A DNA stretch of 64,000 nt from positions 1,280,001 to 1,344,000 of the forward strand of contig CAXXLZ010000001.1 in assembly GCA_963675595.2 (NCBI GenBank), read 5' to 3'. A program made the position numbers and the translations under genes. This stretch comes from Thermodesulfobacteriota bacterium. GTDB lineage: Bacteria > Desulfobacterota > Desulfarculia > JACQYL01. Below, one piece after another: positions 1 through 64,000 of the stretch (positions are counted from its first letter, which is position 1; each line of letters starts with the position of its first letter). The notes beneath the pieces were generated by a model. It worked only from the letters and a program-made list of their open reading frames with translations, was not told the DNA's origin and ran no database searches.

Positions 1-14
1 GCGACCACGTTCCG

Positions 15-452
15 GTGGACGTATACACTCCCGAGGAACTGACCTTCGAGCGTTTCCCCAAGGCTACCTTCGTCACGGTGCACGGAAGCCCGAATTTTGA
101 GAAAGGATTCGTGTATCGCCGGTACGGCCTCAACTACACCTATTTCAATATCAAACCCTTTGGAATGCGGATTGTCGCGCGGACCCACGACGAGGTTACC
201 GACGAGTGGAAGCAGCTCGACCGCTTCCTGGGTAAGCTCCGCCCCTTCAACGCCCAACCCTTCCATTACCGTATTCGGGATATCTACCGGGAGAAGTTCA
301 GGGCCGAAGTGCCGGAAGACGCCTTTTTTCTTGCCCTGGACGACGTCCCCCGCCTGAGCGGCTGGCAGATCGGCGCGGCGGGCTTTTCCTGTGTGCTGTG
401 GCTGGTCATGTTCTACTTCTTTTTCTTCTTTCGGAGGAGGCCATCCGCGTGA
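15..452 (+). CDS. Hypothetical membrane-anchored protein (probably 5'-truncated by the window edge)
   Basis: Open frame from the window start; C-terminal hydrophobic helix followed by RRR. Confidence 0.6.
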   Translation: MDVYTPEELTFERFPKATFVTVHGSPNFEKGFVYRRYGLNYTYFNIKPFGMRIVARTHDEVTDEWKQLDRFLGKLRPFNAQPFHYRIRDIYREKFRAEVPEDAFFLALDDVPRLSGWQIGAAGFSCVLWLVMFYFFFFFRRRPSA

Positions 453-507
453 AGTGCCGAAGGATTCCGCATCCTCTCCGTTCGGAACTTGTCGGCGATC
501 CTTCCTC

Positions 508-924
508 TTACAGAAGAATCAGAAACATCCATCCGGCAAGCCCCCATAATACCAATGTTCCCACCACCAGAAGGATTCCGAGTAAAGGAACGTAAGGTCG
601 GTAGTTCCGGTAAAGCCGGATGAAGCTGAGCTTGAGCAGGAGAATACCGAAGAGACTCATGGCCAGGGTCGCATGAATCACGGCCCTGGAATCAAGCTTT
701 CCGCCCGCCGCCGCCAGCCGATCCATCAAGTCCACACAAATCCAGGAAATCCAAACGAAATAGAAAAGGAACACATATCCGGCTATGCGATGCAGGCGCA
801 AGACTAGGCGTACCGATTTCCCCGCCGGTCCTTTCCTGCCGAAAATCTTCATCGCCGCCCAGAATTCGAAAAGAGCCAGTACAACCAACCCCAAACTCAC
901 ATAACTCTTGGTCAACGGATCCAC
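508..924 (-). CDS. Four-TM membrane protein with His pair (cytochrome b-like/DUF6529-like)
   Basis: 4 hydrophobic helices; LHRIAGY and IHATLA His motifs. Confidence 0.6.
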   Translation of the reverse strand: MDPLTKSYVSLGLVVLALFEFWAAMKIFGRKGPAGKSVRLVLRLHRIAGYVFLFYFVWISWICVDLMDRLAAAGGKLDSRAVIHATLAMSLFGILLLKLSFIRLYRNYRPYVPLLGILLVVGTLVLWGLAGWMFLILL

Positions 925-1043
925 GGTTCTCTCTCCCTGAACAACGAAAGCATGAGATTATTTTCGAAACGACTCCGGACCGAGGCGTCCGTGCGGACAT
1001 CCGGGACGAGATCGTTCATGGAAACGGAAACACTCGATCCGGT

Positions 1044-1790
1044 TCACCGAGGGCCTGCCGGTCTCCCAAATCCCTCTCCGGGCAGGTCGCACAGGCGCAA
1101 CAACGCGGGAAACAACAGAGCCGCCAACCCCAAGTATCCGCCGCTCACGGACAGGACGGCGGTGCCGGATCCCGAAGCGTCGGCGCAGGCTCCATCCATC
1201 GCCGCCTTGAGCGCGAAGACGGGACTCCATGCGGAGGTCGAGGCCACTACAGGTTTGAGTAAGTCGGGCGCCGGCATCAAGCCCGACAGAAACGCAATCA
1301 TACCCACGGCCAGCGCCCCCGCCAGATGTATCTCCGCGTTTCCTTCCACCGCCGCTCCTAGAAGATGTCCCAAGATGTTCAACAACAGCAGTGTGGCGCA
1401 TGCATATCCAAACACCGGTCCCCATACGCTCGGATCGTATCCGGTCCCCTCAACGACCAGAAGAAAGGCGATCAAAGGTCCGATCTGGAGAAGATCGATC
1501 ACACCGCCGGCCCACGCCCGATCGAGCATCACCAGAATGCGCGGGATGGGGAGAATCCGAAGCTGCATGGCCCTGCCGTCCGAACGGGTTTTGGCCGTGG
1601 AAACCGCCGCTCCGAAAAAGCCCACGAAAAGCAGCAGCATGGTCAGGCCCGTGGTCTTCACGGCAAGGGGCATGGCCGTAAAAACAAAGGGTGAGCCCAG
1701 CAAGAACGCAAGCCCCACCCTGCGCACCAACCTTCGGTGGCTCCCCACAGCGTAGAAGAGCTCCAGTTGAAACACGTTGGATGGGTTCAC
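1044..1790 (-). CDS. ABC-2-type transporter permease
   Basis: Multi-TM protein; GTG start at 1790 overlaps the stop of the ABC ATPase (GTGA). Confidence 0.7.
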   Translation of the reverse strand: MNPSNVFQLELFYAVGSHRRLVRRVGLAFLLGSPFVFTAMPLAVKTTGLTMLLLFVGFFGAAVSTAKTRSDGRAMQLRILPIPRILVMLDRAWAGGVIDLLQIGPLIAFLLVVEGTGYDPSVWGPVFGYACATLLLLNILGHLLGAAVEGNAEIHLAGALAVGMIAFLSGLMPAPDLLKPVVASTSAWSPVFALKAAMDGACADASGSGTAVLSVSGGYLGLAALLFPALLRLCDLPGEGFGRPAGPR

Positions 1791-2722
1791 CCGTTCACCG
1801 GTCTTCCTGTTCGTAACAGAAAAGCCTCCTTGAGCCCTGCTCCCGAACAAGCCATGGAGCGGACTCCCACGCCTTGAGAAACGATCCAACGCATGATTTC
1901 GGGCAGCAGTCGAGGGTTCGGAGGCATGAGCATCACAAGAATATTTCCCTCCTGATGGAAAGAGCGAATCTCCGTCATCTCCGGGGGAGACAAAGGGAGG
2001 TATCCGTCAAGAACGACGCGAACCTCCTCAAGAGCCGAGACTTGGTCCAATAAGGAATCCACGGTCCCGTCCCCCACCACCCTCCCCTCTTCCATGATCA
2101 GTATCCCGGGATCCACACCGGCCAGCCAGTCCGCGTCATTGGAGGCGATCCAGGTGGTCATGCCCTTTTCTTTTCTGCTCAGGACAACTTGGGTAAGAAC
2201 CCCCATGAACTGTGGGTCCACTCCGGCTGTGGGCTCATCCAAAATCAGAAGTTCCGGATCATGACATAACGCCTGGATCAAACCGAGCTTCTTCTTCATT
2301 CCAAAGGAATAGGTCGAAACGGGCTCATGAGCCTGGTCTTCCATGCAGGCGGACTCGAAAAGCTTCTCCAGCGCGTGGGTGATATGATCCCGAGAGCAGC
2401 CGTAGGCACGGGCCGTGAAATAGGCATTTCGGTACCCGGACAGGTTTTCCCAGAGAGGCGGGCGGTCGGGGGCGAATCCGATGCGCCCAAGGTGTGATCG
2501 AGATCCGTTGGAAACCGGGTGACCGAAAACCCGAATCGAGCCGGACTTCAACTCATGTAATCCCAGAAGGAGGTGCGTGAGGGTGGTCTTGCCGGAACCG
2601 TTTCTGCCCAAGAGGCCGAGGCATTCCCCCTTCCATACGGTTATGGAAACCCCACGGACTCCCTTGCCGCCGGGATAGCTGAAAGACACCTCCCACATCT
2701 CGATCGTCGGATTCGGCATCAC
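1787..2722 (-). CDS. ABC transporter ATP-binding protein
   Basis: Walker A GRNGSGKTT, signature YSFGMKKK, Walker B LLILDEPT. Confidence 0.93.
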   Translation of the reverse strand: MMPNPTIEMWEVSFSYPGGKGVRGVSITVWKGECLGLLGRNGSGKTTLTHLLLGLHELKSGSIRVFGHPVSNGSRSHLGRIGFAPDRPPLWENLSGYRNAYFTARAYGCSRDHITHALEKLFESACMEDQAHEPVSTYSFGMKKKLGLIQALCHDPELLILDEPTAGVDPQFMGVLTQVVLSRKEKGMTTWIASNDADWLAGVDPGILIMEEGRVVGDGTVDSLLDQVSALEEVRVVLDGYLPLSPPEMTEIRSFHQEGNILVMLMPPNPRLLPEIMRWIVSQGVGVRSMACSGAGLKEAFLLRTGRPVNG

Positions 2723-2922
2723 TCGAAATGAAGTACCGTGTTCGCCGTAACCTCGACCGTACCGTCGGGATCGGTCCGGACCACTTCGAAAACCACGACG
2801 CGTTCGCCGGTGGTGCAGGTACGCCCCATGAGACGACTTCTGGCGATGTGGCGATGGAACGGCGGAGCCATGGGTTTTGTCTTTCTCAGCCAGACTTCGG
2901 CGGCTTCGGGAAAGCTCGTCAT
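2719..2922 (-). CDS. Small conserved protein (MTSFPEAAEV...; possibly CDC48 N-domain-2-like)
   Basis: ATGA overlaps with both neighbours; beta-rich C-terminus VFEVVRTDPDGTVEVTANT. Confidence 0.55.
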   Translation of the reverse strand: MTSFPEAAEVWLRKTKPMAPPFHRHIARSRLMGRTCTTGERVVVFEVVRTDPDGTVEVTANTVLHFE

Positions 2923-4130
2923 GAGTCGGACCCGTCGGGCCGTCGGCCCATGCCTATACGATTCGCCGTATCCGTGAAGAAATCGGCGCTGATTCGGGTC
3001 ATGCCCAACCTTTGCGCTTGTTCCTCCACCATCCTGCGGGCCATGTGTCGAACGAAGGACGGGACCCTTTGCAGTCGACTTTCCGCCTCGGCTTCCCATT
3101 CCAGGGAAGAAGGCCGGAGTCTCGCCTGGACGGATGGCGTATCCACGGCCTTGGTGACGAGCACATTGCAGGGAGAGCGTCCGGCGATGGATTCGGAATT
3201 GGATCCAATATCCGAGCACGGTTCTCGGTGGTGTCCGAAACGGCCCACTACGGCCAGCGTCGGAGCGGGGCCGGAAGCCATGTACTCGATGAGCGTCGAA
3301 TAGGCCTTGCCTTGAAGCAGGATGGACGTATTCGCTACCCCCAGGCTCTGCGCCAAAGCGGCGCCCTCCTCCAGAAAACCTTCGTAAAGGCGTTTCAGCC
3401 CGTCATCGATGATCATGTGGTGCAGCTTCTCCTGTCGGTCCAGGCCGATCTGCACCTTGCGGTCATCCGATAGAGAACGGGACATGACCTTGAAGACCTC
3501 GGTATGAAAAACGGGGTCGTAAGCGGCGGCCAGTTCGAGTCTAGCACCCAAAGCCCTGCACCAGGCCGCGGCGCGCTCGAGACTACCCAGCGCTTCCCGG
3601 CTTCCATCCAAGCCCACCAGTATCCTGCTTCCGGTTTCGAACGGTCCGCGGCAAATAAATACGTCACAACCGGCTTGCCGAAGCACCCGCGAGGCCGTGC
3701 TCCCTAAACGGCCGTCCTCCGTACGGCCCAGACCATGGGCTCCGAGCATGACCAATCCGGCGCCGCAAGACTCGACTTGTTCGAGAATCTTGACATAGTT
3801 TCGCCCTTCCAAACTGCAAAGTCGGGCCTTGACGCCGAGAGCCTCAGCCTCTTCCGCAAATTGATCCATGTAGCCTTGAGAAAGGGACTCCAATCCTTCC
3901 TGGATCAGTCCCGTGTGCGCTCGCCGAAGCTCTTCCAGCACCGGACTCATTTGATATCTGGAAGACAGGGAAGGTTCCATGTCCCGAAACCGTGCGTTGT
4001 GGAGCTCGGCACCATACACGTGACAACCAACCACTCCGCACCCGATTTGCCGGGCCAGCCTCAGGGCAAGACTTCCGGCTTGGGAAGAAAATTCAGAGCC
4101 GTCCAATGCCGCAAGAATTTTGGAATACAC
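2919..4130 (-). CDS. Tandem universal stress protein with C-terminal PCP_red-like domain
   Basis: KILAALDGS and RILVGLDGS USP N-termini; GAHG...LGSTASRV; C-terminal WEAEAESRLQRVPSFVR; probable GTG start at 4130. Confidence 0.85.
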   Translation of the reverse strand: MYSKILAALDGSEFSSQAGSLALRLARQIGCGVVGCHVYGAELHNARFRDMEPSLSSRYQMSPVLEELRRAHTGLIQEGLESLSQGYMDQFAEEAEALGVKARLCSLEGRNYVKILEQVESCGAGLVMLGAHGLGRTEDGRLGSTASRVLRQAGCDVFICRGPFETGSRILVGLDGSREALGSLERAAAWCRALGARLELAAAYDPVFHTEVFKVMSRSLSDDRKVQIGLDRQEKLHHMIIDDGLKRLYEGFLEEGAALAQSLGVANTSILLQGKAYSTLIEYMASGPAPTLAVVGRFGHHREPCSDIGSNSESIAGRSPCNVLVTKAVDTPSVQARLRPSSLEWEAEAESRLQRVPSFVRHMARRMVEEQAQRLGMTRISADFFTDTANRIGMGRRPDGSDS

Positions 4131-4949
4131 GTTGCAGACCACCGAGCCTATAGCATGAGATGGATGAGCAAAGGGCAATGTGTCTTTTTGCAGGACAACC
4201 ACGCCGCTCTTCGAAGCCGACGCGAAGTGTGACTATATCGGTCGCCGGCTGTTTCAGTCAACTCGATGCCTTCCGAGGAAACGAGCGCATCGCACCCCTA
4301 AAAAGACTTGAGGCGGAACAATAGACTTCCTTGTTCCGCCTCAAATCGAGATTCGGGTGTGTTTTTTTGTTTCCAAAACCGTCGCAGGCAACACGGTCGA
4401 CGTGTTTGGCTCCCTGCATCGACCACCCGTGCCTCGAAGCCCTCGTTCCGTAGAAGACGTTGTCCCGCGCACACGTTTGGGGCGATTCCCTGTTGTGCCG
4501 TAGGAGATGCACGTTCTCCACAGATGATTATATGCTAGTCATCTTCCCGTTAAATGCAATATGCTCTAAAAAAAATTTGATCCAGTGAAGCGGCCTACGT
4601 CGAGATTCTTCGATCCGCCCCTGCCCCTCAGGCGTAGGAACCATGCCCCCTAGATTCCAGAGCGAATTTGACAAAAGCGATTCCGTTGAAGTATCCAACA
4701 GGTCGGCTTTCGGGCGCAGCAAGGACGACGTGGGGCCTCACCCCATCCGGTTCCTGTTTGGTGCCGGACCATGGCGCCCGTCTCATCCGAACCTTGCGCC
4801 GAACCGGGTTCAAAATGTACCATTCGCCCACATGAATTGCGGCATGACGGGCGGCCCACACCGCCCGCCCATGCCGGAAGGCGGACAACGTCGAGCTTCA
4901 GTCTCAAATCACCCTGAACTTTTTCAAGGATGCCCAACATAGGCCGGAC

Positions 4950-5669
4950 ATGAATGCAACCAAAGAATTCACCAACTCCATAGGGATGCGATTTCTCCAT
5001 ATTCCACCAGGGAAGTTCCTCATGGGAAGTCCCGAGGAAGAAACGGATCGCAGCGACGATGAAACGCTTCACGAAGTCACTCTCACCATGGGTTTCTACA
5101 TCCAGGAAACGCCGGTCACTCAAGGCCAATGGCAATCCCTGGTGGGTTATAATCCCTCGGAATTCTGTGAGCTTGGAGACGAGTATCCCGTCGAACAGGT
5201 TTCCTGGGAGGAATGCGTCGGCTTCGCGGGCCGGCTCAAGGCACGGGAAAAAGGCAGAATCTACCGGCTCCCCACCGAATCCGAATGGGAGTGCGCCTGC
5301 AGGGCCGGGACCTCCGCTAGATTTTCTTTCGGCGACGACGAATCCCTCCTGGACCAATACGGTTGGTTCAGAGACAACGCGGGAGGGCATACTCACCCGG
5401 TGGGCCGGAAGAAACCCAACCCCTGGGGCCTGTACGACATGCATGGAAATGTCTGGGAATGGTGCCTGGATTCCTTCGGAGACTATCCCGATGGTCCCGC
5501 AACGGACCCTTTAGGCTCCCTTGAGGGACTCTACAAAGTGGGCCGCGGCGGAGGCTGGAGCGATCCGGCCAAAGCCTGCCGCTCGGCCTATCGCAGCGGC
5601 AGCGACCCAATGAACTGTGGAAGCGACATGGGCTTCCGCTTGGCGTGCATCATTCCCTTGGTATTCTGA
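4950..5669 (+). CDS. Formylglycine-generating enzyme (FGE-sulfatase/SUMF1) family protein
   Basis: FLMGS, YRLPTESEWE, PNPWGLYDMHGNVWEW and GFR motifs. Confidence 0.92.
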   Translation: MNATKEFTNSIGMRFLHIPPGKFLMGSPEEETDRSDDETLHEVTLTMGFYIQETPVTQGQWQSLVGYNPSEFCELGDEYPVEQVSWEECVGFAGRLKAREKGRIYRLPTESEWECACRAGTSARFSFGDDESLLDQYGWFRDNAGGHTHPVGRKKPNPWGLYDMHGNVWEWCLDSFGDYPDGPATDPLGSLEGLYKVGRGGGWSDPAKACRSAYRSGSDPMNCGSDMGFRLACIIPLVF

Positions 5670-5778
5670 AAAACTGCCTGGAACAGCATTGAGACAAACG
5701 GATCTTCTGCGGGAACATCAAGTGAATCAATAAGGTCCGCTCGATCGAGCCGAACCGGATCTGCTTTCGAATCGCACC

Positions 5779-5973
5779 TCAGCTCCGAAGTGTCGCGGTC
5801 GCCGAACCGCTCGCCGCTTGGGTCGATGCGGAGTGTAAGCTACCGTCTCCACATTGGGAACCGCCGGCCCATACCGGGGTATTTGCCCAAAGAAAGGAGA
5901 GAAACAACATGATGATCACAATGATAACGAGGGATTTCCATTCGGTCTGTAGGGTCAACCTCAAGTGACTCAT
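5779..5973 (-). CDS. Small membrane/secreted hypothetical protein
   Basis: Hydrophobic segment; ATGA-coupled to the upstream HTH gene. Confidence 0.45.
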   Translation of the reverse strand: MSHLRLTLQTEWKSLVIIVIIMLFLSFLWANTPVWAGGSQCGDGSLHSASTQAASGSATATLRS

Positions 5974-6140
5974 CGCTTTTTCCTTTCTTCAATGAATCGT
6001 TCGATTTCCCTGCGGGAGATGAGCCAGTCCCTGCCCATTTTCTCCCCTTTCAACTTACCGGCTCTAAGCAGTTGACAGACTCTGCTGCTGTTCAAACCCA
6101 CTGCGATGGAGGCCTGCTTGGTCGTCAGAAACCGGTCCAA
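5970..6140 (-). CDS. Excisionase-like HTH_17 DNA-binding protein (56 aa, not in the ORF track)
   Basis: Manual translation MDRFLTTKQASIAVGLNSSRVCQLLRAGKLKGEKMGRDWLISRREIERFIEERKKR. Confidence 0.75.
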   Translation of the reverse strand: MDRFLTTKQASIAVGLNSSRVCQLLRAGKLKGEKMGRDWLISRREIERFIEERKKR

Positions 6141-7049
6141 TGAAAATACCCCTTGCGTCTTTTCCTCCCCGATTTCACGCCGCGTGAAAGGCCTGCCCTT
6201 TCTGCCTGAGGCCTCCCGCCATCGGTTCCTTTAACGTCTCTCCGGATGCACTGAACCGATTCCGAGTGAACAACTGCTTAACTATTGAACTTACGCTCTT
6301 ATCATTAAATCATGCTGTAATTCATGTCAATAGAAATCTCTTTCTCTTATGACTTCGCAATAAAATTTACATAGTATGCATCGACGTATCTTTATCGCTT
6401 CAAGGACCCCATAACCGGCTTTGCTGGAACAACCACTTCCAGGAAACGGCTCGCCCTTGCTTCCGAGCCTAAAACGCGCGTTCATTCAGAGTTTGGTGCC
6501 GCCCGTGGGCCGAAGGGAACCTAACTCCATGCAACTTTCAACTGATGATGCCCCAACGAAACTTATAGCAATGTATCAAGTTTTCTTTTCAACATGGCGC
6601 ACATCCCGCATCCCTTATGGCGCGGCGCTTTCAGGGCTTAGTTTCCAACCTGTTGAAACCGTGACGATTTTAAGGAGAGAGGGAGAGGAATCGGCTTAAG
6701 GATATCCCAACTTATTGATATTACATTGTAACCCCAAGGAGCTCTTTGCCTTTTTTCGCGATGGAATCCCTCAAGGGGGGAGCCCCATTACTTACTTCTA
6801 CTTACTTCACGATTCCCATATCGCCCTTTGAGAAGCATGAATGATTGGAGTTGGTCACGACGTCACTGTTTAGGGGAGGAATCGCCGGACGCTCGGCGGA
6901 GGGTGAAAATTGGGGTCTCGAACGTGGCCCCCTGATTATGCGATGGTTGTGCGACACATCCGCAATCACCGCACAATGGGGATTCATTCGGAAGGGTTCG
7001 GCGGCAAGGGCTCCCAAGTCGGCGATGCGCTCGGCAAGTCCCTATAAAC

Positions 7050-7083
7050 AAAAAAAGGACTTGGTCGAAATTGACCTAAGTCC
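7050..7083 (-). terminator. Intrinsic terminator downstream of the tRNA 3' end
   Basis: Hairpin GGACTT-GGTC...GACC-T-AAGTCC next to an A7 run (U run on the minus strand). Confidence 0.7.
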
Positions 7084-7093
7084 ATGAGGCTTA

Positions 7094-7140
7094 TGGCGGG
7101 AGCGACGAGACTCGAACTCGCGACCTCCGGCGTGACAGGC
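7094..7140 (-). tRNA. 3' half of tRNA-Asp(GTC); prophage attachment-site duplicate, not an intact tRNA
   Basis: Reverse complement GCCTGTCACGCCGGAGGTCGCGAGTTCGAGTCTCGTCGCTCCCGCCA contains anticodon loop, T-arm and CCA; no D-arm or 5' acceptor strand adjoins. Confidence 0.9.
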
Positions 7141-7249
7141 TTTAAACAAGAACTCGTATCGCCGAATATCAATAACTTACGACGTGGGGAAACGTCGAAA
7201 TGCGCGCAAAAACCCTTTAGGGAAACCCTCTGAGGGTTGTCGAGGTTCC

Positions 7250-7465
7250 ATGCAAACCGAATCCGAATTTAAAGCTGATGTAGCCGCAGAGATGTTTTTT
7301 CAGGAAACAAAAGACGAAATTTGGTTCACTCCAGGAATTCGAGAAGCCTATATGGCCGACAATGCAGATTGGCTGGAAGAGCTTTGGCAGGATTACAAGC
7401 GGCAAGCGCTGGCCGAAGCCGAGCAAGACGCCAGAGGGTTGATGGAAGAAATTGGGGAGGAATAA
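7250..7465 (+). CDS. Phage hypothetical protein
   Basis: GAGG RBS before ATG 7250; TAATG coupling to the next gene. Confidence 0.55.
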   Translation: MQTESEFKADVAAEMFFQETKDEIWFTPGIREAYMADNADWLEELWQDYKRQALAEAEQDARGLMEEIGEE

Positions 7466-7710
7466 TGGAACGACCACAGCATCAGGTACAGCGACTCATA
7501 GATCGCATCGAGCGGCGCAAAGCCGAAAGGATCAGGCAAAAACCGGACACGTTGTCCATATACGGATTGAAAATTGAAGACAATGACCCGCAACTCGACG
7601 ATGCACTGCGTGCGTCTCTGGATAAAGCGGCAAAGAACGCTTCCCGTGTTCTCCATGATATAGTTGTGAATGCAATCAAACACGCAAATAAGTCGGTAGC
7701 AGGAGAATAA
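7465..7710 (+). CDS. Phage hypothetical protein
   Basis: GGGGAGG RBS; coupled start. Confidence 0.55.
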   Translation: MERPQHQVQRLIDRIERRKAERIRQKPDTLSIYGLKIEDNDPQLDDALRASLDKAAKNASRVLHDIVVNAIKHANKSVAGE

Positions 7711-7719
7711 CAATCTTCA

Positions 7720-8046
7720 TTACTGTTTCGAGGCCTCCATGACGTAATGCAGCACTGCAACCCATGTCGCCCCCAACGCCGAAGCTATGCCGATGGTAAA
7801 CGTCCACAAAAATTTCATCTGCCCCCTGGGGCACGAGGATTGATGACTTTGAATCGTGGCGATGATGCCGTCAGGCGCGCATATCTGATCCATCTTTCGC
7901 CACACGGCCCGAAACTGTGACTGAAGGTCGGATATCTGAGAGCTCTGAACAGCAATTGCGTCCAACTTCGAATCAATCATATCCATCTTTTTTTCTACGC
8001 GCTGTACCTGTCTTTCCAGGCCCATCAAGCGGTTGTCGTCGATCAT
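7720..8046 (-). CDS. Coiled-coil plus C-terminal TM protein (XhlA/holin-like lysis accessory)
   Basis: Heptad LERQVQRVEKKMDMIDSKLD followed by one TM helix; next to the holin. Confidence 0.55.
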   Translation of the reverse strand: MIDDNRLMGLERQVQRVEKKMDMIDSKLDAIAVQSSQISDLQSQFRAVWRKMDQICAPDGIIATIQSHQSSCPRGQMKFLWTFTIGIASALGATWVAVLHYVMEASKQ

Positions 8047-8048
8047 GG

Positions 8049-8447
8049 TCACTCCGGTTTCTTTCCCCATATTTTTTCAGCACTCCGCCCCACCACATAT
8101 CCGCCCACGCCCACATTCAAAAGTGCCCAGAGGCCGTCAGGAAGTTCGAGCATTTTTACCTTATCGGTGAACGCCGATAGGTAAGGGAAAAAGATATAGT
8201 TGTTCACCACGATGGCCATGATGGACACCATGAGCATGGGGCGCCAGTTGCGCTGAAGCCAGGAACCCTGCGCCTCCAGGCGCACGATGGAAGCCCGGAT
8301 TTCCTGGTCCTGAAGCATGGCCGCCTGCATGCCGGCCTGGATTTCCGCTTTGGCTTTGGCCTTGTCCGCTTCACTCATGGACGGCGGGAACCAGTGATCC
8401 AGGACCTTACCCGCTACGTTCAGTGCCGTGTCGATAATGGGGATCAT
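8049..8447 (-). CDS. Holin, 3TM (GTA-holin-like) family
   Basis: SWLQRNWRP and GYVVGRSAEK motifs. Confidence 0.85.
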   Translation of the reverse strand: MIPIIDTALNVAGKVLDHWFPPSMSEADKAKAKAEIQAGMQAAMLQDQEIRASIVRLEAQGSWLQRNWRPMLMVSIMAIVVNNYIFFPYLSAFTDKVKMLELPDGLWALLNVGVGGYVVGRSAEKIWGKKPE

Positions 8448-11400
8448 GACGCCTTCTCCCGTTCTTCATCGTCCCGAGCAAACACCGCCTGCATGGCATC
8501 CCGGCCGTAAAGCCGCATGTACCACTCGAGCGCTTTGCGGTACACTTCCCGATCCTTCGCGGAAAGGGTCCCGAGAAAGCGCCGCCTCATGTTCTTGGAC
8601 ATACCTCCGAGCGGGTGTGCGAGCTTCACGCTGATTTTGAGCCCCTTGGCCGATCCTCCCAACTCGAAATACTTTTGAAGGTATCGTTTCGCCGCCTTCA
8701 CGTCTCCGTATCGCAGAGCCCGTTTGTATTGGTAAAGAGCGTTCCCCTTCTTTGTCGGCGTAATCGACGGCATTTCTCTTCCCTGGTCCTCCAGGAAGTC
8801 GAACATCTTTTTCTTGACGTCGTAGTAAGCCGTCTCCCCGGGGTCGGATGAGTACCCTCCGAAGGCGAATATGTCGCTGAACAGTTGGCCCAAAACGGTC
8901 TCCTCCTTCCTCATCGGCTTGGGAGGCAGGTCCGTAAACTCGGACAATCCGCGAGACGCCCATACGTAGGGGGTTCCGAGAGAGAACAGCCGGGCGATAT
9001 GCTCCGCCTTGTCTCGAATCGGCCGCGGAGCCGTCGGGTCCGGCCACAAGGCCTTGCCCGTGATCGTCTCATAGATCGCTTTCTCAATCGGCCTGGTGCC
9101 CTGGAACAATCGAAGAGGACCGGCTGCGAGTCCTTCTCCGGCCTTGGTTACAATCGTCTCACGGCCGCTCACGACGTCTTTAACGTCCTCCACGACGTCT
9201 TCCGCGCCGAACCACCCCAGCGCATCAGAGAGGGCTCCTTGGAACCGAATAGACATGATCGTTCCGTCTTCCCGGCGCCCGAGGATCAGGTGAAGTTGAC
9301 GCCGTTTGTCTTCTCCGATCTCGTCCCACTCGTCCGGGAAAAACGTCATGTTGAACAGGACTACGGCCGCGTACAACGCCGAAGCCTTGACTCCGAGCTT
9401 GGTAGCCTTCCATCCAAGCACCGCGCCTACGCCCGCCTTACTCTTCCCCTCGTATTGCAGGTTCCGAAGCAGCCGGACATACCTGGGGGCGTTGATCTCC
9501 ATCCACGAATAGAACGAAATCAGGTGCCGGCGGATCCACTTGCCCGCCTCCGAAATGTTGCCGTAATCTCCGATTAGTTCTCGAGAGAGCTTCGCCGCCA
9601 TCTCGGCATCCGTCGCGGAGTCCTTCATGGACAACAGCTCGTCCCGATTCGACGCCGCGATCATGTTTTCCCCGGGCTTCCGGCCCTTCTTGATCTGGTC
9701 CTGGAAATACCTGAACGCTGCAAGTCGCAGGATGTTTTCCCGGAACGTGGTGAAGTCCTTGGATGACTTCCAGAAGCGCTTGAACAGGTTCGGTCGTTCC
9801 CCGCGGAGGACCTCGAGGAAGTCGTTCTCCGCAAGCGACGACGCTACTTCGTTGAGCTCCTGGACGGACCATCCGGAGGACGTGACTCCGAGACGCATAG
9901 CTTCGTCCATTTGCTCCTGGAGCCCCTTTGGCAAAGCGGCACGGTTGCGGTACGCCTTCAGGTCCTTCGCCGCCTTCCAGGCATATTTGAAAATCTTCGG
10001 GTCATAGGCCATCACAATATCGGCGTCGCCCGACAGGTTGTTCAGGTTGTATCTGATCCACCGGAACGGGTTCACCAGGGTCCATATTTTCCAACCGCTT
10101 TGAACCTTGGCCGACGCCTTCGACAAGACGTGATCGTCTAACGGCGGATTCAAGTTGTCCAAGGTCTTGGCAAGGTCCACGGGAACGGCCCATGCCTGTC
10201 CCGGTACCCGGGCCCACACTTGCGGGATTTTGTCCGGCAGAGGTTCCCCGGCGCGGACCCGTTCGAGGACGGAATCGGTGATGCTGTTCACACGAAAGAA
10301 CACGCCGCCCGGTTTCGGTTGCCATGCGGTGAAGCCCGGAGGGAGGAAATCATCCCACTCGGACCTGTCGGACCCGAGGACGTCATTGATGACTACAAGT
10401 CGCTGGTTCCTGCCCTTGTAGAATCCAAAGGCCGCTCCTTTTGCCGCGTGGCCGGTTTGAACCAAATGGCTCAAAAGCTCAAACAGGTTCATCCCCGTTA
10501 CGTCGATTCGCAGCTCCGAGCCCGTGGCTTTGTTTTTTTGGGCTTGTTGGACGCGGGCATGTTCGGACGCGAGCTTGGCGACGATCTTGTTGAATTGGTT
10601 GGGTAGTCCGGCCAACTCTCCATCGGAGGCCATCTTTGCCAAACGGTGAAGCGCTCGGCCCATGCGAACGCCGCCGCCCTTCATGCGGGCGTCAAGCTCG
10701 GCGAACGCCTTCATATCTTTCTTTTCGAGATCGGCCCATTTCTCCGCGAACATGGCATCGTTGGCGGCCTTGGCCCGCGCTTCAAGAGCCGGACGAACAT
10801 CGGCAACCTGCTTCATCCGGTCCATGGCTTTCTTCGTTTCGACCTGGGCGAGCCCTTGGGCGATCACTTCGAATTCCGACTGGAAATAATCGGTGGAGTA
10901 GTCCTTTACGGACCCCTTTCGGGCGATCTGCCACCCTTTGCGGTGCATCCGCAAGTCCCGGGATCCGGTTCCCGGGGCGAGGTTGTACGACTCCCCGAGC
11001 GCTCTGGCCGCACGATACTCGAGAACCTGGTGGTGGAAATACCGATCATCATCGAGGACGGACTTATCAAGAAGGTCCTCCTCGACCAGGGAGCGCTTAA
11101 GCGCCCGCATAAAGTCGTGCCGCACCTTGATCGCCGTAGACACGCCCTCGTTTTCCAATGCTTGCCGACGGATGTGCGTCGCGTAGTCCCGCGCCGTTTG
11201 TTCGTCGAAGCCGAAAGGTAGCTTGCCGTCTTGGTCGGGCTTCAAGAGTCCGGAGTCCATGTCGCGGATCATGTCGTCCATGACCAAGTGAAGTTCGAAG
11301 AGACGTTTCTCTTGCATCGTTTTCATCGGTCGAACGATGTCGGCGAGTTGTTCCTGGGCTTTACGCCGGCTGTTCTCCGACGTCTCTTGGAACAATCGAA

Positions 11401-14400
11401 GGATATTCAGCTCGGCCCCGAAGGTGTCCGGGTCCAGATGCTCGTGAGCCCTGGTGAACTGGTTTTTGGTCCAGGCCACGGAGGCGCGGAGTTTTTGCGC
11501 CAATGAGGCAATGGGTATTCCTTTCGAAGACACATCCAAGCGTTTCTTCACGTCTTCCGGGAGTCCGGCGTAGAGTCCGGAAAGGTCTGGCGACTTGGAC
11601 CGAAGGGAAAACATGGGCTGGCCTGCTTCGAGAACCGAATCCCGCATTTTGTCGTTAATCGGCACGAAGTGGACGGCTTGTATGTCCTGTTCGCCCGTGT
11701 CAATTTTGGTGGTTCCGACCTTGACACCCCATTTTTTGACGTACTTGTTCACTAGAGACGTAAGTATTTTGTCGTAGAAGGCGACCATCCCTTGGCTTGC
11801 ATGCTCTACTGTATCGTTCAAGGCGTAGAATACATATCCGTCGTCATTGTCTGGACGACTTAAAAGGTCGTTCGCTGCGTTTTGGCCTATGTAGTCTGCC
11901 AAGTCGGCCTGCGAAACCTTTCTTTGGGTGAACAAATAATTGTCGTCCTGGTCAAAAGCCGTTAATTCATTGTGGGCTCTATCGTATGAAACAGATGTAA
12001 TATAATCGGTTAGCTTATATCTGTTGGATTGCTGCTTTCCCGTTGTCCAGGCCACGCCGTCCATGTTTTGCTCTGCGGCCTTTCTAAGCATAAACTTAAA
12101 CCCTAACAACGGCCAAGACTGCTTCCATGGTGCGTCTGCAACCGAACCCCTCTTCGTTGGATCGTAACCCTTTTTCCTTCCTTTTTGGTGCCAATCACTT
12201 TGTATTTCTTCAATAAATAAAAGACGACCGTCGCCGGAAGAGCTGTCTCGAACACTTGTTCTGGTATGTAAAATAGGGTTCTTGTCTCCACTGAAATGGT
12301 TGCTATAGAAAAGCTCTTCGTCAATATCAAACGAAAAAACATGCTCATTATACAACGATAATGGTCCGCCTAAAACATACTGACCGTATTGCGTATACAT
12401 GTGATTCTGTGCTTTGTATGCAAATACATCGTTTGATAATTCATCGACAAAAAAATCAGGATACAAAGACAAAACCACTTCATCATACAGCACTCTAACG
12501 TCGATATTTTCAACATCGTAAAAAATGTGGTGGCTACCGTTGTTTGCTAATAGTTCGCTAAAGATTTTGTCCTGATGCTCCATTAAATACGCAACGGCGT
12601 TTTTCGCCGAGACACGCACTTCTTCAGGTGTAAAGAAATAAGGATCTTTCGTAGACTCCGCTTCTGAGTTCGCCACGTCAATGTCTAAAAGAAGCGTCGT
12701 TAGAGCGTCATCACTTTCCGATGTCAACGTCTTAAAGAAGCCGGTTATGGCGTTATAGACAGATGTAGCCTTGGCGTGTAGGCCGTCACTGTCGGAAAAA
12801 GGCCTTTCGCCCTTCCATATATCAAGAATGTTGGGCGTTGCAGCCCTAACAAAACCAATTACATCGTCTTTGGTTACCTGTCGCTCGTTGCGAGCTTCAA
12901 GCCACTCTACCATACCCGACCAATCAAGCTCTTCCTGCTTGAACTCGCCCTTCCGAGCAAAGCCCTGCACCATTTCAGCGAACCCTTTTCCGGTTCCCTT
13001 GTGCGGCAATTTCTTTTCCAAAACCCGCTGCATATGAGAATACAGCACCGGCCCCTTGGCCGAGAAAGACATGCCGGCTCCGCCCCGCCCGACCGCCTGC
13101 CTTGCCTTCGAGATCAAGTCCCGAATTTCCGCGTCGGACAACTTGAGTCCGGGGAACAACCGCCGCAACGCCTTGCGAACCGCCGCGATCAATCGATCCA
13201 GAAAGGACGCCTTGAACTCCGGATCCCGCGCGAGCTTGGCGACGGCTTCTTCGATGGCCTGCAACTTCTGTTCTCGGTCCTTCAGGTCCAGCCCGTAGTT
13301 GTCCGCGATTCCTCGGGCGGATCGCGCTACCCGACTATTCAGCCACGCCGCGTTCAGGATCGGCGTTAGGTCTTCTCCAAGTACGGCGCGAAGTCCGAAG
13401 TGACCCACCATCTCTTCAAGGTAGACACGCTGCGCCCGCTCAGGCGAGGATAGATTGTCGGCTACGAGGTAGACTTTGCCGTCATGGTAGACGCCTTCGA
13501 CTCGCCCTTCGTAACCTCGTGCTTGAATGATTTTGCGAACGGCTTCGGGTAGATCGGACTCGGATTGCACTATTGCAACGTCGGCCGGCAGTTGCGCGTT
13601 GTCGGTCGCGGAGCGCACCGCTTCCGTCACGGCTTCGACCGAGTTTTTCTTTTCGGCGGGTTTTTCCGAAAGGGAAAACTTCCCCGCATCTTTGGCGGGT
13701 TTTTCTTTGGAGGCTTCAGTGTCGGTGGTCTTCTCGCTCGACTCCCGGTCGGACTGTTTCTTGTCCCCGGACCCATCTTTCTTTTTCCGAGCCGCCGACT
13801 TCTTTTTCCCGGATTCGGATTTCTTTTTCCCTACTTCGTCTTTTTGCTTCCCGGCACGATCACCTGCCCGTACCGTTCGTTCATCCTTCTTTTCAGACGT
13901 TTGTGTCTCTGCGCCGCGATCTCGTCCCCTTCCGGAACCAGGCTCCCCTCCCTCACCATCTGTTCCAGCTCCTTGGCGAGCGCCTGGAGTTCTTCCTGCG
14001 ACAGCTTCCGGGATTCGTTCGGCGACGGCTTCGTAGAATTCTCGTTTGATTCCATCCGCTTCCCTCGGACTTCCCGCCTTGGACAATCGCAAGGCGTACT
14101 CGTTCAACAACTCGCTGATCGGCCCACCCTGAAAACCGGCCAGCTTGTCAAAGGCGTCCTTCATGAACGCCGCGCGTTCGGCCGCCGACCGATTGTCCGC
14201 TACCTTGATTGTGTTGCCGACCTCGGACAGTCGTTCCGCCTTGCCCGCATTTGCTACGGCGGAAAATAGGCGCTTGTCGTCGACAAACCTGCCCACAGCA
14301 TACTCTCGCAGCGCCGCGCGGTCCATCAATACCGGGCGAGTCCCGAAAAAATCTTCTTCGCCGAACAGGGACGCCTGGGTCCCCCTCGTCGTGGGAATCC

Positions 14401-17400
14401 CCTTGACCTCGTTGATCAACTCCCTCAAAAAAGCCGGCGATATTTTGCGCCCCTTGGAACGCTCCTTGTCCACCGCCTTCATGACTTCGAGTTGCGCCCG
14501 CTGGTCCTCGAGTCCTTCCCCCAAGACGACGCCGAGTCCCTGGTCGAGTTCTCCGCTCTCCACCTGTCCGAAAATACTCGGGTGTAGCTGGGACAGAGCC
14601 GCGCCCTTGCGGGCCAAGTCGCCCTTCAAGGAAACCTTGAATTTTTCCATCAACTCCTTCGGGGTGATGCCCTTTTCACGCATGAAATGCGCTACGTCTT
14701 CCGGTCGGCCGTTGCCTTCGGCTATGTTGATCGCCGCGCCCTTCAGCTTGGCGTCCTGCCACGTCTCCGCCTGCAGGAAACGCACGTCCACGTCGGGAAC
14801 GCCTGCACGCTTCGCCAGGTCATAGCGATGATGGCCGTTGACGACGTAGGCTTTCCCGTCTTCCGGATCGAACCAAACCGACAACACACCGCCCAACTCC
14901 GGATCATACTCCTGCACGTCGCTGAGTTTGGATCCGGCTCCGGTTCTGGAATTCACGTCGCGCTTGAACTGGAACCGGTCGGGATCCACATTCAGGTCCT
15001 CGGTCTTCATCCGCACAATGCGGGAATCCGTGGGGATGGTGTCCCGATCAATCGTTCCGTCTTCGCGGACCACGATCGAAGAAGGGGCGGTCGCCCGTTC
15101 TATCTCCTCGTCCTGCTCGGCACGTTCCCTGCGCCGTTGCTCCCAAGGCGGAACCTGCTTGACCTTTCCCGTCGCCTCATCCGCCGTCGCCGCCTCTTCC
15201 GGCTCGGTATCCGGAGGCGGGGGCGTAATCGTGGGCGGCTTCTTGGCTCCTTGCTCGCCGGTCTCCGCTTCACCCGCCGGGCCCGTGATGACGGCCTCGA
15301 CTCCGAGCACTTCTCCCGTGTCCCCGTCCACCACTTCTTCGAACGTGACGGCCTGGTCAGGGTCCTTGATGGCCTTCCGTACTTCCTTATGGAGCGCTGC
15401 GGACTTCTCGTTCCGGAACGGACGATCGTTTTTCGTACGCACCCGGCGCGTAACGATTTCCGGCTCCTTCGGCGGCTCTTCGCTTGACTCTTCCGCGCCC
15501 GGAGGAGGGGGTGCCACGGTGGCGGGTTCGGAAGGCTTCTTCTGGCCTTCGTCGGAGTTCCGCGCCGAATCCTCAGGCTTCAGAGGACTTCCTCCCCCTC
15601 CCAAGAGATGGTTCGCGTAGTCGTAACCCGTCTTGCCAAGGTCCGACCCGTTAACCAAATAAACGGTTTTGGTGCCCGCATCCTTGATACGTTGTTCGTA
15701 CTCGTGTTGTGCCTTATATGAATCCAGGCGGTTGAACGTGGCGCGATTCCATTTCAACTTAGGCTCCTCAAGGGAGCTTGTTTCCAACCTTCCCTCTTCG
15801 AACAACGAATCAATCCGATCTCGGATGCTCGACACCTCACCGGTGTCTTGAAACCTAAGTTCCTTCTCAAGCGCTTTTTTAGCCCTGCCCTTCTCCATGG
15901 GCGACTTGGAGCGGACGAAACCGTTCCACCGATCCTCCCGCGATGCCGCCGCCTCGTCGGTCGAAGGAGGCACTTCACCTTCCACGCCCTCCGCCACCTC
16001 ATCCGAAGGCGGAATATTAATGTCGGCGACTTCATCCGGCGCAAAGTCCTCTTCGTACTCCCCTCCGCCTTCGTCGGAACGAATGGTGACCGTCTCGCCT
16101 TCGCCCTTGGGTTCTGTCGGCTCTTGAGTGTCCGGTGCTTGCCCTACCCCTTCCTCGGTCGCATTCGTCGATCCTGGGGCAACCTCCGGCTCCGTTTTTT
16201 CGGGCCTGCCTTCGGCTTTTTTGGAATTCGCCGCGATGTAGTCCTCTGCGGACTTCAAGTTCTCCCGCCATGCTTTCGGAACCGGTCTTCCCCCTTCCTC
16301 CTGAGAGGAGATCAATTCCCGAAGCTGACGGGCGATACTTTCGGCCTGGTCTACTGTATCGAACTGCGACCAAGGCTCTACTTTTTGCCCTTCTTCCCCT
16401 GTCCCTTGCCCTTGCTCTTCTCCCGGGGTTCCGGTGCCTGCTGCGACTGCTTCTTCGGTTTTTGAGGCCTCTTCTTGGACATTGAATCCTCCTTCGGCGT
16501 CGATCTCTCGGGCTCTACGTCTGGCGTATTCCGCAACCGGCGAGTCATCTTTGTAAAGTGCGTCCACCGCCCCAACAGACCCGAGTTCCCGAATCTTCTT
16601 CTCGATGAATTGAACCTGCCCCTCGTCCAACCCTTGGGAAGCGCTTTCCTGTTTTCTGGAAGGCGTTTCCGGGGTCTTTGGAAGGTTGTTTTCGGGTGCC
16701 CGTACGGTACTTTCAACCGGTTGGGAAGGCGCTTCCGTCGCAACGGGAAGATCGGGGAACCCGAGATAATACTGGTCCGGCCCCACCTGATCCAGCGTAA
16801 CGTTAACGCCCCCCTCGAAAGCGTCTTTCAACATCCAGCCCATGCGGTGCGCCTGGCGCAACGTCAACGGCTCTCCACCCGGCATTCCAAACCCGCCCCG
16901 GCTACTGCGTTCCAAACCGAAGGCATCGTCCAGGGTCTGCTCGGAAAGCTGCTCAGGCTTGAATTGTCCCTGCTCCGGACTCCACGGCTTCCACCCGGGT
17001 TCCTCAGGAGTTGTCTCTGGGGCAATAGGCGTATGATCCGCCACCATGGGCGGTCCCTGCCGCCGAGCATCCGACGAAGCCAACGGACCCGTAGGCCGCG
17101 CCGCTTCCGCGGGAGTCTCGGTCGTCTCAGGCCCCAATAGGTTGATCTCCTCGCCGCTCGCCAACCGGTCCGGCATGACCCGCTGCTTCGGATTCGCAAC
17201 AGGCGTGAATTCGTCCTGTTCTCCAAAAGCGATGGTGCCGTCCGGTTCCACGGCCCCGGTGGGTGCGTTCTCCTCGTCGAACACCGCCCGCTTCCTGGGA
17301 GAATCTACGGTAAGGTAATCCCGTTGCGTTTGAGGCTGAGTGATTGTTGCGCCGGTTTCGGGGTCAATGGCAGACTGCTGCCGCGACGCCGCCTGCTCCG

Positions 17401-19096
17401 CCTTGACCTTGTCATACGCGGCGATCTCCTCCGCCGTAGCTTCGTCCGCCTGCGTCAAATTCAGGATGGACGAGTCGCCCTTTTTTATGGTTTGAGCTAG
17501 CGTTCCAACGGCTCCGAAAAACGGGACGGCTGCCGCTACCTGCAAAAACGTATCGGCCATCAATTTGCCCAACGGAGTACTGCCCATGTTGGCCGACCTC
17601 TTCATGGCCTCCTGGACAAGTGACGTCAACTCTTCGGTTGGCACCTCCGCGACGGCCGACTTGAACATATTGCCGCCCAAGCGCCGTAACAGCCTCGTCA
17701 TCCACTGTGTAACCGGTTCACCAATAGCCTTACGAAGAGGCTCCGCCGCTCCTTTCCCGAGAATACCCCAAAGCCGACCCGTAACCATTTCGCCTAGCGC
17801 TTCAAACGTACCCTCTGCCGCCCCGGACACAAGCGCTTGCGTGTTCACCGTCCGCTTGGCGATGTCCCGAGCGGTCTTCATGTCGGGTGCTTCGCCGGCC
17901 TTTACCAGACCCTCGGCGTATCGATCCAAAAATTGGTCATATTCAGACAACGAAAAAATCAAACCCGCACTTAACGCATGCCCTAAAAAGCCTCCGACCG
18001 GGCCACCAATCAGCGAGCCCGCGAGCGCTCCGGGGGCGCCAACCATGAGGGACGTCGCCGCCGTACCGGCACCCTGTCCAAGGAATTGCATGATAGTCTG
18101 CGGATCTGGTAGCTGTGGATGATCTTTTTTGAACTGTTCAATCTCTTCGTCGGTCTTGATTCCGAGCGCACGCGCCGCGTGCAGGGCAACGTTGTAGGCT
18201 TCCCAATTTCCTTGGTTCAAATAATCGAAGAACGAAAGATTGTTGAGTTGTTTCCCCTTGGCTTCGGATTGCTGCGCGGCCATTTCCGCTTCCCGGTCCT
18301 TGGCCGCTGCGCTCTGCTCGATGTTTTCCGCCGGAGGTTGCGCCGTAACGGCCGTTCCACGTCCGCCCTGAGCCAACGGGCCGGTAAGATAAGACGTGCT
18401 TGACTCTACAGGCGCGTATAAGCCGGAATCATCTTGGGCTTGCATGGTAGGTGGAGAAGCCGAAGCCGTGCTCGTGCTCGAAGATAGGGGGCCGGTAGGG
18501 GGCCGGTCGCCTGCAAGGGTGTCATAGAAGCCCTTAACCTTGTCTGCATGGGTCAAAGACTTCGGTCCGACATACCGGCGGGCGAGACGTTCCTGTTCCT
18601 CGGACGGCTGCTCATACGCCAACGTGTTCAAATAAGCCGGAGCCGCCGAAGGACCGGCATGATAGGCAAGTGCGACGTTGCGCGGGTCTTCCCCGACCTT
18701 CGGGACAATGTATTGCTTCACGTACCGCGCCGCCGCGTCGGCCGCTTTGGCGAAGTCAAAGGCGTCTTCTTCCGTAATGCCAAGCTCCTTCTGAGTGCCG
18801 GGCATGATCTGAAATGCGCCGGCGGCTCTGCCTTGTCCGGGCACCTCGGGGCCGACCGTTTTCGGGTTGCCGGACGTTTCGGCGTACATCATGGCCTCGA
18901 GTAACAACGGATCCACGCCGTACCGCGCCCCGGCTTCCTGAAGAATGGCCCGCTTCTGCTCGATGCCCGGCACGTCCGGAATCGCGCCGCCGGGTTGCCC
19001 GCTTTGCGCCGAACTCGGGTCCGGAGACGCATTCGACGGCGCTTCCTCCTGCCCGTCAAACCAATCCAACACGCCCGACAAGAAAGACTTGCTCAC
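8444..19096 (-). CDS. Giant (~3550 aa) polyvalent internal virion protein: lytic transglycosylase, ParB-like, zincin-like and LPD-type modules
   Basis: SLT motifs AETSGNP, GAFQIMPGT and AYHAGP; ParB-like VNGHHRY; GVYHDG...EEMVGHFGL; EEIQSDWHQ domain; GTG start overlapping the upstream stop. Confidence 0.85.
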   Translation of the reverse strand: MSKSFLSGVLDWFDGQEEAPSNASPDPSSAQSGQPGGAIPDVPGIEQKRAILQEAGARYGVDPLLLEAMMYAETSGNPKTVGPEVPGQGRAAGAFQIMPGTQKELGITEEDAFDFAKAADAAARYVKQYIVPKVGEDPRNVALAYHAGPSAAPAYLNTLAYEQPSEEQERLARRYVGPKSLTHADKVKGFYDTLAGDRPPTGPLSSSTSTASASPPTMQAQDDSGLYAPVESSTSYLTGPLAQGGRGTAVTAQPPAENIEQSAAAKDREAEMAAQQSEAKGKQLNNLSFFDYLNQGNWEAYNVALHAARALGIKTDEEIEQFKKDHPQLPDPQTIMQFLGQGAGTAATSLMVGAPGALAGSLIGGPVGGFLGHALSAGLIFSLSEYDQFLDRYAEGLVKAGEAPDMKTARDIAKRTVNTQALVSGAAEGTFEALGEMVTGRLWGILGKGAAEPLRKAIGEPVTQWMTRLLRRLGGNMFKSAVAEVPTEELTSLVQEAMKRSANMGSTPLGKLMADTFLQVAAAVPFFGAVGTLAQTIKKGDSSILNLTQADEATAEEIAAYDKVKAEQAASRQQSAIDPETGATITQPQTQRDYLTVDSPRKRAVFDEENAPTGAVEPDGTIAFGEQDEFTPVANPKQRVMPDRLASGEEINLLGPETTETPAEAARPTGPLASSDARRQGPPMVADHTPIAPETTPEEPGWKPWSPEQGQFKPEQLSEQTLDDAFGLERSSRGGFGMPGGEPLTLRQAHRMGWMLKDAFEGGVNVTLDQVGPDQYYLGFPDLPVATEAPSQPVESTVRAPENNLPKTPETPSRKQESASQGLDEGQVQFIEKKIRELGSVGAVDALYKDDSPVAEYARRRAREIDAEGGFNVQEEASKTEEAVAAGTGTPGEEQGQGTGEEGQKVEPWSQFDTVDQAESIARQLRELISSQEEGGRPVPKAWRENLKSAEDYIAANSKKAEGRPEKTEPEVAPGSTNATEEGVGQAPDTQEPTEPKGEGETVTIRSDEGGGEYEEDFAPDEVADINIPPSDEVAEGVEGEVPPSTDEAAASREDRWNGFVRSKSPMEKGRAKKALEKELRFQDTGEVSSIRDRIDSLFEEGRLETSSLEEPKLKWNRATFNRLDSYKAQHEYEQRIKDAGTKTVYLVNGSDLGKTGYDYANHLLGGGGSPLKPEDSARNSDEGQKKPSEPATVAPPPPGAEESSEEPPKEPEIVTRRVRTKNDRPFRNEKSAALHKEVRKAIKDPDQAVTFEEVVDGDTGEVLGVEAVITGPAGEAETGEQGAKKPPTITPPPPDTEPEEAATADEATGKVKQVPPWEQRRRERAEQDEEIERATAPSSIVVREDGTIDRDTIPTDSRIVRMKTEDLNVDPDRFQFKRDVNSRTGAGSKLSDVQEYDPELGGVLSVWFDPEDGKAYVVNGHHRYDLAKRAGVPDVDVRFLQAETWQDAKLKGAAINIAEGNGRPEDVAHFMREKGITPKELMEKFKVSLKGDLARKGAALSQLHPSIFGQVESGELDQGLGVVLGEGLEDQRAQLEVMKAVDKERSKGRKISPAFLRELINEVKGIPTTRGTQASLFGEEDFFGTRPVLMDRAALREYAVGRFVDDKRLFSAVANAGKAERLSEVGNTIKVADNRSAAERAAFMKDAFDKLAGFQGGPISELLNEYALRLSKAGSPREADGIKREFYEAVAERIPEAVAGRTPGARQGAGTDGEGGEPGSGRGRDRGAETQTSEKKDERTVRAGDRAGKQKDEVGKKKSESGKKKSAARKKKDGSGDKKQSDRESSEKTTDTEASKEKPAKDAGKFSLSEKPAEKKNSVEAVTEAVRSATDNAQLPADVAIVQSESDLPEAVRKIIQARGYEGRVEGVYHDGKVYLVADNLSSPERAQRVYLEEMVGHFGLRAVLGEDLTPILNAAWLNSRVARSARGIADNYGLDLKDREQKLQAIEEAVAKLARDPEFKASFLDRLIAAVRKALRRLFPGLKLSDAEIRDLISKARQAVGRGGAGMSFSAKGPVLYSHMQRVLEKKLPHKGTGKGFAEMVQGFARKGEFKQEELDWSGMVEWLEARNERQVTKDDVIGFVRAATPNILDIWKGERPFSDSDGLHAKATSVYNAITGFFKTLTSESDDALTTLLLDIDVANSEAESTKDPYFFTPEEVRVSAKNAVAYLMEHQDKIFSELLANNGSHHIFYDVENIDVRVLYDEVVLSLYPDFFVDELSNDVFAYKAQNHMYTQYGQYVLGGPLSLYNEHVFSFDIDEELFYSNHFSGDKNPILHTRTSVRDSSSGDGRLLFIEEIQSDWHQKGRKKGYDPTKRGSVADAPWKQSWPLLGFKFMLRKAAEQNMDGVAWTTGKQQSNRYKLTDYITSVSYDRAHNELTAFDQDDNYLFTQRKVSQADLADYIGQNAANDLLSRPDNDDGYVFYALNDTVEHASQGMVAFYDKILTSLVNKYVKKWGVKVGTTKIDTGEQDIQAVHFVPINDKMRDSVLEAGQPMFSLRSKSPDLSGLYAGLPEDVKKRLDVSSKGIPIASLAQKLRASVAWTKNQFTRAHEHLDPDTFGAELNILRLFQETSENSRRKAQEQLADIVRPMKTMQEKRLFELHLVMDDMIRDMDSGLLKPDQDGKLPFGFDEQTARDYATHIRRQALENEGVSTAIKVRHDFMRALKRSLVEEDLLDKSVLDDDRYFHHQVLEYRAARALGESYNLAPGTGSRDLRMHRKGWQIARKGSVKDYSTDYFQSEFEVIAQGLAQVETKKAMDRMKQVADVRPALEARAKAANDAMFAEKWADLEKKDMKAFAELDARMKGGGVRMGRALHRLAKMASDGELAGLPNQFNKIVAKLASEHARVQQAQKNKATGSELRIDVTGMNLFELLSHLVQTGHAAKGAAFGFYKGRNQRLVVINDVLGSDRSEWDDFLPPGFTAWQPKPGGVFFRVNSITDSVLERVRAGEPLPDKIPQVWARVPGQAWAVPVDLAKTLDNLNPPLDDHVLSKASAKVQSGWKIWTLVNPFRWIRYNLNNLSGDADIVMAYDPKIFKYAWKAAKDLKAYRNRAALPKGLQEQMDEAMRLGVTSSGWSVQELNEVASSLAENDFLEVLRGERPNLFKRFWKSSKDFTTFRENILRLAAFRYFQDQIKKGRKPGENMIAASNRDELLSMKDSATDAEMAAKLSRELIGDYGNISEAGKWIRRHLISFYSWMEINAPRYVRLLRNLQYEGKSKAGVGAVLGWKATKLGVKASALYAAVVLFNMTFFPDEWDEIGEDKRRQLHLILGRREDGTIMSIRFQGALSDALGWFGAEDVVEDVKDVVSGRETIVTKAGEGLAAGPLRLFQGTRPIEKAIYETITGKALWPDPTAPRPIRDKAEHIARLFSLGTPYVWASRGLSEFTDLPPKPMRKEETVLGQLFSDIFAFGGYSSDPGETAYYDVKKKMFDFLEDQGREMPSITPTKKGNALYQYKRALRYGDVKAAKRYLQKYFELGGSAKGLKISVKLAHPLGGMSKNMRRRFLGTLSAKDREVYRKALEWYMRLYGRDAMQAVFARDDEEREKAS

Positions 19097-20421
19097 TGAA
19101 CCGCCCCTCTCGTTCCCCCGGGAACCAACACGCCGCCGGACGCCTGATTTCGAGGCCATCCGTCCTGTCGCTGAACGTTGCCGCTCATGCGACGCGCCGC
19201 TTCTCGATAGGCCTCCGCAATCATTTCCGAAAGCATCGCGGCGTTACCCGTTCGCCGGTTGTAGCCTTCCGGGTCCTGCTGAAAAGCCAGAATATCCTCT
19301 TTCGTCAGGCCCTGCTCCTTTGCCATCTGTGCAAAAATTTTCGTGGCAAGCGATTCAAGGGCCGGAAGCTCTTCAGGCGAAAACGTGCCGGGGACCCTCA
19401 CGGACATGTTGTCATCCACCTTGACATCCGTGTAGCCCTTGGCTTTGTCGGGATAATTCGGGTTTTGCGCCCGGCCCGCGGGCCGACTATACCGGTCTTG
19501 AGACAACCATCCGAAGGCTTTCGGGAACGCGCCGGTGGGCTGTTCGTCTCCGGCGCCGCCCATGGCATAGTCGTATATGCGAGACAGGACACCCGGCGGT
19601 TCGGACTCGGCCTTGGTTTCCATTTGCGTCGGCGCGGCCTCATCCGGAGGAGGAGACGCCCTGTTCAGAAAATCGGCGAAAAATGGATCGGTCCGAGCCA
19701 ATGACCCAAGATTGAGTTGCAGCGCTTCCCGAAATCTCTGAGGATCAACGACGCCGTACATGTCTTCGGACATCTCTTGGGCAAACTTCATCGCTTCCGA
19801 TATGGTTTTCTGCTTGTCCTTCAACGACATTTCCGGTTCGCGCCCGGCCATCCGCATAACCTGGGGCCTGGACAGCTCCTTTAAAACCGTTCGCTTGTCG
19901 GGAGCGATCAACCTGAACATGTCCGCCTGGTCGTCGTATACAATCTCGGAGTCCTTCGGAAGTCCGAACACTTCTTTTGCGGGCTCATACAGGCTGTCCA
20001 ACACAAGCCCGGCGCCATACTTCGTTCTCTTCTCATCCAGCTCAAACTTTTTCAGAGCCGTATCGGCCTTCTGCCGCTCCTCTTCATGCTTGAGGCCTGC
20101 GAGCATGATGCGTCGCTTCTCCGGGGCGTCTATGAGCTCCTGCATTTTTATCATCATGTTCATTCGATTGAACATGGCCTGCTGTTCCGCCGCGCGTCTC
20201 TGCTGTTGAGACTGCTCCGCCTCCAACCCGAATCGCTTCTGTTGCAGGCCGAACTCATCCGTCTGGAGCTTCTTCTGCCAGTCGAGCTGTTCTCTTTGGA
20301 GCTGCTCCTGCCGGTCGAGCCTGTCCTGCTGATCGTTGTAACGATTCTGCTCCTGCCATGAACGACCGATCCCCGCCGCCAAGGGGCCGATATACCGAAG
20401 TGCCGCGCCGAAATTCGCCAT
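19093..20421 (-). CDS. Putative internal virion (ejection) protein
   Basis: Gln-rich coiled coil; position among ejection genes. Confidence 0.6.
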   Translation of the reverse strand: MANFGAALRYIGPLAAGIGRSWQEQNRYNDQQDRLDRQEQLQREQLDWQKKLQTDEFGLQQKRFGLEAEQSQQQRRAAEQQAMFNRMNMMIKMQELIDAPEKRRIMLAGLKHEEERQKADTALKKFELDEKRTKYGAGLVLDSLYEPAKEVFGLPKDSEIVYDDQADMFRLIAPDKRTVLKELSRPQVMRMAGREPEMSLKDKQKTISEAMKFAQEMSEDMYGVVDPQRFREALQLNLGSLARTDPFFADFLNRASPPPDEAAPTQMETKAESEPPGVLSRIYDYAMGGAGDEQPTGAFPKAFGWLSQDRYSRPAGRAQNPNYPDKAKGYTDVKVDDNMSVRVPGTFSPEELPALESLATKIFAQMAKEQGLTKEDILAFQQDPEGYNRRTGNAAMLSEMIAEAYREAARRMSGNVQRQDGWPRNQASGGVLVPGGTRGAVQ

Positions 20422-21131
20422 CACAAATTCCAATCATTGTAGGCGTTTTGAGAGCTCACCCATCCGCCGCTGATATTGGAGGCCGGAGCCGTATTCGTCC
20501 TCGACGAAAGCGGCCCGCCCTTTCCAAACAGTGCACTCCCGACACCTTGCCCGAGCTGAGACATGGAATCCATGGTCTGCTGATCCTGCCGAAGATACAT
20601 GTCGGCCAAAGACCCCGACAAACTTCCCCCCTTCGAAATGGACCCGATCGCCATACTGGGCTGTCCTCGAACGGGAGACGCCAGACTTTCCAGCTTTGAC
20701 GGCGTTTCCGTAAGCACCGCCTTGTAGGCGTCCGACGCCGCCTTGTCGTTCAGCCGGCGCATAGTGCTTTCCGCAATCTTCTTCTGTGCGGGAGACAGAC
20801 CGGAAAGCGCCGTCGTGGCAATGTGCTCGGCATTGCGGTCGTACATGGGCTTGACGTCCGAATAGAACTGCTCGTCCGGATTACGCGTTGCTTCCGCAAT
20901 GAGTGCGCCTTGAAGGGGAAGATACTGCTCTTTGAATTTTGCGTTTTGCTCTCTGGCAATCTCGAGCTGAACCTGTTGCGCCTCTAATTGGGCGTCTTGT
21001 AAGTTCTTTTTCGACTGATCTTCCCCGGTAAGTAGGGCGCCGGGATCCAATATCTGCTCAATCAACGATTGCTCTTTGTCCCCGGCGATCATTCGCTCCA
21101 ATGGCGTAAAGATATCAAGAACGTCACCCAT
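20421..21131 (-). CDS. Putative internal virion protein
   Basis: Helical, Gly/Ser-rich C-terminus; operon position. Confidence 0.55.
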   Translation of the reverse strand: MGDVLDIFTPLERMIAGDKEQSLIEQILDPGALLTGEDQSKKNLQDAQLEAQQVQLEIAREQNAKFKEQYLPLQGALIAEATRNPDEQFYSDVKPMYDRNAEHIATTALSGLSPAQKKIAESTMRRLNDKAASDAYKAVLTETPSKLESLASPVRGQPSMAIGSISKGGSLSGSLADMYLRQDQQTMDSMSQLGQGVGSALFGKGGPLSSRTNTAPASNISGGWVSSQNAYNDWNL

Positions 21132-21134
21132 GGT

Positions 21135-21731
21135 TTACCCCCACCACCCTGCGGAACCGCCCATGTCCATAAGCCCGTTCGCAAGGCTCGACCAGTTGTC
21201 GGCCGTCTGTTGGTTCTGCGTGTTCAAGTTGTTCAACACGCCCAAGCCAAGATTCGCCGCCGATTGATAGCCCTCCATGGCCGCCGTGGGAAGCCCGTAG
21301 CCCCCCTGAAGGAACTTTTGCTTCTCCGCAAACACCTTGTTCTGAGCCTCACGAACGCCCGCGACAGCCGAAGAGCCTCTTGTCGCTTCCAACTCGCCCA
21401 TTGCCTTGCCTTCGAGCCCGGAACCCTTCATACCGCGCAACACCATATTGCTCTTGACCTGGTCTTTTATGTCCCGGTAAGAGGCGTTGGTCGGGCTGAT
21501 CTTGCTTTCGGCAAGCGCCGTCAAGTATTTGGGATTGGATAGAATGCCCGACCATGCTTCCTCAAGCGGCGCAAGGGCATCCTGGCTTTGCTTGTACTGT
21601 TCTAAGCCTAGTTGCGTCATTTCCCGACTGATGTCGGCAAGCTGGTTTTCCGTGTCGCTGGTGTCCTGCTGCGACATGGACGACCCCAACATCGACGCGC
21701 CTGCGATAATCAATGGGATCCACCAAGCCAT
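21135..21731 (-). CDS. Putative DNA pilot/ejection protein
   Basis: Hydrophobic N-terminus MAWWIPLIIAGASMLG; RGMKGSG motif; Q/N-rich. Confidence 0.6.
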   Translation of the reverse strand: MAWWIPLIIAGASMLGSSMSQQDTSDTENQLADISREMTQLGLEQYKQSQDALAPLEEAWSGILSNPKYLTALAESKISPTNASYRDIKDQVKSNMVLRGMKGSGLEGKAMGELEATRGSSAVAGVREAQNKVFAEKQKFLQGGYGLPTAAMEGYQSAANLGLGVLNNLNTQNQQTADNWSSLANGLMDMGGSAGWWG

Positions 21732-21734
21732 ATC

Positions 21735-22238
21735 CTATCTCTCCTCTCCCAAACGCTTTCCCCAAATTACCAGGTTGTGAAGCTCTCCATCTTTCATGAT
21801 CGCCTCGCTCGACAGCCCTTCCGTCCGAAAGCCCACCATCTTCATGAAAAAATTGGCTCGCCTGTTGAACGCCGGAATCAACCCGAGAAGTTTTTGCGCC
21901 CCCATTGCTCGAAGCGCCTGAAACGCTTTCGGCGCTACACCGACAAGAGGTTTTCCACGATATTCCGGAAGAACGGCGATGTGCAGTTGAACCGTAATCG
22001 AAGTAAGGGCTTCACCCCAGGTTCCGCCGGCCAATTTGGCCCCGTCGTAAAAGCCGAGACGCAGCACCCCGGGTCGAATCAGTCGGTCTATTGCCGACTT
22101 CAGGATCGACTCAACCGGAGTATATCCGTTTCCGAGCACGTCCTCGTGGATCAAGATTTTAACAAGGGAAAGCAGGTCCGCGTCCGACTCGATGGGTCGA
22201 ACGTCAAGAATAACATCCTGCTTTCCCTTGTTGACCAT
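21735..22238 (-). CDS. GNAT-fold phage protein (DUF2824-like)
   Basis: LHIAVLPEYRGK; N.RA..F...VGF..EG. Confidence 0.75.
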   Translation of the reverse strand: MVNKGKQDVILDVRPIESDADLLSLVKILIHEDVLGNGYTPVESILKSAIDRLIRPGVLRLGFYDGAKLAGGTWGEALTSITVQLHIAVLPEYRGKPLVGVAPKAFQALRAMGAQKLLGLIPAFNRRANFFMKMVGFRTEGLSSEAIMKDGELHNLVIWGKRLGEER

Positions 22239-22244
22239 CGGCGC

Positions 22245-22667
22245 TTACCCCTTGCCTTTTTTACCTTTTCCCGCGTCTCCGTCGCCCTTTGCTTCCGCCG
22301 CTTCTTTTGCAGCTTTCTCTCTTTCCTCTTTTTCTTTTTTTTCCGCCTCGTCGAGACTTCGCATGTTGTTGAAGTGCTCGGCGAGGAAATCAACCACGAG
22401 CGGCCCGAAGGCATACCCGCAACGATTATCCAAAATCGCAAGCTCGTCGGGGGTCACCTCCACCACGGGATCCATGCACTTTTTGATCTTCTTGCCGAGC
22501 TGAGCCACCCTGGTCTTCTGGTCCTTGCCCACCTGGGCGTCTCCGGGAATCGAGTTGAAACAAGCTACAACCGCCATTTGCTTGACGGTAATGGCCTCTC
22601 CGGTGTTCGGATCGATCATGGGGTTGTCGTTTTCGTCCAGAATGGGCGTATCAATCCTGAGCTGCAT
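22245..22667 (-). CDS. Hypothetical protein (possible tail-fibre chaperone)
   Basis: Immediately downstream of the tail fibre cluster; good RBS. Confidence 0.45.
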   Translation of the reverse strand: MQLRIDTPILDENDNPMIDPNTGEAITVKQMAVVACFNSIPGDAQVGKDQKTRVAQLGKKIKKCMDPVVEVTPDELAILDNRCGYAFGPLVVDFLAEHFNNMRSLDEAEKKEKEEREKAAKEAAEAKGDGDAGKGKKGKG

Positions 22668-22688
22668 AAATCCTCCGTAAATGGTGTG

Positions 22689-23018
22689 TTATTTTTCGAA
22701 GGTTTCCGTCGTCTTGAGTATGTCGTTGAGCAGACCGTCCGCCTTGTCGATCAGCCCGGTAACGTATGCCTGCTGCGTTTTCGTGAGCTTTCCATAGATG
22801 TCCTCGATGAACCGTTCCCCGGCCCTTGTATACCCGAGAACCACCTTTGGATCCTCGTTGTCCAGGTCTATATCGGCATGAGCTGGAATGATTTCGATGA
22901 TCCTGATATTCGCTCGTCCGGTTTCCTGTTTCAGGACTAGAGTACCTTCCGGTAGAACCTGTTCGGCGGACTTATCATCCGGGATATCAAAAATGCCGGA
23001 TATAAATTGCTTGGTCAT
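22689..23018 (-). CDS. Hypothetical protein
   Basis: Follows the fibre gene in the operon. Confidence 0.5.
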   Translation of the reverse strand: MTKQFISGIFDIPDDKSAEQVLPEGTLVLKQETGRANIRIIEIIPAHADIDLDNEDPKVVLGYTRAGERFIEDIYGKLTKTQQAYVTGLIDKADGLLNDILKTTETFEK

Positions 23019-23028
23019 GCTGTTTCCC

Positions 23029-25755
23029 TTATGGAGTTGCGCTGTAAGTAAACGCCGTCACAATACCGCCCTTGATCGTTATTGTCAGATAAGGAGTTGA
23101 TGCTGTATTGATGCTCAATGTTGTCCCGGAAGACCCTCCAAGTCCTGCGGTGCCGTTACAATTAAACCCGGCGTTCGACCGCACCGTACCAACGCACGTA
23201 ATGCTGCTGTCCACATTGAACGGAACGGATGAATTGACGACGATTTCAGAAGGCTTTACCAGCATCGACGCGGAGCCGCCCCTAACGTAGCCAAAGCCGA
23301 TTCCGGTAACGCTTGACCCTGCCAGAATCCACCCCCAACTCGGATAGGTCGCGTGAGCGGTACCCCCAAGGCCGATCGTCATGATGTAGTTTTCACTTGC
23401 CGTTCTGACCTTGAATTCCGCCTCACCGGCCGTGTTGGGGTTCTCGACCACCACCCGAGTCATTGCCGCTTGGCTTTTGTATACCTCCAACATATCGGTA
23501 GGCACTTTGCCGACGCCGGTTGCGCCCGCAAAGTAGTTCTTGGCACTCGCGTACTCTTGATACATTCCATACCAAGCACCCACGGTAGCGGTAACGGACG
23601 ATGGCGACCGAAGATAGATGCCATAGACCGTTGTTATTGAAACGCTTCCTCCACTACGTGCTAATGGGGTTAGATCAATACCGGTTGCTCTGGTAACAGT
23701 AGCGTTTGTACATGAGGAATTGGTCCCATAAAAAAACCGACAGGAAATCAAATCATTTACTGTGCTGGATGCCGTATTGGCGGAATTAAGCTGTGCGAAA
23801 CCTGTTACGGCTACAATTCTATCCGCTGCAGAATTAAGTGATACACCAGTGGTATTTACCCATATTCCATAATAACCAGAACTTGATGACGTAATAGATA
23901 CGCCTCCGGCGCATGAAATATAGGTTCCCGCTAAGTAGGTTGAGCCGGCTCCAGTTCCACTGCTTAAAACGTACAAACCATATGCAGCGGCTGGAGTTGA
24001 TCCAATGCCAACGTTTCCACTTGAATAATAAACCCCGTTGGCATGACTTAACCATAGAGCTTCACCAACCGTCTTCCAGGCTGATCCGTTGTACCAAGAC
24101 AGGTTGCTTCCATCGTGCTTTAAGCCCCCCGTCAGAGCGGTCGCACCCCATGAATCCGTTCCAAGTGCAATCACGTCACGCGCAAAAGTCACCAAGCTGG
24201 TACTCTGCGCGATAATCAACGACGCGCTAGACCCTCGAACGTATCCGATCCCTAAGCCGCTCGTTAAGCCTGGACCCGCAAGAATCCATCCCCAATTAGG
24301 AATAGACGAAGTTGTGTTGCCACACCCAAAAGCAATGATGTGATTCTCGTCGGCCCCACGGGCCTTGATTTCAACCAGTCCGTCGGCATGCGCGTTCTCC
24401 GCTACGATTCTGGTGTAGGCATACGGTGACGTCCCGTCGTCTTGGTCTTTCTTGACAACCAGCATGTCCCCGGGCGCATTGGTCCCGATTCCCATCGCTC
24501 CGGCAAAATAGCTTGCAGCCGAATGCTCTGAATAAAGAGCCCACTGATTTGTAACAGTGCCTCCAGTTGTTGCAGCACCGATATAAATTCCGTAGCTGCT
24601 TGTTATTGTTCCAGATGTATGGAATGGATAAATCCTGACCCCGTAGGCTTCAGTAACTGTTCCAGGTCCACTGTTGATGCCGAATTGTACCCTGGCTCCT
24701 ATCAGAGTGCCTACAGTTCCGGTCTTGGTGCCTGTCGCATCAAGGCAATACGCTCCCATGGAGGCCCCGATATGATATCCTGATGCCGTAATACCGGCTG
24801 CTGCATTAGGATTTACCGAAGACCATACACCGTATTGGAAATAAGCGTTATTGCTCGTATGCCCTGGAACAAGATAAGCGTCTACTCCAACCTTGTTTTG
24901 GCTCGCGATAGCTGCATAAAAATATCCACAGTATTCCGTGCTTGGAGTGGTTCCAACCGCAATACCTTTTACTCCGTCTGTGTAATAAAGACCGTTTGCA
25001 TGCGCCGACCAAAGCCCGGAAGCAGACGTATCCACCAACTGTTTCCACGCGGCATCAATGGTATGATAGTACCAAATGGCCGATCCGGTATGCTTGATGC
25101 CTCCGGTCTCAGCAGACCCCGTTACGTAGGTATGACTCGGGTCGAGATAGATGCGATCCAAATAGAAGGATACGGGGAAATCCTTCTTGATAATCATAGA
25201 CGCCGAAGGACCCTGCACATACCCCAAAGCAATCCCGGTCACCCCGGCGCCTGCCAAGACGTATCCCCACGACGGCGCGGAATGATACGTCCCGCACAAA
25301 CCGAAGCTCATGGTTTTGGCCGCCGTCTGATCGGTGACCACATAGAGTTCCGACTGCGCCGCCGTGCCGAGGCTCGGATTATCGACTCGTACTCCCGTAA
25401 CGGCGTTGGCGCTCTCTACAAAATGCGCCGTCCTCTGGGCCGTTGGCGTTCCGATGCCTACTCGGTTGGGCGTGTCGGCATAGATCGTATTCCCCGACTT
25501 CTTCCAGTAGCTATCCGAGGTATAGATCACGTTCGACGTATTCCCGCCGGACGCCTGAGACGTAGCGGACAATCCCAAGGCGTCCAACTCGCCGTGCGTG
25601 ACGAACGAGTTCTTTTTCTCGCCTCGTCGCCCGTACGCCTGGGCCAACAACTCCTCGATTCGCACAAAAGTCCGCTTCGCGTGCTGATCGGCCACACGAT
25701 TATGGTCTTCGAAGAGAACGCCCTGGTTCTTCGCCTTCGCCGCCGTAACCGCCAT
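23029..25755 (-). CDS. Tail fibre / receptor-binding protein
   Basis: VGIGT/MGIGT/VGIGS fibre motifs; G/S/T-rich; C-terminal ITIKGGIVT. Confidence 0.82.
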   Translation of the reverse strand: MAVTAAKAKNQGVLFEDHNRVADQHAKRTFVRIEELLAQAYGRRGEKKNSFVTHGELDALGLSATSQASGGNTSNVIYTSDSYWKKSGNTIYADTPNRVGIGTPTAQRTAHFVESANAVTGVRVDNPSLGTAAQSELYVVTDQTAAKTMSFGLCGTYHSAPSWGYVLAGAGVTGIALGYVQGPSASMIIKKDFPVSFYLDRIYLDPSHTYVTGSAETGGIKHTGSAIWYYHTIDAAWKQLVDTSASGLWSAHANGLYYTDGVKGIAVGTTPSTEYCGYFYAAIASQNKVGVDAYLVPGHTSNNAYFQYGVWSSVNPNAAAGITASGYHIGASMGAYCLDATGTKTGTVGTLIGARVQFGINSGPGTVTEAYGVRIYPFHTSGTITSSYGIYIGAATTGGTVTNQWALYSEHSAASYFAGAMGIGTNAPGDMLVVKKDQDDGTSPYAYTRIVAENAHADGLVEIKARGADENHIIAFGCGNTTSSIPNWGWILAGPGLTSGLGIGYVRGSSASLIIAQSTSLVTFARDVIALGTDSWGATALTGGLKHDGSNLSWYNGSAWKTVGEALWLSHANGVYYSSGNVGIGSTPAAAYGLYVLSSGTGAGSTYLAGTYISCAGGVSITSSSSGYYGIWVNTTGVSLNSAADRIVAVTGFAQLNSANTASSTVNDLISCRFFYGTNSSCTNATVTRATGIDLTPLARSGGSVSITTVYGIYLRSPSSVTATVGAWYGMYQEYASAKNYFAGATGVGKVPTDMLEVYKSQAAMTRVVVENPNTAGEAEFKVRTASENYIMTIGLGGTAHATYPSWGWILAGSSVTGIGFGYVRGGSASMLVKPSEIVVNSSVPFNVDSSITCVGTVRSNAGFNCNGTAGLGGSSGTTLSINTASTPYLTITIKGGIVTAFTYSATP

Positions 25756-28700
25756 TATTGCAACCTCGCTCCATGCCATCGGACGTTGAACACAAACAAC
25801 GAATTCTTGGAGTCTTCCTCGTAGTCGTACATGACTTTGTGTCCGCGGATCCCCGCGGGAAGCAAAAACCGGTGGGCGGTCGGTTTGGTAACGGCCTCCA
25901 ACCGCTTCGTCTTCACCAACTTATGGTCCACGAAAATCTTCAACGTGCCGGTTCCGATCCAGCGCACCGTGTAAGCCTGGAAGGCGAACCGCGCAAAGTT
26001 GCCGCGCGTTGGAGATATTTCAGACAACCGCATGTCGGGATCGAAGGCGAACTTGACGTCGTAGACGAACCCGGTTCCCTCGTTATCCCACGCAATCCGG
26101 CTCGCGATGGGCAGATTGAAGCCCGTAGGATACGAATGAAATATCGTCTCGATGGTTTCCGTCTGCCAGTCCGTGGAGTCATAGGTCGTAAGGCTTTTAC
26201 TGATGTCCGACCGCAGCACGTCGTCGAAGTAGAACTTCAGGTCCACCGCGCCGAAATAGGTCACCGTGGTGCTGTAAATGTAGGCTCTCTTGACCGGGAG
26301 CCCCGTCAATTCGCTCGCCTGCGTAACCTTGGGAGGCTCCGTCTCGACGTCAAACTTCACTGCATGCAGCCACCCGGGATGCGTAGCATCCTTGTCTGCG
26401 TGATACGCTTGGTAGACGTGTCCAATCTTTGGGGGCTGTATTTCAAGCATCTTCGAGTTGTGTACCGAGCTCGAAAGCGTAGTGGACAGGTCCTCCGTGC
26501 CGTCCAGGTGAATCTTGAAGCCTATGTCCCCGTCCCACGCCACTTCCGCGCCCTTCAAGAGCACCCTGGTCGAATACTCCTGGTCCGGAACCACGTCGAA
26601 CTGCACCGTGTCATAATCAAGGCCGTTCCCGGTCCACTGTATCTGGTAAAGCTGACCGTGTGCATTCCTGGCGAAATAAGCCGTGTTCTCTCCGGCCCGA
26701 TGAACTGTGACCGTAGCGCTCAATACGCCGTCCAAATACAGATAGACGGTGCACGCGCCCCGAGAGATGAACCTCACGGCATGCGCTACCACTCGCTGAA
26801 GGTAATCCTTCTCCGGGCTCCACCACCATTCCAGGACTTGAATGGATGGAGAAGGCACGTGATAGGTACTGATACTCGCCCACCAGACCGCCTGGGCGCG
26901 TTTGCCCTTCGTGGCCGCCGGGAAGAACAGCGGCGTCTCGTTGTCTCCCGAGACCGTCTGCGTCGTGCCCTTCGCCGTACCGTCTGCGTAAAGCTGAAAA
27001 CTCGCACTCGCCCGATGCCCGACCCTGGCGCCGTGAAGGACGCTCAACTCGTCCATGGCCTCGTCGCGGTCGATCAGCCAACGAAGAGTCTTGATCGCCG
27101 TTGATGGAACGGTCGTTCCGGCCCCCTGCACGTAACATCGAATCCTGGGGATGAACCCAACCGTGTTGGCATCGAAATGACAATCAACCTCGGTGGGCGT
27201 CGTCGCGTTGATCCTCCATCTCGGATAAGTCGTCATGTTCCCGAAATCGCAATGGAGCACGATGTCGCAGGCTTCGTGTGTCGTAACGAGCGCCCTATGA
27301 AACAGAGTCTGCACCTGGTACTTCTTGAGAGATTGATAGTGCAGGGTGGCCTGATAGAACTTGCCGATACCGTAGACGAGAATCTGCGCCTTGTAGCCCG
27401 TGCAATCCGCCTTGGCGATGGGCAGGTAGACCAGGTGAGTCACCGTGCCGGTTACGGGCCCGGAAAAAACTCGGTTGGCCTTGGTCGTGCCGTCGATACC
27501 TACGTGCACCGTCAACGATTCGCCGGATGGAATATCCGAAACAGTGACCTCAAGGAAGTCGAATATCTTCAGATCGTGCAGATCATCGCCTGCCGTCTCT
27601 CCGGACAAATACCACATGTTGACATAGGAATCCGCGCGACCGTCCTCTCCGTCGCAGCCCTGCCACATGTAAAGGTCCCCGGTCCCCGGACTCGAAGGAT
27701 CCTCGGTGAGCACATACACCTTGTCGTCGATCGCGTCATAATAGGAGTCGTTGATTTCAAACCGAGCCCTTACCGACTCCCCGGATAACGGATTAAACTG
27801 CGCCGTCCCGTCCCAGTCCCACCCAAACAGTTTCCATTCCGGCACGACGCCCTGGTTGGTGCTGTGAAGTCTCGTGAAATCGGCAACGAGAGTTCCCACA
27901 TCGGTGAAAAGCAAATACTGCTTCTTCCAATACTGAGCCGACATGTAACTCGCCGCTTTGATTTCGATCGTGCCGAGAACGGGCGTTGACAGGTCCCGGA
28001 TCCTGCCGGTGCTCAGGTCCAGCATTACGATCGCATCCGTAGCCGGCCAGATAACCCCGTACTCAGTGGAAACGATCGCCCTCATGGAAGCGCAATTCCA
28101 GGAGCCCTCGAGTTGCTGCTTCACCATGGACGTTGCGTCCGTTCCCGAAAGAATCCAGGGACCCTTCTCCGTAATAACCAGAAGCCCGGCGTCGGTGGAA
28201 TGCAACGCAAGGATCGTGACCGGAAACGGTATAAACTGAGATAATCCCCAGGCATGGGGATCGTCCGTGTTCGAGAAAAACAGAACGGAGTTGTTCGGCC
28301 CGCCGGTCGCGTAAAATCTGTTCTTGTGGAACACGATCATTCGAAGGAACGTGCGCGTATAGGTCCCATCACCGTCCGGATACCAACCGGGCGTATGGTT
28401 GTCTTCCGACTCAAGGGGCCGATTCAGAAGAAGGTCCGTATCCGACGTTGTATCCGTATAGCTGGAAAAGCTGCCCGGAGTTCCGGACGCTAAAAAGTAA
28501 AACTCGCTTCCATTGGCCGTTGTTCGAAAGAGCCATATCTTTTCCACCGGCAACTCGTAGATCGCGCCGGAAGGTGAAGCCCCGTAATACTTCCCGCCCG
28601 TGAATACCGGGGGCTGCGGAATAGACGCGATGGAAACGGCCGACACGTCGGTTGGAAACGTGCACGAAATCACCGACCAATCATCGTTAGGGCTCCATGG

Positions 28701-29765
28701 AGCCGAAATCACACCATGCGTCTCATTGACGAACACAACGGCATATTGATAGGTCCCGTTGAAATAGAACGGATCGTCGTCGGGAGGGCGTGTCGTTTCG
28801 CCCTGCGCCGCATGCCACACCCGACGCGCCTTCGGATATTGAGTAATCGCTCCACCGTTGAAGGTGTTATAGACAAACCGATAGATGCCGACGTTATCCG
28901 AAGGGGGCGTCCAGGTGAATTGATTCCACCCGCCGATCTTGAACGGAAAGTCACCTACTCCATAAGCCGTCCATGCGGAACCGCTCCAATATTGCTGCGT
29001 AATGGGTCCGGCCACGTTGTACCATTCGCCGTCCGCCTTCTTGTATTGAAAGATCAACTCATAGACGCCCCCGGAACAAACTCCCGCGGTGGACACGTCA
29101 ATGACGATCTGTCCGGCCGTGATCGGAATTTTAAACGCAATGTTGTTGTTTACCCGCGGATCCTCGCTGTGAATGTTCGGATCAACCGAAAGAGGGGTGT
29201 CGTCCGGAGCCGTGTCCTTGGACGCTATCGCATAGTTCCCAAGCAATTTATCATCGCTCGGCGTAATCCCGCTTCCGGAAGGCGGAACACCCCGCCACAC
29301 GTCCCAAAACTCCACCACGCCGAACTTGGCGCCACCGGCAAACCCGGACGCGGCCGCCGCCTCAACGTCCGGAGGAGTAATCCCGAGCAGGTGCGTCGGG
29401 TTCCCCGTTTCGTTCAAAATGATTTTCGGTCGATGCACCAGTCCGTCGGGAGACCCGTCTTCCGTATAGACCAAGTGGTCGTCCCAAGATTCATGTGTGA
29501 TGACGATATCGCTTGAAGGCCATTCGTCGTCGATGGCGCCGCCTGTGCGGTTCCGCAACCGGGTGAACGTGCGACAGTTCGTCAGGTCGCCTACCTTGTG
29601 ATTCTCCCGCATAGGCAACAGCGCCCCGCTGGAGAAGTCGCAGTCCCGAGCGTCCATAGCCTCGCTCTCGGACAACAGGTGAGGTTCCTTGACGGCATTG
29701 ATCCCGCCGAACCTCATCACTCTGGTCTGCATCAACGTGTCGAAAAAATTCAGCTCTTGAGGCAT
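25755..29765 (-). CDS. Tail nozzle / tubular protein B-like with repeated beta-sandwich C-terminus
   Basis: N-terminal FGGIN...P; LFFSNTDDPHAW propeller-type motif; repeated Y.DG...T units. Confidence 0.72.
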   Translation of the reverse strand: MPQELNFFDTLMQTRVMRFGGINAVKEPHLLSESEAMDARDCDFSSGALLPMRENHKVGDLTNCRTFTRLRNRTGGAIDDEWPSSDIVITHESWDDHLVYTEDGSPDGLVHRPKIILNETGNPTHLLGITPPDVEAAAASGFAGGAKFGVVEFWDVWRGVPPSGSGITPSDDKLLGNYAIASKDTAPDDTPLSVDPNIHSEDPRVNNNIAFKIPITAGQIVIDVSTAGVCSGGVYELIFQYKKADGEWYNVAGPITQQYWSGSAWTAYGVGDFPFKIGGWNQFTWTPPSDNVGIYRFVYNTFNGGAITQYPKARRVWHAAQGETTRPPDDDPFYFNGTYQYAVVFVNETHGVISAPWSPNDDWSVISCTFPTDVSAVSIASIPQPPVFTGGKYYGASPSGAIYELPVEKIWLFRTTANGSEFYFLASGTPGSFSSYTDTTSDTDLLLNRPLESEDNHTPGWYPDGDGTYTRTFLRMIVFHKNRFYATGGPNNSVLFFSNTDDPHAWGLSQFIPFPVTILALHSTDAGLLVITEKGPWILSGTDATSMVKQQLEGSWNCASMRAIVSTEYGVIWPATDAIVMLDLSTGRIRDLSTPVLGTIEIKAASYMSAQYWKKQYLLFTDVGTLVADFTRLHSTNQGVVPEWKLFGWDWDGTAQFNPLSGESVRARFEINDSYYDAIDDKVYVLTEDPSSPGTGDLYMWQGCDGEDGRADSYVNMWYLSGETAGDDLHDLKIFDFLEVTVSDIPSGESLTVHVGIDGTTKANRVFSGPVTGTVTHLVYLPIAKADCTGYKAQILVYGIGKFYQATLHYQSLKKYQVQTLFHRALVTTHEACDIVLHCDFGNMTTYPRWRINATTPTEVDCHFDANTVGFIPRIRCYVQGAGTTVPSTAIKTLRWLIDRDEAMDELSVLHGARVGHRASASFQLYADGTAKGTTQTVSGDNETPLFFPAATKGKRAQAVWWASISTYHVPSPSIQVLEWWWSPEKDYLQRVVAHAVRFISRGACTVYLYLDGVLSATVTVHRAGENTAYFARNAHGQLYQIQWTGNGLDYDTVQFDVVPDQEYSTRVLLKGAEVAWDGDIGFKIHLDGTEDLSTTLSSSVHNSKMLEIQPPKIGHVYQAYHADKDATHPGWLHAVKFDVETEPPKVTQASELTGLPVKRAYIYSTTVTYFGAVDLKFYFDDVLRSDISKSLTTYDSTDWQTETIETIFHSYPTGFNLPIASRIAWDNEGTGFVYDVKFAFDPDMRLSEISPTRGNFARFAFQAYTVRWIGTGTLKIFVDHKLVKTKRLEAVTKPTAHRFLLPAGIRGHKVMYDYEEDSKNSLFVFNVRWHGARLQ

Positions 29766-29768
29766 GGC

Positions 29769-30122
29769 TTATCCGTCGTAGGCATAGATTCGATCGAAGT
29801 CGAACTCCAACACCGCTCCGCTCGACAAGGTTAGAGCAAACTTCAGCTTGTACTTTCCCTGCTTCGCCGTGGGCGGATACCTCATGGTCACGTTGACGTA
29901 GTAGTTCGACGCAACGGACGAAGCCGTCATTACGTCGGAGCTCACATCCGTACCGTCGTCAACGTCCTCCGCCGTAACTACCGCGCTGCTGATCGTCGTC
30001 GAATAAGGAATCGCCCCATCCCGGGCCGTCGCCGACGTCCACGCCGGGAAATAAAAAGCCACCACCAAGCCGGCGGTGGCGGGTTGTAAAACGATATTCT
30101 CAGAGCCCTTGAAGTCAGGCAT
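29769..30122 (-). CDS. Putative fibre-tail adaptor
   Basis: TISSAVVT...GKYKLKF beta-sandwich; position. Confidence 0.5.
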   Translation of the reverse strand: MPDFKGSENIVLQPATAGLVVAFYFPAWTSATARDGAIPYSTTISSAVVTAEDVDDGTDVSSDVMTASSVASNYYVNVTMRYPPTAKQGKYKLKFALTLSSGAVLEFDFDRIYAYDG

Positions 30123-30243
30123 GTCCCGAACCCTTTCCCCGTGCGACGAATCGGAAGAAATCCCTCGCCTTGGCCTGAAACAGAAAGGCGCGGTTCCGAG
30201 CGATAAACAAGAAACTCCGTGGTTTGGCTTCGAACAGAAACAC

Positions 30244-31404
30244 TCAGCGCCCCCACGCCTCAAGTATCTCGGCTTCCAGTTCCGTCCCTTGAATGGTCCA
30301 CCTACGAAGGAAGGCGTCTTCGTTGTAACAGAACGCCAAGAAACATTGCGGCGTCTTCCCGGCGCCGCTCAGCCCCTCATAGATTTCATTGAGAGTCCGG
30401 AACTTGTCATCATCGGAAACGGTGTTGTCCACGTTATTTGCTTCGGTTACGCACCACGGCAACGCGCCGCTCAAGTGTCCAATCTCGTCCACCCGCCTCA
30501 AGTTCGTATTGGCAAAGTCCGCGATGGACTTGAAGTCTCCGATATGATTGTAGGCATGAAAATTGAAAGCGTCGGTCAAGTGTCCAATCAAGGGTAGGAG
30601 TTGCTTCGTCTTGCTGTTATAGAAACTCTCGGTAATGGACGTCAGTCCGCCGTTGACGACAACGGCACTCGGATCCTTGCTCAGAATAAGGTTCCGGGTG
30701 CGTTCAAGAAACGTTGCATACTGCGCCGCGGTAATCGAATTCTCCGTACCGTCCGGACCCGTCATGAACCGCCCGGGCTCCCACATCTCATTCCATATCT
30801 GGTAGGCGTACGCCTTTCCGCGCCCGGCCTCCACCAACGCCGCCACATAGGCCGTCCACGGTCCCTGAAACCACGCCTCGTCGGTCGGCTTCGGGCCTCC
30901 GGCCGAAACGGGATAGTTGGAATACCGGGACTGGTCCTCCAGGCGCACGATGAGCTTCATTCCATATTCGGCGGAGAAGTTGATCACGTCCTGAAGGTGA
31001 GGCTTGATGACCGGATCATCCCACCACGCCTTCCAAAGATTGCTCACCACCCAATCCCCGGAGCGTCGCATTTGGGCAAAATCGTCTCGCGTCGCATATT
31101 TCAAGTAATAACTGTCGGCCTGCGCCCCGATCTCCGACATCTCCGCCCTGGACCCGTATCCGGCCGCGTGCACCTCAAGGGAATAATTCTCCGGCTGATC
31201 CTCAAAAGAGGCCGCCGATACCCCCGCCTCCTGGATCGCCACGGGATTGTAGTGGTATCCGAAGTTATCAGCTCCGAGCGGTCTGTCCGGATCTCCGGAC
31301 AACCCACCGCAACCGCCGAACACACATGCAAAAGCCAAGACGATGAACGCGATAAACAACTCCGCCGCTTCAATCTTCGTGCCGATATTCCAAAATCTCT
31401 TCAT
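30244..31404 (-). CDS. Clan GH-A glycoside hydrolase, putative lipoprotein
   Basis: YQIWNE acid/base, FNFHAY and VTEA nucleophile motifs; signal peptide with Cys (LAFAC/GGCGG). Confidence 0.75.
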   Translation of the reverse strand: MKRFWNIGTKIEAAELFIAFIVLAFACVFGGCGGLSGDPDRPLGADNFGYHYNPVAIQEAGVSAASFEDQPENYSLEVHAAGYGSRAEMSEIGAQADSYYLKYATRDDFAQMRRSGDWVVSNLWKAWWDDPVIKPHLQDVINFSAEYGMKLIVRLEDQSRYSNYPVSAGGPKPTDEAWFQGPWTAYVAALVEAGRGKAYAYQIWNEMWEPGRFMTGPDGTENSITAAQYATFLERTRNLILSKDPSAVVVNGGLTSITESFYNSKTKQLLPLIGHLTDAFNFHAYNHIGDFKSIADFANTNLRRVDEIGHLSGALPWCVTEANNVDNTVSDDDKFRTLNEIYEGLSGAGKTPQCFLAFCYNEDAFLRRWTIQGTELEAEILEAWGR

Positions 31405-32102
31405 TACTTCCCCCAAGATCGCCACGGAAGTTGGTTCTCCGATTCCGCGATTCCCATACGGTTGTCGATTCGCATGTCGGATAGCATTTCCCTGTACTCA
31501 CGCTCCCAAACGCCCGCCTTGGCAAGCGCCGCCCTCACCATGTCGCCCTCGGCGTCCTTCAAGAAACCTTTCCAGAGCACCCAATAGGCAAGAATTATAT
31601 GCCATCGCCGCTCGAACTCGGGCTCGTCGTCCGAATCAGCCAGATCTTCCGGGTACTTGACCCCGTACACCGTCAACGTGTCCCCGGTCGCATCGTCGCT
31701 CGGAAAAGGGAAAATGCGTATTTGTTTGGTAGTGTTTCCGCGAGCATCCACGTAATACAGAGGCGTATCTCCGGTGTTGTCCGAAGACTTCCAGTCGTCC
31801 CCGTACTGAGAACGCATCCACTCCTCGTCCCGCTGCTTCACCTCGCCGCCGTCGTCGTCCCGCTCTATCCACTCGATCCACGCCGTGTCCGACTCCAAGT
31901 TATACAGCGCCGTCCCGGACGCCGCAGCCCCCGTAACAAGGACAATAGTTTCCGTTTTTTTAATACACCCGGTCTTCCAAAGAACCTCCTCCTGCGCTCG
32001 GTTCAATTTTAGGATGTTCTCCTCCCGAGTATACCTGCGGTCGTCTTCGTCTACGTCCTGCCGCTCGACGTCGATGTATTGAAGCAACTGACCGAGATTC
32101 AT
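31404..32102 (-). CDS. Head-tail adaptor (tubular protein A-like)
   Basis: LNRAQ, GDTPLYY, IRIFPFP and DDEPEF..WH motifs. Confidence 0.72.
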   Translation of the reverse strand: MNLGQLLQYIDVERQDVDEDDRRYTREENILKLNRAQEEVLWKTGCIKKTETIVLVTGAAASGTALYNLESDTAWIEWIERDDDGGEVKQRDEEWMRSQYGDDWKSSDNTGDTPLYYVDARGNTTKQIRIFPFPSDDATGDTLTVYGVKYPEDLADSDDEPEFERRWHIILAYWVLWKGFLKDAEGDMVRAALAKAGVWEREYREMLSDMRIDNRMGIAESENQLPWRSWGK

Positions 32103-32129
32103 TCGCTTTCCCCGTTTATAAGGCGAAAA

Positions 32130-33218
32130 TCAGTCCTGCGAAGACGGCCTAACCTCGGAATAGCCATCCCTCCGCAAAACCTTGTGATACAGGTCAATAA
32201 GCTGCCGTATCTGCGCCTCCATGCAAAACTGAAAACGATGCCGAAGCACCGATTCCCGACACTTCCTCTGTAAATCCTTGTCGGCGTAAACTTTCGGGAT
32301 GTCCTCCGGTGAATCCAAGACAACCCCTATCTTGTACTTCGCCACCCACTCCGCCACCTCGGCCGCCCCACACGTCAAAATGGGAACGCCTGCCGCGATG
32401 GACTCAAAAAACTTGTTGGGCATCGCCATGTTCCACTGTTCACACGGTTTCGCCGGGCCGACATAGGCCCATTCGTAACGAGTCAGCTCGCGCAAAAGAT
32501 CAAAATACGGCGTAGACGGGTGAATGCACACGCCGGTGTGCTGATAATACGGCCACCAAGAATTACTTCCGGCGTAGATATGGAAAGGGATTTTGTGTTT
32601 CATACACAGGTTTTCGACAAAACCCCGAAAATCGCCATACTCAAGCCTTGCTACGCCCGCCGGTCTTGTCTCCGGAACGGAAATCAAACCCTCATAGACG
32701 ATTCCATTGGACCTGGGAAACTCATCCACTTCGGGAAACATTCCCTTGGTACACATGGAATACAATACCGTTGACGGCTTTTGCGCCTGTCCATACGTCT
32801 TAAGCGCAAACAGCTCATACGACATCGAAGGAAAAACATAAGCGTCCGCCGAAACAAACGCCTTCAACTCGTCCCGCGTCAAAACATCCGCCGGAGCCAT
32901 GATGGACGGAATGTCGTGAACGTCGTAAACAACCGGCTTGTCCGGGCAAATATCCTTTGCCCGCCAAACCATCCAGTCGGGCATGTTGTGAACATGGATA
33001 ATGTCGGCCTGTTCGGCGTGCATTTGCAGCTTGAGCGCGAAATCATTTTCGTTCTCATAAAGCGAAAAAGCGGGGAGCATGTATTGACTCTCTATGTTCG
33101 CCGTCCGCTGATGAAGAAAAAGAAGGTTGACGCCCTCTCGTATCAACGCCATGGCCTGCTTGACCACCCGGATACAACAATGGCTGCTTACCACCAAAAC
33201 GGATATCGGTTGATCCAC
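32130..33218 (-). CDS. GT-B (GT4-like) glycosyltransferase
   Basis: IIHVHN, VVYDVHD and PNKFFESIAAGVPIL. Confidence 0.88.
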   Translation of the reverse strand: MDQPISVLVVSSHCCIRVVKQAMALIREGVNLLFLHQRTANIESQYMLPAFSLYENENDFALKLQMHAEQADIIHVHNMPDWMVWRAKDICPDKPVVYDVHDIPSIMAPADVLTRDELKAFVSADAYVFPSMSYELFALKTYGQAQKPSTVLYSMCTKGMFPEVDEFPRSNGIVYEGLISVPETRPAGVARLEYGDFRGFVENLCMKHKIPFHIYAGSNSWWPYYQHTGVCIHPSTPYFDLLRELTRYEWAYVGPAKPCEQWNMAMPNKFFESIAAGVPILTCGAAEVAEWVAKYKIGVVLDSPEDIPKVYADKDLQRKCRESVLRHRFQFCMEAQIRQLIDLYHKVLRRDGYSEVRPSSQD

Positions 33219-33291
33219 AACACCCCCGTTAAACCGACCCCGCCAAGTATCTCGGCGGAGCCGGTCGCATTTGTTTAACTTAGCCCGCCGG

Positions 33292-33786
33292 TTATTCGGT
33301 TCCGGACGCGCCGATTGCGCTCGGTCCGCTCGGAGGCACGTTGAAGTTGATGAAACTCCCGTAAGAAGCCAAAGACTGCGTTCCCAGAACGGTCGTCTTT
33401 GCGCTCGCCCTTACGACGACGCCCCCGATCACCACCTTGCTCGAAGGGCACTCCGGCCACTCGGCAAGAGTGGCGTTCGCAGCAATCTCCCCGGCCACGG
33501 CGGTAACCGTGCTCCCATCGTCCACGATGAGCTGTTTCTGAGCCTCATAGGTCGCCAACGTCGCACCCTCGCTGGTGCTCATTGCCATCCCGGACGCCGC
33601 CGCGTCCGCATACAGCGTACTGTCGATGACCATGTTGACGGTATTCGCCGTCTTAAATGTCGCCGGATCCGCAACGCAGGCCGCCAAACCGCCGGAACTG
33701 GTCGCATGGTTCTTCTGCAGGGACACGAGCTTCGCAACAACGTCCCTCATGTCCTTATGGTTAATACGTCGGTTCCATCCCCACAT
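33292..33786 (-). CDS. Putative capsid decoration/structural protein
   Basis: Ala/Thr-rich; downstream of the MCP. Confidence 0.5.
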   Translation of the reverse strand: MWGWNRRINHKDMRDVVAKLVSLQKNHATSSGGLAACVADPATFKTANTVNMVIDSTLYADAAASGMAMSTSEGATLATYEAQKQLIVDDGSTVTAVAGEIAANATLAEWPECPSSKVVIGGVVVRASAKTTVLGTQSLASYGSFINFNVPPSGPSAIGASGTE

Positions 33787-33826
33787 GTCGTTGATCCTCC
33801 TTTAAGGACCCGCCGTCCCGTTAGAA

Positions 33827-34177
33827 TCAGGCCGCTTTCGCCGCCTTCTCTTTGGGAGGCGGTTCCTCCTTCTCGGGCTCCTTAATCACCGGGCCCCGAT
33901 CCTCGAAAGGAAACCGCATGATGTCGTTGAAAACCGTCTCGACTTCACCGGTTCGCCTGTCACGTTTTTGAATCACTTCGGTCGTAATCGCGTTCTTCAG
34001 GATCTCCACCACTTCCACCGGCAAATTGACTTCCTTCATCCGCGGAATTCGGAACGAACGACCGTTCAACCCTACATACACATACAAATGTCCGCCCTGG
34101 TCCTCGGGACCGTTGTGGATGTAGACCCTGCGTTGCTCCCCGCTCAACTTCAAGGGGTTCCTGCTATTGCTTGCCAT
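33827..34177 (-). CDS. Conserved head-module protein
   Basis: VGLNGRSFRIPR...VVEILKNA...RFPF motif, of the type seen after N4-type MCP genes. Confidence 0.6.
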   Translation of the reverse strand: MASNSRNPLKLSGEQRRVYIHNGPEDQGGHLYVYVGLNGRSFRIPRMKEVNLPVEVVEILKNAITTEVIQKRDRRTGEVETVFNDIMRFPFEDRGPVIKEPEKEEPPPKEKAAKAA

Positions 34178-34234
34178 CAAACACCTTCCGTGCTTTCCCG
34201 CCCACCCCACCCGTAAACACAAACCACGGCCGGC

Positions 34235-35233
34235 TTAGACGGTCGCGTAGACCTCGAGCCTGGCCATCCAGGAGTCGTTCAAAATGACCGCGCCCTGCAT
34301 GGACTTCCAGCCGACGTGACCGCGCTGGCCGAGCGGATCGCTGTCGCTCGGTTTGGGGTTGACGACCATGGGAGTGACCGCATACTGACCGCGCAACGCC
34401 GAAAGGGCGAAGGCGTCCTTTGCAAAGATGAACGCGGGATACACGTCGTAACTCGCGCCGCTCGTGCTCTCCCACGTGGCCGTTCCGGAAACCGCCTTTC
34501 CGGAGTCGGCCCAAGGAGTAATCAACTGACTTTTGACCCAACGAACGTCCTCGATGGCGCCGATCTCGCTCTCGAAGAGCTGCTTCTGCCCACCGTAATC
34601 CTTCACGTCGATGAAGCCCGTGGCGTTCCGAATGTCCGAAACCAAGTCGGTATGCACCAACCCGATGAACCCGCCCAACACGTTCTCCGTGTTGAAATTC
34701 GGGGTACTGGCAACCATCTCGGTGATGCGCTCCGCGTATTCCCGTTCCAGCGCCTTCACGGCCTTGCGCTGCATCTTCCGACTGAACGTTCCGGAAATGG
34801 TATCCCTGGTATTTCCGCTGCCGCCGTAAAACACATTGGTTCCACCGCGGATCGCCTGGAATCGAACCGTCTCGATCATCTTGCTGGCCTGCTGCCCCAA
34901 CCGCTTATTGGCGGTCTGCAACACCGGATCTTCGTGCGTATCCTGCACGATATCGGAAATCTCAACCCGGTCGCCATACTGCTTCAGCGTGAGAGTGATG
35001 TCGGTTCGGGTCATCTTCGTCGCCGCCGGAGTGACGCCTTCCGTCAACTCATTCGGCGTGAAGTCGAAAGCCTCGTACCGACCAAAAATCATGCTCTTGG
35101 AATTTCGAGCGGGCAACGGCTGAGAAGTGCCGATCCGCTCCAAAACCTGATACGGCATGCCCACCTCGAGCAGCTTGGGCACCGTATACGCCGCGGTACG
35201 CGGCGAAATATCACCATATTCTGTCCTGGCCAT
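34235..35233 (-). CDS. Major capsid protein, N4-gp56 family
   Basis: LTEGVTP, LKQYG, EIGAIEDVRWV and SDPLGQRGHVGWK. Confidence 0.92.
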   Translation of the reverse strand: MARTEYGDISPRTAAYTVPKLLEVGMPYQVLERIGTSQPLPARNSKSMIFGRYEAFDFTPNELTEGVTPAATKMTRTDITLTLKQYGDRVEISDIVQDTHEDPVLQTANKRLGQQASKMIETVRFQAIRGGTNVFYGGSGNTRDTISGTFSRKMQRKAVKALEREYAERITEMVASTPNFNTENVLGGFIGLVHTDLVSDIRNATGFIDVKDYGGQKQLFESEIGAIEDVRWVKSQLITPWADSGKAVSGTATWESTSGASYDVYPAFIFAKDAFALSALRGQYAVTPMVVNPKPSDSDPLGQRGHVGWKSMQGAVILNDSWMARLEVYATV

Positions 35234-35303
35234 TCCTATGTCTCCCGTCGTCGGGAACACCCAGGACGATTACCTTTCTCATTCCACGCCCCGAGAATTC
35301 CCG

Positions 35304-36359
35304 CTATCGTCGATAATTCCGAGTGGCCTCCGACCAAGCGCCCTCGAAATCGTTCATGTCCGGCTTGCTTCTCGGAATGACTCCTCCGCGACTGTCCACA
35401 ACCTCGGCCTCCTGAGACCTGTCCCGCTTCTTCGTACCGGCTCCGTTGTTACCGCCCGGCGTGATCCCCTTGGCTTCCTTGTACCGCCCAAGCAGATCAA
35501 TCGCCGCCTGCCCACCCTCATTCAGATAGACGTAACGGTTGTAACGACCCTCCGGCGTGTCCCCCAAGGAGGCCAACCACTGACCAAGAGGGCTTGACCA
35601 AACATTCCCGGGCTGCGTCTCCGCCGTATACGAATCCACGTCGGGATGCGCCTCCCGTATCGGTGCAAGCTGTCTCTCAAGTGCAGCCTGTCTCTCAGCC
35701 TCTTCGACGCGCCGACGATCGGCGGCCTCTCTCGCCGCCAGCTTCTTTTCTATCGCCGTCAACGCCCTCACCACCGGCTCATCGTCGCCGTACTCCGAAG
35801 CCAACGCCTTAATCGCGTCCTGCTCCCCTTCCTCCGACTCGGAACCCTTCGCGCCCTGTCCGCCCTTACCGTCGGGGGGCTGCCCCTTTCCTGCGTCGGA
35901 GTTGGCAGTTCCGTCTCCGCCCTTTCGGGCCGCCTCAAGCTCCGCCTTTAGTCGCGCGTTCTCCTGTGCAAGCTCGTTTCTCTGCCGATCGGAGGCGCTA
36001 AGCCGACCCTCCCAGGAGGCAACCTTCTGCTGCAAAGCCCGCAGCTCGGCCTCCTTCGGGTCTTCTTCTTTCGTCTTCGCTCCCCTCGGCTCCTCTTCCT
36101 TCGACGGCTGTTTGTCGGCGAACCCTTCCTCGGACGCCGCAGTCTCTTGTTCCCTGTCCTCATCCTTCGAGGGGAGATCATCCGCCTCCGGCTTCTCCGT
36201 GGTCGCCGCCTTCCACGCCGCCTCAAATTCCTCCGAGTCGTCGGCCGAAGCCTCCGGCCCTTCGTTGTCCACCCGTTGTTCTTCCGAACCGCGAGCGCCG
36301 CCTTCTTCAACGACTGAGCGCTCGGTCGGTTCCTTCTCGTCAATAACTTCCTTGGACAT
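35304..36359 (-). CDS. Scaffolding protein
   Basis: Acidic low-complexity N-terminus; coiled coil; IREAHPD; lies between portal and MCP. Confidence 0.72.
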   Translation of the reverse strand: MSKEVIDEKEPTERSVVEEGGARGSEEQRVDNEGPEASADDSEEFEAAWKAATTEKPEADDLPSKDEDREQETAASEEGFADKQPSKEEEPRGAKTKEEDPKEAELRALQQKVASWEGRLSASDRQRNELAQENARLKAELEAARKGGDGTANSDAGKGQPPDGKGGQGAKGSESEEGEQDAIKALASEYGDDEPVVRALTAIEKKLAAREAADRRRVEEAERQAALERQLAPIREAHPDVDSYTAETQPGNVWSSPLGQWLASLGDTPEGRYNRYVYLNEGGQAAIDLLGRYKEAKGITPGGNNGAGTKKRDRSQEAEVVDSRGGVIPRSKPDMNDFEGAWSEATRNYRR

Positions 36360-36448
36360 GCCGTCCCCCTTGGTGCGGGCGCCTTACCGGCGTATCCGCA
36401 AGTTAAAACCTCGCCCGGTGTCCCCCGAAAACCGAAGGGCCGGAACCT

Positions 36449-36730
36449 CTATTCCTCGTCCCCTTCGTCGGGCGATCCACCCGGCAAAGAGGCTAAAATC
36501 TCGTGTCGCATCGACTCCGCAAACGCAAAACCGCCACGCAAATATTCGGTTCTGTCCATGGGAAGTGTATGGGCGCACAGGTTCGTCTTGATGTCCTCCT
36601 GCGCCACCGTCAGAAGCGCCACAAACGCATTCACCAACGGAGAGCCTTGCGCCGACCTAACCGTGTTTCTCGCGTCGTTGAACGCCTTCAATTGACTCTT
36701 GGTAACCGTTGACCGTCTCGGATTGAACAT
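36449..36730 (-). CDS. Small head-module protein
   Basis: EYLRG motif; immediately after the portal. Confidence 0.55.
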   Translation of the reverse strand: MFNPRRSTVTKSQLKAFNDARNTVRSAQGSPLVNAFVALLTVAQEDIKTNLCAHTLPMDRTEYLRGGFAFAESMRHEILASLPGGSPDEGDEE

Positions 36731-36732
36731 TA

Positions 36733-38715
36733 TCAGGCCGCCTCTCTCATTCCTGCGCCCTCGTCGCGACTGAGCGCTCGGTCGGTTTCAGCCGCCGAGT
36801 TTTCCTTGTCGGCCGCAGCCGCAGCCTGCAAAACAGCCATTTCCTGCTGCCGCCGCTGCTCCATCAAAATCTCGTCCAGCTCCTTAACCACGTCCCGAAT
36901 ATTCATGCTCTCCGCTCGCTTCACCAACAGCTTCCACCGATCCACCAGCGGAGCATCCATAGGATTCAGCGTATCGGCCGCAAACTCCCTCAAGCTCTGC
37001 TTCATCAACTCCTTATCCAGCACGGCACTCAACCCGGTCGCGATCACCTCCCAATCACCCTTGATGTCGTCCCGGTCGCTCCTCTCCATGTTGTAATCCA
37101 CCATCGCCCGGATCAACGGTCGCGTAACGTAGGTATCCCACACCCCCAACTGCGCCAGGTAAACGATCGCCAATTGCCCCATCAACATACTCAGACCGGT
37201 AGCCGTCTTCGCCCCGCCGCCCACCTTCGCGTCCCCGTACATGTACCGAGGCGTCATACTGATCTCGTCGAGCTCGAGTCCGGCGCGATCCAAAAGCATC
37301 AGCGCAAACTGCAAAATATTCGGCAGGGAATGAACACGCAACGCCGGGTATCCACTGTCCCCCGGGGCAATCGCCTTGCGGAGCAAAACCCGCCAAGGAA
37401 ACATCTTTGTCGGATTCTTCTCTTTGCGACTCAACAGGTCCTCGTTGACCTCGAAAATCGCCCCCGCCGTAATCGCCGCATTATCCAACGCCACGCGAAT
37501 CGAAGCGTTGTACATCTCTTGCGGATGTCTCAGATATTCCGCCATCCCGACGCCGAAGATCGAAGAATCGTCCTTGTCGAAGTAGTACAACTGGTACGGC
37601 CACCGATCCGTACCCTCAAACGGATTGATCACCGCCTTGATGACCAGCGGTCCCAGCATCCACACGTTGCACCGAAACTCCATGCCCAACTGGTCGTCGG
37701 CGACGTCTCCCCCGCAATCCCTTAAGTCGTTACCGCTCAACCATGCCCATCCCTCTATGGGCTCAAACCGCCTGCCGACCGGAGGGCTCCCCGTCTGCTC
37801 CCCCTCCGCGGCCATCATGAAAATCTCCTGCTCGTGATTCGACCAACTAAAGTCGCCGTTCCGCATCTCGCTCAAATACTTCAGGATCAAATCCTTACGG
37901 AATCCAGGACGCTCCGCCAACCGCAACAGCTCATGCGGCAACATCACGTGCCGCTGAAAAACGAACTCGGCGTTCTCGATATCCGTAGCCGACATGTCGG
38001 GGAAAAAATCCCAAATCCTCACAAACTGAACGAAGGGAACCGCTTCCTCTTCCGCCCGGTTCCTCCACCCGTCCTCTCCGGGAACCCAACGATTCCGTCT
38101 CCGATACTTCACCAAGGGCCCCTTCACCACCCCTGTCCCGTACAAATGTCCGCTGTGTATCGCAAACCCGCACACCCGCTTGTAATCGCACTCCGTCAAC
38201 TGATCCTCGATTACAAGCGCCATTCGCTTCGCCCGTTCCTTGATCTCCTTGTCGATCTCCGACTTGATCTCTTCCGCACTCAACTGCGTCACTTGATCCG
38301 GCGGAACCCCGGCCGCCGTCTCCTGCTCCATCCGCGCCGCCTGCGCCAGCATAACCACCTGTTGAATTTCGTCGATCACCGCCGGATGCGGCTCGGGCTC
38401 AGGACTCGGCTTCACGTCGAAATTCCGGCTCTCCCCCGCCGGCCACAGCTTGTCCATCAACTGAGAATCCAACGTCAAAATCTTCGGTCGCGTCTTATTC
38501 AAGAACACCCGGCTGCGATTCTCATCCAGGCTCGACAAAAAGCTCGGATCATACTGCCCCTTGTATTGCCGAAGACTGTCCAACCAGACCTTCTCGTACG
38601 CCTGCTCCCGCAACTTCCGAGTCTCCTCGAACATGCGACGCAACTTCCATCCCACCTCCGTCGCCATGTCCTTCACCGGACCCGTATAAGAAACTTCGGC
38701 TCTCTCGCTCGCCAT
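36733..38715 (-). CDS. Portal protein (podovirus type)
   Basis: LYGTGVVKGP, WDFFPD and KTATGLSMLMG. Confidence 0.9.
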   Translation of the reverse strand: MASERAEVSYTGPVKDMATEVGWKLRRMFEETRKLREQAYEKVWLDSLRQYKGQYDPSFLSSLDENRSRVFLNKTRPKILTLDSQLMDKLWPAGESRNFDVKPSPEPEPHPAVIDEIQQVVMLAQAARMEQETAAGVPPDQVTQLSAEEIKSEIDKEIKERAKRMALVIEDQLTECDYKRVCGFAIHSGHLYGTGVVKGPLVKYRRRNRWVPGEDGWRNRAEEEAVPFVQFVRIWDFFPDMSATDIENAEFVFQRHVMLPHELLRLAERPGFRKDLILKYLSEMRNGDFSWSNHEQEIFMMAAEGEQTGSPPVGRRFEPIEGWAWLSGNDLRDCGGDVADDQLGMEFRCNVWMLGPLVIKAVINPFEGTDRWPYQLYYFDKDDSSIFGVGMAEYLRHPQEMYNASIRVALDNAAITAGAIFEVNEDLLSRKEKNPTKMFPWRVLLRKAIAPGDSGYPALRVHSLPNILQFALMLLDRAGLELDEISMTPRYMYGDAKVGGGAKTATGLSMLMGQLAIVYLAQLGVWDTYVTRPLIRAMVDYNMERSDRDDIKGDWEVIATGLSAVLDKELMKQSLREFAADTLNPMDAPLVDRWKLLVKRAESMNIRDVVKELDEILMEQRRQQEMAVLQAAAAADKENSAAETDRALSRDEGAGMREAA

Positions 38716-38717
38716 GC

Positions 38718-40205
38718 TCAGTACCCCGCAACCCCGGCCCTATAGTCAAAATACTCGTCCGGAACCTCATACCCTCCGCCCGAAACCAACGAGGCCCCCC
38801 CGGAAGTCTCCGCGAACATCGCCGCATACTGCTGCGCGTCATGCACATGCGAATAGATATTCTTCTTCGGCTCGTCCCGGTATATCTCCTCACCCCCGGA
38901 TACCTGCACCCGCGCAAAACAGTACCCGCCCAAGAACCCCTTCTTGAGCCTCTTACACTTCGAGGAAAGCAGATATCCGGGACCACCACCCGCCGCCAGT
39001 TTCGTCAAATAACTCTTCACCGCGTCCGTCCGAGGGGTAATCATGTTCGTCTTCGCAGGCGTCACATTGATACCAACCTTGTCCTTTAAAATCTGGATAG
39101 CCCAAATCTCATCCGCCTCCGACTTCCGGTTTCCGCTCGGATCACCCGTATGAAACACCTCGTATCCACTGAAGTTGTTCGCCAAATACGGCTTCACCTT
39201 GTCCCGACCAAACTGTCTCGCCCCCATGTTCTCCGTATACAACTCGTCCAACGTCCTCAACTGACCGCTCGGCAACAACTGATTCACCACAATCGCCGGC
39301 GTCCTCCCGAAGTCCCACCCAACAATCAACGGCAAACCCTGCACCGGAACCAACGCCGTCCTGGACCCGTGCACCAAATCGTTGTACTCCGGATACACGG
39401 GCTTTCCGTGCTGCACCGTCCCGTATCTCCCCTCCAGGTAAACCCGGATCCACTCCCGAGTCTTACCCGGAATCTGGCTCATCCAGTAATCAAATCCGAG
39501 AGTATGATTCTCCACATTCTCCGCGGGAGGATACGCGCCCTGCCCGTAATTCGGCTCATACCTGCCGCTCCCCGTCTCCACTTCAAACACCGCCGGAGGC
39601 TGCTGGAAAAACTCGTACCCCTCCAGCTCCTCCTCCTCCGCCATCGAATACCACCAGTGATCGTCGTCCGGGGGGTTCGTATCCATGATAAGTCCGCGCC
39701 AATTAAACCCGCCCCACTTCTTCGGCGGATACCGACCCGTTCGACCAAGGGCCATATCAAGGACGGATCGCGGAATCTGTCTCGCCTCGTTGACCCATAT
39801 TCCCGTCAGCTCGAGGGAAAGCAGCTTCTTTATGTCCTCCGGCCGGTCAAGCGCCAAAAAATAAATCTCCGCATCAATCCCATACTTCTTCGAATACAAC
39901 TTCCCGCAAATCGGGTGAGAAAACTTCACATTGAATATCGAAGGAGGAAACCACTCCTGCACCGTCTTGATCGTCGTCGTCTCAAGCTCCGGATACGTAT
40001 TCCGTATCACCGCCCACCGACTACGCTTCCACCCCTTATACTCAACCTGCCTATTGCACCGAATAAACATCTCCAACGTACAACCAACCGACTTACCACT
40101 CCCAATCGGACCCATAATCCCACGCACCAAGGCGTTAGACCGATGAAAGTTCGAAATAGTCGGCGTCGCTATGTAATCTACGTTTTCGTTCGGTGCCAAT
40201 CTCAT
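38718..40205 (-). CDS. terL: Terminase large subunit
   Basis: GPIGSGKS, WVNEA, DTNPP, GWDFGRTP and HVHDAQQY. Confidence 0.93.
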   Translation of the reverse strand: MRLAPNENVDYIATPTISNFHRSNALVRGIMGPIGSGKSVGCTLEMFIRCNRQVEYKGWKRSRWAVIRNTYPELETTTIKTVQEWFPPSIFNVKFSHPICGKLYSKKYGIDAEIYFLALDRPEDIKKLLSLELTGIWVNEARQIPRSVLDMALGRTGRYPPKKWGGFNWRGLIMDTNPPDDDHWWYSMAEEEELEGYEFFQQPPAVFEVETGSGRYEPNYGQGAYPPAENVENHTLGFDYWMSQIPGKTREWIRVYLEGRYGTVQHGKPVYPEYNDLVHGSRTALVPVQGLPLIVGWDFGRTPAIVVNQLLPSGQLRTLDELYTENMGARQFGRDKVKPYLANNFSGYEVFHTGDPSGNRKSEADEIWAIQILKDKVGINVTPAKTNMITPRTDAVKSYLTKLAAGGGPGYLLSSKCKRLKKGFLGGYCFARVQVSGGEEIYRDEPKKNIYSHVHDAQQYAAMFAETSGGASLVSGGGYEVPDEYFDYRAGVAGY

Positions 40206-40549
40206 AACGTAACGGTCGATGCTCCCATGTTGTTGATCCGACGCCTCACAGTACGATCAATCCCGTCGGCAAACTCCTCGACGACACCTCGAAACATCTC
40301 CGGAATCGGAGGCGACGTCCGAGAACGATCACGGAAAAACCGATCAATCATGCCGCCTACGGCATAAGCCGTCTCTCGCTCGGCGGACTCGTGGGGGCGA
40401 ACCACGAAACCGTCCCGGGGATGAACATAAAGGGACAACGGAGAATCCTTCTTACCTCTCTTGCTACGTTGCCAATCCTCAAAAAGACCGGCGTCGGCGG
40501 GACGCTCAAGCTCACTGAAAAAATCCGTCATCGAATCATTCCTACGCAC
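40202..40549 (-). CDS. Hypothetical protein
   Basis: Stop overlaps the terL start. Confidence 0.4.
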   Translation of the reverse strand: MRRNDSMTDFFSELERPADAGLFEDWQRSKRGKKDSPLSLYVHPRDGFVVRPHESAERETAYAVGGMIDRFFRDRSRTSPPIPEMFRGVVEEFADGIDRTVRRRINNMGASTVTL

Positions 40550-40926
40550 CCTCTCAGATGTGGAGCCCCAAACTTAATAACCCTGGCCCTTGAGGCGTCA
40601 TCTCCAACGCGCCGAATCAGCACCTCTTTCGAGCCGTCGAAATGGTGGACTGTCTCCATTCTTACCTCGTGTACGGACGCCCCCATGTCGTTCAGCTCCT
40701 CCATGATCCTGTCATCCATGGCCTTGGCCTGAAACTCAACCATCTCCACGAACGCCTTTCGAACAGGATCTGACTCGTCTCCCTTGTCCTCCAGTTCGCC
40801 GGAGTTCATAGAAAAAGTCGCAGAATGCGTGTCATGCAGGTTAAGCCTCGGAAACTGAAATTCAAAGCGTCGAATCGGCCTGAATGCCTTGCCTAAAAAC
40901 GGGACCAATGCACCACCAAAAGGCAT
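40528..40926 (-). CDS. Hypothetical protein
   Basis: GGAGG RBS; co-oriented with the operon. Confidence 0.45.
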   Translation of the reverse strand: MPFGGALVPFLGKAFRPIRRFEFQFPRLNLHDTHSATFSMNSGELEDKGDESDPVRKAFVEMVEFQAKAMDDRIMEELNDMGASVHEVRMETVHHFDGSKEVLIRRVGDDASRARVIKFGAPHLRGCVGMIR

Positions 40927-40952
40927 ATCAACCTCCCTGCAAACGCTGAAGC

Positions 40953-41204
40953 TTACTCAGTGTCATAACCTGGAATTTTGTAGGGAAAGATTCCGGCGCT
41001 GCCGGAGTCTTTGCTGCTCCACTCCCCGTCCAGCCGAACAAACTCACCGATAGGCCACCCGCTTCCGACTTGCCCGTAAGCAAGCTCAGCCACCTCAACC
41101 GCATGCATCTCCTTCCGAAAATCGTCGGAAGAACAACAGTAGATCGCAACCTCCGCCCCAGGTGGCATCTTGCTCAACTGCTCCATCAACTCACGAACCC
41201 TCAT
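40953..41204 (-). CDS. Small phage protein (MRVRELMEQL..MP...EV type)
   Basis: GGGAGG RBS; common phage N-terminal motif. Confidence 0.55.
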   Translation of the reverse strand: MRVRELMEQLSKMPPGAEVAIYCCSSDDFRKEMHAVEVAELAYGQVGSGWPIGEFVRLDGEWSSKDSGSAGIFPYKIPGYDTE

Positions 41205-41233
41205 AAGCCAAACCTCCCTGCAAACGCTGAAGT

Positions 41234-42082
41234 TCACTCGGCAATGACGCTCCGAGACAAACACCGCCTCTCAAGTGCGGTTTGGTTTAAAAGCGCCGGA
41301 GACGGGACGGGCGCACGGTCGAACCCTCGCCCACTCAAACGCGAAAGATAGCGGTCTACCTCTTTCTTTCTCTCCATACGGACCAACTCCCGGATGCAAA
41401 AACCGGGCGGGATGGTGGAAAGCGTCGGAACAGCATAAACCCGATGTTCACAAAAAAACGGTTCGTAAACCCCGGACTCGGCCTCAATTGCGTCATAGCC
41501 TCCATCTTCGTCGTCGATTTCTTCGTAGTCGATGGGGGCGGATCTCTCCTCTACAGCGGCAACGCGGCCCGCAAAAGATGGGTCGCCGTCGGAAGGAAAC
41601 AATACAGGAGTTGCCGACAAGAAATCGTCCTGAAGAATCTCCGGATCAGACGCACGGTCGCCAGGTACGATAGGCGCGTAACCCCTGAAATGGGCTCGTA
41701 CGGCACCAGGTTTGACGGCACCGGTATGGGATGACAATAGATTCTTTAGGTTTGAACGGCTTTGGCTTAACAGGCCCCGCGCAAACGGAGAGTCGGGGTT
41801 GAGGATGGTGTCATATGCACAATTTCGAGACAGAGCCCCGGGGGGCTCCTTGACGGGGTGGGGTGATGCATACCCCCCCTCCCCCCCTATTCCTTTACAT
41901 TCCTTCGGCCCCGGATCGGCTTCCGACAGCTCGGCCTCGAGGCCGGCGCAGCAGCCAGCATCCGATACGTCCAGGCATCGCCATCCGGTCATCAAGCCCC
42001 CCAAAAAATTACGAATCAGGAGGGACCATCGTCCGAACGCGCCGGAGGTCCTATGCTGGAACGGACTGAAAAGGCTACGCAT
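41234..42082 (-). CDS. Long ORF of uncertain coding status
   Basis: 282 codons co-oriented with terS/terL; no recognisable motif. Confidence 0.3.
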   Translation of the reverse strand: MRSLFSPFQHRTSGAFGRWSLLIRNFLGGLMTGWRCLDVSDAGCCAGLEAELSEADPGPKECKGIGGEGGYASPHPVKEPPGALSRNCAYDTILNPDSPFARGLLSQSRSNLKNLLSSHTGAVKPGAVRAHFRGYAPIVPGDRASDPEILQDDFLSATPVLFPSDGDPSFAGRVAAVEERSAPIDYEEIDDEDGGYDAIEAESGVYEPFFCEHRVYAVPTLSTIPPGFCIRELVRMERKKEVDRYLSRLSGRGFDRAPVPSPALLNQTALERRCLSRSVIAE

Positions 42083-42785
42083 TTTTCCCGCTCACGTTCG
42101 CCGAGGGCTTTTTAGAGGGTTCCGGCCTGGCTTTCCGGCCGACATCGATGATCATGCCGCCGAGCTCTTCCCCCTGCATGCGCTTAAGCGCTCCATCCGA
42201 GGAAGGGCCTCCGATCGAGATATTGATATTGACGCCGGCGTCCGGTTCGTCGCCGGCCTTGTCTACCTTGTCCAGCCCGAAGGCCTTCCGCTCGGCCTGG
42301 ATCCACTGCGTTTCCGCCCTGGCGATATCCACCAGTGCGGATGACAGGGACTTCAGCTCGGATGGAGAGGCGACGCCTTCGATTGCGTCCAGGCTTGCCT
42401 TGAGCCGGGCTTTTTGATGATGACAGAGCGACTGGCTTTCTCGTATCGCCTTGCGATGGGTCTCAGCGACGAGCATTTGGCGCGTGGCGAGAGCATCTAC
42501 GATTTCGGTGGATGGCAGTTTTGCGCGCGCGCGTGTTGGCTGCGCAGTTTCATATTCAGCTGTTCCCTCTGATTTCAGCTCATCCTCAGCGGTTGCTCTA
42601 TCTCTTGCCTCAATTTCTTTCCTTAAATCATTTACCAGGCTTTGTTGCCATCTTTCCTTCTTCGCTTTGGCTCTTATGGTGCTTTCCGAGAGATGATAGC
42701 GCTTTCCTATTTCGCGCAGAGACAGCAATCCGCCGGCGTATTCCGCCTGGACCGCATCCCAAACCTGCGCCGACACTCTTGCCAC
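42075..42785 (-). CDS. Terminase small subunit
   Basis: N-terminal HTH WDAVQAEY...SLREIGKRY...AKKERW; ERKAFGLD; GGAGGTGAGG RBS. Confidence 0.75.
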   Translation of the reverse strand: MARVSAQVWDAVQAEYAGGLLSLREIGKRYHLSESTIRAKAKKERWQQSLVNDLRKEIEARDRATAEDELKSEGTAEYETAQPTRARAKLPSTEIVDALATRQMLVAETHRKAIRESQSLCHHQKARLKASLDAIEGVASPSELKSLSSALVDIARAETQWIQAERKAFGLDKVDKAGDEPDAGVNINISIGGPSSDGALKRMQGEELGGMIIDVGRKARPEPSKKPSANVSGKNA

Positions 42786-42964
42786 TGCCTCACCTCCGCA
42801 TTTTCGCGCACTGCGCAATTCTCGCCCCCAACCCCCCAACCCCGTCCACACCATCACCTGCGCTTCCTGCGCTTTCTGCACTTCCCTGTCCTCTTCGTCC
42901 CTCGCCGCCTTCCCCGGCCGCTTGACCGCACGGCAAAAAAAATATTTCGCCGTGCATTTTTTCT

Positions 42965-42993
42965 TTGACATCGTAAACTGACCAGTGTACAGT
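42965..42993 (+). promoter_or_regulatory. Sigma70-type promoter for the accessory island
   Basis: TTGACA-17bp-TACAGT. Confidence 0.72.
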
Positions 42994-43039
42994 CTTAAAC
43001 CAGAACGCAACACAACCACCACCAAAAAGGAGAAAGACC

Positions 43040-43579
43040 ATGACGACGACCGAAACGAAATACCGTGTATCCCTCATCGGCCCCGGCCCGGACGGCGGGG
43101 AACTGATGAGCGATGAGACTTTTACGGCACTCGCCTCCGCCCATCAACATGCAGAGGCATTTGCCCGTGAAGCCGCTGAGAACGCCGGTGACTTCGCCGA
43201 CTGGAAGACGGTTGTGTACCGTGAGGATACCGGGGAGCGGATAACCGAGCGCCTGATCTACTCGCTACTTCTCTCCCAATGGGCGCGGGCGGAAAAAGAA
43301 TGGGCGCAAACCGGGATCATCCCAATGTGGTTTCAGCGGGCGCTTTTCGCCGACGCCCGCCGGGTAAAATATCCGGGCGGAGATTGCTACGTAATCAAGG
43401 GCGACAACGGCGGAATAGAGCGCATCGTGGATTTTCCCGACAACGGTGAGGCTGAATTTTTCGACCCGGGGAATTTCGCCGTGATGATCCGCGACGAAGC
43501 GGAACGGATGGGCGAGGACTGGGAGGATAGGACGGATGACCTGGCGAGGCTGTGCAATGAGATTGTGGGGGGCGAATAG
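43040..43579 (+). CDS. Hypothetical protein
   Basis: AAGGAG RBS. Confidence 0.7.
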   Translation: MTTTETKYRVSLIGPGPDGGELMSDETFTALASAHQHAEAFAREAAENAGDFADWKTVVYREDTGERITERLIYSLLLSQWARAEKEWAQTGIIPMWFQRALFADARRVKYPGGDCYVIKGDNGGIERIVDFPDNGEAEFFDPGNFAVMIRDEAERMGEDWEDRTDDLARLCNEIVGGE

Positions 43580-43694
43580 GTATCCCGGCGCGGCCTGAGA
43601 GTCGCCGAGCACCGTCTCGTTCGGCGACTCGATTGGATGCACCAGGAACAAACAAGGGAAGTGAACCACCACCAAAAAGGAGAAAGACCATGAC
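43580..43694 (+). repeat. Intergenic hairpin plus leader/RBS element (second copy 44497-44612; leader alone 43014-43044)
   Basis: CTGAGAGTCGCCGAGC...GTTCGGCGACTyGATTGGATGCAC occurs twice; AACCACCACCAAAAAGGAGAAAGACCATGAC is identical at 43014 and 43664. Confidence 0.85.
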
Positions 43695-44094
43695 CGAATA
43701 CAAACTGAAAAAGGGTGAAGGCCGCAAAACCCTTAGGAAAATGGGCTTGCTTCCGGCCTCCCGGCCAGTGATGCAGTTTGAAAAAATAGACAAATATCTT
43801 GCCGAGGAACTCCTCGGTGCCGGGTCGAAAGCGGATACTGGAAGCACGTACTACCTCTTCGAAGAGGAGGAGGTATCCTCCTGGGCGCTGTATTTGTGCG
43901 CTCATTATAAAGGTGATGATCGTAAAACATTTGTGGACCGGTTCGATCCACCTGCCGTGGAGGCGGCGAGGGCGGCGGCATCCAACCGACGTGACGCATC
44001 CGAAGCGGCCGAAGCGGAACGCCGAGCTGTCCGTATCGTTCCGCCTACGCCACAGTCGGCGGACGAATTTGACGATTATGACGATGAAGCATAG
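43690..44094 (+). CDS. Hypothetical protein
   Basis: AAGGAG RBS at the repeated leader. Confidence 0.65.
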   Translation: MTEYKLKKGEGRKTLRKMGLLPASRPVMQFEKIDKYLAEELLGAGSKADTGSTYYLFEEEEVSSWALYLCAHYKGDDRKTFVDRFDPPAVEAARAAASNRRDASEAAEAERRAVRIVPPTPQSADEFDDYDDEA

Positions 44095-44130
44095 AAGAGC
44101 CTGCTCACTTCACAATCAGGAGGGAAGAAA

Positions 44131-44499
44131 ATGGCAACATCAACGACGATTTTAAATTGCACTCCTCATTCGATTAAATACCGTCCGGCGGGGCGGGGCA
44201 CGGTTGAGTTCCCGCCTACGGGAATCGTTCCGAGGGTTTCAACCGTTGAATCCGAGGCCGCTTCCATTTCTTGCACCCTCGACTGTGGCGGCGGGTTCAT
44301 TTTGGACTGCATTCAGCAGTCACTCGGCGAAGTGGAAGGCCTGCCTTCGGCATCCCCACACATCTATTACATCGTGTCCCGGATGGTGTTCGATGCGGCT
44401 CCCGACCGCGTTGACCTGATCGTTCCGGATACCGGCAAGGGCGCGGTTAGGGATGAACAGGGCCGGATTGTAGCGGTAACGCGATTCATTCGGCGGTAA
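44131..44499 (+). CDS. NxTPH-motif small protein (candidate Crn4-like ring nuclease)
   Basis: ILNCTPH, PRVS, YIVSRMV, RVDLIVP and VRDEQGRI; family link is from recall. Confidence 0.55.
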   Translation: MATSTTILNCTPHSIKYRPAGRGTVEFPPTGIVPRVSTVESEAASISCTLDCGGGFILDCIQQSLGEVEGLPSASPHIYYIVSRMVFDAAPDRVDLIVPDTGKGAVRDEQGRIVAVTRFIRR

Positions 44500-44609
44500 T
44501 CCGGGCGCGTGCTGAGAGTCGCCGAGCTTGACCGTTCGGCGACTTGATTGGATGCACTGGATTAAACGAACCCAAACCACGACGAACCACCAAAGAGGCG
44601 AGACAAACC

Positions 44610-44909
44610 ATGCAAATTCAAGACGACAGGACTCCGGAACAAAAAAAGACTCATCCCGTGCTCATTGTGGGCACCGACAAGCTGTTGTCCGGTTGGGGAA
44701 AGGCGAAAGGCGGAACGTCCTACGCTGCATGGGCGTGCCGAATCGAGGATGACGCAAAGGTTTACCGTTGGGTTCGTTCTCGGTCGGACATGGAAAGGGT
44801 AAGGGAGGCCTTCGACGACGGGAAGACCCGATATCGTCCCAAGGGTAACGGGCACCTTCATATTTACTTGGTGGGCGAAGGTCACCCGGCGCTGAAGACG
44901 TCAAAATAG
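44610..44909 (+). CDS. Conserved phage hypothetical protein
   Basis: GTDKLLSGWGKAKGGTSYAAWAC motif. Confidence 0.7.
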   Translation: MQIQDDRTPEQKKTHPVLIVGTDKLLSGWGKAKGGTSYAAWACRIEDDAKVYRWVRSRSDMERVREAFDDGKTRYRPKGNGHLHIYLVGEGHPALKTSK

Positions 44910-44942
44910 GGATCAACTGCTACAGGTAACAGGAGCTTCACT

Positions 44943-45221
44943 ATGAAAAAAGAGCACATACCCTACAGGGGGGCATATTTTAAGATATTGCTGTCTTCGG
45001 ACATGATCGGGATCAAAAACGATATACACGCAGCGGTTTGTGCGTATGAAGAAGAAACTTTGAAAGCGGTTTCTGGTTCGACTACCGACGACCTGAGCAG
45101 GCTGGACGAGCTCAAAAATGAACTGCATCGGCTTCGCAGCCATTATGAGCTTGAACTGAAAAGACGGATGGAGGAAGCGGAGATTCCTTTTGAGGTACAC
45201 GCCGAGCGCTTTAAGTTGTAA
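44943..45221 (+). CDS. Hypothetical protein
   Basis: AGGAG RBS. Confidence 0.6.
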   Translation: MKKEHIPYRGAYFKILLSSDMIGIKNDIHAAVCAYEEETLKAVSGSTTDDLSRLDELKNELHRLRSHYELELKRRMEEAEIPFEVHAERFKL

Positions 45222-45277
45222 CAATATGTCCGCCCCTGCTTTCGGGCGGGGGCTTCACCGCATGGAGGATTGAGGCA

Positions 45278-45643
45278 ATGACCAGACAAGACGTGATGCA
45301 GATGACGAGACGGGCGGTCCAAGAAACGAACGACACCTGGTCGGTTCCGGTATGGTTCATCGACGAGCTTAAGAAAGAGCCGAGCGGCGTTAGATTGGTT
45401 GTCCTGGATTCGGTGTCGACGCACTTGTTCCTGATTTACGACGAGGAGAAACTCGACATGATCGTAGAACGGTGTTCTCAGGGAACCGTGCTTCACACTC
45501 CTGGCGGATATTATTGGGATTTCCGGAGGCTTACCGAATACGAAGGAGAATCATGGAGCGTTGAAGAAGACGAGCTGAAAGTTATCCGTGAGATCGCGGC
45601 ACAGATTGGTGAAGAGTATCCGGAAACAGGCAATGAGCATTAA
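45278..45643 (+). CDS. Hypothetical protein
   Basis: GGAGG/GAGG RBS. Confidence 0.6.
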   Translation: MTRQDVMQMTRRAVQETNDTWSVPVWFIDELKKEPSGVRLVVLDSVSTHLFLIYDEEKLDMIVERCSQGTVLHTPGGYYWDFRRLTEYEGESWSVEEDELKVIREIAAQIGEEYPETGNEH

Positions 45644-45680
45644 ATAGCGTATATAAAAGAAGAATATGAGGGGAGAGGCG

Positions 45681-45839
45681 ATGAAAGTGCATGAGTTGAT
45701 TGAACGGCTCGGCAAGTTTCCGGCGAATTATCAGGTATATGTAAACAGCCTGAACAGCGAAGAACCGGCGGAGACGGTGCGGGATGTTGATTTGCACGAA
45801 GAGGATAACGATAGCTTTGTAGAGCTGTTTACGTATTAA
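45681..45839 (+). CDS. Small phage protein MKVHELIERLGKFP... (52 aa, not in the ORF track)
   Basis: Manual translation; GGGGAGAGG RBS; same N-terminal motif as 40953-41204. Confidence 0.6.
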   Translation: MKVHELIERLGKFPANYQVYVNSLNSEEPAETVRDVDLHEEDNDSFVELFTY

Positions 45840-45889
45840 AGAACAGCGTGGGCTAATACTATCAATCATCGACGAAGGGAGCGCAGAAC

Positions 45890-46405
45890 ATGACCAAAAT
45901 TAAGGCAATCAATTTCCGTGTAGACGAACCAACTTTAGACTGGCTCACGCGATATAACGACCGCGCCGACCAGGGCGGAAAGGTCGGCGTGTCGGCTCAG
46001 ATCGAAGAGGATCTAAATGCTTTTCGGTCGTTGATAGGCACGGCCGAGCGGTCGCTTCAGGGGTTCCTTTCGATCGGGGAGGCAATGTTGCTGCTCGACG
46101 TCACAAACAGCTCACGGCTGTTGATGGGCGGGACGGATGCGTCGTTTGTTTCGCAAGCGCTGGCTCACGAGGTTTTAGACGCGATCCCGGATGGACTGGG
46201 GGAAAAATGGGGAATCGAGGACATGGCGGTGTTCTCGTCGAGGCTTGCGGTATTGTCTCCCCTCGAAGGGTGCGCGTTATATCACTGGTGCCTCACGTTT
46301 TGGGCGCATCACGAGGACCTGGCCGGCGACGAGAGGGAGGCTTACGTCAGGCGCTTGTTTCGGTGCCGGCCGGATGACGACGCGAACAACGAAGAAAGGG
46401 CTTAG
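45890..46405 (+). CDS. Hypothetical protein with RHH-like N-terminus
   Basis: KAINFRVDEPTLDWL. Confidence 0.55.
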   Translation: MTKIKAINFRVDEPTLDWLTRYNDRADQGGKVGVSAQIEEDLNAFRSLIGTAERSLQGFLSIGEAMLLLDVTNSSRLLMGGTDASFVSQALAHEVLDAIPDGLGEKWGIEDMAVFSSRLAVLSPLEGCALYHWCLTFWAHHEDLAGDEREAYVRRLFRCRPDDDANNEERA

Positions 46406-46413
46406 GTATCGGG

Positions 46414-46710
46414 ATGAACGACAAGCTATCAAAAAGCAGGGTTGCAAAGCTGATAAGAGACATGAGACCGGGAGAGACAGGATATACCGTTCCATGGGCG
46501 ATGGAGGTTGATTTAGATTTCCATGGCTGGTTGAGAACCTATTTTACTGTTTCCTCGCGTCCGGTAGGTACGCTTTCGATGCTGGTGAGGAGGAGCAACG
46601 ACGGCAAAAATTTCTCGGTCGATATTGAACTTTGCAAGGATTCTTTTTGGGTACCAGGAGTTAAAACTTCAGAGAATGGCATGGCTCGGGTGTTGGAGAT
46701 CATACAATAA
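46414..46710 (+). CDS. Hypothetical protein
   Basis: Co-oriented ORF. Confidence 0.55.
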   Translation: MNDKLSKSRVAKLIRDMRPGETGYTVPWAMEVDLDFHGWLRTYFTVSSRPVGTLSMLVRRSNDGKNFSVDIELCKDSFWVPGVKTSENGMARVLEIIQ

Positions 46711-46987
46711 TTCGTGGGAAGCGATACCGCATAGGGTTTTCTTTTTCGGGGGGCTTCACCGCATGGCGTGATGATTTTTGTTGACACCTTCGGGGCGCCT
46801 GGTGCATTCTGAGGGTGACAAAAATTCACACCAACCGGTGAGGCCAACCGACACATGGTCATTTTTTATTTGTGCAGACAACAACAAAAATCGTTCCCCG
46901 AGTCCGTTCATGTCGTGAGGCATGAACCAGGTTGCGTTGGTGGACCTGTGTCAGGACTCGGGGATTCTTGTTTCAAGGAGATACCCA

Positions 46988-48100
46988 ATGGCAGAAAAAC
47001 ACCAAGTCACCGAGGTCATTCCATTCCAGTACGAGGACCATCCGGTTCGAGCGCTCCGCGACGACCAAGGCAATCCGTGGTTCATTGCAACAGACATCTG
47101 CAAAACTTTGGGGTTGAACAACACCAAAGAAGCCGTTCGGGCACTGGACACAGACGAGCGGAATACTGTCACTTTTTCTGATAGTATTCCGGGCAATCCA
47201 ACTCGGATTGTCATCTCCGAATCCGGCCTTTATTCGTTGATCTTCCGTTCGAACAAACCCGACGCCAAAAAATTCCGCAAGTGGGTGACGTCCGAGGTCC
47301 TTCCTTCGATCCGGAAGACGGGCGGGTTTCAAGCTCAAGATACCGTTGTTGACGGTGAACGGCCTTCCGGGTTTTCGATTACGGGGGATCCCAACGAACG
47401 GAGGCCGGGTTACCGGTTCGATACGGGTCCTGGGTTTCGCGCCGGGGATCCCTACCCGGAGGATGCTGACCTGATGCACATTCCACCGCCGTTTCCCGAA
47501 GAGCCGCTGATGTCCACGCATGACGCGGCGCTGCGGACGTTTTGTCCTACGGCGGAATCCAGGTCTGAGGACCGCAGTGTCCGTAACAATCCGCAGCAGG
47601 ATGCATGGCTTTATATCCGCAAATGGGTGTATGGATGGGAGCGGAAGGACACGGGGAGCCCGAGAACATACATGGAACCGCCCTACCCGTGCCGGTTGAT
47701 GGAACAGGGCATGGCCTGGAACTTCCGGCTGCTGTATGACGCCGGGCGTAACATTTTCAAGCTGGTGACCGGCTTTCCGGATCGAGACGTGCCGGACCAT
47801 TGGGACGGCGCTCCCTGGGACAGGGCAAACTGTGTGGATTCGGTGGCCGTGGCCGTGTACGAGCAGTATCAACGGCTTGTTGACGGGGATAAACGAGAGG
47901 TGGTTCGAACGCGCAACGAGGCCATTCGATGGTTGGCGAGGCACATTGATTTTCTGGTGTCGGCGACGCGCCCGGACGTAGCGGTGCATGACTCGTTGTG
48001 CGTGGTCGGCATCGCGGAAATGATCGTCTTGGCCATGCTTTCATTCGAAGAGACGAAGTTTTGTCCGATTCATAATCCGTTCTGGACGATCGGGTTCTAA
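46988..48100 (+). CDS. BRO-N domain antirepressor-like protein
   Basis: PWFIATDIC, ISESGLYSLIFRSNKPDAKKFRKWVTSEVLPSIRKTG; AAGGAG RBS. Confidence 0.9.
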   Translation: MAEKHQVTEVIPFQYEDHPVRALRDDQGNPWFIATDICKTLGLNNTKEAVRALDTDERNTVTFSDSIPGNPTRIVISESGLYSLIFRSNKPDAKKFRKWVTSEVLPSIRKTGGFQAQDTVVDGERPSGFSITGDPNERRPGYRFDTGPGFRAGDPYPEDADLMHIPPPFPEEPLMSTHDAALRTFCPTAESRSEDRSVRNNPQQDAWLYIRKWVYGWERKDTGSPRTYMEPPYPCRLMEQGMAWNFRLLYDAGRNIFKLVTGFPDRDVPDHWDGAPWDRANCVDSVAVAVYEQYQRLVDGDKREVVRTRNEAIRWLARHIDFLVSATRPDVAVHDSLCVVGIAEMIVLAMLSFEETKFCPIHNPFWTIGF

Positions 48101-48132
48101 CCTCCACCGTCATCGAAAGAAAGGCTTTTGCC

Positions 48133-48471
48133 ATGTCCGACAAAGCGACGCGAAGGCATTTAAGTCCGTCCGACATCGAGTCCGTTCTGTTCGAGCAGTG
48201 GAAGAAATACGGCGATCTACTGTTTGATATCGAAGTGGATTGGGGCGCCGGTCCGGAACGAGAAGGCATTACGGAGCCGTTCGTCAACCACAGATATCTT
48301 ACGTTTATCCTGGGGAAGCCGTTCATTGTATTGGGCGAAGACGTGAAAGAGCCGTATGACGGGGAATTGTGCGGGAAGGCGGCTTCCCCGGATGACCTGG
48401 GCTTGATTTACGGCAAGATCAACCTGCAAATGAACTGCTCGGTCTTTTCGAAGGAAGCCGCGCGGGTTTAA
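48133..48471 (+). CDS. Hypothetical protein
   Basis: Co-oriented ORF before a terminator. Confidence 0.55.
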   Translation: MSDKATRRHLSPSDIESVLFEQWKKYGDLLFDIEVDWGAGPEREGITEPFVNHRYLTFILGKPFIVLGEDVKEPYDGELCGKAASPDDLGLIYGKINLQMNCSVFSKEAARV

Positions 48472-48500
48472 GGGTTGATATCGGCCTGAAATCTTTTAGA

Positions 48501-48531
48501 GCGGGAATCCTTGTCGGGTTCCCGCCTTTTT
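48501..48531 (+). terminator. Intrinsic terminator
   Basis: GCGGGAAT...GTTCCCGC followed by a T run. Confidence 0.65.
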
Positions 48532-48539
48532 ATGACGAC

Positions 48540-48845
48540 CTATTCCCAAGGCTTAGGCTTTGGCCGAACCCGAATTTCCTTCGTTCCATAGTTGTAGTAA
48601 ATCCCCGTACTGTTGTCGTATTTCCAATAGTTTCCGTTGGAATCAAGGCCGCTCTGGCTTCCGTACCGATCATAATTGTTAACCCAGGATCGGCCGGTCT
48701 GTGGGTTGTATCCCCTGAGCTCCCCCCTGGACTTGTCCCAGGTATAATGATTGGTGTCCGGTTCTCGCTCGAACGGATTTTCCCAGGCGGCGCACGGAAC
48801 CGCAAGGGCGACGCAAAGGACGAAAATTGCGGCGAATCGAAGCAT
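48540..48845 (-). CDS. Small secreted protein (moron-like)
   Basis: Signal peptide MLRFAAIFVLCVALAVPCAA; AAAGGAG RBS; Y/N/G-rich beta repeats. Confidence 0.65.
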   Translation of the reverse strand: MLRFAAIFVLCVALAVPCAAWENPFEREPDTNHYTWDKSRGELRGYNPQTGRSWVNNYDRYGSQSGLDSNGNYWKYDNSTGIYYNYGTKEIRVRPKPKPWE

Positions 48846-48949
48846 GTAAGGTCTCCTTTCGTTGGCATGGCGGCGGATGGTTCGGGGTTGTGGGTCATAA
48901 AACGACGCTCCGTTACCCACAAATACACTTAAGGCTCACCGAATAGCAA

Positions 48950-48984
48950 CAAAAAAGCCCGCCTGGGATCAATCCCGAGCGGGC
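48950..48984 (-). terminator. Intrinsic terminator
   Basis: AAAAAAA-GCCCGC...GCGGGC. Confidence 0.65.
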
Positions 48985-49018
48985 AAACAAGTAAAATACG
49001 GCACGCGATTCGTGTTGT

Positions 49019-49378
49019 CTAAGCGGCCTCCGCCATGGCGGCCGGACCGCACAGCGCTTCGGACCCGGATATGTCGGCGTAGTCGCGGAAAATTTCGGCG
49101 ACGGCTTCCGGGGTCTTTTGCGGTAACGCGAAGATTCTGGCGTTCATTTCGACGACGATGGACAATGCTCCCATAGCGCCGCGCACCGCCGACGGCTTCA
49201 TACCCAACGGTCGGGCGGCGCGGCGTCCGACGTTTCGTTCAATGGCCCGCGCGACTTCTCCCATGTAGTGAAACAGGGTCCGTTTGCGTTCGGGAATCGA
49301 TTGTTCCATTTTGCCGAAGCTTACCGCCGGTTTCTGGAACACTAGGTTGTGTCCACAAACGTCTACGACTCTTCTCAT
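49019..49378 (-). CDS. Hypothetical protein
   Basis: ATGA coupling. Confidence 0.55.
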   Translation of the reverse strand: MRRVVDVCGHNLVFQKPAVSFGKMEQSIPERKRTLFHYMGEVARAIERNVGRRAARPLGMKPSAVRGAMGALSIVVEMNARIFALPQKTPEAVAEIFRDYADISGSEALCGPAAMAEAA

Positions 49379-49587
49379 GTGATTTCTCCTTCGAGTGCTT
49401 CACCGTCCGGAACAACGGCGTTGCGTTTCACGTAGTTTTGAAAATCGGGGCCGGGAATGATGAGCTTTCGCTTTCCGACTCGAATCCCTTTCAGGGCTCC
49501 GTCGGCGATCATTTCGCGCACCGTGGTAGTGCTGACGCGCAGCTCTTGAGCAACTTCGAGAACGGTATAGTAGTTTCGAATTTTCAC
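49375..49587 (-). CDS. Excisionase-like HTH_17 protein
   Basis: YYTVLEVAQELRVSTTTVREMIADGALKGIRVG. Confidence 0.8.
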   Translation of the reverse strand: MKIRNYYTVLEVAQELRVSTTTVREMIADGALKGIRVGKRKLIIPGPDFQNYVKRNAVVPDGEALEGEIT

Positions 49588-49624
49588 GCCTGCGCCCCCC
49601 TTTTGCTCGCTGCGCTCAGAGTAA

Positions 49625-50011
49625 TCAGTAGAGCCAGATAACCGGCGCGGGTCGGTTATCCTCGCCGATGTCGTCCAGGTGAATGAATGTCTTACCGATC
49701 CCGATGCGTGGGACGTGAACCGAAAGAGCGGCTTCAAGCAGGTGCCATCGGTGGATCCCGTCTTTGCATGCGAGGTCTGCGGCTTTGCCCGTGGTATGAT
49801 TACCCTTGCCGCCTACGGCCGCGTCGTGCCCTGGGCACCGGTATCCGGACGTTACGACGAGCGGAAAGCCGGCGCGGTCTCGTATGTCGTCGAGCATGCG
49901 GATAAAGTCAACGTCCATGTGCTCCGGACCCTGTCCGCATCCGCACTTGCAGGTGAACTCCTCGGGCTTGAAGCGGCGAATGTTACTCCACCAGGTCGGT
50001 ATCGTCGTCAT
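49625..50011 (-). CDS. Peptidase M15A family endolysin
   Basis: EFTCKCGC, VTSGYRC, HTTGKAAD and FIHLD. Confidence 0.88.
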   Translation of the reverse strand: MTTIPTWWSNIRRFKPEEFTCKCGCGQGPEHMDVDFIRMLDDIRDRAGFPLVVTSGYRCPGHDAAVGGKGNHTTGKAADLACKDGIHRWHLLEAALSVHVPRIGIGKTFIHLDDIGEDNRPAPVIWLY

Positions 50012-50369
50012 GGATGACCGCCTCCTTATCGTTTAGGAGCTTCTTCCAGTCCTCCCCCTCGGGCACTACGATATAGCGCCCCTCGTTTTCGGCATTGTCT
50101 GGTACCTTCTCGGCGGTTTGCGCCGGCTGTTGCGCGGCCTTTTGCCCTTCGTACCGCATTCGAAGCGTGGTGTGCACGATTTCGAGCGTATGCAGCACGG
50201 CCGGGATGTTGTCCGGCACGTACGTGAATCTCAGTTTGTCCGGCTCGGCTTTGGTGACTGCGAAAAACAGCCCGACCATCAGCTCGTCCGGGTTCTGTCC
50301 GAGAGCGGCTATCTGTTTGATCAGCTCCTCATCAGATAGGTTGTCTTGTTTCGTCGTTTCTGTATCCAT
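49983..50369 (-). CDS. Hypothetical protein
   Basis: Co-oriented, overlapping ORF. Confidence 0.55.
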   Translation of the reverse strand: MDTETTKQDNLSDEELIKQIAALGQNPDELMVGLFFAVTKAEPDKLRFTYVPDNIPAVLHTLEIVHTTLRMRYEGQKAAQQPAQTAEKVPDNAENEGRYIVVPEGEDWKKLLNDKEAVIHDDDTDLVE

Positions 50370-50838
50370 ATTCTTGAACCTCCCAGCCGCCTCCGGGCTT
50401 CTTGGATTTTGGTGCGGCCATGCACCATATGTACATCGAAAAGCGCTCAGCCGCCGTCTTGAATTTTACCTTGGCATCGTCGGGCATGAATTTAAAGGTG
50501 CCCTTGATTTCCCAAAAGATCATCCTGCCGTCGGGCAACAGCTCCCAATAGTCAGGCGTGTACCAGCATTTTTTTGCCAGCCGGAATTTGATCTGTTCTT
50601 CTCCGTAGAGGTTTCCTCTTGGTTTTAAGAATTCTTCTTCGAACGCGATTTGAGTTTTTGAGCGTCCCTTTTGCTTCGGCGCCACGGCCCTGAAGTAAGG
50701 GTTGACCCGACCATCCCAACCACCCCGTTTCTTTACCCTGGGCGCCTCGTTTGATGTCGTCGCCGTCGCAGCAGGAGGCTGCTTGCGCCGTTCTTGATAG
50801 GCGTTAAGCTCTTCTTCTGTCATCCTTACGCCGGCCAT
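50332..50838 (-). CDS. PD-(D/E)xK nuclease (DUF1064-like resolvase)
   Basis: WYTPDY...WEIKG...DAKVKFK. Confidence 0.78.
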   Translation of the reverse strand: MAGVRMTEEELNAYQERRKQPPAATATTSNEAPRVKKRGGWDGRVNPYFRAVAPKQKGRSKTQIAFEEEFLKPRGNLYGEEQIKFRLAKKCWYTPDYWELLPDGRMIFWEIKGTFKFMPDDAKVKFKTAAERFSMYIWCMAAPKSKKPGGGWEVQEYGYRNDETRQPI

Positions 50839-50840
50839 TG

Positions 50841-51056
50841 CTAATCCATTCCCGCCATGAAGCGTCGAAACATTGACGCGCAGGCGTCGCACAGGTGAAT
50901 GGAGTGGAGCCCCTCCGGCAAGCGATACAGGTCCGTAGAGATCATGACTGGAACGTCGGACGCATACCACCCTATGGGCTCATGACATCGGCTGCACCTA
51001 TAAACGGCGGATTCGTTCATAACGATCGGCGGCAAGGCTGTATCGGCGTTGTTCAT
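50841..51056 (-). CDS. Small zinc-finger protein
   Basis: CSRC...LCDAC. Confidence 0.55.
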   Translation of the reverse strand: MNNADTALPPIVMNESAVYRCSRCHEPIGWYASDVPVMISTDLYRLPEGLHSIHLCDACASMFRRFMAGMD

Positions 51057-51319
51057 GGGATCACCATTTTTAAAAGTCCGTTGAGGTAAACGAGCGACAG
51101 GTATAAAGCCACGGCGATAACGCCCCATTGCCTGGGCCGGGCCCGGATTGCGGCGGCGATCCAGCACGGTTGAGCACAGAGGAGTATCCCGTATCCGGCA
51201 ATGATATATTGAGGCACCTGGGGAAAACCGGTCCCCATGGAGATTCCGGTAAGTCCCACGCAGGTGAGGATAAGGATAAGGATTTGCAGGGTTTCATCGA
51301 GCTGTTTAGGCGTCATCAT
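51053..51319 (-). CDS. Small membrane protein
   Basis: Three hydrophobic helices; QP.W...QWG. Confidence 0.6.
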   Translation of the reverse strand: MMTPKQLDETLQILILILTCVGLTGISMGTGFPQVPQYIIAGYGILLCAQPCWIAAAIRARPRQWGVIAVALYLSLVYLNGLLKMVIP

Positions 51320-51890
51320 ACTGTCCTTCTTTGTCTTCGATTCCGATAGGCGGCGGTGCCTGAAACGGCTGAACGGACAGCTCCAGCGTTACGGCCCCGC
51401 AAGTTACGGGATACCTGGGAGCCGTGCGTTGCAGCCTGAGAACCCGCCTAAGCCAATATTCGGAGGCCTCCTTCACCTTGGCTGCGGCGTCGGCCTTATC
51501 CTCTTCGGACCCGGCGGATTCGTAGCGTTCGATCTGGTTTCCCATGGCTGTAAAGAGCCGAAACGCGCTTTCATCTTGGTGCGTGAGCCATGTAACTCGA
51601 GATGAGGCGCTTTGCATGGATCGTTTTTCGAGTTCGGCGATTGAATAGAGCGCATTGGCGTAATGAATGAAAGCAGTTGTAATTACAGAGTTTTCTGAAA
51701 CTAGGTCGATCATGCGCATGTATTCGAATAGGGTAAAAAGTTCTTTTGGGGTGCGTTTAACCCGGGGTTTATCTTCGTTTTGGGGTTTCAAAACCGGTTT
51801 TACACCGAAAACTTCGGTTATTTTTTCTGCAACGGACCCTGCTTTATCCGGCATTAAAGCGGCTAAATCCTTCATTTTGGCCCCCGTCAT
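51306..51890 (-). CDS. Hypothetical protein
   Basis: 194-aa ORF in the early operon. Confidence 0.55.
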   Translation of the reverse strand: MTGAKMKDLAALMPDKAGSVAEKITEVFGVKPVLKPQNEDKPRVKRTPKELFTLFEYMRMIDLVSENSVITTAFIHYANALYSIAELEKRSMQSASSRVTWLTHQDESAFRLFTAMGNQIERYESAGSEEDKADAAAKVKEASEYWLRRVLRLQRTAPRYPVTCGAVTLELSVQPFQAPPPIGIEDKEGQYDDA

Positions 51891-52140
51891 GGAACACTTA
51901 GAACGTCATGGAACATATTAACTTATTATTATTATTATATTTATTTATATATGTTCCATTGTTCCATGAGTTCCATGAGTTTTGGTGAAAATTTAACTTT
52001 CATTCTTTTTTGCCGATTGTGAACAAGTTAAAAAAATGTTCCGCGTGATTTAAATTCTTGCGTTGTTTTCCATGGAACTCATGAAACAATGGAACAGTTG
52101 GTCGATTATTTAACGATTTCATATAGTTATACTGTTCCAT
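51889..52140. repeat. Putative phage replication origin (ATGGAAC/GTTCCAT iterons around an AT-rich tract)
   Basis: About 9 heptamer copies; near-pure AT tract 51915-51952; immediately downstream of the primase-helicase. Confidence 0.7.
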
Positions 52141-52182
52141 AACCTCTTTTCAGATGGCTCGGTCAATGGCACATGGAGCGTT

Positions 52183-54567
52183 TCAATTTACGTCGTCTCC
52201 GTCCCAGTTTATGTTCATCCCTCCGATGGCTTCTGAAAAGTCGTTCCTACACTGATCCAAGCCGGGCAAATCTAAGAACCATTCCCGCTTGCCTCCCATT
52301 TCCACGGTTCGATACACACGATTTACAGATGGACATAACTGCCTGATTTCTTTTCCGAATTGTTTGTCGATCATCGGAAAACGGTCTCCATGATTCCGGG
52401 CAAACTCTAAATAAGACGAGTGCAGCGCTCCGGCGGATACCAAGGAGTTCCAGTCCGAGTCGTCACAAAACACGGTTCCCCGTCGCAGCAGCTCGAACCA
52501 GAATTTTTTGGCCGACGGCAACGTGTGGATGGCCTGATCGAATAGAGCGGCCGTACGAGGAATCGCACGAAGATCGACCGGGCTGATATCCAGGTCGAGC
52601 AGATCATACAGCAGAGCCGACGTGCCGCCCTTCTCGTCCATCTGCTCAAAAATCTTGGTGAAATACTCGCGATCTTGCCGGTGATCGTTGGCTACATCGA
52701 GGACGCAGAACCTTCGCTCGTGCATGCCTGCCGGAACAACCCATTCGTTGTTGGAGGCTATGATGAGACGAATGTGATTTTTGACGGCGAACGGATCCCG
52801 GCCTTTGGGCTCTATCTGGATGACGTCCTCGGTTACCATGCCCTTGAGGACGCCTTCTGCGCTGCGGTCTCCCGCCCAAATGCCCTCGTCACAGAAAACG
52901 AGTGCGGCGTTTTTCAAGTGCGCGTTGAATCGGCCGGTAAGTTGGCCTTGATTCGTTATGTGGAGAAAATGGTTTCCGAATATGCGTCCGAAAATAGTGA
53001 CGAAACAACCCTTGCCCGTTCCCTGTTCCCCTCTCAACACAATGGACGTTCCAGGTCGTTTCTTCCCGAGATTCTGCACGGCATCGGCCATCCAGGCCAT
53101 GACGTAAAAGAAAATATCTTCTCGTCCTCCGCAAATCACATAATACAAATGGTCCCGGTATAGGTCCCAATCGCCTTCCTTCGGCTCGACCGCGAATCCC
53201 CGCCATAGATTGTAATAGCCGTTGTCCGATACCAGTGGATCGAACACGATCCCCTTGTATTTTCGTTTTTTCGGGGATTCAAGCCACACCTGAGAGATGC
53301 TGATGTCTTTTCGTTGTCCCCTCCCTCGGTCGGGATTGGGAATGCGCTGGTCCACAAGCAACCACTTAAAGTCGGGGATCGACTTCAGAGCGATATCCGG
53401 ACGTCCGAAAACCGGGTCTTTACACTCGCAAAGGATGCAGGTTTTGGACCCCATGTCCACCATGGCATACGTGCGGTTCAGCTCTTCGATTTCGCGGGCG
53501 TAGATTTCGTCGGGGGCTTTATCTTCTTCGGGGGGCTCGGCGGTTTCCCTGGGCAGGGATAACAAGGCTTCGGCGGTGTTATCCGCCTTGAACCAGTCGG
53601 TAAGGTCGCCCTTCTCTTGGGTTCCCTCCGGCCACAAAAGGATTTCGACCCTGGATGCATACTTTGGCAGGTACTTGGCGACGCGGGCCGCTCCTCGGCG
53701 TCCGGCTTCGTCGTGGTCATAGACGATCAACACGTCCAATCCTCGAAACAAAGCGTTCCACGAATCATCCCACGACGAAGCCCCGGCCGTCTGAGTGATG
53801 CAGTGCAGGCCGTGTGAGAGCCCGCACAGGCAATCGGATTCCCCTTCGCAGAGAATCAAAGCGGCGTTGTCTTTCCTGGCCTTTTCGATTTGATCATAAG
53901 GAAACAGCCTTCGGCGTCCGTAGGAATGTCCGTCCTTGTCTCTCGGCCAGTTAAAAAACTTTTCTCCCTCTTTCGCTCCCGGCAGGTATCTACGAACATT
54001 GACAAGGCGCCCGGCTTCATCGCGAATCGGGATCCAAATACGCTTTTCTTTCGGGTGATACCGAAGCTGGTAGGCGTCGATGACGTCCCGGCTCCACTTC
54101 CGGGAGTCATCGACGTATTTTAAGGGGAGGGGAATCGCCGGTTTGTCCAGAACGGACTCCGGGAGGGTTCTTTCCGTTATGATCGAGGAAGAAGATTCTT
54201 TGCCGGCGCCCTTCTTCGATTGTCGCTTTTTGGGGGAGGCTTGAGCGCTTGCCGAGGATGACGACGACGCGGGGCCGCCGTGCTTTTCCATGAAATCTTT
54301 GTATGCTTCCTTGGTCTTTTTGAAATCTCCAAAGTAGGTGCGCGCCCAAGCCTTGAGCATGTTGCCGCCGCCGCATTCGGATCGGCAGATATACATCCCT
54401 TTTTTGGGACCTTCAACACACGCTGAGAACGAAGCGTGGGCGTCGTCGTGCCATGGACAGCATCCAATGATTTGATCGCCCTGGCGCTTTACCTTATCCG
54501 GTCCGCCCATGAGCTCGACATACCATGCAGCCACGTCAATCAGGTCTTCAATGCGAATCCTGGGCAT
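52183..54567 (-). CDS. Primase-helicase (Zn finger + TOPRIM + DUF5906-like SF3 helicase)
   Basis: CPWHDD; LCEGESD, YDHDEAG; GEQGTGKG, FCDE, ASN. Confidence 0.9.
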   Translation of the reverse strand: MPRIRIEDLIDVAAWYVELMGGPDKVKRQGDQIIGCCPWHDDAHASFSACVEGPKKGMYICRSECGGGNMLKAWARTYFGDFKKTKEAYKDFMEKHGGPASSSSSASAQASPKKRQSKKGAGKESSSSIITERTLPESVLDKPAIPLPLKYVDDSRKWSRDVIDAYQLRYHPKEKRIWIPIRDEAGRLVNVRRYLPGAKEGEKFFNWPRDKDGHSYGRRRLFPYDQIEKARKDNAALILCEGESDCLCGLSHGLHCITQTAGASSWDDSWNALFRGLDVLIVYDHDEAGRRGAARVAKYLPKYASRVEILLWPEGTQEKGDLTDWFKADNTAEALLSLPRETAEPPEEDKAPDEIYAREIEELNRTYAMVDMGSKTCILCECKDPVFGRPDIALKSIPDFKWLLVDQRIPNPDRGRGQRKDISISQVWLESPKKRKYKGIVFDPLVSDNGYYNLWRGFAVEPKEGDWDLYRDHLYYVICGGREDIFFYVMAWMADAVQNLGKKRPGTSIVLRGEQGTGKGCFVTIFGRIFGNHFLHITNQGQLTGRFNAHLKNAALVFCDEGIWAGDRSAEGVLKGMVTEDVIQIEPKGRDPFAVKNHIRLIIASNNEWVVPAGMHERRFCVLDVANDHRQDREYFTKIFEQMDEKGGTSALLYDLLDLDISPVDLRAIPRTAALFDQAIHTLPSAKKFWFELLRRGTVFCDDSDWNSLVSAGALHSSYLEFARNHGDRFPMIDKQFGKEIRQLCPSVNRVYRTVEMGGKREWFLDLPGLDQCRNDFSEAIGGMNINWDGDDVN

Positions 54568-54788
54568 ACTCCGGCCGTTTCCAGTCTGCGGATGTCAAAG
54601 AGAGATACGAAAAAAATAGAAGTCGGGCTGGTGGCTGCGCCCGACTATACAGCCCCGTCTCACGCTTCGGACAGACGGGTGTCCGCCCCATCAATCACCC
54701 ACCAGAAGAGAAGAGGTCCGACCGCTTCGCGTCTCTATCGAGACGCTACTGTAACGCCCCGGCCGCGGGCGGGAGGTAGTCTCGGCGA

Positions 54789-54962
54789 CTACAATTCATT
54801 TTCAAGTTCCTTTGTAGCGAAATACACGGATAAAATGTAGGCAATTTGTTCTTCCGGGCTGCGGAAAGCAGCCTGGGCGCTTTGTCGTACCGTATCGGCC
54901 AGCTCTTTACGCGATCGCAGATCCACAATAAAAAGATCGTCACATGCAGCTATCGTCGGCAT
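54789..54962 (-). CDS. Small Arc/RHH-like regulator
   Basis: AQAAFRSPEEQIAYIL. Confidence 0.5.
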   Translation of the reverse strand: MPTIAACDDLFIVDLRSRKELADTVRQSAQAAFRSPEEQIAYILSVYFATKELENEL

Positions 54963-55212
54963 AAGATACAGTCTCCAGTGTATTTTGGGATTTTGGGTTG
55001 CTCGTTGAGTCGTGGCCGATATATCCTGATAATGACAGAATTTCTTTCCCTTTGAGTAGGATATATTCGCGCACCAATATGGGAATGTTTGCGTGTCCGT
55101 TGCGATAACTGCGATATCGAACGACGCTGATACCCAGTTTTCGAGCCGCGTTGGAATGGTTGCCGGTGGCGACACGCAGAGCTTCAAACATTTGTTCAAG
55201 CGTTTTGGTCAT
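54940..55212 (-). CDS. Cro-like HTH regulator
   Basis: NHSNAARKLGISVVRYRSYRNG; divergent from the repressor. Confidence 0.65.
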   Translation of the reverse strand: MTKTLEQMFEALRVATGNHSNAARKLGISVVRYRSYRNGHANIPILVREYILLKGKEILSLSGYIGHDSTSNPKSQNTLETVSYADDSCM

Positions 55213-55270
55213 TCGGCGGATGGTAGTCTGTTTTGCTCTATGCTTGCAAGGTTTTTTTGGGGAGCTTTTT

Positions 55271-55582
55271 ATGCAGATTAACGAGGAAACCGTAGAGCGT
55301 AATCTGGTTCGCGTTGCCGAAAAGTTGGGCAAAAAGAAAGGAATGAATAATTCCGAAGTGGCACGGCGAGCGTTTGGCGATAAAGGCAGTTCAATTACGC
55401 GATGGCGCAAGATGAGGAATCAAAATCAGCGCCTACGGCTGGCCGACGCAATGAAAATCGCAAAAGCGTTGGACGTTCCACTGGACTATTTATTGCACGT
55501 TACGGCTCTGGCGATGCGCTTTAGAGCGGAATCGTTGTCGCCCCCGATTCTGCTCGAAGAAGATGATCAATCCGCCACATAA
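55271..55582 (+). CDS. XRE-family HTH repressor (cI-like, no peptidase domain)
   Basis: MNNSEVARRA...LADAMKIAKALDVPLDYLL. Confidence 0.75.
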   Translation: MQINEETVERNLVRVAEKLGKKKGMNNSEVARRAFGDKGSSITRWRKMRNQNQRLRLADAMKIAKALDVPLDYLLHVTALAMRFRAESLSPPILLEEDDQSAT

Positions 55583-55605
55583 ATCCGCCACATAAATCCG
55601 CCACA
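55569..55605 (+). repeat. Tandem 13-bp repeat AATCCGCCACATA, about 3 copies
   Basis: Read directly; overlaps the repressor stop codon. Confidence 0.85.
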
Positions 55606-55861
55606 CTCGGCCGGCGCGTGCCGCCGTTCGGAATCATTCGATTTTATCTTGCCAAGTAGTCGGTTTTCGACTACATTGCGTTTCCAGTTGAACGCACGTT
55701 TCTTCGCGTGGTTCGGCCGTCCGCCCCTAAGGGCAATGCACGGCGCACGGATGGAAGGTGCGGCATGTAACAACCTCAAGGCTTAGTTCCGTCATTATAA
55801 CCAAACAAAAAAACGACCCGACACGCGGGACAGGATACGTGTGTCCAAAGAAGGGAGGAGC

Positions 55862-56614
55862 ATGCAAGGGCAGGATTTTCAGATCGTTCAAGAGATTTGG
55901 TCTCGTATTACGAGGGCGCATAAGCGGGAACAGATTCTGGTAACCTTTAACGGGATAGGTTTTGATCTTCCTATTCTCCACCGACGGGCCATGCTTCAGG
56001 ATATTTCCGCGGACCCGCTGCTGTACCAATTTCTCACGCAACGATATCAACGCACCCCCCATTTCGACATTATGCAAGTGATGGCTCAGTGGGATAGGTC
56101 GAACTGGAAGAAGTTGGACTTCTTTCTCAAGCTGTTCGGGTTGGGCGGAAAAACCCCGGGGATGAACGGCGCCCAAGTATATCCGGCCCTGAAGGAAGGC
56201 CGATATCAAGACGTGATCGACTATTGTAGACAGGATATCGAGATGACCCGAGCCCTGTTTCGGCGCATCGAACCCTGGTTTTTGATCAACCCTCCAAACG
56301 AAATTCTCGTGCTCGACATCGAGACGTGTCCGAATCAGTCCATTGATCCACACGATATTTACGAATTTGATCCGGACGTGGTGAAGCTCGGCAACCTCAA
56401 AGACCCCTTTAAAATCGAAGCCAAAAAGGCCGAAGCCGAAGCCGAATTTTGGGCCAACATCGACCGCAAAATGAGCTTCGACCCCGATGGGTGCCAGGTC
56501 GTGTGTGTCGGCATATATGATTCGTTGGAGGATGAAACTGTCGTGGTGAATGATTTGGACAATCTCCACATCAGAATGTCGTTGGAGGATGCATTGAAGG
56601 CGGTGAACGCATGA
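55862..56614 (+). CDS. DEDDy 3'-5' exonuclease (PolB-exo-like), circularly permuted
   Basis: ExoII TFNGIGFD, then ExoIII YCRQD, then ExoI LDIET. Confidence 0.82.
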   Translation: MQGQDFQIVQEIWSRITRAHKREQILVTFNGIGFDLPILHRRAMLQDISADPLLYQFLTQRYQRTPHFDIMQVMAQWDRSNWKKLDFFLKLFGLGGKTPGMNGAQVYPALKEGRYQDVIDYCRQDIEMTRALFRRIEPWFLINPPNEILVLDIETCPNQSIDPHDIYEFDPDVVKLGNLKDPFKIEAKKAEAEAEFWANIDRKMSFDPDGCQVVCVGIYDSLEDETVVVNDLDNLHIRMSLEDALKAVNA

Positions 56615-56802
56615 CGGACCTATTTTTGGTGATTGTCTGCGCGGTGGTGTTGATCGCCGTGTTGTCTCAGTAAGAAAAACATAGGCGGCAACACCACCGA
56701 GGCAAGGGCGGCGACGTGGGCGGCAAGGAAGAATTCTTCGAGCCTTGATCTTCTCTCGTTGGCCGAGCAGGCAATGAAATACGAAGGAGGAAACGCGGAA
56801 TT

Positions 56803-58083
56803 ATGAACAACAAAATCGTCCGCCTTCGGGCGGAAAACATCAAAAGGCTGTCTGCCGTGGAGATTACACCCGAGGGCAACGTCGTCGTAATCGGCGGGCA
56901 AAACGCTCAGGGTAAATCGTCCGTACTGGACAGCATCATGTACGCCTTAGCCGGCGCACGCTCCATTCCATCTCGCCCGGTTCGGGACGGGGCCGACAAA
57001 GGGATTATATCGCTCGACCTGGGGGACATTACGGTAACGCGATCTTTTACGGCGGCCGGCAACTCGTACATCCAAGTAGAGAACGCCGACGGGTACACCG
57101 CAAAGTCACCACAACAATTACTCGACAAACTGACCGGTGCGCTGTGCTTTGATCCCCTGGAGTTTTCACGCAAGGACAAAAAAGCCCAACTCGCCGTCTT
57201 GAAAGAACTTCTCGGGCTGGACTTTACCGAAGAGGACAAGAAGCGGAAAGAGCTTTATGACGCGCGAACCCTCACCAACAAGCAAATCGCCCAACTCAAG
57301 ACGAAGCTCGCCGATCACGCCGAAGACCCCGGAGCCCCCACGGAACGAGTCTCCGTTAAATCGCTTCTGGAAGATTTGGAAGCGGCTCGAGGGATCAACC
57401 GAGACAACGAAGGGAAACGGGCGCTACTGAACGCGCTACAGATTCGGATCAAAGAAAAAGAGCAAGGCGTCTTGAACCTACAGTGGCAGATAGAGGCCCT
57501 TCAGCGTGATCTCGAGCAACTCTATCGACAGCGCCACGAGCAGGACGTCATCATCAACGGACTGACCTGGGCCGACGAAAAGGGCATCCAACATAACATC
57601 GCCCAAGCGGAGGAAATCAATAACCGCGTCGATGCACAGCGGCAGCGCGGCCTGATCCTCGACGACCTGAAGGAGCTGGAAGCATCCGCCGTCGTCCTGA
57701 CTGAAAAGATCACGAAAATCGACAGAGACAAGGCGGAAGCGGTCGCGTCAAAGCCGTTTCCCATGGAAGGGTTGTCGTTCAACGAGGAAGGCGTTTTGTA
57801 CCAGGGTATACCTCTCGACCAGGCGTCCAGCGCCGAGCAGTTGCGGGTGTCGGTCGCCATGGGCTTTGCGTTGCATCCGCAACTGAAAGTCCTGTTGATC
57901 CGGGACGGTTCCCTTCTCGACAACGACAACCTCGCGTTGATCGCCGACATGGCCGCGAAGGAGGACGGGCAAATCTGGATCGAGCGTGTGGGCGAAGGGC
58001 AAGAGTGCCAGGTTATCATCGAAGACGGACACGTGAAAGGCAAAGTTTCCGCGGAAGAACCAGAGCCGGCGGAGGCCGCGTAA
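56803..58083 (+). CDS. SMC/Rad50-like ATPase
   Basis: AENIKR; GQNAQGKSS; coiled coil; ASSAEQ signature; LIRDGSLLD. Confidence 0.85.
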   Translation: MNNKIVRLRAENIKRLSAVEITPEGNVVVIGGQNAQGKSSVLDSIMYALAGARSIPSRPVRDGADKGIISLDLGDITVTRSFTAAGNSYIQVENADGYTAKSPQQLLDKLTGALCFDPLEFSRKDKKAQLAVLKELLGLDFTEEDKKRKELYDARTLTNKQIAQLKTKLADHAEDPGAPTERVSVKSLLEDLEAARGINRDNEGKRALLNALQIRIKEKEQGVLNLQWQIEALQRDLEQLYRQRHEQDVIINGLTWADEKGIQHNIAQAEEINNRVDAQRQRGLILDDLKELEASAVVLTEKITKIDRDKAEAVASKPFPMEGLSFNEEGVLYQGIPLDQASSAEQLRVSVAMGFALHPQLKVLLIRDGSLLDNDNLALIADMAAKEDGQIWIERVGEGQECQVIIEDGHVKGKVSAEEPEPAEAA

Positions 58084-58379
58084 TGCTTGAAAATCAACGG
58101 TACATTAGGCCGCAGATTGTGGTGGAGGCATTCCAATGGACCGGAAACCCGGGCGACGACAATCCGGAGTGGGTGCGTGACGCGTACGACGATGGCAGGA
58201 TAAGGCTTGAGTGGAAAGGCGACGATTTTGAGAGATACCACTTGGCGTTCATCGAAGACTATATCATCCATTACGTTAAGCCGGGCGATTGGCTTATTCT
58301 GCTCCCGAATGGAAGAGTAACCAAGTGCAACAAAGACGACTTTTCCAACGATTATTGCCCGGTACAACAGCCCTTATAG
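58083..58379 (+). CDS. Phage hypothetical protein (VEAFQWTG...PGDW type)
   Basis: TAATG coupling; common phage motif. Confidence 0.65.
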   Translation: MLENQRYIRPQIVVEAFQWTGNPGDDNPEWVRDAYDDGRIRLEWKGDDFERYHLAFIEDYIIHYVKPGDWLILLPNGRVTKCNKDDFSNDYCPVQQPL

Positions 58380-58389
58380 GAGAATATCA

Positions 58390-59169
58390 GTGTCCAACGA
58401 AGTAGCAGTAAAAGACAACATTGAGGCCGGACTACCGGCCATTCCCGAGGAATACACCGGATATGAGGGCATGGATGTTTCGGCGTTCGTCGTGCCGAGA
58501 ATGAAGCTGTGTCAACCGATGTCGAAGGAAGGCACGGCCGGTAAGTTTCGCCTCAACCTCACCGGTGAAGAGTTCGCAACCATCAAGGCCGCGGTGCTCA
58601 AAATGAACCGGGGCCGCATCTGGTGGAATAAAGACGATTTGACGGCCGACGAACCGCTGTGTCGATCCCTGGACTTCATGAAACCCGATCCGCGCATTCC
58701 CGATCCGCCGGATTCCAGGTGTGCCGATATGATCAACGGACGGCTGACCCAGGTGTGCATCAAGTCCAAATGGATCGACGGCGAACGGCCCCCCTGCCAT
58801 GAAACCTTCAACATGCTCTGTTTGGATTTGCAGACGGAAGTCCCGTTCTGGATCAGTGTCCATGGTAAGTCCATATCCGGGGTACGAAAATTCCTGTCGA
58901 GCATTGCCCTGCGGAAGAAAAAACTCTTTGATTTCAGGACCGTGTTGTACTCGGAAGAAAAAAAAGAGCCTACGAAACATTTCGTGCTTTGTTTCGAGCC
59001 GCCGGTTCCCATCGAGGACGACATCAAGCCGCTGGTATATGCCGCCGTGCAGGAATTCCACGACGTGGACATTGCCGCGACGTATGACGCCGAGGAAGCG
59101 GTCAAGACGGCTGGCGCCGAGGGCGGATCCGGCGGGGACGAAGAGCCCGATTGGGTGAAGGAGGGATAG
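58390..59169 (+). CDS. Putative ssDNA-binding/recombination protein
   Basis: VPRMKLCQPMS; acidic tail ending PDW; operon position. Confidence 0.55.
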   Translation: MSNEVAVKDNIEAGLPAIPEEYTGYEGMDVSAFVVPRMKLCQPMSKEGTAGKFRLNLTGEEFATIKAAVLKMNRGRIWWNKDDLTADEPLCRSLDFMKPDPRIPDPPDSRCADMINGRLTQVCIKSKWIDGERPPCHETFNMLCLDLQTEVPFWISVHGKSISGVRKFLSSIALRKKKLFDFRTVLYSEEKKEPTKHFVLCFEPPVPIEDDIKPLVYAAVQEFHDVDIAATYDAEEAVKTAGAEGGSGGDEEPDWVKEG

Positions 59170-59172
59170 CGC

Positions 59173-59427
59173 ATGAAAAACGGCGAAGTCAAAGGGAAAG
59201 AGCGGCCGAGTAAACGATGTCCGCTCGGGACATTGTACAATAAAGAGAAATCAACAGGCGAAGAGTCCACGTTCATCGTGCCGGCATGTTTCGCCAAGGA
59301 GTGCGGGTTTGGAGTTTACGATGAAGCTTCCGGAGAATGGGTGTGCAGCGTCTTTATGCTTCAAAAACGTCTGTTCAATCTGTCCGTTACTCTTGAGTTC
59401 TTCTTTCAAGTATATCGGGATAAGTAA
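59173..59427 (+). CDS. Small Cys-containing hypothetical protein
   Basis: CP...C...C...C pattern; GGAGG RBS. Confidence 0.55.
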   Translation: MKNGEVKGKERPSKRCPLGTLYNKEKSTGEESTFIVPACFAKECGFGVYDEASGEWVCSVFMLQKRLFNLSVTLEFFFQVYRDK

Positions 59428-59429
59428 TC

Positions 59430-61565
59430 ATGACTGAAACCTGCCAAGGAGTCCTACAGGACGTCCGAATCTACAACGCCGCTTCCGGTTGGGGATTCGC
59501 TCGGCTCGTCGGCCAAGAATACAAGGTGGTTGGATGCTTCCCGGCCCTTGAGCCCGGCGACTACTGCGAATTCACCGGGGAATGGACCGAGCATCCGAAG
59601 TACGGGAAACAGTTCAAGGCGTCGTCGGTGTCCATCTCGGTCCCAAAGGATTCCATGGGCTTGCGGAAGTACCTGCAGCAGCGCTTGCCGTGGATCGGTC
59701 CCGTCGCGGCCGGAAGATTGGTCGATGATTACGGGGACCGACTCTTCGACGTCATCCAAAACAACCCCATGGAGTTGATATCCGTAAAGGGTATTACCGA
59801 AGAAAGGGCGTTGAAGATCCACGAGGCATTCCTGTCCGGCCAAAAAGACAAGGACCTGGATATCTTTTTTGCTACCCATAATTTGACCACGGGAATGGTT
59901 GCCCGGCTGGTGGAACGATACGGGGACAAGTCCAAAGCCGCGTCTACCATCAAGGCCGATCCGTATTTGCTGGCTGATGATGTTTATGGCGTCGGCTTCA
60001 AAAAGGCTGACGCCATAGCGTTGTCGGTCGGCATTCCGAAACGCTCCCCGCGGAGAATCAAGGCGGGGATACTATGGTTGCTGAAGGACGCATCCGAGAG
60101 AGCGGGCCATTGTTTTTTGCCCGCATCCGAGATGGGAAGCCTTGGATACAAGCTCCTGGAAGTCTCTCGTGGCGACCTGGGGGACCCCGTTCGTGAGTTG
60201 GCGGACGAGGACGGCGTTATTGTCGAAGGGGACAGGATTGCCCTGTCGGAACTGTATCATGCCGAGGAGGAGATTGCTTCGGCGTTGTTGCGTTTGGCGT
60301 CGGCGCCACATCACGCGGTGATGCGCTCCCTGTCTCAGGACACCTTGGATTCCCTGGATGACGATCAACGACGGGCTCTTACTCTGGCTCTCGAAAGCAA
60401 GGTAAGCGTCATCACGGGAGGACCCGGAACCGGCAAGACGTACACCATTCAAAGAATTCTGGAAGCCCTAGGAGATCGAAAGATTGCTTTGGCCGCGCCC
60501 ACGGGCAAAGCGGCGAAGAGGATGGAGGAGATGACGTCCAGGCCGGCGCAGACCATTCACCGGTTGTTGGAGTTTGTTCCCGCTCCGGCACCCGGGTTTC
60601 GTCGAAACCGGCAGAACCCATTGGATTTCGATTGCGTCATTATCGACGAGACATCCATGGTGGATGTCTCGTTGATGAAGGCATTTTTACGGGCCGTGGA
60701 TCCCGATATGACGCAGTTGATTTTTGTCGGAGACGTGGATCAGCTCCCGAGCGTAGGCCCCGGCATGGCGCTTCGGGACATGATCGACTCTGAGAAGATA
60801 CCCACGGCTCGGCTGACGACATTACACAGACAGTCTGAAAAGTCGTTTATTGCATTGAATGCCCGTGCGGTGAATCGAGGGGAAAAGCTCATTTTGAACG
60901 TAGAAAATAGCGACTTTCACTTCATTCAAGTTGAAGACAAAGACAAGATTCCCGAGAAGATTACTCAAATCGTCAACAGCGTTCCGTCTCAACCCTTCGG
61001 GGTCCCCCTATGGGACATACAGGTTTTATGCCCACAGAGGGTAGGCCCCATCGGCGTAAACGCGCTGAATCCTTTGTTGCGCCCCTTATTCAATCCGGAA
61101 GGCATGGAGCTATCCGGGTTTGGCGGGCTGTATACGGGAGACAGGGTGATTCAGACACGCAACAATTACGACCTTGGAATATTCAACGGCGAAATCGGGG
61201 AGGTTTTACTGCGACAGCCCGAACCGGAAGGAGGACCGGAAGAACTAGACTATGTCGCCGTGCAGTTTCCGCAAGGGATTGTGCCCTATTCGAAGTTGAC
61301 CTGCTCTGAGTTGCAGCCCGCTTATGCGCTGACAATTCACAAGTCTCAGGGATCGGAGTTCCCCTGCGTCATTGTTCCCTTGCACACGACAAATTTCATC
61401 ATGCTCAAGCGGCCGTTGCTGTATACGGCGATTACGCGGGCGAAACAATTGTTGGTTTTGGTTGGGAGCGAGAAAGCCATGAAGGTGGCGATTAAGACGT
61501 TGGACACGTCAAATAGGTATACGCGACTGAAAGAGATGTTATGCCAGGAGGCGGTTAATCGGTAA
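59430..61565 (+). CDS. recD2: RecD2-like SF1B DNA helicase
   Basis: HPKYGKQF; GGPGTGKT; AAPTGKAA; IIDETSM; GDVDQLPSVG; TIHKSQGSEF; LLYTAITRAK. Confidence 0.93.
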   Translation: MTETCQGVLQDVRIYNAASGWGFARLVGQEYKVVGCFPALEPGDYCEFTGEWTEHPKYGKQFKASSVSISVPKDSMGLRKYLQQRLPWIGPVAAGRLVDDYGDRLFDVIQNNPMELISVKGITEERALKIHEAFLSGQKDKDLDIFFATHNLTTGMVARLVERYGDKSKAASTIKADPYLLADDVYGVGFKKADAIALSVGIPKRSPRRIKAGILWLLKDASERAGHCFLPASEMGSLGYKLLEVSRGDLGDPVRELADEDGVIVEGDRIALSELYHAEEEIASALLRLASAPHHAVMRSLSQDTLDSLDDDQRRALTLALESKVSVITGGPGTGKTYTIQRILEALGDRKIALAAPTGKAAKRMEEMTSRPAQTIHRLLEFVPAPAPGFRRNRQNPLDFDCVIIDETSMVDVSLMKAFLRAVDPDMTQLIFVGDVDQLPSVGPGMALRDMIDSEKIPTARLTTLHRQSEKSFIALNARAVNRGEKLILNVENSDFHFIQVEDKDKIPEKITQIVNSVPSQPFGVPLWDIQVLCPQRVGPIGVNALNPLLRPLFNPEGMELSGFGGLYTGDRVIQTRNNYDLGIFNGEIGEVLLRQPEPEGGPEELDYVAVQFPQGIVPYSKLTCSELQPAYALTIHKSQGSEFPCVIVPLHTTNFIMLKRPLLYTAITRAKQLLVLVGSEKAMKVAIKTLDTSNRYTRLKEMLCQEAVNR

Positions 61566-61626
61566 CCGCGCCTGCAAACCCGATTACCGATTAACACAAT
61601 ACACGTAACACAACACACGTAACACA
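61554..61626 (+). promoter_or_regulatory. 12-bp inverted repeat plus direct repeats upstream of the RAMP gene
   Basis: GTTAATCGGTAA (61554) / TTACCGATTAAC (61584); ACACGTAACACA at 61601 and 61615. Confidence 0.55.
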
Positions 61627-61643
61627 CACGATCGAAAGGATAC

Positions 61644-62411
61644 ATGAAAATGGGTGAAGCTGCAAAGAAGATTCAAGAAGAGCAAATGAAAGAGACGACG
61701 ACTGCGCCGGCCGAGACGGAAGAAACGGAAGGCAAACGAGGAAGAAAGCCGAAGGCCAAGTCGGAGGCGGGGCCGAAACAGGAAGGCCCGATGTTTCTTC
61801 CCATCGCCGAGCGGACATTCAGGATTACCATGACGGAAACCATGCTTGGGACCATCCCGGCCAACCAGCAGATTTTTTCCGACTACGTCAATTCCAAGGC
61901 CATGACTCCGGAGGAGAGGGAGGAAGAGGCGCTGCTTCAGTCCGGGGAAATCGACGAGGAAACCGGGCTTCCGGCGAACGATCATCATACCGGATTTTTC
62001 CGCGACTCCGCGGGCATCTATCTGATGAACTACCACATCAAGGGCTTCTTGAAGGAGGCCGGGAACATCCTAAAGGAAGCCGCCAAAGTAAAGGCGTTGC
62101 GCTCGAAGATAGATAACAACGTCTTTGTGTTTCCCCGCAAAATCTACCTTGCCAAAACCCACAGCGGCGTCCTGGAACGCCCCCTGCGAGCCCAAACGGC
62201 GCAGGGGCCCCGAGTCGCCCTGGCTCAATCCCTGACCGTGGACGCCGGGATTGCCTTCAATATTACGATTCGACTCCTGGACCACAAAGAGCTGAGTTGG
62301 TCGTTGATCGAATTGCTCCTGGACTACGGGGAGCTGAAAGGTCTTGGGCAGTGGAGAAACGGCGGGTATGGGACGTTTTCCTGGGAAGACATCACCCCCA
62401 AAAAGAAGTAA
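61644..62411 (+). CDS. Stand-alone Cas7/Csm3-like RAMP protein
   Basis: First strand FRITMTETMLG; IKGFLKEA helix (Csm3 SLKG..R equivalent); C-terminal G-rich loop GLGQWRNGGYGTF; AAAGGA RBS. Confidence 0.78.
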   Translation: MKMGEAAKKIQEEQMKETTTAPAETEETEGKRGRKPKAKSEAGPKQEGPMFLPIAERTFRITMTETMLGTIPANQQIFSDYVNSKAMTPEEREEEALLQSGEIDEETGLPANDHHTGFFRDSAGIYLMNYHIKGFLKEAGNILKEAAKVKALRSKIDNNVFVFPRKIYLAKTHSGVLERPLRAQTAQGPRVALAQSLTVDAGIAFNITIRLLDHKELSWSLIELLLDYGELKGLGQWRNGGYGTFSWEDITPKKK

Positions 62412-64000
62412 CGGCAAGGTCGCCCCATTTGCCGCGCCGCCTCGGTTAAGCCAAGCTTCGTACTGCAAGAGCATCGCCCTGTTCCTCGAGGCGAGGTATC
62501 GGCGTGGCAAAGCAATGCAGTGAAATGAGGGCTCAGGCTATGCCTGGTAGTGGGTGGCACGTAAAGGCGGAGCATAGCATGGCATGGTTCTGTAACGGCG
62601 AAGCACGGCGTGGCGCCGCAACGCTCAGGCAAAGTTAGGTGTGGTGTTGCGCCGAGGGCGTTGGCCGGGCGCAGTAGGGCACCGTGAAACTCTGGAAGCA
62701 TAGGTAATCCTGAGTGTCGTTGGAGCAAGGAGGCGCGGAGGCGAAGCCCCGTTGGAGATGGCGGTGCATCGGAACGGCTAAGCCGAGCGATGAAGGGACG
62801 AGACATGCAAGGGCGGAGTGAAGCAGACCGGAGTAACGCCGCGGCATAGCGTGGGTTCAGCAGGGCAACGCTTCGGCACGGCGAAGCAGCGTGATGAAGA
62901 TGAACAAGAAGAGTGTTGCAAGGGAGCAGTAAAGTGTGGAGGAGCAGTGCATCGGCGAGGCGGAGTTGTGCGGGGTTCGTGCACGGAGAGGTAATCCGCT
63001 GAGATGATACGCACGGGCGTGGTCGCGCGCGGAAAAGCAGCGCTTGGGCGGTTCACAGTGTGGAGGCGTTTTGCTTTGGCATAGTCGCTTGAAGAGCCGT
63101 GGTGTATGGCTTTGGCAGGGCGAGGTAAGGCGGGGCAGAGCTTTGGCTTGGAGATGTGCTGCTTTCCTTTGTAACGGCAATTCATGGCGTATATGGGCAC
63201 GTTGAAGCTGCGGTACTGCATTTTACAGCAAGGAGCGTCATGCGCATCAGAGAATGCAAAGGAAAAGCAACGTAATGCAAAGGAAAAGCAACGTTCCGTT
63301 CCTTCCGGCGCAGGCGGGGTACAGCGTCGCGCTTTTTGGCTTAGGCAAAGTGAAGTTCCGCGTGACCCACCAAAGGCAAAGCTCTGTTGAGCTATGTTTC
63401 GGCGATGTTTCGTCCTACAAGGCGCAGGAACGCACAGGCAGGGCGTAGATAGGCATCGGCTTAGCGGGGTACTTACTGCGTCGGCAAGGTTGTGAGAGGC
63501 CGAGTTCGGCGTCGGCAAGGTGCGGCGTTATAACGCTGCGTAGCGCTTTGGCGTAGCGAAGTTTAGCCGAGGCGAAGTTAGGTAAGGCGACGATGCGAAT
63601 TGGCTTGGTACAGCGCTGCACGGACCTGTAATGGTTGTGCCAAGTTCTGAGCAGCCCGGAGATAAACGCAAAGGCACCGCGGCGTCTTCCTGTGCACTAA
63701 GGAGTAAAGGCGTAGCGGGGTACGGATGTGCAACGGCGGAGTAGGAACAAGGCGATGAAGCGTTGTGCGAAGGCACTGCATGGCAAGGTCATGTATACCA
63801 CGGGCGAGGTGTCGTTGGTCAAAGTTCAGCGGCGGCTTAGCTAAGCATAGTGCAGCCGGGGCTATGTAAAGCCGGCTCCGCCAAGGCGTTGCAAAGCTCA
63901 GTTGTGGCAAAGTGCGGTTCAGCGGCGGCAACGCATAGCACGACAAAGTAGCGCGACGGTAGTGCTTAGTTCGGCAAAACAGCGCGACGGCAGTGTCCAA
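62412..64000 (+). ncRNA. Putative guide-RNA array of degenerate NGYNN pentamers in 5n+1-nt units; runs off the window
   Basis: e.g. 62566 GGCGG AGCAT AGCAT GGCAT GGTTC TGTAA C / GGCGA AGCAC GGCGT GGCGC CGCAA CGCTC A / GGCAA AGTTA GGTGT GGTGT TGCGC; no credible ORF. Confidence 0.7.

Follow-up and report, generated by a model that had tools for sequence, protein, structure and literature searches.

Overall, the locus described here is very probably a VIPR system residing in an integrated prophage, and comprises a Vipr-family RAMP gene and a 1.6-kb array encoding vrRNAs. Described only months ago, VIPR systems are programmable DNA silencers guided by RNA, for which an origin before CRISPR has been proposed; bench work on them has been confined to the GGY/NN type II systems. 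Because such systems are already in print the locus is not a new kind of system; it is a clear representative of the GY-NNN branch, which is far larger. A preliminary description had proposed a non-CRISPR guided system made of a RAMP and a pentamer-repeat RNA, and had suspected the link to VIPR; the published system, an alignment to the Vipr of Escherichia phage SUSP1 over 174 columns, and the repeat register shared with the YNNNG arrays reported in the methods of the VIPR preprint (bioRxiv 10.64898/2026.04.26.720920) bear out both suggestions. Within the window (the whole 64,000-nt stretch of DNA analysed), the features concerned are as follows.

59430..61565, + strand, RecD2-type SF1 helicase, 79 nt upstream of vipr and on the same strand (Pfam, PHROG, PADLOC)
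61644..62411, + strand, vipr gene encoding a Cas7-like RAMP of 255 aa (ORF list, AF2, Foldseek, hhalign)
62412..62440, + strand, spacer of 29 nt from the stop codon to the first pentamer (HMM parse)
62441..64000 and on to ~64025, + strand (that of the gene), candidate vrRNA array of GYNNN pentamers (HMM parse, autocorrelation)
62502..62596, + strand, longest unpunctuated run, 19 pentamers (HMM parse)
63253..63294, + strand, perfect 21-nt tandem duplication inside the array (repeat search including TRF)

The locus sits in an integrated prophage, whose genes extend from ~36.7 kb through an integrase at 66477-67676 and also include those for terminase, portal, primase, endolysin and anti-repressor (PHROGs, with 41 ORFs scanned). 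The vipr gene was absent from all 40 related genomes searched. Since the source genome is assembled (3 contigs, 98% complete), the prophage intact and the guides numerous (~50), the locus is a practical one for experiments. As previously described, cas genes and CRISPR arrays are missing: PADLOC recovered no Cas family among 43 of the window's ORFs, TRF returned only three small repeats across the whole window, and Rfam gave no match.

The RAMP hallmarks first noticed in the 255-aa ORF are recovered in its AF2 model (mean pLDDT 87.6, pTM 0.76), which places a strand at residues 54-63, a helix containing the IKGFLKEA motif at 129-147, and a G-loop at 233-243, ahead of the final strand. In a Foldseek comparison with the PDB, this model had its best matches in type VII Cas7 and type III Csm3 (E 4.6e-8 to 1e-6), with which it has the RRM core, thumb and G-loop of the Cas7 backbone in common; the SUSP1 Vipr structure was not among the matches listed from this library, which holds PDB entries released up to 8 April 2026. 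The gene has no Pfam, PHROG or PADLOC family match. Aligned with hhalign, the family profile matched SUSP1 Vipr over its full length (probability 77%, E 2e-5) with the G-loops in register; as a sequence link this is weak, both by that probability and by the E of 0.097 that the profile obtained against PDB chain 36pp_D. By the available description of the type II VIPR of SUSP1 (KT454805.2; PDB 36pp; 10.64898/2026.04.26.720927), the modelled fold is the same and the alignment colinear. Together, model and alignment show the predicted protein to have a Cas7-like fold and to be kin of SUSP1 Vipr. At the level of individual residues, the W-R pair of the G-loop, with which SUSP1 Vipr recognises the second G and the pyrimidine, is retained (W237, R238), whereas neither of its two residues for the first G is kept (H17 is T70 here, and D177 is Q236). 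An alternative start at M50 (61791), with a good Shine-Dalgarno upstream as read from the sequence, would yield a product of ~206 aa, which is the usual length among homologues. The family is large, with 1526 representative clusters and at least 573 relatives in IMG/VR; a cluster look-up of 10 homologues gave GenBank accessions (including RJR32461.1 and RLC49275.1) and no UniProt ids.

Downstream of this gene, the preliminary description had placed at least 1.59 kb of G-rich DNA with a 5-nt recurrence, starting at the stop codon. The pentamers of G and pyrimidine are indeed there (G content of 36% over 62412-64000), but the array starts at 62441, has a mean period of 5.2 nt rather than 5, and is punctuated by extra bases; it ends ~25 nt past the window edge. 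A promoter and terminator scan found neither on the + strand of the intervening spacer and, as this spacer carries no terminator-like site, vipr and the array would be co-transcribed. The lag-5 autocorrelation peak anticipated from 62412 onward was found, with further peaks at lags 10, 15/16, 21 and 26. The HMM parse yielded 292 clean GYNNN pentamers, 230 with a canonical G-Y: at position 1, G occurs in 0.89 of them, and at position 2 a pyrimidine (C or T) in 0.87; C is scarce at position 3 (0.08), and composition is nearly even at positions 4-5. The base preceding the pentamer G is itself G in only 0.27, which agrees with the earlier remark that this position is relaxed relative to GGY. A single extra base, usually G, follows each 4-7 pentamers, most often 6 (31 nt), and divides the array into about 50-58 blocks; of 58 phase slips, 42 consist of an extra G at the G position; 16 of the 41 intervals from one extra G to the next measure 31 nt, and 20 of the 58 blocks contain six pentamers. 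The array had been taken as non-coding; the antisense ORFs within it have no Pfam family, and it lacks 3-nt periodicity. In a separate composition test the variable dinucleotides were compared with codon positions, and none of the models outperformed a uniform one. Neither a repeated tail element nor, by Rfam search, any hammerhead or other known RNA turned up in the array.

To evaluate how unusual this periodicity is, we relied on a local lag-5 G statistic in place of coherent Fourier power, since repeat-protein genes score higher in the latter. By the local statistic, none of the 33,950 windows of the 6.8-Mb genome scored above the array region (0.348), and a pentapeptide-repeat gene was the runner-up among independent regions (0.19). 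Across all 1590 nt, coherent Fourier power reached 13.9 (the highest of 200 shuffles was 9.8), a value that two repeat-protein genes elsewhere in the genome exceed; the value is no higher because phase slips break long-range coherence.

The expectation that homologues would carry similar arrays was confirmed at the scale of the family. A punctuated array of the same kind adjoins the gene in 167 of 172 loci (171 homologue loci and the window's own), among which the window array is the second longest, and a same-strand signal with a period of 5.1-5.3 was present in 31 of 36 loci, adjoining the gene in 30 of these. This shows that the pairing of gene and array is conserved across the family, whose arrays decode into roughly 1100 unique guides. 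Pooled over 33 loci, spacings between extra Gs were most often 26 nt (111) and 31 nt (105), followed by 21 nt (47) and 36 nt (44), and block logos showed the first and last pentamers to be the most conserved. Apart from two distant methyltransferase matches, none of the 11 window neighbours is conserved at the other loci. The commonest neighbour of vipr elsewhere, absent at the window locus, is a small XRE-type HTH protein (76 loci).

Going by the text and legends of the VIPR preprint (10.64898/2026.04.26.720920), the published repeat classes are GGY/NN, NNNGG, YNNNG and NNNNG, and there are also “staggered” arrays, for which the legend of fig. S18 gives vrRNAs from positions overlapping by 1 nt. 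The GYNNN register of the window is that of the YNNNG class. As far as these sources describe them, the YNNNG or “staggered” systems resemble the window in having a lone Vipr RAMP in a virus or provirus and guides that abut with no long spacer or tail, and YNNNG systems further resemble it in a flanking array with a 5-nt step, a fixed G and Y, and three variable positions. The 1-nt overlaps of the “staggered” arrays may or may not be the same thing as the extra-G punctuation of the window, a comparison made on text and legends. The better characterized type II system of SUSP1 is described as having four vrRNAs of ~100 nt, in each of which 9-16 GGYNN repeats are followed by a structured 3′ tail, together with vap1; by contrast, the window has ~50 tail-less GYNNN blocks within a single tract of 1.6 kb, and nothing recognisable as a vap. 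It is thus not a type II VIPR, given the scarcity of G before G-Y and the lack of a repeated tail or an Rfam match. Six vap families are reported for seven VIPR types in the material consulted, such that one type may be without a vap.

Relative to class 1 CRISPR-Cas, in which Cas7 proteins likewise polymerise along a guide with a fixed step, the window system has an RNA step of 5 nt rather than 6, is phage-borne, and comes with neither CRISPR array nor other cas genes. As in type IV-D CRISPR-Cas, a Cas7-like gene lies beside that of a RecD-family helicase and non-nucleolytic interference would be expected; unlike type IV-D, the window has no Csf1, Cas5 or Cas6, and its helicase resembles an ordinary phage RecD2 and has no counterpart at the other family loci examined.

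By homology to SUSP1, the array would be transcribed and Vipr protomers would polymerise on the RNA, one per 5-nt repeat, gripping the fixed G and pyrimidine and presenting the variable bases to the double-stranded DNA of competing mobile elements; such binding would silence transcription of the target without cutting it. Within the GY-NNN branch, G-Y alone is fixed in each pentamer, and each block bounded by extra bases is probably a single guide. Its footprint would span about six units (~18 bp), in agreement with the helical period of six subunits and the 18 bp covered by vrRNA4 in the available account of SUSP1. How the variable bases are read is a separate matter. The targeting rule shown experimentally, for type II VIPR only so far as the preprint describes it (10.64898/2026.04.26.720920), uses two variable bases and skips one target base; for the YNNNG class, the preprint text consulted states no such rule. 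A tentative step for the GY-NNN branch, on which the balance is about even, is that the three variable bases of a pentamer all pair, and do so with three adjacent bases of the target, in which case the guide would be gapped and the target ungapped.

This last step comes from searching loci of relatives for matches to their own family's guides. One 7-pentamer block of locus L017, read as contiguous NNN triplets, matches positions 1728-1748 of locus L016 at 21/21, a site that takes in both the Shine-Dalgarno and the ATG of a regulator gene of the AlpA family (PF05930, E 3.7e-12), located 395 nt upstream of the L016 vipr; L017 itself retains only a 63-nt remnant of this gene, with the matched site missing. 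A block common to L094, L115 and L118 matches L101 at 7832-7852 (20/21), i.e., codons 11-17 of a 205-aa ORF. Both matches cover exactly one block, and shuffle controls gave none (0/300, 0/40, 0/10). Among the 45 matches in which the first two variable bases agree at 14/14, the number of matching third bases was 6 and 7 in these two pairs and 0-4 in the others, and it never exceeded 5 in 169 shuffle matches at 14/14. These pairs suggest, from sequence comparison, that the three variable bases are read as contiguous target triplets; the rule comes from two independent phage pairs only and was found after ~10 rules had been tried. A gapped guide would be retained from the initial proposal of non-contiguous reading, and the two pairs point away from a gapped target. 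This lead, a guide block against a rival phage, may be new. In the rival phages, the sites lie at the start of a regulator gene and at the 5′ end of a second gene, which would fit the published picture of phage-phage warfare.

The suggested search with concatenated variable bases found candidate targets in these relatives and none for the window itself. Against its own genome, window guides did no better than shuffles under 8 single-block rules (29 blocks), under 4 rules with 5 junction offsets (32 adjacent block pairs), or as 36 decoded guides (blastn-short). Exact-match scans with three decoded 21-letter window guides gave no hit in IMG/VR (two guides) or in metagenome contigs (one guide), and such scans are weak because exact matches were required. 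Guides of 18 nt showed no excess (0 perfect and 2 one-mismatch matches, for shuffle means of 0.1 and 3.6), and when the whole contig of the rival was searched, L017, L016, L094 and L101 contributed no additional guide match.

It is tempting to speculate that the GY-NNN branch uses another code altogether, combining sequestration of G-Y only, ungapped triplets, ~50 punctuated guides of about one helical turn each, and a T70/Q236 switch; taken as a whole, we regard this combination as possible, though somewhat doubtful. If this code reading is true, the guide library in the window would rank among the largest natural ones of its kind, and if triplets and punctuation both hold, the code would be denser (18/18 bases read per six units vs. 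12/18) and one transcript would deliver many guides, a natural expression route. The published rule could instead apply here unchanged, with two variable bases read, one target base skipped and the third base unpaired, as a relaxed but sequestered counterpart of the first G of GGY. No other rule has an experimental basis, and the sole mismatch of the 20/21 pair does fall on a third variable base; we nevertheless consider this reading unlikely, as third bases match in 13/14 positions of the real pairs vs. 0-5/7 in chance matches, six-pentamer windows searched by this rule showed no excess (368 with a match vs. 353-391 in five controls), and both residues holding the first G in SUSP1 are replaced in the window's family.

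Broader alternatives bear on whether the locus works as a VIPR at all. Part of the array may be decayed, since 62 of 292 pentamers lack G-Y and G occupancy is 0.89 vs. 0.96 across the family, and with many blocks short or irregular and no target for the window guides in the searches made, the whole array could be a relic or inactive cargo from which this prophage makes no working guides. That seems improbable for an intact ORF retaining all 5 invariant and 16 nearly invariant listed family residues, next to an array of such rank in length; its 100%-identical 21-nt duplication, in which about four pentamers were, by their sequence, copied locally and recently, points to recent turnover, and internal degeneracy is described as frequent in working vrRNAs (10.64898/2026.04.26.720920). 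Still less credible is a role for the tract as DNA, as a protein-binding or structural element adjacent to the RAMP gene by coincidence. A period of 5.2 nt is half of a ~10.4-bp helical turn, but strand asymmetry and gene adjacency recur in those 167 of 172 loci, which come from widely differing phages, the partner is predicted to have an RNA-binding RAMP fold, and the SUSP1 repeats are reported as RNA co-purifying with the protein (10.64898/2026.04.26.720920); we thus give this reading hardly any weight.

With a VIPR system preferred on these grounds, the upstream RecD2-type helicase could act as its effector, loaded after RNA-guided binding to strip or unwind the target, by analogy with type IV-D CRISPR-Cas or with helicase-bearing VIPR types. 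Its proximity and orientation would suit such a role, typeIV_RecD is its best PADLOC model (E 2.6e-71), and VIPR types III-V are described as having nuclease or helicase vap genes (10.64898/2026.04.26.720920). Against this, no RecD homologue was found at any of 188 other loci examined, nor in a comparison of 35 loci, the protein has the full domain architecture of an ordinary RecD2/YrrC helicase (Pfam AAA_19, AAA_30, HHH_RecD2, OB_YrrC and SH3_13), and it matches PHROG 4412 (phage “exonuclease V”, E 5.6e-149) within a replication module that includes a primase and an SbcC-like ATPase. An effector role is therefore improbable, and from these sequence comparisons the helicase is doubtful as an accessory and more likely a member of the phage replication module.

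Finally, none of the runs listed as RNA contains the stretch, and contigs from three runs, uninformative as to expression, show it as identical fragments plus one indel variant, namely a one-base insertion at 63267 in contigs of another run from the same study.

The window holds a real, well-preserved VIPR locus of a GY-NNN branch, composed of a lone Cas7-like RAMP gene (vipr) and a tract of pentamers 3' of its stop codon (the array). VIPR systems were described in 2026, in a preprint whose available text presents them as lone Vipr RAMPs found mainly in viruses and proviruses, distinguishes seven types, mentions "staggered arrays with overlapping vrRNAs" and names NNNGG, YNNNG and NNNNG as other repeats in its methods (10.64898/2026.04.26.720920). 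According to the available text of four preprints, the guides (vrRNAs) consist of GGY/NN pentamers, each repeat taking one protomer, and pairing between their variable dinucleotides and DNA skips every third base of the target and results in the silencing of rival elements (10.64898/2026.04.26.720920; 10.64898/2026.04.26.720927; 10.64898/2026.10.15.759431; 10.64898/2026.10.21.760802). VIPR is thus already known, and the punctuated array of the window is unusually long.

The vipr ORF (61644-62411, + strand) encodes 255 aa and has no match to Pfam, PHROG or PADLOC families. Its AF2 model, based on a 78-sequence alignment (pLDDT 87.6, pTM 0.76), bears out the RAMP fold proposed in the preliminary description: Foldseek against the PDB returned 164 matches at E <=0.001, with type VII Cas7 and type III Csm3 as top entries (E 4.6e-8 to 1e-6), and the top BFVD match is labelled "Cas system-associated RAMP superfamily protein". 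Residues 1-50, which are K- and E-rich and missing from most homologues, were modelled with low confidence. A family profile search retrieved type VII Cas7 (E 3.7e-5), Csm4 and, weakly, 36pp_D, "SUSP1 Vipr protein" (E 0.097). The vipr gene of SUSP1, an Escherichia phage with a type II VIPR, was found in KT454805.2, and carries H17, E71, M72, R138, D177, W178 and R179, all named in the available text of the structural preprint (10.64898/2026.04.26.720927). The link to viral VIPR, suggested in the preliminary description, is supported by the hhalign comparison of the family profile with SUSP1 Vipr (probability 77%, E 2e-5, 174 columns end to end) and by the repeat unit, which, compared with the text description available, is in the YNNNG register of published VIPR repeats (10.64898/2026.04.26.720920). 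The G-loops of the two proteins align, W237 and R238 of the window Vipr corresponding to W178 and R179; however, SUSP1 Vipr holds the first G of GGY with H17 and D177, whereas the window Vipr has T70 and Q236 there. This replacement would plausibly explain the relaxed repeat, in which only G-Y is fixed in the GY-NNN branch.

The tract 3' of the vipr stop codon is 36% G, and the array extends from ~62441 to ~64025, slightly beyond the window. Autocorrelation of base identity peaks at lags 5, 10, 15/16, 21 and 26, which includes the 5-nt peak predicted for the sequence from 62412 onward; for G alone, the maxima lie at lags 26-31, 57-62 and 93. By a local lag-5 G statistic, the array ranked first among 33,950 genome windows (0.348), the runner-up independent region being a pentapeptide-repeat gene (0.19). 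Measured along the full tract, its coherent Fourier power was modest (13.9 at period 5.12 vs. a shuffle maximum of 9.8, n=200), and two repeat-protein genes on another contig of the same genome (C2:34401-36000 and C2:4362401-4365000, pentapeptide-repeat and TPR-repeat genes) reached at least the array's whole-window power at the 5-nt harmonics, because the phase of the array's repeat keeps slipping. These repeat-protein signals call for caution in periodicity screens. No 3-nt periodicity was found in the tract, and its long antisense ORFs, for which there is no Pfam family, result from the C-richness of the antisense strand.

A five-phase HMM parsed the array into 292 clean pentamers in 58 blocks (runs of pentamers between extra bases), with G at position 1 in 0.89 and C or T at position 2 in 0.87 of cases, C rare at position 3 (0.08), positions 4 and 5 almost even, and the G-Y pair present in 230 pentamers. 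The recurrence of G and a pyrimidine noted in the preliminary description therefore stands, but not the strict 5-nt spacing, as the phase slips, and 42 of the 58 slips are a single extra G at the G position that creates a local GGY. Of the 41 distances between successive extra Gs, 16 measure 31 nt, five 36 nt, three 26 nt and three 21 nt, all of these values fitting 5n+1, and 20 blocks have six pentamers. The array contains no repeated "tail", hammerhead or Rfam match, and TRF detected no tandem repeat in the tract besides a perfect 21-nt duplication (63253-63294). At 63267, inside the duplicated unit, one additional T is present in contigs from a different run of the same study.

Relatives of vipr numbered 701 proteins at E <=0.001 in a word-indexed search, and 1526 representative clusters (1046 at E <=1e-10) in an exhaustive one. 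At least 573 relatives occur on IMG/VR contigs, with four in GenBank records of uncultured "Bacteriophage sp." and 12 in GTDB species genomes, all MAGs. Same-strand G periodicity of 5.1-5.3 nt was seen at 31 of the first 36 loci, adjoining the gene in 30 of these. Leaving out L013 (a 28-residue match) and the duplicates L018 and L021, the HMM called a tract in 33/33 loci (>=175 nt in 31), with pooled extra-G spacings of 26 nt (111 times), 31 nt (105), 21 nt (47) and 36 nt (44). The expectation that homologues would carry similar arrays was likewise confirmed in a set of 172 loci (171 homologue loci and the window's own, 11 duplicate or unrelated records having been removed and some near-duplicates retained): arrays of >=100 nt were present at 167 and missing at L011, L013, L097, L139 and L182, and that of the window (1583 nt) was the second longest. 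In block logos (31 nt, n=112; 26 nt, n=107), conservation is strongest at the first and last pentamers (G-C then A) and looser at those between them.

All blocks of all arrays were decoded under ~10 rules for reading the variable bases, and the loci searched with arrays masked. Block-length matches arose under one rule only, in which the three variable bases are read as consecutive triplets. In the first pair, a block of seven pentamers in the phage L017 (L017:6938-6972) matches the closely related phage L016 (1728-1748) at 21/21 positions, covering both the Shine-Dalgarno and the start codon of an AlpA-family regulator (63 aa) 395 nt upstream of the L016 vipr; the flanks of these two loci are 84-94% identical, and the AlpA gene in L017 is reduced to a 63-nt remnant without the guide-matched site. 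In the second, a 7-pentamer block common to three phages, L094 (10785-10819), L115 and L118, matches a fourth, L101 (7832-7852), at 20/21, within codons 11-17 at the 5' end of an ORF of 205 aa. Both matches run from the first to the last pentamer of the block, with no continuation into adjacent blocks. Shuffling yielded no perfect 21-mer (0/300), no two matches with <=1 mismatch (0/40) and, in a 2.55-Mb set, no match with <=1 mismatch (0/10). Among 888 unique 7-pentamer windows, 45 matches had 14/14 agreement for the first two variable bases, and third-base agreement was 0-4 in 43 of them and 6 and 7 in the two pairs, never exceeding 5 in 169 shuffle matches. The lead for the triplet rule comes from these two pairs only, and provides a testable hint of gapless target reading in the GY-NNN branch. 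Under the colinear rule there were two matches with one mismatch each, which we take to be unmasked array remnants; 18-nt guides gave no excess of matches, and no second guide matched the same rival. The window guides had no target in their own genome, which is in line with the absence of self-targeting stated in the available text of the VIPR preprint (10.64898/2026.04.26.720920) and says little, and three decoded 21-mers of the window had no match in IMG/VR or metagenome contigs.

The vipr locus sits in a prophage of a 6.8-Mb genome (three contigs, 56% G+C; window at C1 1280001-1344000), and a vipr homologue was absent from all 40 related genomes searched. The portal and terminase genes are followed by those for an anti-repressor, an endolysin, a primase, an ATPase and a helicase, and then by vipr, the array, a methyltransferase and an integrase, including:

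36.7-43 kb, portal-like protein (best PHROG: head-tail adaptor) and terminase subunits
56803-58083, + strand, SbcC/LmuB-like ATPase (PHROG 1499, E 4e-99)
59430-61565, RecD2-type helicase (best PADLOC model type IV-D RecD, E 2.6e-71)
64169-65317 (L001:3169-4317), beyond the window, DNA cytosine methyltransferase directly 3' of the array
66477-67676, beyond the window, integrase

The integrase probably marks the prophage end, and a ribosome-binding site and a small ORF lie between the array end and the methyltransferase gene. The PADLOC match could cast the helicase as a CRISPR type IV-D-like partner of vipr; this was set aside, and the helicase read as a replication gene, because it has the complete RecD2/YrrC architecture and no homologue at any of 188 other loci, with no counterpart adjoining other family members. 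None of the remaining window neighbours is conserved elsewhere, where the commonest neighbour, a small XRE-type HTH protein (76 loci), is one absent at the window locus. The ATPase is the first gene of a + strand block ending in vipr and the array. A very long ORF without a PADLOC family (3571 aa) occupies 8444-19159 on the - strand. In the 79-nt gap between helicase and vipr, 18 nt upstream of the ATG, a 14-nt unit is present in 2.5 tandem copies (61592-61626), and could be an operator or other regulatory site.

What the first reader, a model, noticed from the sequence alone, without database searches (positions are those of the whole stretch)
62412..64000. Array has a higher-order grammar: units of 21/26/31/36 nt with a recurring NGYAAN|GGC junction
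Seen: the pentamer phase slips by one base at regular points, giving units of 5n+1 nt that usually start with GGC. Examples: 62566-62596 (31), 62597-62627 (31), 63078-63113 (36), 63114-63144 (31), 63145-63175 (31), 63550-63570 (21), 63571-63601 (31), 63602-63632 (31), 63709-63734 (26). Many junctions read TGTAAC|GGC (62591, 63170), TGCAAG|GGC (62806), CGCAAA|GGC (63667), AGTAAA|GGC (63703) or TGCAAC|GGC (63729). The RAMP stop codon itself lies in AGTAAC|GGC (62407). Some stretches fit the phase less well. Inference: these are roughly 50 distinct guide units (estimated from length), and the junction could be a processing site or filament boundary, analogous to a CRISPR repeat.
Basis: partly seen in the sequence, partly recalled or inferred. 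Interest (0 to 1): 0.85.

Follow-up and report, generated by a model that had tools for sequence, protein, structure and literature searches.

The report
Phage VIPR guide array, staggered units

Summary
From 62412 to about 64030, 30 nt past the window end, the + strand is a non-coding run of NNNGY pentamers. About every 4-7 repeats one repeat carries an extra G (GGY), which shifts the register by +1. In the window 60% of slip spacings are 21, 26, 31 or 36 nt, against 18.5% in random-slip simulations; none of 200 simulations reached the observed value. The "AA" in NGYAAN is only a mild bias, seen at about 11 of 57 junctions.

The gene just upstream (61644-62411) has a Cas7-like fold. Its relatives sit beside a same-strand pentamer array in 76 of 80 phage contigs. 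This matches VIPR systems, made of a Vipr protein and vrRNA (bioRxiv 10.64898/2026.04.26.720920). That preprint lists YNNNG repeats and "staggered" arrays offset by 1 nt, which it did not confirm by RNA sequencing.

One 7-repeat unit (63078-63113) spells, in the published two-read-one-skip code, the conserved IREAGIF motif of phage tail-fibre genes. Whether junctions are true guide ends is untested, because no RNA data exist. This is a new member of a known kind. The scan has noted VIPR on other DNA many times.

The parts
61644..62411 (+). vipr gene: a stand-alone 255-aa Cas7-like RAMP protein. The first ~50 residues are a low-confidence extension; the conserved core is ~200 aa.
   Evidence: The AlphaFold2 model has mean pLDDT 84. 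The best Foldseek PDB hits are type VII Cas7, Csm3 and Cas7-11 (E 2e-7, TM 0.44-0.57). It has 701 homologues, all unnamed. The C-terminal GLGQWRNGGYGTF is read here as a RAMP glycine-rich loop (the loop pattern is recalled). Profile comparison with SUSP1 Vipr gives probability 64.7%, E 6.2e-5, aligning Q236-W237-R238 with D177-W178-R179.
62412..64000 (+). vrRNA array of YNNNG/NNNGY pentamer repeats with +1 (GGY) junctions. It has about 57 units of mostly 4-7 repeats, starts at the vipr stop codon and runs on to about 64030, beyond the window.
   Evidence: No Rfam family or ribozyme was found. Folding energy is no better than shuffles (z 0.46).
63078..63113 (+). A 36-nt unit of 7 repeats. The two bases after each GY read AT-CG-GA-GC-GG-AT-TT, that is I/M-R-D/E-A-G-I/M-F/L in the NNx code.
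   Evidence: Two of these genes were confirmed as PF12571.
63253..63294 (+). An exact tandem duplication of a 21-nt unit (4 repeats + 1).
   Evidence: Tandem Repeats Finder gives period 21, 2.0 copies, 100% match. Decoded slips fall at 63262 and 63283.

Best explanation
The stretch is the guide-RNA (vrRNA) array of a VIPR system carried by a prophage.

**Proposed mechanism.**
- Inferred: the array is transcribed with, or just after, the vipr gene at 61644-62411, on the same strand.
- By homology with the solved SUSP1 complex: one Vipr protomer binds each pentamer. It holds the conserved G and the pyrimidine in its thumb and glycine-loop pockets and displays the variable bases.
- By homology: the displayed bases read double-stranded DNA of rival phages two bases at a time, skipping every third base, which is the codon wobble position. 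Binding silences transcription.

**What is particular here.**
- The repeat is the YNNNG variant. This fits the Asp-to-Gln change at the residue that reads the first G in SUSP1.
- The array is of the 'staggered' kind. Every 4-7 repeats a full GGY adds one base and shifts the register.
- I take each +1 junction to be where one short Vipr-bound guide segment ends and the next begins. This gives about 57 segments that each read 12-21 bp, or 4-7 codons.

**Odds.** That this is a VIPR array: about 0.9. That the junctions bound separate guide segments: about 0.5-0.6. The confidence given for this statement as a whole is the lower figure.
For: **Protein.**
- The fold is Cas7-like.
- The glycine loop keeps the W and R that hold G2 and Y3 in SUSP1 Vipr. 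The residue that reads G1 (D177) is Gln here, invariant in the 30 family members aligned.

**Gene-array linkage.**
- 76 of 80 viral loci that encode a relative have at least one 200-nt window matching the NNNGY model on the gene's strand next to the gene, and 65 of 80 have four or more. The threshold was 8; the highest score in 600 background windows of this window was -5.7.
- In the 65 arrays, 36 lie downstream and 29 upstream of the gene, always on the same strand.
- None of the window's other neighbouring genes is conserved with it: 0 to 2 of 80 loci each.

**Grammar across arrays.**
- The spectral peak lies at period 5.10-5.24 (median 5.16) in all 66 arrays, with only low power at 5.00 (at most 2.3, against peaks of 4.8-29.2).
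- Of 1400 slip spacings, the peaks are at 31 nt (20.1%), 26 (17.3%), 36 (8.4%) and 21 (8.1%), with CV 0.43. Simulated random slips give CV 0.94 and 3.7%, 4.3%, 2.8% and 5.2%.
- Unit length varies within every array; the modal length covers 12-58% of an array's units. This fits variable guide lengths better than a fixed structural period.

**Evolution.** In six pairs of related arrays (not independent), substitutions hit the three N positions in 142 of 1527 cases. They hit G/Y in 28 of 1003 and the extra G in 3 of 74. Indels of 5 and 31 nt occur.

**Target.** Unit 63078-63113 exactly spells IREAGIF of tail-fibre N-terminal domains in 11 lineages, in the wobble-skip register. The host genome has no such gene.

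**Literature.** VIPR, its YNNNG repeats and its staggered arrays are described in bioRxiv 10.64898/2026.04.26.720920. The filament structure is in 10.64898/2026.04.26.720927.
Against: - There is no RNA evidence for this locus or for this kind of array. The preprint says only the ribozyme-interspersed and single-vrRNA architectures were confirmed by small-RNA sequencing.
- Sequence similarity to the characterised SUSP1 Vipr is weak: hhalign probability 64.7%, and E 0.36 against the PDB chain named 'SUSP1 Vipr protein'.
- Characterised vrRNAs have 9-16 repeats plus a structured 3' tail. Here units have mostly 4-7 repeats and no tail.
- Eighteen six-repeat units have 26 perfect NNx sites in the host genome, against 25 for permuted controls. 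A single unit would not be specific.
- Only 1 of the 4 units scanned gave a target-like result. Units 63675 and 63403 looked no better than the one permuted control. The 8-repeat unit at 62773 gave 4 hits, none in an open frame.
- That control itself gave clusters of up to 4 lineages in an open frame and 6 in a closed frame.
- Neighbouring units fit the adjacent target codons at rank 2 of 39 on both sides. This speaks for reading across junctions.
Confidence: 0.55

Rival explanations
1. It is the same VIPR array, but the +1 junctions are internal punctuation inside long guides rather than guide ends. A vrRNA would span several units (10-20 repeats, as in characterised systems). The extra G would be bulged or absorbed by the filament, perhaps about once per helical turn, while the target is read on without a gap.
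For: - Characterised vrRNAs have 9-16 repeats.
- The SUSP1 filament has six protomers per turn without DNA and five with DNA. The commonest units here have six and five repeats.
- Single six-repeat units are not specific in the host genome.
- The true neighbours of the IREAGIF unit fit the adjacent tail-fibre codons at rank 2 of 39 on each side, best at a contiguous offset. In one locus (L205) the downstream unit matches 10 of 12 bases.
Against: - The joint pattern of the central and downstream units has no exact match in viral, metagenome or genome contigs. The joint pattern of the upstream and central units has none in metagenome contigs.
- Neighbour matches are only 45-53% of bases, and they fall on codons that are conserved in the family anyway.
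- Unit length varies from 21 to 41 nt within single arrays. That is hard to square with a once-per-turn structural need.
- Windows of 9 repeats crossing junctions found no target in the host genome or in 80 VIPR loci.
Confidence: 0.3
2. The array RNA is bound by the Vipr protein but does not guide DNA recognition. It might be an assembly scaffold, or a decoy that soaks up a rival phage's Vipr protein.
For: - No target was found for most units tested.
- The array is very long (1.6 kb) compared with the ~100-nt vrRNAs characterised.
Against: - Variation between related arrays sits in the N positions, while G, Y and the extra G are kept. This is the pattern of programmable guides.
- One unit spells a conserved phage motif in the codon register.
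- Published VIPR systems of several types have targets in phages.
Confidence: 0.05
3. It is a DNA-level element, not an RNA. The 5.16-bp period would be half a turn of the double helix, marking a protein-binding or bent region such as a replication origin in the replication module.
For: - The period of 5.16 is close to half of 10.3 bp.
- The locus lies beside helicase, primase and exonuclease genes.
Against: - The motif is strand-specific and on the vipr gene's strand in 76 of 80 loci, whether upstream or downstream.
- The replication genes are not conserved with it.
- Lags 5 and 10 are equally strong, so no full-turn period stands out.
- RNA binding is shown for the protein family.
Confidence: 0.03

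Closest known systems
VIPR systems with 'staggered' vrRNA arrays and YNNNG-type repeats (bioRxiv 10.64898/2026.04.26.720920: main text, Methods 'VIPR type classification', legend of fig. S18)
   Same: - A stand-alone phage RAMP gene flanked by a same-strand pentamer array.
- A conserved G/Y with variable N positions.
- Abutting units offset by one nucleotide.
- No ribozymes and no CRISPR repeats.
   Different: - I could not see fig. S17, fig. S18 or data S4, because supplements are closed. The VIPR type of this locus, and whether unit lengths are reported there, are unknown to me.
- The preprint did not confirm this architecture by RNA sequencing.
- This array is long: about 57 units over 1.6 kb.
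- No accessory (vap) gene is conserved beside this clade's vipr.
Type II VIPR of Escherichia phage SUSP1 (Vipr + vap1 + four ~100-nt vrRNAs; structures in bioRxiv 10.64898/2026.04.26.720927)
   Same: - A protein of ~200 aa with a RAMP fold.
- A glycine-loop W-R pair.
- Pentamer repeats on the gene's strand, both upstream and downstream of the gene.
- A target code that fits codons with the wobble base skipped.
   Different: - SUSP1 repeats are YNNGG, with up to 14 in-phase repeats and no slips seen in the one vrRNA I parsed. Each vrRNA ends in a ~40-nt structured tail.
- Here the first G is not conserved (Gln replaces Asp177), a +1 slip comes every 4-7 repeats and there is no tail.
- Protein similarity is detectable only by profile comparison.
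Cas7 backbone of class 1 CRISPR effectors (Csm3, type VII Cas7, Cas7-11)
   Same: - These are the best structural matches.
- Both form a filament along a guide RNA.
- A thumb breaks the guide-target duplex at fixed intervals.
   Different: - CRISPR Cas7 binds 6 nt per subunit without reading the sequence. There is no power at period 6.0 here.
- None of the examined neighbours matched a Cas family, and there are no repeat-spacer array or acquisition genes.

Membership tests
VIPR system (Vipr protein + vrRNA) | A stand-alone RAMP protein of about 20 kDa (RRM core, glycine-rich loop, thumb), outside any cas operon | tested here: met
   Foldseek's top hits are Cas7 or Csm3 chains (E 2e-7). The glycine-rich loop is at residues 233-245. 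The neighbours examined are helicase, ATPase, exonuclease, primase, methyltransferase and integrase genes, plus a few of unknown function, none matching a Cas family. The rest of the 64-kb window was not scanned for cas genes.
VIPR system (Vipr protein + vrRNA) | Homology to an experimentally characterised Vipr protein | tested here: inconclusive
   hhalign of the 30-sequence family profile against SUSP1 Vipr gives probability 64.7% and E 6.2e-5 over 125 columns including the G-loop. hmmsearch against the PDB chain 'SUSP1 Vipr protein' gives E 0.36. No Pfam, PHROG or NCBIfam model covers either protein.
VIPR system (Vipr protein + vrRNA) | G-loop residues that hold G2 and Y3 of the repeat (W178 and R179 in SUSP1) | tested here: met
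   They align to W237 and R238. R238 is invariant and position 237 is W or F in the family. D177, which reads G1, is Gln236 here, in line with the missing first G.
VIPR system (Vipr protein + vrRNA) | Tandem pentamer repeats with a conserved G(G)Y and variable N positions, next to vipr on the same strand | tested here: met
   The window HMM gives G 0.86 and Y 0.87. A same-strand array is found in 76 of 80 related loci.
VIPR system (Vipr protein + vrRNA) | Hypervariable N positions between related arrays | tested here: met
   In six related pairs, 142 of 1527 N positions are substituted, against 28 of 1003 G/Y positions.
VIPR system (Vipr protein + vrRNA) | Location in a phage or prophage | tested here: met
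   An integrase, a phage-type primase and a methyltransferase flank the locus. 572 confirmed relatives lie in viral contigs.
VIPR system (Vipr protein + vrRNA) | Expressed vrRNAs that co-purify with the protein | not testable with these tools
   No RNA run is listed for this stretch.
VIPR system (Vipr protein + vrRNA) | Natural targets in rival mobile elements, read by the NNx (1-nt skip) rule | tested here: inconclusive
   One of the 4 units scanned matches a conserved tail-fibre motif in 11 lineages. Two units were no better than the permuted control and one gave nothing in frame. No target was found in the host genome.
Staggered vrRNA array (sub-architecture of VIPR) | Abutting units whose registers differ by one nucleotide | tested here: met
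   The window has 57 +1 junctions and 9 -1 events. The spacing peaks at 5n+1 values.
Staggered vrRNA array (sub-architecture of VIPR) | Processed RNA ends at the unit boundaries | not testable with these tools
   There are no RNA data. The preprint also did not confirm this.
CRISPR array | Direct repeats of about 25-40 nt separated by unique spacers, with cas genes | tested here: not met
   Tandem Repeats Finder finds only one 21-nt duplication. No Rfam CRISPR repeat family matches. None of the neighbours examined matched a Cas family.

The most novel reading that the evidence does not exclude
The extra G may act as a length ruler. It would break the Vipr filament into pieces of about one helical turn. 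This fits the five- or six-repeat modal units and the five or six protomers per turn seen in SUSP1. Each piece would then read only 5-6 codons, skipping the wobble base. The array would be a library of motif-sized probes aimed at the most conserved peptide motifs of rival phages, such as IREAGIF of tail fibres. Neighbouring probes would act together to give specificity. That would be broad-spectrum recognition at the level of protein motifs, not of one genome.
Probability: 0.2. Interest if true: 0.65.

Novelty: new member of a known kind. Interest (0 to 1): 0.4.

Why it matters
VIPR is a very recent discovery, and its staggered arrays are the one architecture the authors left unconfirmed.

This locus and its 65 relatives give that architecture a measurable grammar:
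- the repeat is YNNNG;
- the only punctuation is one extra G;
- units are mostly 21-36 nt;
- the mean period of 5.16 nt is shared across arrays from 65 viral contigs.

The results also pose a concrete test: are 4-7 repeat units guides in their own right, or parts of longer guides? The answer sets the minimum size of a programmable VIPR guide. It also bears on how these phages choose targets.

For genome annotation, the 5.16-nt spectral peak beside a small unnamed gene is a simple detector for this clade.

Tried and rejected
**Target searches that found nothing**
- Host genome (6.8 Mb, both strands): windows of 9 repeats crossing junctions under NNx, NN, NNxx and xNN, and NNx with +1 or -1 target base at slips. 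Also 6 repeats under NNN and NNNx, and 8 repeats under NNN with +1 at slips. Best scores equalled those of permuted controls.
- Whole units in the host genome: the six regular 7-repeat units, the 8-repeat unit and the 12-repeat unit all had 0 exact sites.
- 80 VIPR loci plus the window: NNx with 9 repeats gave 14 windows at 17 of 18 against 4 in controls, and none at 18 of 18. NNN with 6 repeats gave 9 against 8.
- Joint two-unit patterns: 0 matches in viral, metagenome and genome contigs.
- The third N against the target wobble base: 44 of 140 matches, which is chance level.

**RNA and strain evidence**
- No RNA holder is listed for the stretch.
- The contigs of three DNA runs laid on it showed no unit gain or loss in the array. 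Two runs covered it only in part, one of them with a single T put in there. All other differences and joints listed lie in the methyltransferase region.

**Other checks**
- Rfam at E up to 1 gave no family, so there are no hammerhead ribozymes.
- The promoter and terminator scan was no better than shuffles.
- RNA folding of 62950-63249 and of the 3' flank was no better than shuffles.

**Ideas rejected**
- RecD2 as a partner of the RAMP gene: 0 of 80 loci have it.
- A conserved accessory gene: the most frequent real neighbours are SSB (17 loci) and integrase (17 loci), so there is no dedicated partner.
- Early ideas of my own (TRAP-like ring binding, primase sites, telomere-like repeats, an R-loop origin) were dropped once the VIPR papers were found.

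**Limits**
- The supplementary figures and data of the VIPR preprint could not be seen.
- The third VIPR preprint (10.64898/2026.10.15.759431) was seen only as a search listing and one term search. That search found no mention of staggered arrays or processing.
Full report
**1. What is in the sequence**

- Downstream of the 255-codon ORF 61644-62411, the + strand is G-rich (36% G) and shows no codon periodicity.
- Base identity at a given lag peaks at 5, 10, 15/16, 21, 26, 31 and 36 nt. The peaks at 26 and 31 are as high as the peak at 5.
- With DNA fetched beyond the window end, the periodic tract stops near 64030. After it come a ribosome-binding site, a 47-codon ORF, a C5 methyltransferase gene and an integrase gene, so the locus lies at one end of a prophage.
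- An HMM with five phases gives the repeat N-N-N-G-Y. The usual slip is one extra G next to the phase G, so the slipped repeat reads GGY.

**2. Is the higher-order pattern more than chance?**

Yes.
- In the window, 58 decoded spacings between +1 slips have CV 0.32. Of these, 60.3% fall on 21, 26, 31 or 36 nt, and 29.3% on 31 nt.
- Two hundred simulations from the same model with randomly placed slips gave CV 0.91 (minimum 0.67), 18.5% (maximum 36.8%) and 4.0% (maximum 13.2%).
- The AA in NGYAAN is present at only about 11 of 57 window junctions. In pooled data it is a modest enrichment.

**3. The neighbouring gene**

- The ORF has no Pfam, PHROG or NCBIfam match. It has 701 unnamed homologues of about 200 aa.
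- An AlphaFold2 model built on 30 of them (mean pLDDT 84) is most like Cas7 of type VII, Csm3 and Cas7-11, with E 2e-7 and TM 0.44-0.57.
- Its C-terminal GLGQWRNGGYGTF fits the RAMP glycine-rich loop. That the loop has this pattern is recalled, not tested.

**4. The gene and the array travel together**

- A scan of viral contigs found 572 confirmed relatives, and 80 loci were kept.
- An autocorrelation score marked a periodic tract in 72 of the 80 loci, next to the gene in nearly all of them.
- The window-trained NNNGY model scored above threshold on the gene's own strand in 76 of 80.
- In the 65 loci with four or more positive windows, the array lies downstream in 36 and upstream in 29.
- The window's other neighbours (RecD2 helicase, ATPase, exonuclease, primase, methyltransferase) are found in 0-2 of the 80 loci, so they are not partners.
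- The commonest real neighbours elsewhere are SSB, integrase and cI-like repressors.

**5. The grammar is shared**

- All 66 arrays have their spectral peak at period 5.10-5.24 (median 5.16, about 31/6). Power at exactly 5.00 (0.1-2.3) and at 6.0 (0-3.0) is low against peaks of 4.8-29.2.
- A pooled HMM over 65 distinct arrays gives insertions at 0.206 and deletions at 0.04 per pentamer.
- Of 1400 spacings, 20.1% are 31 nt, 17.3% are 26, 8.4% are 36 and 8.1% are 21. Random slips would give 3.7%, 4.3%, 2.8% and 5.2%.
- The modal unit is 31 nt in 28 arrays, 26 in 18, 21 in 7 and 36 in 6. Each array mixes several lengths.
- Between related arrays, substitutions fall in the three N positions (142 of 1527), rarely in G/Y (28 of 1003) or the extra G (3 of 74). 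Indels of 5 and 31 nt occur. The six pairs share members, so they are not independent.

**6. What it is**

A literature search found the VIPR preprints.
- Of bioRxiv 10.64898/2026.04.26.720920 I read the Results, the Discussion, two Methods sections and the passages that hold the supplementary figure legends.
- Of 10.64898/2026.04.26.720927 I read the outline and the first part of the Results.

They describe the following.
- Phage-encoded stand-alone RAMP proteins (Vipr) coat vrRNAs made of YNNGG pentamers, one protomer per repeat.
- They read double-stranded DNA with the NN bases while skipping every third target base.
- There are seven types, with alternative NNNGG, YNNNG and NNNNG repeats.
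- Some arrays are 'staggered', with vrRNAs derived from positions overlapping by 1 nt, so that the end of one marks the start of the next. The text says only the ribozyme-interspersed and single-vrRNA architectures were confirmed by RNA sequencing.

The locus fits this description.
- The family profile aligns with SUSP1 Vipr at probability 64.7%, E 6.2e-5.
- That alignment places Q236-W237-R238 on D177-W178-R179. W and R hold G2 and Y3 in the structure, and D177 reads G1.
- This matches a repeat in which only G-Y is conserved.
- In SUSP1 the one vrRNA I parsed runs 14 pentamers with no slip and ends in a tail. Slips every 4-7 repeats therefore set this clade apart.

**7. Do units behave as guides?**

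I read the two bases after each GY as NNx.
- No target was found in the host genome or in the 80 VIPR loci.
- Four units were then scanned against viral contigs.
- Unit 63078-63113 (I/M-R-D/E-A-G-I/M-F/L) hit the IREAGIF motif of tail-fibre genes.
- Two of those genes were confirmed as Phage_tail_fib, PF12571.
- A pattern extended by two family codons, chosen after seeing the family, found 24 stretches, 17 of them in that context.
- The one permuted control gave at most 4 lineages in an open cluster.
- Units 63675 and 63403 were no better than the control. The 8-repeat unit gave 4 hits, none open.
- The host genome has no PF12571 gene.

This is one suggestive target, not proof.

**8. Are junctions guide ends?**

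For:
- Unit lengths vary within arrays.
- The exact match drops at the codons immediately flanking the unit.
- No joint two-unit pattern exists in three collections.

Against:
- Six-repeat units have as many perfect sites in the host genome as permuted ones, 26 against 25.
- The true neighbours fit the adjacent tail-fibre codons at rank 2 of 39 on each side, best at the contiguous offset.
- One locus matches the downstream unit at 10 of 12 bases.

No RNA data could be brought to bear. I put separate segments at about 0.5-0.6 and multi-unit guides at about 0.3.

One coincidence is worth testing. The commonest units have six and five repeats, and the SUSP1 filament has six protomers per turn free and five on DNA.

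**9. Verdict**

- The thing is a new, large member (about 57 units) of a kind published in 2026. The scan itself has noted this kind 268 times in at least 178 genomes.
- What may not be in print is the measured unit-length distribution, the shared 5.16-nt period and the single-G punctuation. I could not check the preprint's supplements for these.

Noticed in passing
L002:2041-2184 (window coordinates about 64041-64184, beyond the window end): A 47-codon ORF with a good ribosome-binding site follows the array directly. Its C-terminal half is hydrophobic, which suggests a small membrane protein. It overlaps the start of the methyltransferase ORF and has no Pfam match.
   Followed up: partly
window 59430-61565: The RecD2-type helicase just upstream of vipr is not found next to vipr relatives in any of 80 viral loci. 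It belongs to the prophage replication module and is not a VIPR accessory gene.
   Followed up: yes
L065:7500-8700 and L069:4700-6000: Two related loci have a strong 5n+1 autocorrelation tract that the NNNGY model misses on both strands. Their repeat consensus may differ, for example NNNNG.
   Followed up: no
L058:7003-7401 and 16 other loci: In 17 of 80 related phage loci an SSB gene (PF00436) lies within the ~12-kb locus fetched around the VIPR cassette. Integrase (17 loci) and cI/Cro-like repressors are also common there. This clade of VIPR therefore sits in the early or lysogeny region of temperate phages.
   Followed up: partly
window 62412-64000, six-repeat units: Read as NNx, 18 six-repeat units have 26 perfect sites in the host's own genome, the same as permuted controls (25). 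There is no sign of selection against self-matches at this length.
   Followed up: partly
L044 and L049, last ~90 nt of the array stretches: Where the array lies upstream, it runs to about 25 nt before the ribosome-binding site and start codon of vipr. Array and gene are probably one transcript there too.
   Followed up: no
window 55841-56614 and L002:2169-3317: Earlier notes of the scan flag a permuted exonuclease and a two-frame methyltransferase beside this locus. I confirmed only their Pfam and PHROG family matches.
   Followed up: no
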